Positions 1 through 64,000 of a stretch of 64,000 nucleotides of DNA are shown one piece after another. Each line of letters starts with the position of its first letter. Position 1 is the stretch's first letter. The position numbers and the translations under genes were made by a program. Source of the DNA: the human T2T-CHM13v2.0 reference genome, Homo sapiens; contig CP068257.2 in assembly GCA_009914755.4 (NCBI GenBank), positions 6,432,001-6,496,000 on the forward strand, in the 5' to 3' direction. The notes below the pieces were generated by a model. The model was given only the letters and a program-made list of their open reading frames with translations, had not been told where the DNA came from and searched no databases.

Positions 1-589
1 ATGGAATGCAATGGAATTCAATAGAATGGAATTGAATCAACACGTGTGTAATGGAATGGAATGGAATGGAATGGAATGGAGTGGAATGGAACAGAAATTT
101 ATTGAATAAACCCGAGTGGAATGCAACGGGATGGAATGGAATGGAATAGAATGGGATTGAATCAACCAGAGTGGAATGGAATGGAACAGAAAGAAATGGA
201 TTGGAATGGAATGGAATAGAATGGAATTGAAACAACGCGAGTGGAACGGAATGGAAGGGAATGGAATTGAATGGAACCGAATGTAATGTAATGGAAAGGA
301 ATAGAATGGAATTTATCAACCTGAGTGGAATGGAATGGAATGGAATGGAATGGAATGGGATGGAATAGGATGGAAATGAATCTAACCAAGTGGAATGCAA
401 TGGAATGGAATGGAATGGAATGGAATCAACATTTTGGAGTGGAATGGAATGGAATGGAATAAACCGGAGTGGAAAGGAATGGAATGGAACGGTATTCCAT
501 GGAATCAACACGAGTGGATTGGAATGGAATGGAAGGGAATACAATGGAATGGAATGCAATGGAATAGAATGGAATGGAATCAACCCGAG

Positions 590-1150
590 TGAAATGGAAT
601 GGAATGGAATGGAATGGCATTGAACGGAATGGAAATGAATCGATTGGAATGGAATGCAATCAACACAAGTGGAATGGAATGCAAAGGAATGGAATCGAAT
701 GGAATGGAATCAACACGAGTGGAATGGAATGGAATGGAATGGAAAGGAAAAGTATGAAATTGAAAAAACACGTAAGGAATGGAAAGGAATGGAATCGAAT
801 CAAATGGAATGGAATGGAATGGAGTGGAATGGAGTGGAATACAATGGAATTGAATCAACACGAGTGCAATGGAATTGAATGGAATGGAAAGGAATGGAAT
901 GGAATGGAAAGGAATGGAATCAACGCGAATGGAATGGAATGGAATGGAATGGAATGTAGGGAAAAGCAATAGAATGGAACTGATTCAACCCGAGTGGAAT
1001 GGAATGGAATGGAATAGAATGGAGTGGAATGGAATAGAATTGAATTGAATTAAAGTGAGTGGAATGGAATGGAATGGAATTTAATGGAATGAAATAGAAT
1101 TCAATTGAATCAAACCGAGTGGAATTTAACGGAATGGAATGGAATGGAAT
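590..1150. repeat. ~560-bp block near-identical to 4160-4720 (offset 3569 bp)
   Basis: ORF-track translations 574..972 and 4143..4541 are identical over 132 aa, as are 654..878 and 4223..4447. Flanks on both sides diverge. Boundaries +/-30 bp. Confidence 0.8.
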
Positions 1151-4100
1151 GGAATGGAATGAAATGAAATTGAATGGAATGGAATAGAATGGAATTGAAT
1201 CAACCCGAGTGGAATGGAATGGAATGGAATGGAAAAGAATGGAATCGAATGGAATAGAATAGAATGGAATTTAATCAACACGAGTGGAATGGAATGGAAT
1301 GGAATGAAATGGAATGGAATGCAATGGAATAGAATGGAATTAAATCAACACGAATGGAATGGAATGGAATGGAATGGAATGGAATGGAATTGAAACAACC
1401 CGAGTGGAATGGAATGGAATGGAATGGAATAGATTGGAATGGAATGGAATGGAAAGATTTGAATCAACATGAGACGAATGGAATGGAATGGAGTGGAGTG
1501 GAGTGGAGTGGAGTGGAGTGGAATGGAATGGAATTGAATGCAAAGGAAAGGAATGGAATGGAAAGGAATGGAATGGAATCAACACGAATGGAATGGAATG
1601 GAATGGAATGGAGTGAAATGCAATAGAATGGAATTGAATCAACCCGAGTGGGAATGGAATGGAATGGAATGGAATGGAATGGAATGGAATAGAATAAAAT
1701 TTTATCAACCCGTGTGAAATGCAATGGAATGGCATGGAATGGAATGGCATGGAATGGAAAGGAATGGAATGGAATGGAACGGAGTAGAATGGAATTGATT
1801 TAACCAGAGTGGAATGGAATGGAATGGTATAGAATGCAGTGGAATGTAATGGAATGGAATAGAATGGAATTGAATCAACTAAAGTGGAATGGATTGGAAT
1901 GGAATGGAATGGAATAGAAAGGAATTGAAACAACTGGAGTGGAATGGATTGGAATGGAATGCAACGGAACGGAATGGAATGCAGTGGAATTGAATGGAAT
2001 TGAATCAACCCGAGTGCTACGGAATGGAATGGAATGGAAAGGAATGGAATGGAGTGGAATGGAATGGAAAGGAATGGAACGGAATGGAATGGAATGGAAT
2101 CAATTCAACACGAATGGAATGGAATGGAATGGAATGGGGAGGAATGGAATGGAAAGGAATGGAATAGAATGTAATAGAATCAACACCGAGTGGAATGGAA
2201 TGGAATGGAATGGAATGGAATCAACTAGAGTGTAATGGAATAGAATGGAATGGAATGGAATGAAATGGAATGGAATGGAATTAAATGGAATGGAATGGAA
2301 TGGAATGAATTCAACACGAATGGAATGGAATGGAACGGAATGGAATGGAATGGAAAGGAATGGAATGGAAAGGAATGGAATACAATGGAATTGAATTAAC
2401 CCGAGTGGAATGGAATGGAATGCAATTGAATGTAATGGAATGCAACGGAATGGAATGGAATAGAATGCAATTGAATCAAGCCGAGAGGAACGGAATGGAA
2501 TGGAATGGAATGGAACGGAATGGAATGGAATGGAATGGTATCGAATTAACCCGAGTACAATGGAATGGAATGGAAATGTATGGAATGGAATGGAATGGAA
2601 TAGACTGGATTTGAATCAACCAGAGTGGAACGGAATGGAACGGAATGGAATGGAATGGAATGGAATGGAATTGAATTGAATAGTATGGAATTGAAAAAAC
2701 ACGTAAGGAATGGAATGGAATGGAATGGAATGGAATGGAGTGGAATGGAATGGAATTGAATCAACCCGATTGCAATGGAATTGAATGGAATGCAAAGGAA
2801 AGGAATGTAATGTAATGGAATGGAATGGAATAGAAAGATTTGAATAAATCTCAGAGGAATGGAATGGAATGGAAGGGAATGGAATGGAATGGAATGTACT
2901 AGAATGTAATTGAATCAACGCGAGTGGAATGCAGTGGAATGGAATGGAATGGAAAGTAATGCAATGGAATCAACCCGACTGGAATGGAATGGAATGGAAT
3001 GGAATAGAATTTAATAAACCCGTATGAAATGGAATGGAATGGCATGGAATGGAATGGCATGGAATGGAAAGGAATAGAATGGAATGGAACGGAGTAGAAT
3101 GGAATTGATTTAACCCGAGTGGAATGGAATGGAATGGTATGGAATGCAGTGCATTGGAATGGAATGGAATAGAATGGAATTGAATCAACACAAGTGGAAT
3201 GGAATGGAATGAAATGGAAAAGAATGGAATGGAATGGAATGAAATAGAATGGAATTGAAACAACCGGAGGGGAATGGATTGGAATGGAATGGAAAAGAAT
3301 GGAATGGAATGGAATGGAATGGAATGGAATGAAATAGAATGGAATTGAAACAACCGGAGGGTAATGGATTGGAATGGAATTCAATGGAATGGAATGGAAT
3401 GCAGTGCAATAGAATGGAATTGAATCAACCCGAGTGCTATGGAATGGAATGGAATGGAAAGGAATGGAATGGAATGGAATAGAATGGTATTGAATCAACA
3501 CGTGAGGAATGGAATGGAATGGAATGGAATGGAATGGTATGGAATGGAATGGAATAGAATTGAATAAACAAGAGTGTAATGGAATGGAATGGAATGGAAT
3601 GGAATAGAATGGAATTGAATCTACACGAGAAGAATGGAATGGATTGGAATGGAATGGAGTGGAATGGAATGGAATGGAATAAAACCGAGTGGAATGGAAT
3701 GGAATGGAATGGAATGGAATGGAATGGAATGGAATAGAATGAAATTGAATCAACCCGAGTGGAATGGAATGGAATGGAATGGAATTTAATGTAATGGAAT
3801 GGATTGAAATGAAATGGAACGGAATGGAATGGATTGGAATTGAATCAACCCGAGTGGAATGGAATGGAAAGGAATAGAATGGAATGGAGAAGAAGGGAAG
3901 AGAATCAACCCGATTGGAATGGAATGGAATGGCATGGAAAGGAATGGAATGGAATGGAATGGAATGCAATGGAATGGAACAGAATGGAATTGAAAGAATT
4001 GAATCAACCAGAGTAGAATGGAACGGATTGTTATGGAATGGAATGGAGTAGAATGAAATTGTATCAACCAGAGTGGAATGGAATGGAATGGATTGGAATG

Positions 4101-4159
4101 GAATGGAATGGAATGGATTGGAATGGACTTGAATAAAGCAGAGTGGAATTTAATGGAAT

Positions 4160-4720
4160 GGAATGGAATGGAATGGAATGGAATGGCATTGAACGGAATG
4201 GAATTGAATCGATTGGAATGGAATGGAATCAACACAAGTGGAATGGAATGCAAAGGAATGGAATCGAATGGAATGGAATCAACACGAGTGGAATGGAATG
4301 GAATGGAATGGAAAGGAAAAGTATGAAATTGAAAAAACACGTAAGGAATGGAAAGGAATGGAATCGAATCAAATGGAATGGAATGGAATGGAGTGGAATG
4401 GAGTGGAATACAATGGAATTGAATCAACACGAGTGCAATGGAATTGAATGGAATGGAAAGGAATGGAATGGAATGGAAAGGAATGGAATCAACGCGAATG
4501 GAATGGAATGGAATGGAATGGAATGTAGGGAAAAGCAATAGAATGGAACTGATTCAACCCGAGTGGAATGGAATGGAATGGAATAGAATGGAGTGGAATG
4601 GAATAGAATTGAATTGAATTAAAGTGAGTGGAATGGAATGGAATGGAATTTAATGGAATGGAATAGAATTCAATTGAATCAAACCGAGTGGAATTTAACG
4701 GAATGGAATGGAATGGAATG
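4160..4720. repeat. Second copy of the ~560-bp block (paralog of 590-1150)
   Basis: Same as above; read directly from the sequence lines (gaaaagcaatagaatggaactgattcaacccgagtgg... is shared). Confidence 0.8.
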
Positions 4721-7700
4721 GAATGGAATGGAATCAACCCGAGTGGAATGGAATGGAATGCAATGGAATGGAATGGAATGGAATAGAATGGAATTGAATC
4801 AACCCGAGTGGGATGGAATGGAATGGAATGCAATGGAATGCAATGGAATAGAATGAAATTGAATCAACCCGAGTGGAAAGGAATGGAATGCAATGGAATA
4901 GAATGGAATGGAATCAACACGAGTGGAATGGAATGGAATGGAATGGAATGGAATGGAATAGAATGGAATTGAATCAACGAAAGAGGAATGGAAAGGAATG
5001 GAATGGAATGGAATGGAATGGAATGGAATAGAAAGGAATTGAATCAACCCGAGTGGATTGGAATGGATTGGAATGCAATGTAGTGGAATGGAGTAGAATG
5101 GAATTGAGTCAACTCGAGTGGAATGGAATGGAATGGAAAGGAAAGGAATGGAATGCAATGGAATGGAATGCAATGGAATCAACCCGAGTGGAATGGAATG
5201 GAATGCAATGTAATGGAATGGAGTGGAATGGAATAGAATGCAATTGAATCAACTCAAGTTGAGTGGAATAGAATGGAATGGAATGGAATGGAATGGAATG
5301 GAATGAAATTCGATCAACGCGGGTGGAATGGAATGGAATTGCATGGAATGAAATGCAATGTTATGGAATGGAATCAACCCGAATGGAATATAATGGAATG
5401 GAATGGAATGCAGTGAAATGGATTGGAAAAGAATAGAATAGAATTGAATCAACCAGAGTGGAATGGAATGGATTGGAATGGAATCAATTTGAATGGAATG
5501 GAATGGAATGGAAAGGAATGAAATGGAAAGAAATGGAATGGAATCCAATGTAATGGAATAGAATGGAATTGCATCAACCCAAATGGAATGGAATGGAATG
5601 GATTCGAATGGAATGGAATGGAATGCAATGGAATGGAATGGAATCAACCCGATTGGATTGGAATGGAATGGAATGAATTGGAGTGGAATGAAATGTATTG
5701 GAATGGAATGGAATGGAATGGAATCGAATGGAATGGAGTGGAATTGATTAGAATGGAATGGAATGGAATGTAATGGAATCAACCCGAATGGAATGCAATG
5801 GAATGGAATGGAATAGAATGGAATGGAATGCAATGGAAGGGTATCAACCAGAGTCGAGTTGAATGCAGTGGAATGGAACGGAATGGAATGGAAAGGAATG
5901 GGATGCAATAGTATGGAAATGAATCAACTGAAATGGAATGGAATTGAATGGAATGGAATGAAATGGAATGGAAAGGAATGGAATGGAATGGAATGGCATG
6001 GAATGGATGGAAAGGAATCAACACGAGTGGAATGGAAAAGAATGGAATGGAATGAAATGGAATGGAATGGAACAGAATGGAATTGAATCAACACGAGTGG
6101 AAGGGAAAGGAATGGAATGGAATTGAATGGAATGAATTGGATTTGAGACAACTGGAATGGAATGGAATGGCATGGAATGTTTTGAAAGGAATCAACCTGA
6201 GTGGAGTGGAATGGAATGGAATGGAATAGAATGGATTGGAATTAACCCAAGTGGAATGGAATGGAATGGAATGCAATGGAATGGAATGGAATGGAAAGGA
6301 ATGGAATAGAATGGAATTGAAAAAACTGAAATGGAAATGAATGGAATTTAATGGTATGGAATGGAATGGAATGGAATGGAGTGGAATGGAATGGAATTGA
6401 ACCAACCCCAGTGGAATGGAATGGAATGTAATAGAATGGAGTAGAATGGAATTGAATCAACAGGAATGGACTGGAATAGAATGGAATGGAATTGAAGCAA
6501 CCCGAGTTGAATGGAATGGAATGGAATGGAATGGAGTGGAATGGAATGCAATGGAAGAGAATGGAATTGAATCAACAGGAATGGAACGGAATGGAATGGA
6601 ATGGAGTGGAATAGAATCAACCCGAGTGGAGAGGAATGGAATGGAATAGAATTGAATTGAATCAAACCGAGTGGAATGGAATGGAATGGACTAGACTGGA
6701 ATGGAATGGAATAGAATGGAATTTAATCAACTGGAATGGAATGGAATGGAATGGAGTAGAATGGAATGGAATAGATTGGAATTGAATGAACTGGAATGGA
6801 ATGGAATGGAATTGAATGGAATTAAATCAATGGTAACGGAATGGAATGGAATGGAATGGAATGGAGTGGAATGGAATGGAATTTAATCAACCCGAGTGGA
6901 ATGCAAAGGAATGGAATGGAGTGCAATAGAATGGAATTGAATCAACGCTGGTGGAATGGAATGGAGTGGAATGGAATGGAATGGAATGGAAGGGAATGGA
7001 ATGGAATAAAATAGAATTGAATCTACCAGAGTGGAAAGGATTGGAATGGAAAGGAATGAAATGGAATGAAACAGAATTGAATTGAAGTAACTCGAGTGGA
7101 ATGGAATGGAAAGGAATGGAATGGAGTATAATGGAATGGGATGGAATGGAATGGAATGGAATGGAATAGAATGGAATGGAATTGAATTGAATTGAATGAA
7201 CAGCAATGGAATGGAAGGACTGGAATGGAATGGAATAGAAAGGAATTGATCTAAGGGAATGGAATGGAATGGAATGGAATGGAATAGAATGGAATAGAAT
7301 GGAATGGAATAGAATTGAATTGAATGAACTGGAATGGAATGGAATGGAATGGAGTAGAATGGAATGAAGTAGAATTGAATCAAGGGGAAAGGAATGGACT
7401 GGAATGGAATGGAATGGAAAGGAATGGAGTGGAATGCAATGGGATTGAGTGAACCCGTGTGGAATGGAATGGAGTGGAATGGAATGGAATGGAATTCAAT
7501 CAAACCAAGGGGAATGGAATGGAATGGAATTGAATGGAGTGGAATAAAAGAGAATGGAATTGAATCAACCCGAGTGGAATGGAATGGAATGGAATGGAAT
7601 GGAATGGAATGGAATGGAATGGAATGCAATGGAATAAAAAAGAAATTAATCAACCCGAGTGGAATGGAATGGATTGGATTGGAATGGAATGGAGTACAAT

Positions 7701-10700
7701 GGAATTGCATCAACTCGAGTGGAATGGAATGGAATCGAATGGAATGGAATGGAACCAACCCGAGTGGAATTGAATGGAATGGAAAGAATGGAATGGAATG
7801 CAATGGAAAGGAATGGAATTGAATCAACCCGAGTTGAGTGGTATGGAATGCAAAGGAATGGAATGCAGTGGAATGGAGTAGAATGGAATTGAATCAACAA
7901 AAGTGGAGTAGAGTGGAATGTAATATAATGGAATGGAATGGAATAGAATGGAATTAAATCAAATCGAGTGGAATGGAATGGAATTGAAGTGAATGGAATG
8001 GAATGGAATGGAATAGAATGGAAATGAATCAACTGGATTGGAATGGAATGGAATTGAAACAAACCAAGTGGAGTGGAATGGAATGGAATGAAATGGAATG
8101 GAATGGAATGGAATAGAATGGAATTGAATGAAGTGGAATGGAATGGAATGGAGTGGAATAGAATTGAATGAAGCTGCGTGGAACGGAATGAACTGGAATG
8201 GAATGGAATGGAATGGAATTGAATGGAATATAATGAAACTGGATCAACCAGAGTGGAAAGGGATGGAATGGAATGTAAAGGAATGGAATGCAATGGATTG
8301 GAAAGGAATGCACTTGAATAAACCCGAATGGAATGGAATGGAATGGAATGGAATGGAATCAACCCGAGTGGAATCGAATGGAATGGAATGCAATGGAATC
8401 AACTGGAAGGGAATTGAATGGAATGGAATGGTATAGATTGGAATTGAATCAATACCAGTGGAATGGAATAGAATGCATTTGAATCAACCCGAGTGCAATG
8501 GAATAGAAAGGAATGGAATGGAATGGAAAGGAATGGAATGGAATGGAATAGAATGAAACTGAATCAAACCGAGGGGAAGGGAATGGAATTGAATGGAATA
8601 GAATGGAATGGAATGGAATAGAAAGGAATTGAATCAACCCGAGTGGAATGTAATGAAATGGAATGGAATGGAATGGAGTGGAGTAGATTGGATTTGAAAC
8701 AAACCGAGTGTAAAGGAAAGGAATGGAATGGAATGGAATAGAATTGAATTCAAACAAAACGAGTGGAATGGAATGGAATGGAATGGAATGGAATGGAATG
8801 GAATGGAATGGATTGGAGTGGAATGGAATGGATTGGAGTGGAATGTAATAGAATGCAGTTGAATCAACCCGATTGGAATGGAATGGAATGGAATGGAATG
8901 GAATGGAACAGAATGCAATTGAATCAACCAGAGAGGAATACAATGGAATGGAATGGAATAGAATGGAATGGAAAATAATGGAATTGAATCAACCTGAGTA
9001 GAATGGAATGGAATGGAATGGAAAGGAATGAAATGGAATGGAACGGAATGGAATAGAATGGAATTCAATCAATCCAAGTGGAATGAAATGGAATGGAATG
9101 AAATGGAATGGAATGGAAAGGAATGGAATGGAATGGAATGGAATGGAATGGAATGCAATGGAATAGAATGGAATGGCATCAACCCGTGTGGAATGGAATG
9201 CAAAGGAATGGATTGGAATGGAATAGAAAGGATTTGAATGGAGTGGAAGGGAATGGAATGGAGTGAAATGGAATAGAATGGAATGGAATCAACCAGAGTG
9301 GAATGGAATGGAATCCAATGCAATGGAATGGATGGAATGCAATAGAATGTAATGGAATCAACTCGAGTGGAACGAAATGGAATTGAATGGAATGCAAAAG
9401 AATGGAATGGAATGCACTCGGTGGAATGGAATGGTATGGAATGGAGTGAAATGCAAAAGAAAGATTTGAATCAACCGGAGTGGAGTTGAGTGGAATGGAA
9501 TAAAATGGAATGGAATGGAATGGAATTTGGTCAACCCGCGTGGAATGGAATGAAATGGAATGGAATGGAATTCAACCGAGTGGAATGGAATGGAATGGAA
9601 TGGAATGGAATGGAATGGAATGGAATGGAATAGAATGGAATTGAGTCAACACGTGTGGAATGGAATGGAATGGAATGGAATGGAATGGAATGGAATGGAA
9701 AGGAATGCAATGGAATAGATTGTAATTGAATCAACGTGAGTGGAATGGAATGGATTGGAATGGAATGGAATGGAATATAACGAAATAGAATCAACGCAAG
9801 TGGAATGGAATGGAATGGTACTGAATGGAATGGAATGGAATAGAATTGAATTAACCCGAGTGGAATGGAATGGAATGGAATGGAATAATATGGAATGGAA
9901 TGGAATTTAATGGAATGGAATAGAATAGAAATGAATCAACCCGAGTGGAATGGAATGAAATGGAATAGAATGGAATGGAATGGAAGAGAGTGGAATTGAA
10001 TCAACCCGAGTGGAAAGGAATGCAATGGACTGGAATGGAATGGAATAGAATGGAATTGAATCAACCCGAGTGGAATGGAGTAGAGTGGAATGGATTGGAA
10101 TGGAAAGGAATGGAATAGTATAAATTGAATCAACCCGTGTGGAATGGAAGGGAATGGAATTGAATGGAACGGAATGGAATGGATTGGGAAGGAATAGAAT
10201 GGAATCAACCCAAGTGGAATGGATTGGAATGGAATGGATTGGAATGGTATGGAATGGAATGGAATAGAATGCAATTGAATCAACATGAATGCAAAGGAAT
10301 GGAATGGAATGGAATAGAATGGAATTGAATCAACCCGAGTAGAATTGAATGGAATGGAATACAATGGAATGTAAGGGAATCAACACGAATGGAATATAAT
10401 GGAAGGGAATGGAATGGAATGGAAGGGAATGAAAAGGAATGGAATGGAATAGAATGGAATTGAATCAACCGGAGTGGATTGCAATGGAATGAAATGGAAT
10501 GAAATGGAATGGAATGGAATGGAATGGAATCAATCTCAATGGAATGGAATGGAATCAATCTCAATGGAATGGAATGGAATGGAATGGAGTGGAATGGAAT
10601 AGAATGGAATGGAATCAAACAGAGTGGAATGGAATGCAATGGAATGGAATGGAATGGAATGGTTGAATTGCAATAGAATGGAATGGAATCTACTCGAGTG

Positions 10701-11477
10701 GAATGGAATGGAATTGAAAGGAATGCAATAGAATGGAATGGAATCCTCTCGAGTGGAATGGAATGGTATGGATTGGAGTGAAATGCAATAAACAGGACTT
10801 GAATCAACCCGAGTGGAGTGGAGTGGAATGGAATGGAATGGAATGGAATGGAATGGAATGGAATGCAATGGAATGGCATTCAATCAATCCAAGGGGAATG
10901 GAATGGAATGGAATTGAATGGAATGGAATGCAATGGAATGGCATTCAATCAATCCAAGGGGAATGGAATGGAATGGAATTGAATGGAATGGAATAGAATA
11001 GAATGGAATTGAATCAATCCGAGTGGAATGGAATGGAATGGAATGGAATGGAATAGAAAAGAATTGAATTAACCCGAGTGGAATGGAATGGATAAGAATG
11101 GAATGGAGTAGAATGGAATTGAATCAACTCGAGTGAAATGGAATGGAAACGAATGGAATGGAATGGAACCAACCCGAATGGAATTGAATGGAATGGAATG
11201 GAAAGGAAAGGAATGGAAAGGAATGGAATGGAAAGGAATGGAATGGAATGCAAAGGAAAGGCATGGAATTGAATCAACCTGAGTTGAGTGGAATGGAATG
11301 CAATGGAATGAAATGCAGTGGAATGGAGTAGAAAGGAATTGAATCAACCAAAATGGAGTGGAATGTAATGTAATGTAATGGAATGGAATGGAATAGAATG
11401 GAATTGAATCAAATCGAGTGGAATGAAATGGAGTTGAAGTGAATGGAATAGAATGGAATGGAATGGAATGGAATGGA

Positions 11478-12000
11478 ATGGAATGGAAAGGCAGGGAATG
11501 GAATGGTTTGGAACAGAATGGAATTGATTTAACCCGAGTGGAATGGAATGGAATGGTAAGGAATGGAGTGGAATGGAATGGAATGGAATGGAATGCAGTG
11601 GAATAGAATGGAATTGAATCAACCCAAGTGGAAAGGAATGGAATGGAATGGAATGGAATGGAATAGAATGGAACTGAATCAACCTGAGTGGATTGGAATG
11701 GAATGGAATGGAATGGAATGTAATGTAATGTAATGTAATGTAATGTAATGTAATGTAATGTAATGTAATGTAATGGAAAGGCAGGGAATGGAATGGTTTG
11801 GAACAGAATGGAATTGATTTAACCCGAGTGGAATGGAATGGAATGGTAAGGAATGGAGTGGAATGGAATGGAATGGAATGCAGTGGAATAGAATGGAATT
11901 GAATCAACCCAAATGGAAAGGAATGGAATGGAATGGAATAGAATGGAATTGAAACAACCTGAGTGGATTGGAATGGAATGGAATGGAATGGAATGGAATG
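11478..12000. repeat. Two ~240-bp near-identical satellite sub-blocks (11478-11720 and 11776-12000) separated by a (TAATG)11 run
   Basis: ggaaaggcagggaatggaatggtttggaacagaatggaattgatttaacccgagtggaatggaatggaatggtaaggaatggagtgg... occurs twice. Boundaries +/-15 bp. Confidence 0.8.
11721..11775 (+). repeat. (TAATG)11 variant-pentamer microsatellite inside HSat3
   Basis: taatgtaatgtaatg... x11, read directly. One substitution from the GAATG register. A smaller (TAATG)3 lies at ~11357-11375. Confidence 0.9.
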
Positions 12001-12384
12001 GAATGAAATGGAATGGAATGGAATGGAATGGAATCAAAGCGAGTGGAGTGGAATTGAATGGAATGGAATGGAATGGAAAGGAATGGAATCAAATGGAATA
12101 GAATGGAATTGAATCAACACAAGTGGAAGGGAAGAGAATGGAATGGAACGGAATAGAATGGAATGGGATGGAATGGAATAGAATGGAATGGAATAGAATG
12201 GAATTGAATCAACCCGAGTGGAATGGAATGGAATGGAATGCAGTGGCGTGGAATGGAATGGCATGTAATGAAATGGAATAGAAGGGAATTGAATCAACCC
12301 GAGTATAAAGGAATATAATGCAATGCAATGGCAATGAATGGAATTGCAGGTAATGGAATGGAATAGAGTGGAATTGAATCACCC

Positions 12385-15300
12385 CGAGTGGAATGGAATG
12401 GAATGGAATGGAATGGAATGGAATGGAATGGAATGGAATGGAAAGGAATGGAGTGGAATGGAATTTAAAGGAATGGAATGGAAAGGAAAGGAATGGAAAG
12501 GAATGGAGTGGAATGGAATTTAAAGGAATGGAATGGAAAGGAAAGGAATGGAAAGGAATGGAATGGAATGCAAACAACCCGAATGGAATGGAATGGAATG
12601 GAATGGAATGGAATGTAAAAGAATGGATTGAAATGCAATAGAAAGGAATTGAAACAACCCGAGTGGAATGGAATGGAAAGGAATGGAATGGAATTGAAGT
12701 AATGTGAGTGGAATGGAATGGAATTGAAGTAATGTGAGTGGAATGGAATGGAATGGAATAGAATGGAATTGAATCAACCAGAGTTGAGTGGAATGGAATG
12801 GAATGGAATGGAATGAAATGGAAAGGAATGGAATGGAATGGAATGGAATGGAATGGAACTGAATCAACCCGAGTGGAATGGAATGTAATGAAATGGAATG
12901 AAATGAAATGTAATGTAATGGAATGGAATGGAATGGAATGGAATGGAATGGAATGGGACGGAATAGATTGGAAATGAATCAACACCAGTGGAATGGAATG
13001 GAATGGAATGGAATGGAATGGAATGGATTGGAGTGGAATGGAATAGAATGCAATTGAATCAACACGAGTACAATGGAATGGAAATGAATGGAATGGAATG
13101 GAAAGGAATGGAATGGAATGGAATGCAATGGAATAGAATGGAATGGAATGGAGTGGAATTGAAACAAACCGAGTGGAACGGAATTGAATTGAATGGAATA
13201 GGGTGGAACTGAATCATACGGATGGGAATGGAATGGAATGGAATGGAGTGGAATGGAATGGAATGGAATGGAATGGAGTGGAATGGAATGGAATGGAATG
13301 GAATGGAATAGAATGGAATGGAATGGAAGAGAAAGGAATTGAATCAACCAGAGTGGAATGGAATGTAGTGGAATGCAATGGAATGGAATGGAAAGGAATG
13401 GAATGGAGTGGAGTAGATGATTGGATTTGGAACAAACCGAGTGGAACACAATGAAACGGAATGGAATAGAATTGAATTGAAAAAAACCGAATGGAATGGA
13501 ATGCAATGGAATGGAATAGAATGGAATAGAATAGAATGGAAATGAATCAACCCATGTGGAATGGAATGGAATGGATTGGAATGAAATGGAATGGAATGGA
13601 ATGGTTTGGAATAGAATGTAATAGAATTCAGTTGAATCAACACGATTGGAATGGAATGGAATGGAATGGATCAGAATGCAATTGAATCAACCAGAGAGGA
13701 ATGGAATGGAATGGAATGCAATGGAATGGAATGAAACGGAATGAATCAACACGAGTGGAATGGAATGGAATGGAATGGAATGGAATGGAATGGAATAGGA
13801 TAGAATGGAAATGAATCAACCCATGTGGAATCGAATGGAATGGATTGGAATGAAATGGAATGGAATTGAATGGATTGGAGTAGAATGTAATAGAATTCAG
13901 TTGAATCAACACGATTGGAATGGAAAGGAATGGAATGGAATGGAATGGATCAGAATGCAATTTAATCAAACTGAGAGGAATGGAATGGAATGCAATTAAA
14001 TGGAATGGAATGGAATGGAATGGAAGTGAAAGGAATGGAGTGAAGTGCAATAGAATAGAATTGAATCAACGTAGGGGAATGGAATGGAATGGAATGGAAA
14101 GGAATGGAATGGATTCGAATGGAATGGAATGGAATGGAATTATATGCAATAGAATGGAATGGAATGGAATGAAAACGAATTTAATGGAATGGAATGGAAA
14201 GGAATCTAATAGAATTGAATTGAATCAACCCCAGTGGAGAGGAATGGTATTTAATGGAATGGAATGGAATGGAATGGAATGAAATGGAATGGAGTAGTAT
14301 GGAATTGAATCAACCCGAGTGGAATGGAATGGAATTGAATGGAATGGAATTGAATGGAGTAGAGTGGAATTGAAACAAACCGAGTGGAACGGAATTGAAA
14401 GGAATGGAATAGAATGGAATTGAAACAAGCCGAGTGGAATGGAATGGAACGGAATGGAATGGAATGCAATAGCATGGAATGGAATGGAATGGAATATAAT
14501 GGAATGGAATGGAATAGAAAGGCATTGAATTAACCCGAGTGGAATGGAATGGAATGGAATGGAACGGAATGGAATGGAATGGAATAGAATGGAGTAGAAT
14601 GGAATTGAAACAAACCGAGTGGAACGGAATTGAATGGAATGGAATAGAATTGAATTGAATCAAATCGAGTGGAATGGAATGAAATGGAATGGAATGGAAT
14701 GGAATGGAATGGAATAGAATGGAATGGAATGGAATGGAATGAAATAGAATGGAATGGAGTCAACACATGTGGAATGGAATGGAATGGAATGCTTTGGAAT
14801 TCAATGGATTTGAGTGGAATGAAATAGAATGCAGTTGAATCAACACGAGCAGAATGAAATGGAATGGAATGGTATGGAATGGAAGAGAATGCAAATGAAT
14901 CAACCTGAGTGGAATGGAATGGAATGGAATGGAATGGAATGGAATGGAATGGAAAGGAATGGAGTGGAATGGAATTTAAAGGAATGGAATGGAAAGGAAA
15001 GGAATGGAAAGGAATGGAGTGGAATGGAATTTAAAGGAATGGAATGGAAAGGAAAGGAATGGAAAGGAATGGAATGGAATGCAAACAACCCGAATGGAAT
15101 GGAATGGAATGGAATGGAATGGAATGTAAAAGAATGGATTGAAATGCAATAGAAAGGAATTGAAACAACCCGAGTGGAATGGAATGGAAAGGAATGGAAT
15201 GGAATTGAAGTAATGTGAGTGGAATGGAATGGAATTGAAGTAATGTGAGTGGAATGGAATGGAATGGAATAGAATGGAATTGAATCAACCAGAGTTGAGT

Positions 15301-17425
15301 GGAATGGAATGGAATGGAATGGAATGAAATGGAAAGGAATGGAATGGAATGGAATGGAATGGAATGGAACTGAATCAACCCGAGTGGAATGGAATGTAAT
15401 GAAATGGAATGAAATGAAATGTAATGTAATGGAATGGAATGGAATGGAATGGAATGGAATGGAATGGGACGGAATAGATTGGAAATGAATCAACACCAGT
15501 GGAATGGAATGGAATGGAATGGAATGGAATGGAATGGATTGGAGTGGAATGGAATAGAATGCAATTGAATCAACACGAGTACAATGGAATGGAAATGAAT
15601 GGAATGGAATGGAAAGGAATGGAATGGAATGGAATGCAATGGAATAGAATGGAATGGAATGGAGTGGAATTGAAACAAACCGAGTGGAACGGAATTGAAT
15701 TGAATGGAATAGGGTGGAACTGAATCATACGGATGGGAATGGAATGGAATGGAATGGAGTGGAATGGAATGGAATGGAATGGAATGGAGTGGAATGGAAT
15801 GGAATGGAATGGAATGGAATAGAATGGAATGGAATGGAAGAGAAAGGAATTGAATCAACCAGAGTGGAATGGAATGTAGTGGAATGCAATGGAATGGAAT
15901 GGAAAGGAATGGAATGGAGTGGAGTAGATGATTGGATTTGGAACAAACCGAGTGGAACACAATGAAACGGAATGGAATAGAATTGAATTGAAAAAAACCG
16001 AATGGAATGGAATGCAATGGAATGGAATAGAATGGAATAGAATAGAATGGAAATGAATCAACCCATGTGGAATGGAATGGAATGGATTGGAATGAAATGG
16101 AATGGAATGGAATGGTTTGGAATAGAATGTAATAGAATTCAGTTGAATCAACACGATTGGAATGGAATGGAATGGAATGGATCAGAATGCAATTGAATCA
16201 ACCAGAGAGGAATGGAATGGAATGGAATGCAATGGAATGGAATGAAACGGAATGAATCAACACGAGTGGAATGGAATGGAATGGAATGGAATGGAATGGA
16301 ATGGAATAGGATAGAATGGAAATGAATCAACCCATGTGGAATCGAATGGAATGGATTGGAATGAAATGGAATGGAATTGAATGGATTGGAGTAGAATGTA
16401 ATAGAATTCAGTTGAATCAACACGATTGGAATGGAAAGGAATGGAATGGAATGGAATGGATCAGAATGCAATTTAATCAAACTGAGAGGAATGGAATGGA
16501 ATGCAATTAAATGGAATGGAATGGAATGGAATGGAAGTGAAAGGAATGGAGTGAAGTGCAATAGAATAGAATTGAATCAACGTAGGGGAATGGAATGGAA
16601 TGGAATGGAAAGGAATGGAATGGATTCGAATGGAATGGAATGGAATGGAATTATATGCAATAGAATGGAATGGAATGGAATGAAAACGAATTTAATGGAA
16701 TGGAATGGAAAGGAATCTAATAGAATTGAATTGAATCAACCCCAGTGGAGAGGAATGGTATTTAATGGAATGGAATGGAATGGAATGGAATGAAATGGAA
16801 TGGAGTAGTATGGAATTGAATCAACCCGAGTGGAATGGAATGGAATTGAATGGAATGGAATTGAATGGAGTAGAGTGGAATTGAAACAAACCGAGTGGAA
16901 CGGAATTGAAAGGAATGGAATAGAATGGAATTGAAACAAGCCGAGTGGAATGGAATGGAACGGAATGGAATGGAATGCAATAGCATGGAATGGAATGGAA
17001 TGGAATATAATGGAATGGAATGGAATAGAAAGGCATTGAATTAACCCGAGTGGAATGGAATGGAATGGAATGGAACGGAATGGAATGGAATGGAATAGAA
17101 TGGAGTAGAATGGAATTGAAACAAACCGAGTGGAACGGAATTGAATGGAATGGAATAGAATTGAATTGAATCAAATCGAGTGGAATGGAATGAAATGGAA
17201 TGGAATGGAATGGAATGGAATGGAATAGAATGGAATGGAATGGAATGGAATGAAATAGAATGGAATGGAGTCAACACATGTGGAATGGAATGGAATGGAA
17301 TGCTTTGGAATTCAATGGATTTGAGTGGAATGAAATAGAATGCAGTTGAATCAACACGAGCAGAATGAAATGGAATGGAATGGTATGGAATGGAAGAGAA
17401 TGCAAATGAATCAACCTGAGTGGAA
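12385..17425. repeat. Tandem duplication, 2 copies of a 2511-bp HSat3 higher-order unit (12385-14896, 14896-17407 plus ~20 bp), near 100% identity
   Basis: Every ORF-track translation in the first copy recurs with a constant offset of exactly 2511 bp (e.g. 12979..13506 = 15490..16017; 13637..14050 = 16148..16561; 14530..14766 = 17041..17277). Sequence lines were compared directly. Unit ends +/-20 bp. Confidence 0.9.
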
Positions 17426-20400
17426 TGGAATGGAATGGAATGGAATGGAATGGAATGGAAGAGAATGGAATGGAATAGAATGGAATTGAATCAAACTGAG
17501 TGGAATGGAACGGAATGGAATGGAAAGGAATGGAATGGAAAGGAATGGAATGGAATGGAACAGAATGAAATAGAATGGAATAGAATCAACCCAACTGGAA
17601 TGGAATGGAATGGAATGGAATGGAATGGAATGGAATAGAAGGAAATGGAATGGAATGGAATGGAATGGATTGGAAAGGAATGGAACGGAATGGAATTGAA
17701 TGGAATACAATAGAATGAAATGAAATCCCCTCGAGTGGAATGGAATGGTATGGAATGGAGTGAAATGCAATAGAAAGGATTTGAACAAACACGAGTGGAG
17801 TGGAGTTTAATGGAGTGGAATGGAATGGAATGGAGTGGAATTCGGTCAACCCGAGTGTAATGGAATGCAATTGATTACCCGAGTGGAATGGAATGGAATG
17901 GAATGGAATGGAATGGAATGGAATAGAATGGAAATTATTCAACCAGTGTGGAATGGAATGGAAAGAAATGGAATGGAATGGAGTGCAGTGGAATGGAATA
18001 GAATGGAATTGAATCAAACCGAGTGGAACGAAATGGATTGGAATGGAATGGAATGGAATGGAATGGAATGGAATGGAATGGAATCAACACGAGTGGAATG
18101 GAATGGAATGACAGGGAATGGAATGGAATGGAGTGGATTGGAATGGAATAGAATTGAACTGATTTAACCTGAGTTGAATGGAACGGAATGGTATGCAATG
18201 GAATAGAATGCAATGGAATGAAATGGTATGGAATGGAAGAGAATGGAATTGAACCAACACGAGTGGAATGGAATGGAATGGATTGGAATGGAATAGAATG
18301 GAATTGAATCAACACGAGTGGAATGGATTGGAATGGAATGGAATAGAATGGAATGGAATGGAAAGAAATCAACCAGAGTGGTATGGAATGGAATGGAATG
18401 GAATGGAATGGAATGGAATCAACCCGAGTGGAATGCAATGGAATGGAATGGAATGGAATGGAATGGAATAGAATGAAATAAAATTGAATTGAATCAACCC
18501 GAGTGGAATGGGATGGAAAGGAATGGAATGGAAAGGAATCAACCAGAGTGGAATGGAATGCAATAGAATGGAATGGAATGGAGTAGAAAGGAATTGAATC
18601 AACCCGAGTGGGAAGGAATGGAATGGAATGGAATGGAATGGAATGGAATGGAATGGAATGGTATGGAATCAACGCTTGTGGAATGGAAATGAAAAGGAAT
18701 GGAATGGAATGGAGTAGAAAGGAATTGAATCAACCAGAGTGGAATGGAATGGAATGCAATGGAATGGAATGGAATGGATTCACCCCAAGTGGAATGGAAT
18801 TGAATGGAGTGGAAATGAATGGAATTTAAAGGAATTCAATAGAATTGAATTGAATCAACCCATGTGGAATGGAATGGAGTGGAAAGGAATGTAATGTTAT
18901 TGAATGGAGTGGAATGGAATAGAAAGTTATTGAATCAACCTGAGTGGAAAGGAATGGAATGGAATGGAATGGAATAATATGGAATTGAAACAACTGGACT
19001 GGAACGGAAAGGAAGGGAATGGAACTGAACGGAACGGAATGGAATGGAATGGAATGGAAGAGAGAGGATTTTATCAACCAGAGTGGAAGGGAATGGAATG
19101 AAATCCAATGGAATGGACTGGAATCAAACCGAGTGGAATGGAATGGAAAGGAACGGAATGGAATGGAAAGGAATGGAATGGCATCGAATGGAATGGAATA
19201 GAAAGGAATTGATTCAACCAGAGTGGAGTGGAATGGAATGGAATGGAATGGAATAGAGTGGAATGGAATGGAATGGAATGGAATAGAATGGAATAGAATG
19301 GAATGGAATAGAATGGAGTTTAATCAACCCGAGTGGAATGGAATGGACCGGAATTGAATTGAACAGATTGGAATGAAATGGAATTGAATAGAATGGAATT
19401 GAATCAAACCACGTGGAATGGAATCGAATGAAATGGAATGGATTGGTATGGAACAGAAGGGAGTGGAGTGGAATAGAGTGGAATTGAATCAACCAGAGTG
19501 GAGTGGAATGGAATGGAATGGAATGGAATAGAATGGAATGTGATAGAATGGATTTGAATCAGTCATAGTGGATTGGAATGGAATGGAAATGAATGGAATA
19601 GAATGGAATGGAATGGAATGGAATTTAATAAATGGAATTGAATCAAACCGAGTAGAATGGAATGGAATGGAATGGAATGGAATGGAAGGGAATGGAATGG
19701 AATGGAATGGAGTGGAATGCAATGGAATGGAATGGAATGGGAGAGAATGGAATTGAATCACCCCGAGTGGAATGGAATGGAATGGAATGGAATGGAATGG
19801 AATGGAATGGAATGGAGTAGTACGGAATTGAATCAACCCGAGTGGAATGTAATGGAATGGAATGGAACGGAACGGAATGGAATGGAATGGAATGGAATGG
19901 AATGCAATTTAATGGAATCAACCCGAGTGGAGTGGAATGGGTTGCAATAGAATGGAATGGAATGGAATGGAATGGAATAGAATAGAATTGAATCAACCCA
20001 AGTGGAGTGGAAGGGAATGGAATGGAATGGATTGGAATTCAATGGAATGGAATGGAATGGAATAGAATGGAATTGAATCAACTGGAGTGGAATAGAATGG
20101 AATGGAATGGAATATGATATAATGGAATGGAATCAACCCGAGTGGAATGGAATGAAAGGAATTGAATGGAATTGAAGGGAATGGAATGGAATTGAATACA
20201 ATGGAATTGAATGAAGCCGAGTGGAATGGAATGGAATGGAATGGAATAGAGTGAGTCTGAATCAATCCGATTGGATTGGAAAGGAATGGAATAGAAGGGA
20301 ATGGAATAGCATGGAATTGATTTAACCCGAGTGGAATGGAATGGATTGGAATGGAATGGAATGGAATGGAATGGAAAGGATTCCACCCGAGTGGAATGGA

Positions 20401-22519
20401 ATGGAGTGGAACGGAATGGAATGGAATGAACGAGAGATGAATGGAATGGAATAGAATGGAATAGAATAGAATAGAACAACAAAAGTGGAATGGAATGGAA
20501 TGAAATGGAATGGAATGGAATCAACCCGAGTGGAATGGAACGGAACGGAATGGAATGGAATGAAATGGAATCGAATGGAATGGAATCAACCCGAGTGGAA
20601 TGGAATGGAATCAACGCATGTGCAACGGAATGGAATGGAATGGAATGGAATGGAATCAACCCGAGTGGAATGTAATGGAATGTAATGGAATAGAATGGAA
20701 TGGAAGGAAATGGTATTGAATGAAATCAAACCGAGTGGAATGGAAGGAAAAGGAATGGAATGGAATGGAATAGAATGGAATTCAGTCAACCCGAGTGGAA
20801 TGGAATCGAATGAAATGGAATGGAATGGAAAGGAATCAACCCGAGTGAAATGCAATGGAATGGAATTGAACGGAATTGAATCAAACCGAGAGGAGTGTAA
20901 TGGAATGCAATGGAATGGAATCGAAAGGAATGGAATAGAATGGAATTGAATCAAACCAAGTGGAGTGGAATAGAATGGAATAGAATGGATTGGAATAGAA
21001 AAGATTGGAATGGAATGGAATGGAATGGAATGTAAAGGAATGGGATTGAATAAGCCGAAGTGGAATAGAATGGAATGGAATGGAATGGAATGGAATGAAA
21101 TATAAAGGAATTGAATCAACCCGAGTGGAACCGAATGGAATGGAAAGGAAAGGAATGGAATGGAATGGAATGGAGTGGAATGGAACAGAATGGAATGGAA
21201 TCAACCAGAGTGGAATGGAGTGGAATGGAATCAATAGAATGGAGTGGAATGGTAGGAATGCAATAGAATGGAATGGAATCAACTCGACTGGAATATAAAG
21301 GAATTGAGTGGAATGCAATAGAATGGAATGGAATCCACTCGAGTGGAGTGGAATGGTATGGAATGGAGTGAAATGCTTTAGAACGGATTTGAATCAACCC
21401 GAGTGGAGTGGAGTGGAATGGAATGGAATGGTATGGAATGGAAGGGATAGAATGGAATGGAATTGAATCGACCCAAGTGGAATGGAATAGAATGGAATGG
21501 AATGGATAGAAATGGAATGGAGTGTAATAGAATGGAATGGAATGGAATGCAATGGAATTCAAAAGAATGGAATTGAATCAACCCGTGTGGAATGGAATGG
21601 AATGGAATGGAATGGAATGGAATGGAATGGAATGGAGTGGAGTGGAATGGAATAGAAATTTATTGAATCAACCCAATTGGAATGGAATGGAATAGAGTGG
21701 AATTGAATCAACCACAGTGGAAAGGAATGCAATGGAATGGAATGGAATGGAATGGAATGGAATGGAATGGAATGGCATTGAATGAAATGGAATGGAATCG
21801 ATTGGAATGGAATGGAATCAACATCAGTGGAATGGAATGCAAAAGAATGGAATCGAACAGAATGCAATCAACACGAGTGGAATGGAATGGAATGGGATGG
21901 AGTGGAATGTAATACAATTGAACGGAATGGAAAGGAATAGAATGAAATGGAATGGAATGGAATAAAATGGAATGGAATGGAATGGAATTTAATCAAACCG
22001 AGTGTAATGGAAAGGAAGGGAATGGAATGGAATGGAATGGAATGCAAAGGAATGGAATGGAATGGAATTATACCGAGTGGAAATGATTGGAATGGAATGC
22101 AATAGAATAGAATGGAATGGAGTGGAATCAACCCGAATGGAATGGAACGGCATGCAATGGAATGAAATCAACCCGAGTGGAATGGAATGGATTGGAATAG
22201 TATGGAATGGAATGAACACGTGTGGAATGGAATGGAATGAAATGGAGTGGAGTGTAATGGAATGGAATGGAAAGGAATCCACACGAGTGGAAGGGAATAG
22301 ATTGGAATGGAGTGGAAGGGAAGGAAATGGAATGGAGTGGATTGGAATGGAATGAAATGGAATGGAACGGAATGGACTGGATTGGAATCAATCAAAGTGG
22401 AATGGAATGGAAGGGAATGGAATGGAATGGAATGGAAGCAACCAGAGTGGAATGGGATAGAATGGAATGGAATGCAATGGGTTGGAATGGAATGGAATGG
22501 AACGGAATGCAATGGAATG

Positions 22520-25500
22520 GAATTAACCCGAATGGAATGGAATGGAAAGCAATGGAAACGAATAGAATGGAACCAACACGAGTGGAGTGGAATGGAATGG
22601 AATGGAATGGAATGGAATGGAATGGAATGGAATGCATTGGAATTGAACCTACCTGTGTGGAATGGAAGGGAATGGAAAGGAATGGAATATAATGGAAACA
22701 ACACGAGTGGCATGGAATGGAATGGAAAGGAATCTAATGGAACGGAATGGAATGGAATGGAATCAACCAGAGTGGAATGGAAAGGAAGGGAATGGAATGG
22801 AATGGAATGGAACAGAAGCAACCCGATTGGAATGGAAAGGAAGGGATTGGAATGGAATAGAATGGAAAGGAATGGAAAGGAAAGGAATGGAATGGAACGG
22901 AAATAACCCTTGTAATTGAATGGAATGGAATGGAATGGAATCAACGCGAGTGCAATGGAATGGAATGGAATGGAATGGAATGGAATGGAATGGAATGGAA
23001 TGGAAAGGAATCGAATGGAAAGGAATCAACATGAGTGGAATGGAATGGAATGGAATGGAATGGAATGGAATGGACTGGAATGGAAAGGAATGGAATGGAA
23101 TGGAATGGAAACAACACGAGTGGCATGAAATGGAATGGAATGGAATGGAATGGAATCAAACCGAGAGAATTGGAATGGAATGGAATGGCATTGAATGGCA
23201 TGGAACGAATTGGAATGGAATGGATTGGAATGAACCCTATTCGAATTGAATGGAAGGGAAAGGAATGGAGTGGAATGGAATGTCATGGAATGGAAAGGAA
23301 TGTATTGGAATGGAATGGAAATAACCCGAGTGGAATGGAATGGAATGGAAGGCAATGGAATGGAATGGAATGGAAAGGAAAGGAATGGAATGGAATGGAA
23401 CCAAGCCGAGTGGAATATAGTGGAATGGAATGGAATGGAATGGAATGGAATGGAATGGAATGGAATGGAATGGCATGGAATCAAGACGAGTGGAATTGAA
23501 TAGAATGGAATGGTATGGAATGGAATGGAGTAGAATGGAATTGGATCAGCCTGTGTGGAATGTAATTGAATGGAATGGAATGGAATGGAATGGCATCTAC
23601 CCGACTGGAATGCAATGGAATGGAAAGGAATGGAATGGAATGCAATGGAATGGAATTGAATGGAAACAACCCGAGTGGAATGGAAAGGAAAGGAATGGAA
23701 TGGAATGGAATTTAATCAACCCGAGTGGAATGGAATGGAATGGAATAGAAGCAACACCAGTGGAATGGAATGTAACAGAATGAAATGGATTCCAATGGAA
23801 TGGAATCAAACGAGGTGGAATGGAATGGAAGGAAATTGAATGGAATGGAATGGAATAGAAGCAACCCGAGTGGAATGGAATTGAAGGGAATGGAATGGAA
23901 TGGAATGAAATCGAATGGAATGGAATGGAAATAACCTGAGGAGCATTGAATGGAATGGAATGGAATGGAATCAACCCGAGTGGAATGGAATGGAATGGAA
24001 TGGAATGGAATGGAATGGAATGGAATGGAATGGAATTGAATGGAATGGATTGGAATGGAATGGAATTGAATTGAATCAATGCGAGTGGGATGGAATGGAA
24101 TGAAATGGAATCTCTTTGAATGCAATGGAAAGGAATGGAATCAACAAGAGTGTAATGGAATGGAATGGAATGTATTGGAATGGGAGCAACCCGATTTGAA
24201 TGGAATGAAATGGAACGGAATGGAAAAAACCCGAGAGGAAACGAATGGAAAGGAAGGGCATAGAATGGAATGGAATGAAATGGAATGGAATTAAATGGAA
24301 TTTAATAAAAACCGAGCGGAATGGAATGGAAGGGAATGGAATGGAATGGAATGCAATGGAAAGGAATGGAATGGAATGAAATTAACCCCAGTGGAATTCA
24401 ATGGAATGGAATCAGCCCAAGAGGAATGGAATAGAATGGAATGGAAAGGGATCAACCAGAGTGGAATGCAATGTAATGTAATGTAACGTAATGTAATGGA
24501 GTCAAAATGTGTGGAATGGAATGGCATGGAATGGAATAGAGTGGAATGGAATGTAATGGAATGTAATGGAGCGGAATCAAGCAGAATGGAATGGAATGGA
24601 ATGGAATGGAATGGAATGGAATGGAATAGAAGTAACTGGAGTGGAATGGAATGGAAGGGAATAGAATGGAAGGGAAGGGAATAGAATGGAATGGAATGGA
24701 ATGGAATGGAATGGAATTTAACGGAATGGAATACAATGGAATGCAATGGCATGGAATGAACACGATTGGGAAGGAATGCAATGGAATGGGAGGGAATGGA
24801 ATGTAATTGAATCAACCCGAGTGGAATGAAATAGAATGGAAAGGATTGGAATAGAATGTAATCGACCGGAGTGGAGTGGAATGGAATGGAATGGAATGGA
24901 ATGGAAAGGAATACAATGGAATGGGAGCAACCCGAGTGGAATGGAATGAAATGGAATGGAAGGAAATGGAATGGAATGGAATGGAATCCACCCAACTGGA
25001 ATGGAATGGAATGCAATTGAATGGAATGGAATGGAATGGAATGGAACGGAACGGAATGGAATGGAATGGAATGGAATTGAATCAACCCGAGTGGAATGAA
25101 GTTAAATGGAATGGAATGGAAAGGATTGGAATGGAATTCAATCAACCCGAGTGGAGTGGAATGGAATGGAATGGAATGCAATGGAATGGGAGCAACCCGA
25201 GTGGAATGGAATGGAATGAAACGGAATGGAATGGAATCCACCCAACTGGAATGGAATGGAATGGAATGGAATGGAATGGAATGGAATGGAGTGGAATGGA
25301 ATCACACGAGTGGAATGGAATGGAATGGAATGAAATGGAATGGAATTAACCCGAATGGAATGGAATGGAAAGCAATGGAAACGAATAGAATGGAACCAAC
25401 ACGAGTGGAGTGGAATATAATGGAATGGAATGGAATGGAATGGAATGGAATGGAATGCATTGGAATTGAACCTACCTGTGTGGAATGGAAGGGAATGGAA

Positions 25501-28160
25501 AGGAATGGAATATAATGGAAACAACACGAGTGGCATGGAATGGAATGGAAAGGAATCTAATGGAACGGAATGGAATGGAATGGAATCAACCAGAGTGGAA
25601 TGGAAAGGAAGGGAATGGAATGGAATGGAATGGAACAGAAGCAACCCGATTGGAATGGAAAGGAAGGGATTGGAATGGAATAGAATGGAAAGGAATGGAA
25701 AGGAAAGGAATGGAATGGAACGGAAATAACCCTTGTAATTGAATGGAATGGAATGGAATGGAATCAACGCGAGTGCAATGGAATGGAATGGAATGGAATG
25801 GAATGGAATGGAATGGAATGGAAAGGAATCGAATGGAAAGGAATCAACATGAGTGGAATGGAATGGAATGGAATGGAATGGAATGGAATGGACTGGAATG
25901 GAAAGGAATGGAATGGAATGGAATGGAAACAACACGAGTGGCATGAAATGGAATGGAATGGAATGGAATGGAATCAAACCGAGAGAATTGGAATGGAATG
26001 GAATGGCATTGAATGGCATGGAACGAATTGGAATGGAATGGATTGGAATGAACCCTATTCGAATTGAATGGAAGGGAAAGGAATGGAGTGGAATGGAATG
26101 TCATGGAATGGAAAGGAATGTATTGGAATGGAATGGAAATAACCCGAGTGGAATGGAATGGAATGGAAGGCAATGGAATGGAATGGAATGGAAAGGAAAG
26201 GAATGGAATGGAATGGAACCAAGCCGAGTGGAATATAGTGGAATGGAATGGAATGGAATGGAATGGAATGGAATGGAATAGAATGGAATGGCATGGAATC
26301 AAGACGAGTGGAATTGAATAGAATGGAATGGTATGGAATGGAATGGAGTAGAATGGAATTGGATCAGCCTGTGTGGAATGTAATTGAATGGAATGGAATG
26401 GAATGGAATGGCATCTACCCGACTGGAATGCAATGGAATGGAAAGGAATGGAATGGAATGCAATGGAATGGAATTGAATGGAAACAACCCGAGTGGAATG
26501 GAAAGGAAAGGAATGGAATGGAATGGAATTGAATGGAATTTAATCAACCCGAGTGGAATGGAATGGAATGGAATAGAAGCAACACCAGTGGAATGGAATG
26601 TAACAGAATGAAATGGATTCCAATGGAATGGAATCAAACGAGGTGGAATGGAATGGAAGGAAATTGAATGGAATGGAATGGAATAGAAGCAACCCGAGTG
26701 GAATGGAATTGAAGGGAATGGAATGGAATGGAATGAAATCGAATGGAATGGAATGGAAATAACCTGAGGAGCATTGAATGGAATGGAATGGAATGGAATC
26801 AACCCGAGTGGAATGGAATGGAATGGAATGGAATGGAATGGAATGGAATGGAATGGAATGGATTGGAATGGAATGGAATTGAATTGAATCAATGCGAGTG
26901 GGATGGAATGGAATGAAATGGAATCTCTTTGAATGCAATGGAAAGGAATGGAATCAACAAGAGTGTAATGGAATGGAATGGAATGTATTGGAATGGGAGC
27001 AACCCGATTTGAATGGAATGAAATGGAACGGAATGGAAAAAACCCGAGAGGAAACGAATGGAAAGGAAGGGCATAGAATGGAATGGAATGAAATGGAATG
27101 GAATTAAATGGAATTTAATAAAAACCGAGCGGAATGGAATGGAAGGGAATGGAATGGAATGGAATGCAATGGAAAGGAATGGAATGGAATGAAATTAACC
27201 CCAGTGGAATTCAATGGAACGGAATCAGCCCAAGAGGAATGGAATAGAATGGAATGGAAAGGGATCAACCAGAGTGGAATGCAATGTAATGTAATGTAAC
27301 GTAATGTAATGGAGTCAAAATGTGTGGAATGGAATGGCATGGAATGGAATAGAGTGGAATGGAATGTAATGGAATGTAATGGAGCGGAATCAAGCAGAAT
27401 GGAATGGAATGGAATGGAATGGAATGGAATGGAATAGAAGTAACTGGAGTGGAATGGAATGGAAGGGAATAGAATGGAATGGAATGGAATGGAAGGGAAT
27501 AGAATGGAATGGAATGGAATGGAATTTAACGGAATGGAATACAATGGAATGCAATGGCATGGAATGAACACGATTGGGAAGGAATGCAATGGAATGGGAG
27601 GGAATGGAATGTAATTGAATCAACCCGAGTGGAATGGAGTGGAATGAAATAGAATGGAAAGGATTGGAATAGAATGTAATCGACCCGAGTGGAGTGGAAT
27701 GGAATGGAATGGAATGGAATGGAATGGAAAGGAATACAATGGAATGGGAGCAACCCGAGTGGAATGGAATGGAATGGAATGGAAGGAAATGGAATGGAAT
27801 GGAATGGAATCCACCCAACTGGAATGGAATGGAATGCAATTGAATGGAATGGAATGGAATGGAATGGAATGGAACGGAATGGAATGGAATGGAATGGAAT
27901 GGAATTGAATCAACCCGAGTGGAATGAAGTTAAATGGAATGGAATGGAAAGGATTGGAATGGAATTCAATCAACCCGAGTGGAGTGGAATGGAATGGAAT
28001 GGAATGCAATGGAATGGGAGCAACCCGAGTGGAATGGAATGGAATGAAACGGAATGGAATGGAATCCACCCAACTGGAATGGAATGGAATGGAATGGAAT
28101 GGAATGGAGTGGAATGGAATCACACGAGTGGAATGGAATGGAATGGAATGAAATGGAATG
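22520..28160. repeat. Tandem duplication, 2 copies of a ~2.82-kb HSat3 higher-order unit (22520-25340, 25340-28160) with internal ~280-bp sub-repeats
   Basis: Offsets between matching translations are 2823, 2818 and 2813 bp (22662..22919 = 25485..25742; 23026..23484 = 25844..26302; 24079..24294 = 26892..27107). This implies two 5-bp indels. Ends are approximate: copies diverge before ~22520/25340 and after ~28160. Confidence 0.85.
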
Positions 28161-31100
28161 GAATGGAATGGAAGCAACCCGAGTGTAATGGAATGGAATG
28201 GAAAGTAATGGAATGGAATGGAATGGAATCAAACGGACTGGAATAGAATGGAATGGAAAGGAATGGATTTGAATAGAAGGGAATGGAATGGAATTGAATG
28301 GAATGGAACCAACCCGAGTGGAGTGGTATGGAATGGAATGGAATGGTATGGAATGGAATGGAATGGAATGAAACCGTGGGGAATGGAATTTAAGGGAATT
28401 GAATGGAATGGAATGGAATGGAAACAACCCGAGTGGAATGGAATGGAAGGGAACGGAATGGAATGGAATGTATTGGAATGGAAACGAATGGAATGGAATG
28501 GAAATAACACGAGTGCAGTTGAATGGAATGGAATCGAAAGGAATGGAATTGCATAGAATCAACCCGAGTGGAATGGAATGGAAAGGAATGGAATGGAATG
28601 GAATGGAATGGAATGGAATAGAATGCAATGGAATCAACCCGAGTGTAATGCAATGGAATGGAATGGAATGGAAAAGAAGGAATAGAATGGATTCAAACCG
28701 AGTGGAATGGAATGGAATGGAATGGAATGGAATGGCATGGAAACAACATGAGTGGAATGGAATGGAATGGAATTGAATGGAATGAAATGAAGTCGAATGG
28801 AATGGAATAGAATGGAATTAAATTAACCCGAGTGCAATGGAATGGAATGGAAAGGGAACAACCCGAGTGGAATGGAAAGGAATGCCATGGAATTGAAGGG
28901 AATTGAATGGAATGCAATGGAATGGAATCAACCCGAGAGCAATGGAATAGAAGGGAATGCAATGGAATGGAATGGAATAGAATGGACTTGAATATACCCA
29001 CATGGAACGGAATATAATGGAAAGGAATAGAATGGAATGGAATGGAATGGAATGGAATGGAATGGAATCAACCCTAGTGGAATGGAATGGAAGGGAATGG
29101 AACGCAACGGAATGGAATGGAATGCAATGGAATGGAATGGAATGGAATGGAATGGAATGAAATGGTATAGAATGGAGTTGCATATATCGAAGTGGAATGG
29201 AATGGAATAGAATGGAATGAAATCAACCCGAGTGGAATGGAATGGAATGGAATAGAATGGAATGGAACTCAATGGAATGGAATGGAATGGAATGGAATGG
29301 AATGGAATGGAATGGAATAGCATGGAAAGGAGTCAACCTGAATGGAATGGAATGGAATGAAATGGAATAGAATCAACACGAGTGGAATGGAATGGAATGG
29401 AATGGAATGGAATGGAATGGAATGGAATTCAATGTAGTACAGTGGAATAGAATCAAACCGAGTGGATTGGAATGGAATGGAATGGAATCAACTCGAGTGG
29501 AATGGAAAGGAATGTAATGTAATGGAATGGAATGGAAGGGAATGCAATGGAATGGAATGGAATGGAATGGAAGGAAATGGAATGGAATGCAATGGAATGG
29601 AATGGAAGGGAGTGGAATGGAATGGAATGCAATGGAATGGAATGGAAGGGAGTGGAATGGAATGGAATGGATTGGAATGGAATGGAATGGAATCTACCCG
29701 AGTGGAATGGAATGGAAAAAAATGGATTGGAGTAGAATGGAAGGGAATGGAATTGAATGGAATGGATTGGAATCAACCAGAGTGAAGACGAATGGAATGG
29801 AATGAAATAGAATGAAATGGAATGGAATAGATTGGAAACGAATCTACCAGCGTGGAATGGAATGGAATGGAATGGTGTGGAATCAACATGTGTGGAATGG
29901 AATGGCATGGAATGGAATGGAATGGAACGGAATCAACACAAGTGGATTGCAATGGAATGGAATGCAATGGAATGGAAAAGAATGGCATGGAACGTAATGG
30001 AAAGGAATGGAGTCAACCCGAGTGGAATGGCATGAATTGGAATGGAACGGAATGGAATCAACCCGAGTGGAATGGTATGGAATTCAATGGAATGGAATGG
30101 AATGCAATGGAATTGAATGGAATCAACACGAGTGAAATGGAATGGAATGCAAGGGAATGGAACGGAATAGAATGGTATGAAATCAACAGGTGTGGAATGG
30201 AATGCACTGGAACGGAATGGAATGAAATGGAATGGAATGGAGTGGAATGGAATGGAATGGAATGAAACGGAATCAACACGAGTGGAATGGAATGGAATGG
30301 AATGGATAGGAATGGAATTAAAACGAGTGGAATGGAATGGAAGGCAATGGAATGGAATTGAATGGAATAGAAGCATCCCGATTGGAATGGAATGGAATGG
30401 AATGGAATGGAATGGAATAGAATGGAATGGAAAGGAATGGAATGGAATGGAATTAACACGAGTGGAATACAATGAATCGGAACGGAATGGAATGGAATGG
30501 TATTGAGTGGAGTTGAATGGAATGGAATGGAATGGAATCAACACGAGTGGAATGGAATGGAGTAGAATGGCATGGAATGGAAAAGTATGGAATTGAATCT
30601 ATGCGAGTGGAATGTAATGGAATGGAATGGAATGGATTGGAATGAAATGGAATGGAATGGATTGGAATCAAATGCAATCAAACCGAGTGGAAAAGAGTAG
30701 AATGTAATGGAACGGAATGTAATGGAATAGAAAGAATTGAATCAACCCGAGAGGAATGGAATGGAATGGAATGGAATGGAATGGAAAGGAATGGAATGGA
30801 ATGGAATGGAAAGAAGAGTGGAATTGAATCAATCTGAGTGGAATGGAATGGAATGGAATGGAATGGAATCAATAGATTTGAATCAACCCAAGAGGAATGG
30901 AATGCAATGGAATGGAATGGAATGGAATGGAATGCAATGGAATGCAATGGAATGGAATGGAATGGAATGGAATGGAATGTAGTAGAATGTAATTGAATCA
31001 ACCCGAGTGGAATGGAATGGAATGGAATGGAACGGAATGGAATGGAGTCAACCCGAGTGGAATGGAATGGAATGGAATGGAATGGAATGGAATGGAATGG

Positions 31101-34100
31101 AATGGAATGAAATGGAATGCAATTGAATAGAATGGAATTGAATCATCCCCCTTGTGGAATGGAATTGAATGGAATGGAATGGAACAGAATGGAATGGAAT
31201 GGAAAGCAATGGAATGGAGTGGAGTGGATTGGAATGGAATGGAATGCAAAGGAATGGAATGTAGTGTAATGGAATGGAATGGAATGGAATCAACCCGAAT
31301 GGAATTGAATGGAATGGAATGGAATGTAGTGAAATGCAATAGAATGGAATTGAATCAACCTGACTGGGAATGGAAAGGAATGGAATGCAGTGGAATGGAA
31401 TGGAATGGAATAGAATGGAATTGAATCAACCCGAGTGGAAAGGAATGGAATGGAATGGAATGGAATGGAATAAAATGGAATGGAATGGAATGGAATGGAA
31501 TGGAATAAAATGGAATGGAATGGAATGGAATAGAATATATTTGAATCAACACTGAGTGGAATGGAATGGAATGGTATGGAATGGAATGGAATGGAATGCA
31601 ATGCAATGGAATAGAATTGAATTGAATCAACCCGAGTGGATTGGAATGGAATGGAATGGAATTTAATGTAATGGAATGGATTGAAATGAATTGGAACGGA
31701 ATGGAATGGATTGGAATTGAATCAACCCGAATGGAATGGAATGGAACAGAAGGGAATTGAATCAACCCGATTGGAATGGAATGGAATGGCTTGAAATGGA
31801 ATGGAATGGAATGGAATAGAATGGAATTTAAAGAATTTAATCAAACCAAGTGGAATGGAATGGATTGGTATGGAATGGAATGGAATGGACTTGAATAAAC
31901 CGGAGTGGAATTTAATGGAATGGAATGGAATGGAATGGAATGGAATGGCATCAACCCGTCTTGAATGGAATGGAATGGAATGGAATGGAACAGATTTGAA
32001 TTGAATCATCCCGAGTGGAATGGAAGGGAGTGGAATGGAAGGGAGTGGAATGGAATGGAATGGAATAGAATGGAATTGAATCAATATGAGTGGAATGGAA
32101 TGGAATGGAATGGAATGACATGGAAAGGAATGGAATGCAATGGAATGGAATAGAATGGAATTTAATCAACCCGAGTGGAATGGAATGGAACGGAATGGCA
32201 TGGAAAGGAAAGGAATGGAATGCATTGGAATGGAAAGGAATCAACAAGAATGGAATGGAATGGAATGGAATGGAATGAAGTGAAATGCAATAGAATGGAA
32301 TTGAATCAACCCGAGTGCAAAGGAATGGAATGAAATGTAATGGAAAGGAAAGGAATAGAATGGAATGGAATGGAATGGAATGGAATGGAATGGAATTGAT
32401 TTGAATTAAGCTGAATGGAATGGAATGGAATGGAATAGAATGGAATTGAATCAACACGACTGTAATGGAATGGAATGGAATGCAATGCAATGGAATGGAA
32501 TGGAATGGAATAGAATGGATTTGAATCAACTCCGATTGGAATGCAATAGAATGGTATACAGTGGAATGGAGTGGAATCGAATAGAATGGAATTGAATCAA
32601 CCCGAGTGGAATGGAATGGAATGGAATGGAATGGAATGGAATGGAATGGAATGGAATAGAATGGAATGAATCAACCCAAGTGGAATGGAATGGCATGGAA
32701 TAGAAAGGAATTGAAGGGAGTGGAATAGAATGGAATGGAATTGAATAGAATGCAATGTAATGGAATGTAATAGAATGGAATTGAATCAAACCCTGTGCAA
32801 TGGAATTGAATGGAATGGAATGCAGTGGAATAGAATGGAATGGAATGGAATAGAATGGAATTGATTAAACTCGAGTGGAATGGAAAGTAATGGTGTGGAA
32901 TTGAATGAAATGGTATGGAATGGAGTGGTATGGAATAGAATGGAATGGAATGGAAGGGAATAGAATGGAATTGAATCACCCAAATGGAATGGAATGGAAT
33001 GGAATGGAATGGAATAGATTGGAATGGAATAGAATGGAATTGAATCAACCTGAGTAGAATGCAATGGAATGGAAAGGAATGGAATGGAATGGAATGGAAT
33101 GGAATCAACCCGAGTGGTATGGAATGCAATGGAGTGGAATGGAATCGAAGGGAATACAATGGAATTAAATTAACCCGAGTGTAATGGAATGGAACGGAAA
33201 GGAATGGAATAGAATGGAATTCAATCAACCCAAGTGGAATGGAATGGAATTAAATGGAATGGAATTGAACGCAATGAAATGTAATGGAATGGCATGGAAT
33301 GGAATGGAGTGGAATGGAATCAACACTAGTGGAATGGAATGGAAAGGTATGGATTGGAACGGAATGGAATGGAATTGAATGGAATGGAATGGCAGGAAAT
33401 GGAATGGAATGGAACAGAATGGAAATGATTTAACACGAGTGTAATGGAATGGAATGGTATGGAATGGAGTGGAATGGAATGGAATGGAATGGAATGCAGT
33501 GGAATAGAATGGAATTGAATCAACCTGAGTGGAACAGAATGGAACGGAATGGAATGGAATGGAATGGAATGGAATGGAATGGAATAGAATGGAATTTAAT
33601 CAACCCGAGTGGAATGGAATGGAATGGAATGCAATGGAATGCATTGGAATGGAATGGATTTGAAAGGAATGGAATCAAAGCGAGTGTAATGGAATGGAAT
33701 GGCATGGAAAGGAATGGAACCAAATGGAATAGAATGAAATTGAATCAACCCAAGTGGAATGGAATAGAATGGAATGGGACGGAATAGAATGGAATGCAAT
33801 GGAATGGAATGGAATATAGTAGAATCGAATTGAATCAACCCGTGTGGAATACAATGGAATGGAATGCAGTGACATGGAATGGAATGGCATGTAATGGAAT
33901 GGAATAGAATGGAATTGAATCAACCCGAGTATAATGGAATGTAATGCAATAAAATGGCATGGAATGGAATGGCATGTAATGGAATGGAATAGAGTGGAAT
34001 GGAATCAACCCAAGTGGAATGTAATGGAAAGGAACGGAATGGAATGGAATGGAATGGAAACAACCCGAATGGAGTGGAATGGAATGGAATGGAATGGAAT

Positions 34101-36821
34101 GGAAGGGAATGGAATGGAATGGAGTGAAATGCAATAGAACGGAATTGAAGCAATCCGAGTGGAATGGAATGGAATGGAATGGAATGGAATGGAATGGACT
34201 GGAATGGAATGTAATGCAATAGAATGGAATTGAACTAATATGAGTGGAATGGAATGGAATGGAATGGAATAGAATGGAATTGAATCAACTGGAATGGAAT
34301 GTAATGGAATGGAATGGAAAGGAATGGAATGGATTGGAATGGAATGGAACTGAATCAACCCGAGGGTAATGGAATGTAATGAAATGTAATGGAATGGAAT
34401 GGATTGGAATGCAATGGAATGGAATGGAATGGAATGCAATGGAACGGAAGAGATTGGAAATGAATCAACACCAGTGTAATGGAATGGAATGGAATGGAAT
34501 GGAATGGAATGGAATGGAATGGATTTGAGTGGAATGGAATAGAATGCAATTGAATCAACCGGAGTGCAATATAATGGAAAGGAATGGAATGGAATGGAAT
34601 GGAATGGAATGGAATGGAATGGAATAGAGTGGAATGGAATGGAATGGAATAGAGTGGAATTGAAACAAACCGAGTGGAACGGAATGGAATGGAATGGAAT
34701 GGAATATAATGGAACTGAATCAAACCGAGGGGAACGGAATGGAATGGAATGGAATAGAATGGCATGGAATGGAATGGAGTGGAGTAGACTGGATATGAAA
34801 CAAACCGAGTGGAATAGAATGGAATGGAATGGAATAGAATTGAATTGAAACAAACCGAGTGGAATGGAATGGAATGCAATGGAATGGAATGGAATGGAAC
34901 TTAATAGAATGGAATTGAATCAACGCACGTGGAATGGAATGGAATGGATTGGAATGAAATGGAATGGATTGGAGTGGAATGTAATAGAACGCAATTGAAA
35001 CAACCCGATTGGAAAGGAATGGAAAGGAATGGAATGGAATGGAACAGAATGCAATTGAATCAAGCAGGAAGGAATACAATGGAATGGAGTTGAATAGAAT
35101 GGAATGGAAAATAATGGAATTGAATCAACCTGAGTGGAATGGAATGGAATGGAAAGGAATGGAATGGAATGGAACGGAGTGGAATACAAAGGAATTCAAT
35201 CAACCCAAGTGGAATGGAATGGAATGAAATGGAATGGAATGGGATGGAATGAAATTGAATGGAATGGAATGGAATCAACCCGAGTGGAATGGAATGCAAA
35301 GGAATGCATTGGAATGCAATGGCAGGGAATTGAATGGAGTGGAAATGAATGGAATGGAGTGGAATGGAATAGAATGGAATTGAATCATCTCATGTGGAAT
35401 GGAATGGAATGGAATGGAACGGATTGCATTGGAATTCAACGGATTTGAGTGGAATGAAATAGAATGCAGTTGAATCAAAACGAATGGAATGAAATGGAAT
35501 GGAAAGGTATGGAATGGAAGAGAATGTAATTGAATCAACTTGAGTGGAATGGAATGGAATGGAAAAGAATAGAATGGAATGGAATAGAATGGAATAGAAT
35601 CAAACTGAGTGGAATGGAATGGAATGGAAAGGAATGGAATGGAATACAATAAACCCAAGTGGAATGGAATGGAATGAAATGGAATGGAAGGGAATGGAAT
35701 ACAACGAAATGGAATGAATGGAATGGAATGGAATGGAAAGGAATGGAATGGAATGGATTGGAATAGAAAGAATTGAATCAATCCGAGTGGAATGGAATGT
35801 AGTGGAATGGAATGGAATGGAATGGAATGGAATGGAGTGGAGTAGATTGGATATGAAACAAACCGAGTGGAATGGAATGGAATGGAATGGAATGGAATGG
35901 AATGGAATAGAATTGAACTGAAACAAACCGAGTGGAATGGAATGGAATGCAATGGAATGGAATGGAATGGAATGGAATAGAATGGAATTGAATCAACGCA
36001 TGTGGAATGGAATGGAATGGATTGGAATGAAATGGAATGCATTGGAGTGGAATGTAATAGAACGCAGTTGAAACAATCCGATTGGAATGGAATGCAATGG
36101 AACAGAATGCAATTGAATCAACCAGGAAGGAATACAATGGAATGGAGTTTAATAGAATGGAATGGAAACTAATGGAATTGAATCAACCTTAGTGGAATGG
36201 AATGGAATGGAAAAGAATAGAATGGAATGGAATAGAATGGAATAGAATCAAACTGAGTGGAATGGAATGGAATGGAAAGGAACGGAATGGAATGGAATGG
36301 AATGGAATGGAATGGAATGGAACGGAACGGAAAGGAATACAATGGAATACAATCAACCCAAGTGGAATGGAATGGAATGAAATGGAATGGAAGGGAATGG
36401 AATGCAATGAAATGGAATGAATGTAATGGAATGGAATGGAAAGGAATGGCATGGAATGGAATGGAAAGGAATAGGATGGAATACAATCAACCCATGTGGA
36501 ATGGAATGGAATGAAATGGAATGGAAGGGAACGGAATGCAATGAAATGGAATGAATGGAATGGAATGGAATGGAATGGAATGAAATGGAACGGAATCATC
36601 CCGAGTGGAATGGTTTGCAAATGAATAGAATGGAATGGACTGGAATGGAATGGAATTGAATGGAGTGGAATGGAATGGAATGGAGTGGAATGGAATAGAT
36701 TGGAATGGAATCAAACAGAGTGGAATGGAATGGAATGGAATGGTTGGAATGCAATAGAATGGAATGGAATCAACGTGAATGGAATGGAATTGAATTGAAT
36801 GGAATGCAATTGAATGGAATG

Positions 36822-36856
36822 CATTCCATTCCCCTCCACTCGAGGGGAATGGAATG
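36822..36856. repeat. Perfect 15-bp inverted repeat with 5-nt spacer: cattccattcccctc-cactc-gaggggaatggaatg
   Basis: Read directly. The left arm is the exact reverse complement of the right arm. It is the only place I saw CATTCC on the + strand inside the GGAAT array. Confidence 0.9.
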
Positions 36857-39435
36857 GTTTGGAATGGAGTGAATTGCAATAGAAAGGATTTGAATGAACC
36901 CGAGGGCAGTGTAGTGGAATGGAGTGGAATGGAATTGAATGGAGTGGAATTTGGTCAACCCGAGTGTAATGTAATGGAATAGAGTGGAATGGAATGGATT
37001 TGAATTCACCCGACTGGAATGAAATGGAATGGAAAGGAATGGAAGAGAATGGAATGTATTCAACCCGTGTGGAATGGAATGGAATGGAGTGGAAACGAAT
37101 GGAACGGAACAGATAGGAATTGAATTAACCCCTGTGGAATGGAATGGAATGGAGTGGAATCGAATGGAATAGAATGGCGTGGAATAGAAAGGAATTGAAT
37201 TAACCCAAGTGGAATGGAATTGAAAGGAATGGAATGGACTGGAATGGAATGGAATGGAATGGAATAGAATGCAATTGAATCAACCCGAGTGGAATGGAGC
37301 GGAATGAAATGGAATGGAATGGAATGCAATGGAATGCAACGGAAAAGATTGGGACTGATTTAACACGAGTGGAATGGAATGGAATGGTGTGGAATAGAAT
37401 GGAATGCTATGGAATAGAGGGGAATGGAATAGAATGGAATGGAATGGAATGGAGTTGAATGGATTAGAATGGAATTGAATAAACCCTAGTGGAATGGAAT
37501 GGAATGGAAAGGAATTTATTGGAATTGAATCAACTCGAATGGAATTAAATGCAATGGAACGGAATGGAATGGAATTGAATCAACCAAAGTGGAATGGAAT
37601 GGAATGGAATGGAATGGAATGGAATAGAATGGAAAGCAATGAAATGGAAAGGAATGGAATGAAATGGAATGGATTGGAATGGAATCAATCCGAGTGCAAT
37701 GGAATGGAAAGGAATGGAATGAAAAGGAAAGGAATGGAATGGAATGGAAAGGAATGGAATGGAATAGAATGCAATTGAATAAACCCAAGTGGAATGCAAT
37801 GGAATGGAATGGTATGGAAAGGAAAGGAATGGAATGGAATAGAATGGAATGGAATCAAACCGAATGGAATGGAGTGGAATGGAATGAATTGGAATAGAAA
37901 TGTATTGCATTAACATGAGTGGAATGGAATGGAATGGAATGGAATAGAACAGAATGCAATTGAATAAACCCGAGTGGAATGGAATGGAATGGAATAGAAA
38001 GGAATGGAATGGAATAGAATGGATTTGAATCAACCCCGAGTGGAACAGAATGGGATGGGATGGAATGGAATGGAATGGAATGGAAAGGAAATGAATGGAG
38101 TGGAATAGAATGGAATGGAATGGAATTGAATGGAAAGGACTGGAATGGAACAGATAGGAATTGAAACAACCCCTGTGGAATGGAATGGAATGGAGGGGAA
38201 TCGAATGGAATGGAATGGAGTGGAATAGAAAGGAATTGAATCAACACAAGTGGAATGGAATTGAAAGGAATGGAATGGAATTGAATCAACCCGAGTGGAA
38301 TTGAAGAGAATGGAATGGAATGGAATGGAATGGAATGGAATGCAATGGAATAGAATGGAATTGAATCAACCCACGTGGTATGGAATGGAATGGAATGGAA
38401 AGGAATGGAATGGAGTGGAATAGAACGGAATGGAATGGAATGGAATGGAATACAATGGAATAGAATGCAATAGAATGGAATTAAATCAACTCCCTTGTGA
38501 AATGGAAGGGAATGGAATTGAATGGAATGGAATGGAATGGAGTGCAGTGGAATGGAATGGAAGGGAATGGAAAGGAAAGGAATGTAATGTAATGTAATGG
38601 AATGGAATCAACACGAATGGAATCAATGGAATTGAATGGAATGGAATAGAACGTAGTGAAATACAAGGGAGTGGAATTGAATCAACCCGACTGTAAAGGA
38701 ATGGAATGGAATGGAACGGAATAGAATTGAATTAAATTAACCTGAGTGGAATGGAATGGAAGGGAATGGAGTGGAATGGAATGGAATGGAATAGAATGGA
38801 ATTCAATCAACCCGAGTGGAATGTAATGTAATGGAATGGAATGGAATAGAATGGATTTGAATTAACACCGAGTGGAATGTGATGGAATGGTATGGAATGG
38901 CATGGAATGGAATGGAATGGAATGTAATTGAATGGAATGGAATAGAATGGAATTGAATCAACCAGAGTGGAATGGAATATAATGGAATGGAATGGAATGG
39001 AATGGAATGGAATGGAATGAAATGGAACAAACCCGAGTGGAATGGAATGGAATGGAATGGAATGGAATGGAATGGAATGGAACGGAATGGAATAGACTGG
39101 AATTCATTTAAAGCGAGTTTAATGGAATGGAATGGTTTGGAATGGAATGGAATGGAATGGAATGGAATGGAATGGAATGGAATGGAATATAATGGTATTT
39201 AATCCACCAGAGTGGATTGGAATGGAATGGAATGGAATGGAATGGAATGGAATGGAATGGAATGGAATGGAATGGAATTGAATGCAATGGAACAGAATGG
39301 AATCGAATCAACCCGAGAGGAATGGAATTGAATGGAATGGAATGGAATGGAATGGAATATAATGGAATTGAGTCAACCGGAGTGGAATTGAATGGAATGG
39401 AATGGAATGGAATGGAATGGAATTGAATGAAATGG

Positions 39436-42400
39436 AATGGATTGGTATAGAATGGAATTTAAACTACTCGATTGGAATGGAATGGAATGGAATGGAAAGG
39501 AATGGAATGGAATGGAATAGAATTGAATGGAATCAACCCGAGTGGAATGGAATGGAATGGAATGCAATGGAATAGAATGGAATTGAATCAACCCGTGTGG
39601 AATGGAATCGATTGGAATGGAATGGAATGGAATGGAATGGAATGGAATGGAATGGAATAGAATGGAATTGAATCAACCCGAGTGAAAAGGAATGGAGTGG
39701 AATGGAATGGAAAGGAATGGAATGGAATGGAATGGAATGGAATGGAAATGAATCAACCCGAGTGGGTTTCAATGGAATGGAATGAAAGGAAGGGAATGGA
39801 GGGGAATGGAATAGAATGGAATCGAATGGAAAGGAAAGTAATGGAATCTACCCGAGTAGAATGGAATGGAATGGAATGGAATGGAATGGAATAGAATGGA
39901 ATTGAATCAACCCGAGCAGAATGGAACGGAATGGAATTGAATGGAAAGGAATGGAATGGAATGGCATAGAATGGAATTGAATCAACCGAAATGGAATGGA
40001 ATGGAATGGAATGGAGTGGAATGGAATGGAATGGAATGGAATAGAATGGAATTGAATGAACATGAGCGGAATGGAATGGAATGGAATGGAATGGAATGGA
40101 ATTGAATCAATCCGAGTGGAGTGGAATGGAATGGCATGGAATGGAATGGAATGGAATGGAATGGAGTTAAATGGAATGCAATGGAATAGAATGGAATTGA
40201 ATCAACCAGTGTGGAATGGAATGGAATGGAATGGAATGGAATGGAATGGAATGGAGAGGAATGGAATAGAATGGAACTGAATCAACCCGAGTGGAAAGGA
40301 ATGTAATGGAATGGAATTAAATGGAAGTGAATCAACCCGAGTGGAATTAAATGGAATGGAATGGAAAGGAAGAGAATGGAATGGAATCGAATGGAAAGGA
40401 AAGTAATGGAATCGACCCGAGTAGAATGGAATGGAATGGAATGGAATAGAATGGAATTGAATCAACCCGAGTGGAATTGAACGGAATGGAATAGAATGGA
40501 ATAGAATAGAATTGAATTAACCTGAGTGGAATGGAATGGAAAAGAATGGAGTGGAATGGAATGGAATGGAATGGAATAGAATGGAATTGAATCAAGCCGA
40601 GAGGAATGTAATGTAATGTAATGGAATGGAATAGAATGGATTTGAATCAACACCGAGTGGAATGGTATGGAATGGTATGGAATGGAATGGAACGGAATGT
40701 AACTGAATGGAACGGATTAGAAAGGAATTGAATCAACCCGAGTGGAATGGAATGGAATGGAATGCAATGGAATGAAAGAGACTGGAATTCATTTAGACGG
40801 AGTTTAATGGAATGGAATGGTATGGAATGGAATGGTATGGAATGGAATGGAATGGAATGGAATGGAATGGAATGGAATGGAATATAATGGTATTTAATCA
40901 ACCCGAGTGGATCGGAATGGAATGGAATGGAATGGAACAGAATGGAATCGAATCAACCCGAGAGGAATGGAATTGAATGGAATGGAATGGAATGGAATGG
41001 AATATAATGGAATTGAGTCAACCGGAGTGGAATGGAATGGAATGGAATGGAATTGAATGAAATGGAATGGACTGGTATAGAATGGAGTTGAAACTACTCG
41101 ATTGGAATAGAATGGAATGGAATGGAATAGAATTGAATGGAATCAAACCGAGTGGAATGGAATGGAATGGAATGGAATGGAATGGAATGGAATGGAATGG
41201 AATAGAGGTAAATGGAATGCAATGGAACAGAATGGAATTGAGTCAACGCGTATGGAATGGAATGGATTGGAATGGAATGGAATGGAATGGAATAGAATGG
41301 AATTGAATCAACCCGAGTGGAAAGGAATGGAATGGAATGGAATGGAATGGAACGGAAATGAATCAACCCGAGTGGAATTCATTGGAATGGAATGGAAAAG
41401 AAGGGAATGGAGTGTAATGGAATGGAATGGAATCGAATGGAAAGGAAAGTAATGGAATCTACCCGAGTAGAATGGAATGGAATGGAATAGAACGGAATTG
41501 AATCAACCCGAGCAGAATGGAATGGAACGGAATGGAGTGGAAGGGAATGGAGTGGAATGGAATGGAATGAACACGAGTGGAATGGAATGGAATGGAATGG
41601 AATGGAATGGAATGGTTTAGAATGGAATTGAGTCAATCCAGGTGGAATGGAATGGAATGGCATGGAATGGAATAGAATGGAACTGAATCAACCCGAGTGG
41701 AATGGAATGGAATGGAATGGCATGGAATGGAATGGAAGGGAATGGAATGGAATGGAATGGAATGCAATGGAATTGAATCAACCCGAGTGAAATGGAATGG
41801 AATGGAATGGAAAGCGAAGGGATGGAATGGAATGGAATGGAATGGAATCAACCCGAATGGAATGCAGTGGAATAGAATGCTATGGGGTGGAATGGAATGG
41901 AATGGATTGCAATGTAATGAAATGCAATAGAATGGAATTGAATCAACCCAAGTGGAATGGAATGGAATGCAATGGAATGGAATCGAATGCGATAGAATTG
42001 AATTGAATTAACCTGAATGGAATGGAATGGAATGGAATGCAATGGAATGGAATTGAATCAACCCGAGTGGAATGGAATGGATTGGAATGGAATGGAAGGG
42101 AATGGAATGGAATAGAAATGAACCAACCCGAGTGGAATGGAATGGAAAGGAATGGAATGTAATGGAATGCAATGGAATGCAATGGAATGGAATGGAATGG
42201 AATGGAATGGAATGGAATGGAATGGATTGGAATGTGGTGGAATGGAATAGACTGGAGTTGAATCAACCCGAGTGGAATGGAATGGAATGAAATGGAATGG
42301 AATGGAATCAACCCGAGTGGAAAGGAATGGAATGGAATACAATTCAATGGAATGGAATGGAATGGAATGGAATCAACCCGAATGGAATGGAATGGAATTG

Positions 42401-45400
42401 AATGGAATGGAATGGAATAAAGTGGAATGGAATTTAATTAACCTTAGTGGAATGCAATGGAATGGATTGGAATGGAATGGAATGGAATGGAATCAATCCC
42501 AGTGGAATGGAAAGGCATGGATTGGAATGGAATAGAATGGAATGCAATGGAATGGAATGGAATGGAATGGAATGGATTGGAATGCAATGGAATGGAATGG
42601 AATGGAATGGAATGGAATGGATTGGAATGCAATGGAATGGAATGGAATGGAATGGATTGGAATGTAATGGAATGGTGTAGAATGGAATTGAAACAACTCG
42701 ATTGGAATGCAGTGGAATGTAATGGAATGGAATGGAATGGAATGGAATGGAATGGAATGGATTGGAATGGAATAGAATGGGATTGTATCCACCCGAATGG
42801 AATGGAATTGAATGGAATGGAATGGTATGCAATGGAAAAGAATGGAATTGAATCAACCCGTCTGGAATGGCATGGAATGGAAGGGAATGGAATGGAATGG
42901 AAGGGAATGGAAAGGAATAGAATGCAATTGAATCAACTCGAATGGAATGGAATGGAATGGAATCGAATTGAATCAACCCGAGTGGAATGGAATGGAATGG
43001 AACAGAATGGAATGGAATGGAATGGAAAGGAATGGAATAGAACGGAATTGAATCAACCTGAGTGGAATGGAAAGCAATGGAATGGAATGGAGTGGAATGG
43101 AATGGAATGGAGTGGAATGGAATGGAACGGATTGGAATGGAATGGAATGGAATGGAACGGATTGGAATGGAATGGAATGGAATGGAATGTATTTGAATGG
43201 AATTGAATCAACCCGAGTGGAATGGAATGGAATAGCATGGAATGGAATGGAATAGAATGGAATGGAATGGAATGGAATGGAATGGAATGGAATGGAATGG
43301 AATGAAATGGAATGGATTGGTATAGAATGGAATTTAAACTACTCGATTGGAATGGAATGGAATGGAATGGAAAGGAATGGAATGGAATGGAATAGAATTG
43401 AATGGAATCAACCCGAGTGGAATGGAATGGAATGGAATGGAATGGAATGCAATGGAATAGAATGGAATTGAATCAACCCGTGTGGAATGGAATCGATTGG
43501 AATGGAATGGAATGGAATGGAATGGAATGGAATGGAATGGAATAGAATGGAATTGAATCAACCCGAGTGAAAAGGAATGGAGTGGAATGGAATGGAAAGG
43601 AATGGAATGGAATGGAATGGAATGGAATGGAAATGAATCAACCCGAGTGGGTTTCAATGGAATGGAATGAAAGGAAGGGAATGGAGGGGAATGGAATAGA
43701 ATGGAATCGAATGGAAAGGAAAGTAATGGAATCTACCCGAGTAGAATGGAATGGAATGGAATGGAATGGAATGGAATAGAATGGAATTGAATCAACCCGA
43801 GCAGAATGGAACGGAATGGAATTGAATGGAAAGGAATGGAATGGAATGGCATAGAATGGAATTGAATCAACCGAAATGGAATGGAATGGAATGGAATGGA
43901 GTGGAATGGAATGGAATGGAATGGAATAGAATGGAATTGAATGAACATGAGCGGAATGGAATGGAATGGAATGGAATGGAATGGAATTGAATCAATCCGA
44001 GTGGAGTGGAATGGAATGGCATGGAATGGAATGGAATGGAATGGAATGGAGTTAAATGGAATGCAATGGAATAGAATGGAATTGAATCAACCAGTGTGGA
44101 ATGGAATGGAATGGAATGGAATGGAATGGAATGGAATGGAGAGGAATGGAATAGAATGGAACTGAATCAACCCGAGTGGAAAGGAATGTAATGGAATGGA
44201 ATTAAATGGAAGTGAATCAACCCGAGTGGAATTAAATGGAATGGAATGGAAAGGAAGAGAATGGAATGGAATCGAATGGAAAGGAAAGTAATGGAATCGA
44301 CCCGAGTAGAATGGAATGGAATGGAATGGAATAGAATGGAATTGAATCAACCCGAGTGGAATTGAACGGAATGGAATAGAATGGAATAGAATAGAATTGA
44401 ATTAACCTGAGTGGAATGGAATGGAAAAGAATGGAGTGGAATGGAATGGAATGGAATGGAATAGAATGGAATTGAATCAAGCCGAGAGGAATGTAATGTA
44501 ATGTAATGGAATGGAATAGAATGGATTTGAATCAACACCGAGTGGAATGGTATGGAATGGTATGGAATGGAATGGAACGGAATGTAACTGAATGGAACGG
44601 ATTAGAAAGGAATTGAATCAACCCGAGTGGAATGGAATGGAATGGAATGCAATGGAATGAAAGAGACTGGAATTCATTTAGACGGAGTTTAATGGAATGG
44701 AATGGTATGGAATGGAATGGTATGGAATGGAATGGAATGGAATGGAATGGAATGGAATGGAATGGAATATAATGGTATTTAATCAACCCGAGTGGATCGG
44801 AATGGAATGGAATGGAATGGAACAGAATGGAATCGAATCAACCCGAGAGGAATGGAATTGAATGGAATGGAATGGAATGGAATGGAATATAATGGAATTG
44901 AGTCAACCGGAGTGGAATGGAATGGAATGGAATGGAATTGAATGAAATGGAATGGACTGGTATAGAATGGAGTTGAAACTACTCGATTGGAATAGAATGG
45001 AATGGAATGGAATAGAATTGAATGGAATCAAACCGAGTGGAATGGAATGGAATGGAATGGAATGGAATGGAATGGAATGGAATGGAATAGAGGTAAATGG
45101 AATGCAATGGAACAGAATGGAATTGAGTCAACGCGTATGGAATGGAATGGATTGGAATGGAATGGAATGGAATGGAATAGAATGGAATTGAATCAACCCG
45201 AGTGGAAAGGAATGGAATGGAATGGAATGGAATGGAACGGAAATGAATCAACCCGAGTGGAATTCATTGGAATGGAATGGAAAAGAAGGGAATGGAGTGT
45301 AATGGAATGGAATGGAATCGAATGGAAAGGAAAGTAATGGAATCTACCCGAGTAGAATGGAATGGAATGGAATAGAACGGAATTGAATCAACCCGAGCAG

Positions 45401-47210
45401 AATGGAATGGAACGGAATGGAGTGGAAGGGAATGGAGTGGAATGGAATGGAATGAACACGAGTGGAATGGAATGGAATGGAATGGAATGGAATGGAATGG
45501 TTTAGAATGGAATTGAGTCAATCCAGGTGGAATGGAATGGAATGGCATGGAATGGAATAGAATGGAACTGAATCAACCCGAGTGGAATGGAATGGAATGG
45601 AATGGCATGGAATGGAATGGAAGGGAATGGAATGGAATGGAATGGAATGCAATGGAATTGAATCAACCCGAGTGAAATGGAATGGAATGGAATGGAAAGC
45701 GAAGGGATGGAATGGAATGGAATGGAATGGAATCAACCCGAATGGAATGCAGTGGAATAGAATGCTATGGGGTGGAATGGAATGGAATGGATTGCAATGT
45801 AATGAAATGCAATAGAATGGAATTGAATCAACCCAAGTGGAATGGAATGGAATGCAATGGAATGGAATCGAATGCGATAGAATTGAATTGAATTAACCTG
45901 AATGGAATGGAATGGAATGGAATGCAATGGAATGGAATTGAATCAACCCGAGTGGAATGGAATGGATTGGAATGGAATGGAAGGGAATGGAATGGAATAG
46001 AAATGAACCAACCCGAGTGGAATGGAATGGAAAGGAATGGAATGTAATGGAATGCAATGGAATGCAATGGAATGGAATGGAATGGAATGGAATGGAATGG
46101 AATGGAATGGATTGGAATGTGGTGGAATGGAATAGACTGGAGTTGAATCAACCCGAGTGGAATGGAATGGAATGAAATGGAATGGAATGGAATCAACCCG
46201 AGTGGAAAGGAATGGAATGGAATACAATTCAATGGAATGGAATGGAATGGAATGGAATCAACCCGAATGGAATGGAATGGAATTGAATGGAATGGAATGG
46301 AATAAAGTGGAATGGAATTTAATTAACCTTAGTGGAATGCAATGGAATGGATTGGAATGGAATGGAATGGAATGGAATCAATCCCAGTGGAATGGAAAGG
46401 CATGGATTGGAATGGAATAGAATGGAATGCAATGGAATGGAATGGAATGGAATGGAATGGATTGGAATGCAATGGAATGGAATGGAATGGAATGGAATGG
46501 AATGGATTGGAATGCAATGGAATGGAATGGAATGGAATGGATTGGAATGTAATGGAATGGTGTAGAATGGAATTGAAACAACTCGATTGGAATGCAGTGG
46601 AATGTAATGGAATGGAATGGAATGGAATGGAATGGAATGGAATGGAATGGATTGGAATGGAATAGAATGGGATTGTATCCACCCGAATGGAATGGAATTG
46701 AATGGAATGGAATGGTATGCAATGGAAAAGAATGGAATTGAATCAACCCGTCTGGAATGGCATGGAATGGAAGGGAATGGAATGGAATGGAAGGGAATGG
46801 AAAGGAATAGAATGCAATTGAATCAACTCGAATGGAATGGAATGGAATGGAATCGAATTGAATCAACCCGAGTGGAATGGAATGGAATGGAACAGAATGG
46901 AATGGAATGGAATGGAAAGGAATGGAATAGAACGGAATTGAATCAACCTGAGTGGAATGGAAAGCAATGGAATGGAATGGAGTGGAATGGAATGGAATGG
47001 AGTGGAATGGAATGGAACGGATTGGAATGGAATGGAATGGAATGGAACGGATTGGAATGGAATGGAATGGAATGGAATGTATTTGAATGGAATTGAATCA
47101 ACCCGAGTGGAATGGAATGGAATAGCATGGAATGGAATGGAATAGAATGGAATGGAATGGAATGGAATGGAATGGAATGGAATGGAATGGAATAGACTGG
47201 AATTCATTTA
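39436..47210. repeat. Tandem duplication, 2 copies of a ~3885-bp HSat3 higher-order unit (39436-43321, 43321-47210), ~99+% identity, with nested ~1.7-kb internal sub-repeat
   Basis: Constant offset of 3885 bp (39682..39894 = 43567..43779; 41117..41452 = 45002..45337; 42447..42680 = 46332..46565), shifting to 3890 after a 5-bp indel near 42700. The landmark ggattggtatagaatggaatttaaactactcgattgg lies at 39430 and 43315, with a diverged third copy near 47540. The landmark gactggaattcatttaRaNcgagt recurs at 39108, 40783, 44668 and 47197. Confidence 0.88.
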
Positions 47211-48399
47211 AACCGAGTGTAATGGAATGGAATGGTATGGAATGGAATGGAATGGTATGGAATGGAATGGAATGGTATGGAATAGAATGGAATGGAATGG
47301 AATGGAATGGAATATAATGGTATTTAATCAACCCGAGTGGATCGGAATGGAATGGAATGGAATGGAACAGAATGGAATCGAGTCAACCCAAGAGGAACGG
47401 AATTGAATGGAATTGAATGGAATGGAAAGGAATGGAATGGAATGGAATATAATGGAAATGAGTCAACTGGAGTGGAATAGAATGGAATGGAATGGAATGG
47501 ATTGGAATGGAATGGAATGGAAAGGAATGAAATGGAATGGAGTGGTATAGAATGGAATTGAAACTACTCGATTGGAATGGAATGGAATGGAATAGACTTG
47601 AATGGAATCAACCCTAGTGGAATGGAATGGAATGGAATGGAATCAAATAGAATGGAGGTGAATGGAATGCAATGGAATAGAATGGAATTGAATCAACCCA
47701 TGTGGAATGGAATGGATTGGACTGGAATGGAACGGAATGGAACGGAATAGAATGGAATTGAATCAACCATAGTGGAAAGGAATGGAATGGAATGGAATGG
47801 AAATGAATCAACACGAGTGGAATTCATTGGAATGGAATGGAAAGGAAGGGAATTGAGTGGAATGGAATGGAATGGAGTGGAATGGAATGGAATCAAATGG
47901 AAAGGAAAGTAATGGAATCGACCCAAGTAGAATGGAATAGAATGGCATAGAATGGAATTGAATCAACCCGAGCGGAATTGAACGGAATTGAAGGGAATGG
48001 AATGGAATGGAACGGAATGGAATGGAATCAACGCAAGTGGAATGGAATGGAATGGTTGGACCACAATAGATTGAAATCGAACCAACACGAGTGGAATGGA
48101 ATGGAATTGAATGGAATGCAATAGAATGGAATGGAATCCACTAGAGTGGAATGGAATGGAATGGAGTGGAGTGCAATGGAGTGTGGTGGAATGCAATGGA
48201 GTGGAGTGGAATAGAATGGAGTAGGGTGGAATTCACTGGAACGGAGTGGAATGTACTGGATTTGACTGGAATGGAGTTGAGTGGAGTGGAATGGAGTTGA
48301 CTGGAGTGGCATGGAATGGAGTGGAGTGGAGTGCAATGGAATACAGTAGACTGGAGTGGAGTGAATTGGTGTTGAATGGAAAGGAATGGAATGAAATGG

Positions 48400-48462
48400 A
48401 TACTTAGATTGTGCCACTGCACTAAAACCTGTGTGACAGTAGGGGAACCTGTCGAAAGAAAG
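48400..48462 (+). repeat. Alu 3'-end-derived segment embedded in satellite (short form)
   Basis: cttagattgtgccactgcactaaaacctgtgtgacagtaggggaacctgtcgaaagaaagg. Confidence 0.7.
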
Positions 48463-48729
48463 GAGTGGAATGGGAAGGAGTGTAGTGTAGTGGAGTGGAG
48501 TGGAGTGGAATTGGAGATTAATATAATGGAGTGGAGTGGAATGGAATGGAGTGGAGTGGAATGGATTGCAGGGGAGTGGGGTGGAGAGCAGTGGAATGGA
48601 GTGGAGTGGAATGGAATGGAATGGAATGGAATGGAGTGGTCTGGAATGGAATGGAGTTGCGTGGAGTGGAGTTCAGTGGACTTGAATGGAATGGAATGGA
48701 ACTGAGTGAAATGGAATGGAATGGAATTG

Positions 48730-48792
48730 GTGCTGAGATTGTGCCACTGCGCTACAACCTGTGTGATAGAGGGAGATCCTGTCAAAAGAAAG
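48730..48792 (+). repeat. Alu 3'-end-derived segment (short form)
   Basis: gtgctgagattgtgccactgcgctacaacctgtgtgatagagggagatcctgtcaaaagaaag. Confidence 0.75.
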
Positions 48793-49689
48793 AATTCGAA
48801 TGGGAAGAAGTGGAGTGGATTGGAGTTGAGTGGAATGGAATGGAATTGATTGGAGTGAAATGGAATGGAATGAATGGTAAAGGAATGGAATGGAGTGGAG
48901 TATGGTGGAATGGAATGGAGTGGAGCGTAGTGAAGTGCAGTTGAGTGGAATGGATTGGAGTGGAGTGAAATGCAGTGGAAAGGAGTTGAGCGCAATTTAC
49001 CGGAAAGCAGTGGAATGGAATGGGGAGGAATGGAAAGGCATGGAGTAGAATGGAGTGTAGTGGATTGGAGTGGAGTGGAATTGACTGGAGTGGACTGGAG
49101 TGCATTGGAGTTGGGTGGAATGGAATGGAATTCAATGGCCTGCAGTGGAATGGAATGCAGTGGTGTTGAGTGTAGTGGAGTGGAATGGAACAGAATGGAA
49201 TGGAATGGAAAGGAGGAGTGGAGTGGAGTGGAATTCAGTGGAGTGGATTGCAGTGGAATGGAATGGAATGGATTGGAATGGAGATGAGTGGAGTTGAAAG
49301 AAGTGGAGTGGAATGGAGTGCAGAGGAGTGGATAGGAGTGCAATGGATTGCAGTGGAATGGAATGGCATAAAGTGGAGTGGAATTTAGTGGAATGGAGTG
49401 GAATGGACTGGACTGGAATGGAATGGAATGGAGTGGAGTGGAATGGAATGGAGTGGAGTGGAATGGAATAGAGTGGAGTGGAGTGGAATGCAGTGGCGTG
49501 GAGTGGAATAGAGTGAAGAGGAGTGGATGTAGTGAAGTGAAGTGGAATGAAATGGGGTGGAGTGGAGTGGAATTGAATGGATTGGAGTGGAGTGCAAAGG
49601 AGTCGAATGGAAACGGATGCAAAGGAATGTAGTGGAATGGAGTGGATTTGACTGGAATGGAATGGAATGGAATGGAATGGAATGGAATC

Positions 49690-49752
49690 GCTGTTGAGAT
49701 CGTGTCACTGTGCTACAGACTGTGTGACAGAGGGAGATCCTCTGGAAAGAAA
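49690..49752 (+). repeat. Alu 3'-end-derived segment (short form)
   Basis: gctgttgagatcgtgtcactgtgctacagactgtgtgacagagggagatcctctggaaagaaagg. Confidence 0.7.
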
Positions 49753-50179
49753 GGAGTGGAATGGGATGGTGTCGAGTGGATTGCAGTGGAGTGGAGTGAA
49801 ATGGAGTGGAATGGATTGGTGTGGAGTGTAATGGAGTGGAGTGGAGTGGACTGGAATGGAGTGGATTGGGTTGGAATGGAGTGCAGTGGAGTGGAATCAA
49901 GTGGAATGGAATGGGGTGGAGTGTGGTGGAATGGAATGGATTGGATTGGAGTGGAGTGGAGTGGAGCTTAATGTTATGGAGTGGAGTGGAATGGATTGGA
50001 ATGGACTGGAATGGAATGGATTGGAGTGGAGTGGAGAGCAGTGGAGTGGAGTGGAGTGGAATGGAATGGAATGGAGTGGCATGCAGTGGAGTGGAAGGGA
50101 GTGGAGTGGACTGGAGTGGAAAGGAGGTGAATGAAATGGAATGGAATGGAATGGAATGGAATGGAATGGAATGGAATGG

Positions 50180-50242
50180 GTGATGAGATTGTGCCACTGC
50201 ATCAAAACCTGTGTGACAGAGGGAGATCCTGTCAAAAGAAAG
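50180..50242 (+). repeat. Alu 3'-end-derived segment (short form)
   Basis: gtgatgagattgtgccactgcatcaaaacctgtgtgacagagggagatcctgtcaaaagaaag. Confidence 0.75.
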
Positions 50243-50629
50243 AATTGTAATCGGAAGCAGTGGAGTGGATTGGAGTTGAGTGAAACGGAATGGAATGGAG
50301 TGGAGTGGAGTGGAATGGAGTGGAGTGGAGTTGAATGGAATGTGGTGGAGTGGAATGAAGTCGAGTGGAATGGAGTGGAATGGAATGTGATGGAATGGAA
50401 TGGAATGGATTATGGTGGAGTGGAGTGGATTGAAGTGGAGTAGAGTGGATTGTAGTGGAATGAAATGGGATGGAATGGAATGCCATCGAGTGCAGTGGAG
50501 TGGAGTGGACTGGAGTGGAGGAGAGTGGAATGGAGTCGAGTGGAATAGAATGGAGTGGAACAGAATGGAATGGAATGCAATGGAATGGAATGCAAAGGAA
50601 TGGAATGCAATTAAATAGAATGGAATGGA

Positions 50630-50710
50630 ATGGTGAAATGAAATGTGAGCTGAATTGGTGCCACTGCACGCCAGCCTGGGTGACAGAGTGAGATGCTGTC
50701 GAAAGAAAGA
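50630..50710 (+). repeat. Alu 3'-end-derived segment (long form)
   Basis: gtgaaatgaaatgtgagctgaattggtgccactgcacgccagcctgggtgacagagtgagatgctgtcgaaagaaag. Confidence 0.8.
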
Positions 50711-50945
50711 AATGGAATGGAATGGAGTGGAGTGGAGTGGTGTGGAGTGGAGTGGTGTGGAGTGGAATGGAATGGGATGGACTATAATGGAATGGATTGC
50801 TGTGGATTGGAGTGGTGGAGAGTGGAATGGAGTCGAGTGGAATGGAATGGAATGGACTGGAGTGGAATGCAGTGGAATGGAATGGAAAGGAGTGGAGTGG
50901 AGTGCAGTGGAGTGGAGTGGAGTGGAATGGAATGGAATGGATTAG

Positions 50946-51020
50946 CGAAATGAAATGTAAGCTGAGATTATGTCACTGTACTCCAGAATGGGTGACAGAG
51001 TGACATCCTGTGGAATGTAA
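50946..51020 (+). repeat. Alu 3'-end-derived segment (long form, diverged)
   Basis: cgaaatgaaatgtaagctgagattatgtcactgtactccagaatgggtgacagagtgacatcctgtggaatgtaagg. Confidence 0.7.
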
Positions 51021-51471
51021 GGAATGGAATGGATTGGAGTGGAATGGTTTGGAATGTAGTGGAGTGGATAGGAGTGAAGTGGAGTAGAATAGAGTGGAGA
51101 GGAATGGAATGGCAGGGAGTGGATAGGAGTGGACGGGAGTGGAGTAGAATATAATGGAATGGGATGGAATCGAATGGAATGAAATGGAGGGGAGTGGAGT
51201 GTTGGGGAGAGGAGTGGAGTGGTATGGAATTGGATGGAATTGAATGTAGAGGAGTGGAGTGGAGAGGAGTGGAGTAGAGTGGATTGGTATGGAATTGGAT
51301 GGAATTGAATGTAGAGGAGTGGAGTGGAGAGGAGTGGAGTAGAGTGGAGTGGAATGGAACGAAATTGAATGAAGTGGAGCCAAGTGGAGTGGACTGGAGT
51401 GGAGTGGAATGGAATATAGTGGAATGGAAACGAATGGAATGGAAAGGAATGTAATGCAATTGAATGGAATG

Positions 51472-51548
51472 ATAAAATGAAATATGAGTTGAGATTGTAA
51501 CACTGCACTCCAGCCATTGTCACAGAGTGAAATACTGTCGAAAGAAAG
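51472..51548 (+). repeat. Alu 3'-end-derived segment (long form, diverged)
   Basis: gataaaatgaaatatgagttgagattgtaacactgcactccagccattgtcacagagtgaaatactgtcgaaagaaagg. Confidence 0.7.
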
Positions 51549-51842
51549 GAATGGAATGGACAGGTGTGGAATGGAATGGAATGGAGCGGAGTGGAGTGGA
51601 TTATAGTGGAATGGAGTGGAATGGAATGGGATGGAATGGGATGGAGTGGAGTGGAGTGGAGTGTAATGGAACGGTATGGTATGGTAAGGAACGGAATGGA
51701 ATGGAATGGAATGGAATGCAGTGGAGTGGAGTGGAGTTCGCAGGAGTGGAATTAAATGGGATGGAATAGAATTGAATGCATTGCAATGGAATGGAATGCA
51801 ATGGAATGAAATGCAATGGAATGCAATGGAATGGAATGTTGA

Positions 51843-51916
51843 ATTGAAATGTGAGCTGAGATACTGCCACTGCACTCCAGCCTGGGTGACAGAGTGAGAT
51901 CCTCTCGAATGAGAGG
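51843..51916 (+). repeat. Alu 3'-end-derived segment (long form)
   Basis: attgaaatgtgagctgagatactgccactgcactccagcctgggtgacagagtgagatcctctcgaatgagagg. Confidence 0.8.
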
Positions 51917-52196
51917 AATGGAATGGAATGGAGTGAAGTGGAATGGAATGGAATGGAATGGAATGGAATGGAATGGAATGGAGTGGAGTGGAGTGGAATG
52001 GAATAGAATGGAGTGGAATGGAATGTGATGGAGTGGAAGGAATGGAGTGGAGGGGAGTGGAGTGGACGGGAGTGGAGTGGAGAGAAATGGAGTGAAATGG
52101 AATGGGATGGAATGGAATGGGGGAGGGGAGGGGAGTGGAGTGGAATTGAGTGTAGTGGGATAGAATGGAATGGAAAGGAAAGAAATACAATGGAAT

Positions 52197-52276
52197 GGTG
52201 AAATGAAATGTGAGCTGAGATTGTGCCCCTGTATTCCAGCCATTTTTGACACAGTGATATCCCGTCGGAAGAAGGG
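52197..52276 (+). repeat. Alu 3'-end-derived segment (long form, diverged)
   Basis: gtgaaatgaaatgtgagctgagattgtgcccctgtattccagccatttttgacacagtgatatcccgtcggaagaaggg. Confidence 0.7.
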
Positions 52277-52387
52277 AATGGAATGGAATGGGGTGGAATG
52301 GAATGGAATGGAATGGAATGGGGTTTAATGGAATGGAATGGAATGGAATGGAATGGAATGGAATGGAATGGAATGGAATGGAATGGA

Positions 52388-52464
52388 GAAATTAAATGTG
52401 AGCTAAGATTGTGCCACTGCACTCCAGTCTGGGTGACAGAGAGAGATCCATTTAGAAATAAAGG
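52388..52464 (+). repeat. Alu 3'-end-derived segment (long form)
   Basis: gaaattaaatgtgagctaagattgtgccactgcactccagtctgggtgacagagagagatccatttagaaataaagg. Confidence 0.8.
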
Positions 52465-52594
52465 AATGGAATGGAATGTAGTAGAATGGAATGACTGGAG
52501 TGGCGTGGAGTGGAGTGGAGTGGCGTGGAGTGGAGTTGAGTGGAGTGGAGTGGAAAGGAATTTAGGGGAATGGAATGGAATGGAATGGAATGGT

Positions 52595-52672
52595 GAAATG
52601 AAATGTGAGCTGGGATTTTGTAATTGCACTCCATTTTGGGTGACAGAGTGAGATCCTGTCGAAAGAAAATAT
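52595..52672 (+). repeat. Alu 3'-end-derived segment (long form, diverged)
   Basis: gtgaaatgaaatgtgagctgggattttgtaattgcactccattttgggtgacagagtgagatcctgtcgaaagaaaat. Confidence 0.7.
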
Positions 52673-52809
52673 TGGAATGGAATGGAGTGTAGTGGAATTG
52701 AAAAGAATGGAGTGGACTGGAGTGGAGTGGAGTGGAATGGAATGGAAGGGAATGGAATGGAATGGAATGGAAGGGAAAGGAAAGGAATGGAATGGAAGGT
52801 AAGGGAATG

Positions 52810-52888
52810 GGGAAATGAAATGTGAGCTGACATTGTGGCACTGCACTCCAGCCTCGGTGACCGAGTGAGATCCTGTCGAAAGAAAATA
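52810..52888 (+). repeat. Alu 3'-end-derived segment (long form)
   Basis: gggaaatgaaatgtgagctgacattgtggcactgcactccagcctcggtgaccgagtgagatcctgtcgaaagaaaat. Confidence 0.8.
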
Positions 52889-53089
52889 TTGGAATGGAAT
52901 GGAGTTCAATGTAACGGAATAGAGTAAAGTGGAGTGGAACGGAATGTGATGGAATGAAATGTAGTGGAGTGGAGTAGAGTGGAACGGAATGGAGTGGAGT
53001 GGAGTGGAATGGAGTGGAGTGCAGTGGAGTGGAGTGCAGTGGAATTCATTGGAATGGAATGCAGTGGAATGGAATGAAAAGGAATTTAA

Positions 53090-53152
53090 CAGGTGCTGAG
53101 ATTGTGCTACTGCACTACAGCCTGTGTGACAGAGGTAGATCCTGTCGAAAAA
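53090..53152 (+). repeat. Alu 3'-end-derived segment (short form)
   Basis: ggtgctgagattgtgctactgcactacagcctgtgtgacagaggtagatcctgtcgaaaaatagg. Confidence 0.75.
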
Positions 53153-53835
53153 TAGGCGTGCAATGGGTTGGAGCAGAGTGGAGTGGAGTGGAATGGAGTG
53201 GAGTGGAGTGGACTGGAGTGGAGTGGAATGGAATGAAGTGGAGTGGAATGGACTGGAGTGGAATGGAATGGAATGGAGTGGAATGGAATGGAATGCAGTG
53301 GAGTGGAGTGGAACGGACTGGAGTGGAGTGGAATGGAGTGGAGTGGAGTAGAGTGGAATGGGGTGGAGAGGAGTGGAGTGGAGTGGAATGGAATGGAATG
53401 CAATGCAATGCAGTGGAGTGGAGTGGAATGGAGTGGCATGGAATGGAATGGAGTGGAGTGGAATGGAATGGATTGCAGTGGAGTGGAATGGAATGGAGTG
53501 GAGTGGAATGGACTGAAGTGAAATGGAATCGAATGGAGTGGAATGGAATGGAGTGGAGTGGAGTGGAGAGGAATGGAATGGAATGGAATGGAATGGAATG
53601 GAATGGAATGGATGGAATGCAATTATGTGGAGCGGAACACAGTGGAGAGGAGTGGAAAGGAATGGAATGGAATAGAGTGGAGTGGATTGCAGTGAAGTGG
53701 AGAAAAGTGCAATGTAGTGGAATGGAATCAGATGTAATGGAATGTAGTACACTGGAGTGGAGTGAAGTGGAACGAACAGGAATGGAACGGAATGGAACGG
53801 AACAGAATGGAACAGAACGGAACGGAATGGAATGG

Positions 53836-53898
53836 GTGCTGAGATTGTGCCACTGCACTACAGCCTGCATGACAGAGAGAGATATTGTAGAAAGAAAG
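53836..53898 (+). repeat. Alu 3'-end-derived segment (short form)
   Basis: gtgctgagattgtgccactgcactacagcctgcatgacagagagagatattgtagaaagaaagg. Confidence 0.75.
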
Positions 53899-54431
53899 GA
53901 GTGGAATGGGATGGGGGAAGTGGAGTTTAGTGGAGTGGAATGGAGTGGAGTTGAATGGACTGGAATGGAGTGGAGTGGAGTGGAACGGAATGCAGTGGAG
54001 TGGAATGGAGTGGAGTGGAATGGAGTAGAGTGGAGTGGAGTGGAATTCGGTGGAGTGGAATGGAGTAGAATGGAATGCAATGGAATGGAATGGAGTCGAC
54101 TGGATTGGTGTGGAGTGGAATGAAGTGGATTGAAGTAGAATTAGCGGAATGGAATGGGATGGAATGGAATGGAATGAAGGGGAGTGGAGTGGGGTGGAGT
54201 GGAGTGCAGTGGAATTGAGCGGAATGGAATGGGATGGAGTGGATGGAGTGGAATGGAGTGGAGCGCAGTAGAGTGAATAGGAATGGAATGGAGTGGAATG
54301 GAATTGAATGTAGTGGAATGTAGTGGAGTGGAGTGGAATGGAGTGGGATGGAATGGAATTGAATTGAATGGAATGGAATTGAACGGAATGCAATGGAATG
54401 CAATGGAATAGTATGCAATGCAATGGAAAGT

Positions 54432-54506
54432 TGACATGTAATGTGAGCTGAGATTGTGCCACTGTACTCCAGCCTCGGTGATACAGTGATATCCTGTCAA
54501 AAGAAA
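54432..54506 (+). repeat. Alu 3'-end-derived segment (long form)
   Basis: ttgacatgtaatgtgagctgagattgtgccactgtactccagcctcggtgatacagtgatatcctgtcaaaagaaagg. Confidence 0.8.
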
Positions 54507-54756
54507 GGAATGGAATGCAATGGAGTGAAATGGAATGGAAGGGAAGGGAATGGAATGCAGGCGAGTGGAGTGGAGTGGAGTTGAATGGAATGGTATGGTA
54601 TGGAATGGAATGGAATGGAATGCAGTGGAGTGGAGTGGAGCTCGCAGGACTGGAATGGAATGGGATGGAATGGAATTGAATGCATTACAGTGGAATGGAA
54701 TGCAATGGAAAGGAATGAAATGACATGCAATGGAACGGAATAGAATGGAATGGAAT

Positions 54757-54834
54757 GGTGAAATGAAATTTGAGCTGAAATACTGCCACTGCACTACAGC
54801 CTGGGTGACAGAATGAGATCCTCTCAAAAGAGAA
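54757..54834 (+). repeat. Alu 3'-end-derived segment (long form)
   Basis: gtgaaatgaaatttgagctgaaatactgccactgcactacagcctgggtgacagaatgagatcctctcaaaagagaag. Confidence 0.8.
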
Positions 54835-55107
54835 GAATGGAATGGAATGGATTGGAATGGAATGGAATGGAATGGAATGGAATGGAGTGGAGTGGAGTGG
54901 AGTGGAGTGGAGTGGAGTGGAATGGAATAGAATGGAGTGGAATGGAATGGGATGGAGTGGAAGGAATGGAGTGGAGGGGAGTGGAGTGGAGAGAAATGGA
55001 GTGAAATGGAATGGGATGGAATGGAATGGAGTGGAGTGGAGTGGAGTTGATTGGAGTGGAGTGGAATGGAGTGGAATGCAATAGAATGGAATGGTATGGA
55101 ATGGAAT

Positions 55108-55129
55108 GGGGGAGGGGAGGGGAGGGGAG
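55108..55129 (+). repeat. (GGGGA)4 G-tract (paralogous site 52119-52135 has (GGGGA)3)
   Basis: gggggaggggaggggaggggag, read directly. Confidence 0.85.
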
Positions 55130-55195
55130 TGGAGTGGAGTGGAATTGAGTGTAGTGGCACAGCATGGAATGGAAAGGAAAGGAATACGATGGAAT

Positions 55196-55275
55196 GGTGA
55201 AATGAAATGTGAGCTGAGATTGTGTCCCTGTATTCCAGCCTTTTTTGACAGAGAGATATCCCATCGAAAGAAAGG
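55196..55275 (+). repeat. Alu 3'-end-derived segment (long form, paralog of 52197)
   Basis: gtgaaatgaaatgtgagctgagattgtgtccctgtattccagccttttttgacagagagatatcccatcgaaagaaagg. Confidence 0.7.
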
Positions 55276-55382
55276 AATGGAATGGAATGGGGTGGAATGG
55301 AATGGGGTGGAATGGAATGGGGTGGAATGGAATGGAATGGAATGGAATGGAATGGAATGGAATGGAATGGAATGGAATGGAG

Positions 55383-55458
55383 AAATTAAATGTGAGCTAA
55401 GATTGTGCCAATGCCCTCCAGTCAGGATTACAGATTGAGATCCATTTCGAAATAAAGG
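55383..55458 (+). repeat. Alu 3'-end-derived segment (long form, paralog of 52388)
   Basis: gaaattaaatgtgagctaagattgtgccaatgccctccagtcaggattacagattgagatccatttcgaaataaagg. Confidence 0.7.
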
Positions 55459-55580
55459 AATGGAATGGAATGGAGTAGAATGGAATGACTGGAGTGGCGT
55501 GGAGTGGAGTCGAGTAGCATGCAGTGGAGTTGAGTGGAGTGGAATGGAATTTCGGGGAATGGAATGGAATGGAACGGAAT

Positions 55581-55660
55581 GGTGAAATGAAATGTGAGCT
55601 GGGATTTTGTAATTGCACTCCATTTTGGGTGACAGAGTGAGATCCTGTCAAAAGAAAATA
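55581..55660 (+). repeat. Alu 3'-end-derived segment (long form, paralog of 52595)
   Basis: gtgaaatgaaatgtgagctgggattttgtaattgcactccattttgggtgacagagtgagatcctgtcaaaagaaaat. Confidence 0.7.
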
Positions 55661-55758
55661 TTGAAATGGAATGGAGTGAAAATGAATGGAATAGAATGGA
55701 GTGGAGTGCAGTGGAGTGGAGTGGAGTGGAATGGAATGGAAGGGAATGGAATGGAATG

Positions 55759-55793
55759 GAAGGGAAGGGAAGGGAAGGGAAGGGAAGGGAAAG
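55759..55793 (+). repeat. (GGGAA)7 variant-pentamer run (the paralogous site ~52760-52790 has only ~3 units)
   Basis: gaagggaagggaagggaagggaagggaagggaaagg, read directly. Confidence 0.85.
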
Positions 55794-55819
55794 GAATGGA
55801 ATGGAAGGGAAGGGAATGA

Positions 55820-55898
55820 GGAAATGAAATGTGAGCTGACATTGTGGCACTGCACTCCAACCTGGGTGACACAGTGAGATCCTGTCGAAAGAAAATAT
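55820..55898 (+). repeat. Alu 3'-end-derived segment (long form, paralog of 52810)
   Basis: ggaaatgaaatgtgagctgacattgtggcactgcactccaacctgggtgacacagtgagatcctgtcgaaagaaaat. Confidence 0.8.
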
Positions 55899-56110
55899 TG
55901 GAATGCAATGGACTGCAATGTAATGGAATACAGTAAAGTGGAGTGGAAAGGAGTGGAATGGAATGTGATGGAATGAAATGGACTGGAGTGGAGTGGAGTA
56001 GAGTGGAACGGAATGGAAAGGAGTGGAGTGGAGTGGAGTGGAGTGCAGTGGAATGAGGTGCAGTGGAATTCATTGGAATGGAACGGAATGGAATGAAAAG
56101 GAATGCAATA

Positions 56111-56172
56111 GGTGTTGAGATTGTGCTACTGCACTACAGCCTGTGTGACAGAGGCAGATCCTGTCAAAAGAT
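56111..56172 (+). repeat. Alu 3'-end-derived segment (short form, paralog of 53090)
   Basis: ggtgttgagattgtgctactgcactacagcctgtgtgacagaggcagatcctgtcaaaagatagg. Confidence 0.75.
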
Positions 56173-56543
56173 AGGCGTGGAATAGGTTGGAGTACAGTGG
56201 AGTGGAGAGGAGTGGAATGGAGTGGAGTGGACTGGAGTGGAATGGAATGGATTGGAGTGGAATGGAAAGGACTGGAGTGGAGTGGAATGGAATGAAGTGG
56301 AGTGGAGTGGAGTGGAGTGGAATGGAGTGGAGTGGAATGGAATGGAATGGAGTGGAGTGGAGTGGAGTGGAATGGAGTTGAGTGGAGTGGAATGGAGTGG
56401 CATGGAATGTAAAGGAATGGAGTGGAATGGCATGGACTGGAGTGGAGTGGAATGGAAGGGAGTGGAGTGGAATGGAATGGAATGGAGTGGAATGGAATGG
56501 AGTGGTGAGGAGTGGACTGGAGAGGAATGGAATGGAATGGAAT

Positions 56544-56577
56544 GGCATGGCATGGCATGACATGGCATGGCATGGAA
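56544..56577 (+). repeat. (GGCAT)6 variant-pentamer run
   Basis: atggcatggcatggcatgacatggcatggcatgg, read directly. Confidence 0.8.
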
Positions 56578-56804
56578 TGGAATGGAATGGAATGGAATGG
56601 AATGGAATTAAGTGGAGTGGAGCAGAGTGGAGAGGAGTGGAAAGGAGTGGAATGGAATGGAGTGGAATGGAGTACAGTGAAGTGGAGAGAAGTGCAATGA
56701 AGTGGAATGGAATCGGATGTAATGGAATGTAGTACAGTGTAGTGGAGTTAAGTGGAACGAAATGGAATGGAACGGGACGGAACGGAATGGAACGGAATAG
56801 AATG

Positions 56805-56868
56805 GGTGCTGAGATTGTGCCACTGCACTACAGCCTGTGTGACAGAGAGAGATACTGTAGAAAGAAAG
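56805..56868 (+). repeat. Alu 3'-end-derived segment (short form, paralog of 53836)
   Basis: gtgctgagattgtgccactgcactacagcctgtgtgacagagagagatactgtagaaagaaagg. Confidence 0.75.
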
Positions 56869-57377
56869 GAGTGGAATGGGATAGAGGGGAGTGGAGTTTA
56901 GAGGAGTGGAATGGAGTGGAGTGGAATGGTGTGGAATGGAGTGGAGTGGAGTGGAATTAAATGCAGTGGAGTGGAATGGAGTGCAGTGGAGTGGAGTGGA
57001 ATTCATTGGAGTGGAGTGGAGTGGAGTATAATGGAATGCAATGGAACGGAATGGAATGGAATGGAATGGAGTCGACTGGATTAGTGTGGAGTAGAGTGAA
57101 GTGGATTGAGGAGGAACGGAGCGGAATGGAATGAGATGGAATGGAATGGAATGAAGTGGAGTGGAGTGGGGTGGAGTGGAGTGCAGTGGAATGGTGTGGA
57201 ATGGAATGGGATGGAGTGGATGGAGTGGAATGGAGTGGAGCGCAGTAGAGTGAATATGAGTGGAATGGAGTGGAATGGAAACGAATGTAATGGAATGTAG
57301 TGGAGTGGAGTGGAACGGAGTGGGATGGAATGGAATTGAATGGAATGCAATGGAATACAATGCAATGCAATGGAAAG

Positions 57378-57452
57378 TTGACATGTAATGTGAGCTGAGA
57401 TTGTGCCACTGTACTCCAGCCTCGGTGACACAGTGATATCCTGTCAAAAGAA
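57378..57452 (+). repeat. Alu 3'-end-derived segment (long form, paralog of 54432)
   Basis: ttgacatgtaatgtgagctgagattgtgccactgtactccagcctcggtgacacagtgatatcctgtcaaaagaaagg. Confidence 0.8.
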
Positions 57453-57639
57453 AGGAATGGAAATGAATGGAGTTGAATGGAATGGGATGAAAGGGAATGG
57501 AATGGAGGGGAGTGGAGTGGAGTGGAGTGGATTCGAGTGGAATGGAGTCGAATGGAATGGGATGGAGTGGAATGGAGTGGAGTGAATTGGAGTGAAATAG
57601 AGTGGAATGGAGTGGGATGGAATGGAATACAGTGGAATG

Positions 57640-57714
57640 GTGAAAAGAAATGTGAGGTGAGATTGTGCCACTGCACTCCAGTCTTTGTGACCGAGTGAGA
57701 TCTTGTGGAAAAAA
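57640..57714 (+). repeat. Alu 3'-end-derived segment (long form)
   Basis: gtgaaaagaaatgtgaggtgagattgtgccactgcactccagtctttgtgaccgagtgagatcttgtggaaaaaagg. Confidence 0.75.
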
Positions 57715-58040
57715 GGAATAGAATGGAATAAAGCGGACTGGAATGGAATTGAATGGAAGGGAGTGGAGTGGAGTCGAGTGGAATGGAGTGGAATGAAATG
57801 TGATGGAATGGAATGGCATGGATTATGGTGGAGTGGAGTGGATTGGAGTGGAGTAGAGTGGAATGGAGTGGAATGAAATGGGATGGAATGGAATGCCATT
57901 GAGTGCAGTGGAGTGGAGTGGACTGCAGTGGCGGAGAGTGGAATGGAGTCGAGTGGAATAGAATGGAGTGAAATAGAATGGAATGCAATGGAATGGAAGG
58001 CAAATGAATGGAATGCCATGGAATAGAATGGAATTGAAAG

Positions 58041-58116
58041 GTGAAATGAAATGTGAGCTGAATTTGTGCCACTGCACGCCAGCCTGGGTGACAGAGTGAG
58101 ATGCTGTCGAAAGAAA
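58041..58116 (+). repeat. Alu 3'-end-derived segment (long form, paralog of 50630)
   Basis: gtgaaatgaaatgtgagctgaatttgtgccactgcacgccagcctgggtgacagagtgagatgctgtcgaaagaaag. Confidence 0.8.
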
Positions 58117-58349
58117 GAAATGGAATGGAATGGAGTGGATTGGAGCGGTGTGGAGTGGAGTGGTGTGGAGTAGAATGGAATGGGATGGACTGTAATGGAA
58201 TGGAGTGCAGTGGAGTGGAGTGGCGGAGAGTGGAATGGAGTCGAGTGGAATGGAATGGAATGGACTGGAGTGGAATGGAGTGGAACGGAATGGAAAGGAG
58301 TGGATTGGAGTGCAGTGGAGTGGAGTGGAGTGGAATGGAATGGAATGGA

Positions 58350-58434
58350 ATGGATTAGCGAAATGAAATGTAAGCTGAGATTCTGCCACGGTACTCCAGA
58401 ATGGGTGACAGAGTGACATCCTGTCTAATGTAAG
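58350..58434 (+). repeat. Alu 3'-end-derived segment (long form, paralog of 50946)
   Basis: cgaaatgaaatgtaagctgagattctgccacggtactccagaatgggtgacagagtgacatcctgtctaatgtaagg. Confidence 0.7.
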
Positions 58435-58831
58435 GAATGGAATTGAGTGGGGTGGAATTGAATGGAATGTAGTGGAGAGGATAGGAGTGGAGTGGAGTGG
58501 AATGGAGTTGAGAGGAATGGAATGGAAGGGAGAGGAGAGGAGTTGACGGAGTGGAGTGGAATGGAATGGGATAGAATCGAATGGAATGAAATTGAGGGGA
58601 GTGGAGTGGAGTGTTGGGGAGAGGAGTGGAGTGGTGTGGAAATGGATGGAATTGAATGTAGTGGAGTGGAGTGGAGTGGGATGGAGAGGAGTGGAGTAGA
58701 GTGGAGTGGAAAGGAACAAAATTGAATGGAGTGGAGCCGAGTGGAGTGGAGTGGAGTGCAGTGGAGTAGAATGGAATACAGTGGAATGGAAATGAATGGA
58801 ATGGAAAGGAATGTAACGGAATAGAATGGAA

Positions 58832-58910
58832 TGATGAAATGAAATATGAGCTGAGATTGTAACACTGCACTCCAGCCAGTGTGACAGAGTGAAATACTGT
58901 CAAAAGAAAG
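58832..58910 (+). repeat. Alu 3'-end-derived segment (long form, paralog of 51472)
   Basis: gatgaaatgaaatatgagctgagattgtaacactgcactccagccagtgtgacagagtgaaatactgtcaaaagaaagg. Confidence 0.75.
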
Positions 58911-59214
58911 GAATGGAATGGACAGGTGTGGAATGGAATGGAATGGAATGGAGTGGAGTGGAGTGGATTATAGTGGAATGGAGTGGAATGGAATGGGATG
59001 GAGTGGAGTGGAGTGGAGGGGAGTTGAACGGAACGGTATGGAATGGAATGGAATGGAATGGAATGGAATGGAATGCAGTGGATTGGAGTGGAGTTTGCAG
59101 GAGTGCAATGGAATGGGATGGAATGAATTGAATGCATTGCAATGGAATGGAAAGCAATGGAATGCAATGGAAAGGAATGCAATGGAATGGAATGGAATGC
59201 AATGGAATGGAATG

Positions 59215-59292
59215 GAGAAATGAAATGTGAGCTGACATACTGCCACTACACTCCAGCCTGGGTGACAGAGTGAGATCCTCTCGAAAGAGAGT
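59215..59292 (+). repeat. Alu 3'-end-derived segment (long form)
   Basis: gagaaatgaaatgtgagctgacatactgccactacactccagcctgggtgacagagtgagatcctctcgaaagagag. Confidence 0.8.
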
Positions 59293-59366
59293 TATGGAAT
59301 GGAATGGAGTGAAATGGAATGGAATGGAATGGAATGGAATGGAATGGAATGGAATGGAATGGAATA

Positions 59367-59444
59367 GTGAAATGAAATGTGACCTGAGATTCTGCCACTG
59401 CACTCCAGACTGTGTGACAGAGTGAGATCCTGTCGAATGTAAGG
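59367..59444 (+). repeat. Alu 3'-end-derived segment (long form)
   Basis: gtgaaatgaaatgtgacctgagattctgccactgcactccagactgtgtgacagagtgagatcctgtcgaatgtaagg. Confidence 0.8.
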
Positions 59445-59782
59445 AATGGAATGGAATAGAGTGGAATGGAATGGAATGGAATGGAATGGAATGGAACGGA
59501 ATGGAATGGAGAGGAGAGGAGCGGAGCGGAGTGGAGTGGAATTGAATGGAATGGGACGGAATTGAATGGAATGAAGTGGAGGGTAGTGGAATGGAGAGAA
59601 GAAACGAGGAGTGGAAATGAATGGTATTGGATAGAATGGAATGGAGTTGAGTGTATTGGGGTGAAGAGGAGTGGAATAGAGTGGAATGGAATGGAATGGA
59701 GCGGAGTGGAGTAGAGTGGATTGTGGTGGAATGTAATGGAATAGAATGGAATGGAAAGGAAAGGAATATAATAGAATGGAAT

Positions 59783-59862
59783 GATGAAATGAAATATGAG
59801 CTGAGATTGTGCCACTGCACTACAGCCAGGATGACACAGTGAGATCCTGTTGAAGGAAAGGA
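59783..59862 (+). repeat. Alu 3'-end-derived segment (long form)
   Basis: gatgaaatgaaatatgagctgagattgtgccactgcactacagccaggatgacacagtgagatcctgttgaaggaaagg. Confidence 0.8.
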
Positions 59863-60155
59863 ACGGAATGGAAGGGAGTGGAATGGAATGGAATGGAATG
59901 GAATGGAATGGAGTGGAGTGGAGTGGCATGCAGTCGAATGGAGTGCAGTATCCTGGAATCAAATGGGATGGAATGGAATGAAATGGAGTAGAGGGGAGTG
60001 GAGTGGAGTGGAATGGAATTGAAAGGAATGGAATGGAGTGCAATGGAGTGGAATGGATTGGAGTGCATAGGAGTGGAATGGAATGGAATGGAATGGAATT
60101 TAAAGGAACATAATGGAATGGAACGCAATGGAATGTAATGCAATGGAATGGAATG

Positions 60156-60232
60156 TGAAATGAAATGTGAGCTGAGAAAGTGTCACTGAACCCTGGGCTG
60201 GGTGACAGAGTGAGACCTTGTCGAAAGAAAGG
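60156..60232 (+). repeat. Alu 3'-end-derived segment (long form, diverged)
   Basis: gtgaaatgaaatgtgagctgagaaagtgtcactgaaccctgggctgggtgacagagtgagaccttgtcgaaagaaagg. Confidence 0.7.
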
Positions 60233-60625
60233 AATGGAATTGAAAGGAGTTGAAAGGAATGGAATGGAGTGGAGTGGAGTGGAGCTGAGTGGAATGCACT
60301 GGATTTGACTGGAGTCGAGTGGAATGGAGTGGAATGGAATGCGGTGGAGTGGAATGTAAAGGAGTGGAGAGAGGTGGTGTGGAGAGGAGTGGAGTGGAAT
60401 TGAGTGGAATTCAATGGGATGGAATGGAATGGAGTGGAGTGAAATGGAGTGGAGTGGAGTGGAATAGAGTGCAATGGAATGGAATGGAATTGAGGGTAAT
60501 GGAATTGAGTGCAGAGGAGTGCATTGGAGTGGAGTGGAATGCAGTTGAATGGGAAGGGATGCAATGGAATGGAAGGGAACGGAATGGAACAGAACGGAAC
60601 GGAATGGAATGGAATGGAATGGAAT

Positions 60626-60704
60626 CGTGAAATGAAATGATAGCTGAGATTATGGCACTTCACTCCATCCTGGGTGACGGAGTGAGATCCTGTCGAGAGA
60701 AAAG
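60626..60704 (+). repeat. Alu 3'-end-derived segment (long form)
   Basis: gtgaaatgaaatgatagctgagattatggcacttcactccatcctgggtgacggagtgagatcctgtcgagagaaaag. Confidence 0.75.
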
Positions 60705-60978
60705 AATGGAATGAAATGGAGTGGAATGGAATGGAGTAGAATACAGTGGAGTGGAGTGGAGTGGAATGGACTGGAATGGAATGAGATGGGAGGGAGTGGA
60801 ATGGAATGGGATGGAGTGGAGTGGAGTGGAATGGAATGGGATGGAATGGAATGGAGTGGAGTGGAGTGGAGTGGAATGCAATGGAATGGAATGGAATGGA
60901 GTGGAGTGGAGTGGAGAGGGGTGGAGAGGAGTGGACTGGAATGGAATGGAATGGAATGAAATGGAGTGGAATAGAATG

Positions 60979-61056
60979 GTGAAATGAAATCTGAGCTGAG
61001 ATTGTGCCTCTGCACTCCATCCTGGGTAACAGAGTGAGATCCTGTCGAAAGAAAGC
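60979..61056 (+). repeat. Alu 3'-end-derived segment (long form)
   Basis: gtgaaatgaaatctgagctgagattgtgcctctgcactccatcctgggtaacagagtgagatcctgtcgaaagaaagc. Confidence 0.8.
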
Positions 61057-61380
61057 AATGCAATGGATTGGAGTGGAACGCAATGGAATGGAATGGAATG
61101 GAAAGGAATGGAATGGAATAGAATGGAGTGGGTTGGAGTGGAATGGAGTGGAATGGAATGGGATGTAATGAAATTTAGTGTAATGGACCAGACTGGAGTA
61201 GAATGGAGTTGAGTAGAGTGGAAGGGACTGGAATGGAATGGGATGGAATGGAATGGAATAGAGTGGAGTGGAGTGGAGTGGGGTGGAAAGGAATGGGATG
61301 GAGTTGAGTGGAGTGGAGTGGAGTAGAATGGAATGGAATGGAGTGGAATGGAAAGGAATGGAATGAAATTGAATGCAATG

Positions 61381-61458
61381 GTGAAATGAAATGTGAGGTG
61401 ATATTGTGCCACCGCACTCCAGCCTCAGTGACAGAGTGAGATTCTCTCGAAAAAAAGG
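61381..61458 (+). repeat. Alu 3'-end-derived segment (long form)
   Basis: gtgaaatgaaatgtgaggtgatattgtgccaccgcactccagcctcagtgacagagtgagattctctcgaaaaaaagg. Confidence 0.8.
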
Positions 61459-62204
61459 AATTGAATGCAATGGAGTGGAATGGAATGGAATGGAAAGCAG
61501 TGGATGGAGTGGAGTGGAATAGAGTGGAACGGTATGTGATGGAGTGGAATGGAATGGAGTGGAGTGGAGTGGAGTGGAGTGGAATTGAGTGGAATGGAAA
61601 GGGATGGAATGGAATGGAATGGGGAGGATTGTAGTGGAGGGGAGTTGAGTGGAGTGGGGAGGAATAGAATGGAATGGAATGGAATGGAATAGAGTGGAGT
61701 TGCGTGTAGTGTAGTGTAGTGTAGTGGAATGGAGTGGAATGGAATGTGTTGGAATGGAATTGAGTGGAGTGGAGTGGAGTGGAGTGGAACGGAATGGAAT
61801 GGAATGGAATGGAATGGAATGGAATGGAAAGGAATGGAAAGGAAAGGCATGCAGTGGAGTGGAGTGGAGTGGAGTTCACATAAGTGGAATGAAATGGGAG
61901 GGAATGGAATTGAATGGAATGCAATGGAATGGAATGCAATGGAATGAAATGGAATAGAATGTAATGGCATACAATGGAATGGAAAGGAATGGAATGGAAA
62001 GGAATGGAAAGGAAAGGCATGTAGTGGAGTGGAGTGGAGTTCACATAAGTGGAATCGAATGGGAGGGAATGGAATTGAATGGGATGCAATGGAATGGAAT
62101 GCAATGCAATGCAAAGGGTTGGAATGCAATGGAATGAAATGGAATAGAATGCAATGGAATACAATGGAATGGAATGCAAAGGAATGCAAAGGAATGGATG
62201 GTGA

Positions 62205-62760
<556 letters not shown>

Positions 62761-64000
62761 GTTTTTAGCTTCAAGTAACAGAATAGTCAACTAACTGAAG
62801 AAAAAAACAAGGAGCAACTTTTACCTAATCGCACAACAAATAGATGGTATCAATGCTTAGTTAATTCAACATGATCCACTTCTTTGTGATTCTCTTATCT
62901 TTCTACCTATGTTTTCAAGACGGCTATGACATTCCCAGCCTTACAACTTCATCTGACAAAATTCAATGGCAGGAAATAATAAGTGATGGCATTTTGGAAC
63001 TTTAAGGAAAAACTTTAAGGATTGGAAAACAGGGATGTCATATGTCCAGTAACATGGGATAGCCGCTCCTAATTAAGGATTGTTGTATGTCCTGAATGAC
63101 TTTCTAATGTAATGAAGGCGAATAACCTGCTTTGTTTAATTATACAATCCCAAATGTAACTGCCTAAGTGCCAAGTACTTTTGCATGGTTTTAATATGCC
63201 ATGAATTTTGCAAGAATGAAACTACTATGTATATGAGAAAAGACGGTAGATTTTTTCATTTAGATACTCATTTCAGAGTCTCAATAGGAAAAATAGAACA
63301 CACACAAACTAAGATAATTTAACATGGGTTTATTTCCAAAGAGACTACTTACGAAAATGTCAGGGGAGAAGGGTGAAGGAATCACAGAAATCACACCCCA
63401 CAATAACTCTGGGTTAGTAGCAGCAGGCAGAGTTCTGGGGAGTAAACTGCCCTTATCACACAAGGAAACACTAATTTTCTTATGAAAAAGATTGGTCAAG
63501 GAGACCTAGCAGAGAGGGAGTTTAGGCAATAACCCCCAATCTCATTTCCTCCTTCCCTTTAATCTCATGAACATGCATAGAAGGCAATGAGCAAGGGAAC
63601 CGATTGAGATATTCAATATGGACCATTCCACTTGGACAAAAGCCAGTAAATAGGGGAGTATAACAGGGGACAAGGGTCAAACAGAAAGTATCTATTACAT
63701 TTACCAATGCAGATCAATCATGTCAACAATAGAAATGGCAGTTTTGGCATTTGGTTATTCAATGAAACTATATTTGTAGTTTCTTATTTACAATGTTTCA
63801 AAGTATGGGTGAAGATATGAAAATTTCATTATGTTCTATTGTATTTGACATGTAAATGTTCTGGCACAATTATATACATTTTGGATTATATATTGACAGT
63901 AAATTATTTCTCCTTTGTTAGCTTCAGCATAACATTAATATTTTCAACAACTTGAATGCATACGTTGTGTTCTCACTAATAGTTTAGAATAGCGAAGGGG
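62761..64000. other. Non-satellite AT-rich flanking sequence; no supportable gene or recognisable repeat family by eye
   Basis: Pentamer periodicity ends. Only two short ORFs (72 and 61 aa) with no coding features. Composition is typical of intergenic/intronic human DNA. Confidence 0.5.

What the first reader, a model, noticed from the sequence alone, without database searches (positions are those of the whole stretch)
39436..47210. Near-identical 3885-bp tandem duplication with nested 1.7-kb sub-repeat (recent HOR expansion or collapse-prone region)
Two adjacent copies match at a constant 3885-bp offset over ~3.9 kb, with only one 5-bp (one-pentamer) indel. This is far more similar than neighbouring satellite, so it is a very recent duplication. 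A degraded third copy follows (~47200-47600 resembles 39090-39440), and a ~1.7-kb internal periodicity is marked by gactggaattcatttaRaNcgagt at 39108, 40783, 44668 and 47197. Such nested, young higher-order structure is where copy number varies between people and where assemblies collapse or over-expand.
Basis: seen in the sequence. Interest (0 to 1): 0.5.

Follow-up and report, generated by a model that had tools for sequence, protein, structure and literature searches.

The report
Recent two-copy duplication in satellite 3
A 3.9-kb stretch of human-type satellite III (GGAAT-repeat) DNA has been copied once, head to tail, so recently that the two copies show no base substitutions; this kind of local turnover in such satellites has already been described, so the finding is real but ordinary.

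Summary
Copy A (39425-43299) and copy B (43300-47189; the match runs on to 47193) align over about 3,880 bp with zero substitutions. There are two indels, not one: +10 bp and +5 bp in copy B, each a change in the length of a pure (GGAAT)n tract. The offset therefore runs 3875, then 3885, then 3890. Identity falls to the roughly 80% satellite background at both ends, so there are exactly two copies.

The sequence is HSat3 at the edge of an array. A GGAGT-rich satellite carrying Alu fragments follows, then a full Alu, then unique DNA.

The "1.7-kb sub-repeat" is real but old. It is the eroded trace of an abundant, homogeneous ~1.75-kb EcoRI HSat3 unit, which I recovered from human-contaminant metagenome contigs. 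That unit is probably the 1748-bp pE-1/HSat3A2 acrocentric family. The "degraded third copy" is simply the next old unit, not a third 3.9-kb copy.

The new junction joins old-unit position ~1753 to position ~330, inside perfect (GGAAT)n tracts. This points to one unequal exchange or template switch, not a higher-order-repeat (HOR) expansion. The window holds a second, perfect duplication (period 2511) and an older one (~2818).

Copy-number variation and the assembly-artefact possibility could not be tested. Low interest.

The parts
39425..43299 (+). Copy A of the young tandem duplication (3,875 bp)
   Evidence: Global alignment with 0 substitutions against copy B; exact-match blocks.
43300..47189 (+). 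Copy B of the young tandem duplication (3,890 bp). Identity to the sequence after copy A runs 4 bp further, to 47193.
43259..43303 (+). (GGAAT)9 tract holding the only novel junction (43299|43300). The exchange point is confined to GAAT at 43300-43303, between the discriminating sites 39424T/43299G and 43304G/47194A.
   Evidence: Boundary sequences and list of perfect tracts.
39394..39423 (+). (GGAAT)6 tract at the left boundary. 39390-39428 matches 43265-43303 at 38 of 39 positions, giving the short homology available for the exchange.
47149..47193 (+). (GGAAT)9 tract at the right end of copy B, followed directly by the marker that starts old unit U3.
43419..43448 (+). Indel 1: (GGAAT)6 in copy B versus (GGAAT)4 at 39544-39563 in copy A (+10 bp).
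46609..46648 (+). Indel 2: (GGAAT)8 in copy B versus (GGAAT)7 at 42724-42758 in copy A (+5 bp).
37353..39094 (+). U0: one well-kept 1,742-bp copy of the abundant ~1.75-kb EcoRI HSat3 unit, lying upstream of the duplication. Its start marker is degenerate and lacks about 6 bp.
   Evidence: 88.2% identity to the 1,753-bp consensus over its full length. In register throughout, 94-98% in 38250-38850. Sequence at 37345-37380.
39095..40779 (+). U1: eroded old unit (1,685 bp) that starts with the marker at 39095-39118. The young duplication starts inside it, at about old-unit position 330.
   Evidence: Marker; rare-k-mer diagonals P1~P2; partial register.
40780..43304 (+). U2: eroded and expanded old unit (2,525 bp) that starts with the marker at 40780-40803. 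The marker is duplicated at 44665-44688 in copy B. The last ~250 bp match the end of the old-unit consensus (positions ~1493-1753, 86-91%).
47195..47975 (+). P3, the start of old unit U3 (marker at 47195-47218).
   Evidence: P3 versus P1 78% and versus P2 82% including gaps, or 92-95% counting substitutions only. Background is 74-76% with sd 1.5. Rare k-mers. In register with the consensus for about 400 bp.

Best explanation
The region is ordinary human-type satellite III (HSat3): a (GGAAT)n repeat interrupted by CAACCCGAGT-type 10-mers, near the edge of an array.

Two layers of repetition are superimposed.
- Old layer: eroded units of a ~1.75-kb nested tandem repeat, each beginning with the marker GACTGGAATTCATTTA. 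This repeat is abundant and homogeneous elsewhere in the human genome. It is probably the 1748-bp EcoRI 'pE-1'/HSat3A2 family of acrocentric chromosomes 13, 14 and 21.
- Young layer: a single event copied 3.88 kb once, head to tail.

The event joined the end of a perfect (GGAAT)9 tract to a point just after a (GGAAT)6 tract 3.88 kb upstream. The two sites share 38 of 39 bases. The most likely mechanism is an unequal sister-chromatid or homologue exchange, or a replication template switch, seeded by short pentamer homology. It was out of register with the old 1.75-kb unit.

Afterwards, two pure (GGAAT)n tracts changed length by 2 units and by 1 unit through slippage. No function is implied; this is neutral structural turnover of satellite DNA.

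Shown: the anatomy, the identity, the junction and the old layer. Inferred: the mechanism, the age (under about 0.8 Myr at 95% if the rate is 1.25e-8 per bp per generation and there has been no gene conversion), the family name and the chromosome.
For: - HSat3 identity. Tandem Repeats Finder (TRF) finds period 5 with consensus GGAAT over 38001-48400. Unit A has 53% of its bases in GGAAT and 5.4 CAACNCGAR 10-mers per kb. An Alu and unique DNA lie at the window's end.
- Young duplication. 0 substitutions in about 3,880 bp and two tract-length indels. Exactly two copies, with flanks at background.
- Only 43299|43300 is a new junction. The left boundary is continuous relative to paralogue P2: the rare-k-mer diagonal 39094-39536 to 40779-41146 crosses 39425. 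The right boundary restores old-unit register: 43050-43304 matches consensus positions 1493-1753, and 47195 then matches position 1.
- Breakpoints lie in perfect (GGAAT)n tracts, which cover only 12.3% of the region. The independent perfect 2511-bp duplication has its junction in a 40-bp (TGGAA)8 tract.
- Old layer. 35 human-contaminant metagenome contigs carry the marker. Five units of 1723-1783 bp (two of exactly 1748 bp) are 94-99% identical to each other. Each has one EcoRI site and no KpnI site, and the best window match is 37358-39073 at 88%.
- Family name. Altemose 2014 Table S1 lists pE-1 at 1748 bp, on chr13/14/21, in HSat3A2.
- Known kind. The T2T centromere paper describes kb-scale nested tandem repeats in HSat2,3 'evolving and expanding hyper-locally'.
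Against: - No reads or second haplotype were available, so an assembly over-expansion cannot be excluded.
- The strict exchange window is only 4 bp (GAAT), because of the T/G difference at 39424/43299. Homologous exchange needs either mismatch correction or a later mutation; otherwise the event was microhomology-mediated.
- 39 bp of homology is short for classical non-allelic homologous recombination (my own knowledge).
- The link to pE-1/HSat3A2 rests only on unit length, the EcoRI site and the clone's name. No sequence or 24-mer comparison was possible.
- In-register similarity of U1 and U2 to the consensus (77-78%) is barely above the off-register background of 75-77%.
Confidence: 0.8

Rival explanations
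1. Assembly artefact. The assembler placed one real 3.9-kb segment twice (over-expansion), or placed two alleles in tandem. The two pentamer-tract length differences would then be read or polishing errors, or allelic differences.
For: - Copies with zero substitutions that differ only in short-repeat tract lengths are what a false duplication could look like.
- A second, completely perfect tandem duplication lies in the same window, so a systematic artefact is conceivable.
Against: - The junction is seamless and falls in a short homology tract, as expected of a biological exchange.
- A third duplication in the window has accumulated 14 substitutions. Such duplications therefore do occur and age in this array.
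- 10-bp and 5-bp unit changes are not typical homopolymer-type read errors (my own knowledge).
- Hyper-local expansion in HSat arrays is reported in a validated assembly.
Confidence: 0.1
2. An old tandem duplicate recently homogenised by gene conversion, rather than a new duplication.
For: Concerted evolution is common in satellites (general knowledge). The window shows older duplicates of similar size, such as period ~2818.
Against: - Identity is perfect over the whole unit and ends exactly at the unit boundaries, giving 2.00 copies. A 3.9-kb conversion tract coinciding with both ends would be a coincidence.
- There is no residual intermediate-identity (90-97%) zone at either edge.
- Removing one copy restores continuity of the older 1.75-kb register.
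Confidence: 0.05
3. One reading: a young higher-order repeat array in expansion, with nested 1.7-kb subunits and a decaying third copy.
For: - A marker recurs at 39095, 40780, 44665 and 47195.
- The segment after copy B resembles the segment before copy A.
Against: - There are only two copies.
- The 'third copy' matches sequence outside the duplicated unit and is about 80% identical, so it belongs to the old layer.
- The young unit (3.88 kb) is not a multiple of the old unit and is out of register with it.
- The 44665 marker is simply the copy of the one at 40780.
Confidence: 0.05

Closest known systems
Nested tandem repeats (NTRs) and hyper-local expansions in HSat2,3 arrays (Altemose et al., T2T centromere maps; bioRxiv 10.1101/2021.07.12.452052)
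   Same: A kb-scale unit built from diverged (CATTC/GGAAT)n. Periodicity differs from place to place within one array: this window has local periods of 2511, ~2818 and ~3885. Transposable-element fragments are embedded in the neighbouring satellite.
   Different: Only two copies are present, so this is a single duplication event and not yet a repeat array.
pE-1 satellite III subfamily (1748-bp unit; chr13/14/21; HSat3A2), Bandyopadhyay et al. 2001 as tabulated by Altemose et al. 2014 Table S1
   Same: The old layer derives from a homogeneous unit of about 1.75 kb. Two of five recovered units are exactly 1748 bp, and each has one EcoRI site. Window unit U0 is 1,742 bp and 88% identical to the consensus.
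   Different: The duplicated segment itself is only about 77-78% similar to that consensus and only partly in register. No direct sequence comparison with pE-1 was possible.
Alpha-satellite higher-order repeats
   Same: Tandem, head-to-tail, high identity between copies; thought to arise by unequal exchange.
   Different: There is no discrete 171-bp-like monomer, no integer-monomer unit, and two copies rather than hundreds or thousands. The term HOR does not fit.
DYZ1 (HSat3A6) 3.56-kb unit of Yq12
   Same: An HSat3 unit of similar length. A weak 3569-bp diagonal exists at 605-1127.
   Different: DYZ1 is a long homogeneous array with a single period. This window has no array-wide period.
Tandem duplication mediated by short homology or microhomology (unequal sister-chromatid exchange, or replication template switching)
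   Same: Head-to-tail copies whose junction lies in a short shared tract: 38/39 bp here, and 40/40 bp in the 2511-bp duplication.
   Different: The mechanism is inferred from the junction sequence only.

Membership tests
Human satellite III (HSat3) | Base repeat (GGAAT)n / (ATTCC)n | tested here: met
   TRF finds period 5, consensus GGAAT, about 2,080 copies over 38001-48400. 53% of unit A's bases lie in exact GGAAT.
Human satellite III (HSat3) | Interspersed 10-mer CAACCCGAGT (= A/T-TCGGGTTG on the other strand), which distinguishes HSat3 from HSat2 (Prosser 1986; my own knowledge) | tested here: met
   18 exact CAACCCGAGT and 21 CAACNCGAR in unit A, or 5.4 per kb. The motif is absent from the neighbouring 48-62 kb satellite.
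Human satellite III (HSat3) | Primate or human genomic context | tested here: met
   A full Alu with poly-A at about 62495-62740, plus Alu fragments. The closest relatives are contigs from human gut and skin metagenomes, interpreted as host contamination. The species itself was not proven.
HSat3A2 / pE-1 1748-bp unit | Unit length of about 1748 bp with an EcoRI site | tested here: met
   This applies to the old layer only. Contig units are 1723-1783 bp (two are 1748 bp), each with one GAATTC. Window U0 is 1,742 bp.
HSat3A2 / pE-1 1748-bp unit | Subfamily-specific 24-mers, or sequence identity to the clone | not testable with these tools
   The held copy of Dataset S2 is cut off within subfamily 2A2. 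No clone sequence was available.
HSat3A2 / pE-1 1748-bp unit | The flagged 3.9-kb unit is made of in-register, recognisable 1.75-kb units | tested here: inconclusive
   In-register tiles occur only at 39095-39600, 40350-41400 and 43050-43304. Overall identity is 77-78% against 75-77% off register.
Higher-order repeat (alpha-satellite sense) | Unit made of an integer number of discrete, similar-length monomers, repeated many times at high identity | tested here: not met
   Two copies only and no other copy above 85% in the window. There is no discrete monomer. The young unit is out of register with the old one.
Simple tandem (segmental) duplication | Two head-to-tail copies, one novel junction, and flanks unrelated beyond background | tested here: met
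Copy-number-variable or collapse-prone locus | Different copy numbers in different haplotypes, or reads that disagree with the assembly | not testable with these tools
   No reads or other haplotypes were available. The junction 48-mer had 0 hits in metagenome contigs, and none of the 35 related contigs comes from this locus (84-93% identity at most).

The most novel reading that the evidence does not exclude
The three two-copy duplications in this 48-kb stretch have periods of 2511, ~2818 and ~3885 bp. The two youngest both have their junctions in perfect ~40-bp (GGAAT)n tracts. They could therefore record a specific and frequent mode of HSat3 growth: out-of-register exchanges seeded at pure pentamer tracts, with a preferred 2.5-4 kb span. 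On that reading this locus would be an incipient nested tandem repeat, caught at copy number two and still polymorphic in humans.
Probability: 0.15. Interest if true: 0.3.

Novelty: already known. Interest (0 to 1): 0.12.

Why it matters
It matters little on its own. It is a clean, datable example of how HSat3 arrays turn over: short pure-pentamer tracts act as exchange points, and new kb-scale units are laid over eroded older ones.

It has some practical use. The 46-mer across the junction differs by one base (G versus T) from the ancestral left boundary. It could be used to genotype presence or absence of the duplication in long-read pangenomes.
- Junction: GAATGGAATGGAATGGAATGGAATGAAATGGAATGGATTGGTATAG
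- Ancestral boundary: GAATGGAATGGAATGGAATTGAATGAAATGGAATGGATTGGTATAG

The probable pE-1/HSat3A2 affinity suggests an acrocentric short-arm location. Satellite III there is relevant to Robertsonian translocation breakpoints. That link is contextual and inferred only.

Tried and rejected
- The generic repeat finder on 37-50 kb was swamped by the pentamer, giving 900+ 'copies' per family. I replaced it with rare-k-mer offset histograms and explicit alignments.
- TRF sees only the 5-bp period, because its maximum period is 500.
- Rfam at gathering thresholds found no hits in the window, not even for the Alu.
- A junction-specific 48-mer gave 0 hits in metagenome contigs. The marker pattern gave 0 hits in bacterial and archaeal genome contigs.
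- Subfamily typing with the Altemose 2014 24-mers was not possible. The stored file is sorted by subfamily and cut off within 2A2.
- DYZ1 (3.56 kb) was considered because of a 3569-bp diagonal at 605-1127. I rejected it because there is no array-wide period.
- D15Z1/HSat3A5 (1.8-kb KpnI unit) was considered for the ~1.75-kb unit. I set it aside because neither the consensus nor the window has a KpnI site, whereas there is one EcoRI site per unit and the length matches pE-1.
- My first tiling script used the wrong end-gap settings and gave meaningless values. It was redone with local alignment.
- Protein, structure and defence-system tools were not used. The region is non-coding satellite.
Full report
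**What the window is**

The + strand from 1 to about 48050 is G-rich pentameric satellite (GC about 0.39, GC skew about +0.68). Tandem Repeats Finder gives a 5-bp period with consensus GGAAT over 38001-48400. The pentamers are interrupted by CAACCCGAGT-type 10-mers at about 4-5 per kb. This is the classical signature of human satellite III (HSat3). From 48.05 to 62.5 kb the satellite changes. It becomes GGAGT-rich, loses CAACCCGAGT, and carries about 28 copies of an Alu 3'-end fragment. A full Alu with poly-A follows at about 62495-62740, then non-repetitive DNA to 64000. The window therefore covers the edge of a primate, human-type pericentromeric or short-arm HSat3 array.

**Checking the observation**

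- A histogram of offsets between rare 21-mers over the whole window has its highest peak at 3885. All 1,676 pairs lie in 39577-42710. Satellite peaks at 3890 (42754-43236) and 3875 (39426-39524) flank it.
- Ungapped identity of 39553-42720 with the sequence 3885 bp downstream is 1.000. The best of all other offsets is 0.736.
- Global alignment of generous flanks shows 39425-43304 aligned to 43300-47193 with no substitutions at all and two insertions in the second copy.
- Both insertions are length changes of pure pentamer tracts: (GGAAT)4 to (GGAAT)6 and (GGAAT)7 to (GGAAT)8.
- Outside these limits the alignment degrades at once to the roughly 80% typical of any two pieces of this satellite.

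The duplication is therefore real and far beyond chance, with exactly two copies.

**The junction**

Only 43299|43300 is a new join.
- The left boundary is ancestral. A diagonal of rare k-mers linking 39094-39536 to the paralogous 40779-41146 crosses 39425 without a break.
- The right boundary is ancestral. 43050-43304 corresponds to the last ~250 positions of an older 1.75-kb unit, and 47195 is position 1 of the next unit.
- The new join lies at the end of a perfect (GGAAT)9 tract. The left boundary lies just after a (GGAAT)6 tract. The two sites share 38 of 39 bases.
- Strictly, the exchange point is confined to GAAT, between a T/G difference (39424/43299) and a G/A difference (43304/47194).
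- Perfect tracts of six or more pentamers cover only 12.3% of this region.
- The other young duplication in the window has a 40-bp perfect (TGGAA)8 tract at all three of its boundaries.

I infer an unequal exchange or a replication template switch seeded by short pentamer homology. The sequence alone cannot say which.

**Age (inference)**

Assume zero differences in 3,880 bp, a rate of 1.25e-8 per bp per generation (my own knowledge) and no gene conversion. The 95% upper bound is then about 31,000 generations, roughly 0.8 Myr, and the median bound is about 0.2 Myr. The two slippage events fit the much higher mutability of pure microsatellite-like tracts.

**The older layer**

It occurs at 39095, 40780, 44665 (the copy of 40780) and 47195, and nowhere else in the window at two or fewer mismatches. 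After removing copy B, rare k-mers still pile up at offsets of about 1.6-1.7, 2.5 and 4.2 kb. They define three paralogous segments: P1 39094-39926, P2 40779-41522 and P3 47194-47973. Pairwise identity is 78-82% counting gaps, or 92-95% counting substitutions only. The random-segment background is 74-76% with sd 1.5.

Searching the marker in public metagenome contigs returned 35 contigs, several labelled as human gut or skin metagenomes. I interpret these as human contamination.
- Five contigs contain two markers 1723-1783 bp apart, two of them exactly 1748 bp.
- Those units are 94-99% identical to one another.
- Their 1,753-bp consensus has one EcoRI site and no KpnI site.
- The consensus matches the window best at 37358-39073, at 88% over its full length.
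- Tiling shows this unit (U0, 37353-39094) in register throughout, reaching 98% identity. U1 (39095-40779), U2 (40780-43304) and U3 (from 47195) are in register only in patches.

The "1.7-kb sub-repeat" is therefore the eroded remnant of an abundant, homogeneous ~1.75-kb HSat3 nested tandem repeat.

Table S1 of Altemose et al. 2014 lists one fully sequenced satellite III clone of exactly this length: pE-1, 1748 bp, chromosomes 13, 14 and 21, subfamily HSat3A2. pE-1 is one of the acrocentric satellite III subfamilies and is deleted in rob(14;21). Identity with pE-1 is probable but rests only on length and the EcoRI site. The 24-mer test could not be run.

- The young 3.88-kb unit begins at about old-unit position 330 of U1, contains all of U2, and ends at an old-unit boundary. 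It is not a multiple of the old unit and is out of register with it.
- The sequence after copy B resembles 39090-39440 because both are starts of old units, not because a third 3.9-kb copy is decaying.
- The structure is not an HOR. The T2T centromere paper reserves "nested tandem repeat" for kb-scale HSat2,3 units. [quoted passage not shown]
- The window shows this directly. It holds a perfect 2,551-bp match at period 2511 (12399-14949 = 14910-17460), an older duplication at period ~2818 with 14 substitutions and 8 pentamer-multiple indels (22488-25346 / 25311-28164), and the 3.9-kb event.

**Rivals**

- Assembly over-expansion cannot be excluded without reads. It is disfavoured by the seamless homology-tract junction, by the non-homopolymer nature of the differences, and by the presence of an aged duplication of the same kind nearby.
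- Gene conversion of an old duplicate is disfavoured. Perfect identity coincides with both unit ends, there is no intermediate-identity fringe, and removing one copy restores the old register.

**Verdict**

This is a real, very recent, two-copy tandem duplication inside HSat3, laid over a relic 1.75-kb repeat. It is a textbook instance of a known process, so interest is low. Population copy-number variation is plausible but untested.

Noticed in passing
window 12399-17460: A second tandem duplication that is completely perfect: 12399-14949 equals 14910-17460 (2,551 bp exact, period 2511). A 40-bp perfect (TGGAA)8 tract sits at all three boundaries. It is cleaner than the flagged one.
   Followed up: partly
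window 22488-28164: An older tandem duplication of period ~2818 (22488-25346 versus 25311-28164), with 14 substitutions and 8 indels that are multiples of 5 bp. This corresponds to roughly 0.5% divergence. GC is slightly higher here, at 0.41.
   Followed up: partly
window 48050-62490: A different satellite: GGAGT-rich (568 GGAGT against 799 GGAAT), no CAACCCGAGT, GC 0.46-0.48. It carries about 28 copies of an Alu 3'-end fragment (GATTGTGCCACTGCACT...) at irregular 300-800 bp spacing. Internal repeats occur at offsets 2989 (86%) and 7413 (92%). It resembles the ACTCC/AATGGAATGGAGTGG pericentromeric repeats, which are said to share many of HSat3A2's pericentromeric locations.
   Followed up: partly
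window 62495-64000: A full-length Alu with a poly-A tail, then non-repetitive AT-rich sequence. This is the array edge, and the unique part could anchor the window to a chromosome.
   Followed up: no
window 37353-39094: A single well-preserved 1,742-bp copy of an abundant ~1.75-kb EcoRI HSat3 unit, flanked by much more eroded sequence. It is 88% identical to the consensus overall and 94-98% in 38250-38850. Its EcoRI-bearing start marker is degenerate.
   Followed up: yes
loci L001-L035 (metagenome contigs): 35 contigs, several labelled as human gut or skin metagenome assemblies, are HSat3 of the 1.75-kb unit family. They are presumably host contamination. None is closer than 93% to the window.
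   Followed up: partly
window 605-1127 and 4174-4696: A short rare-k-mer diagonal at offset 3569, close to the DYZ1 unit length. No array-wide periodicity supports a DYZ1 assignment.
   Followed up: no
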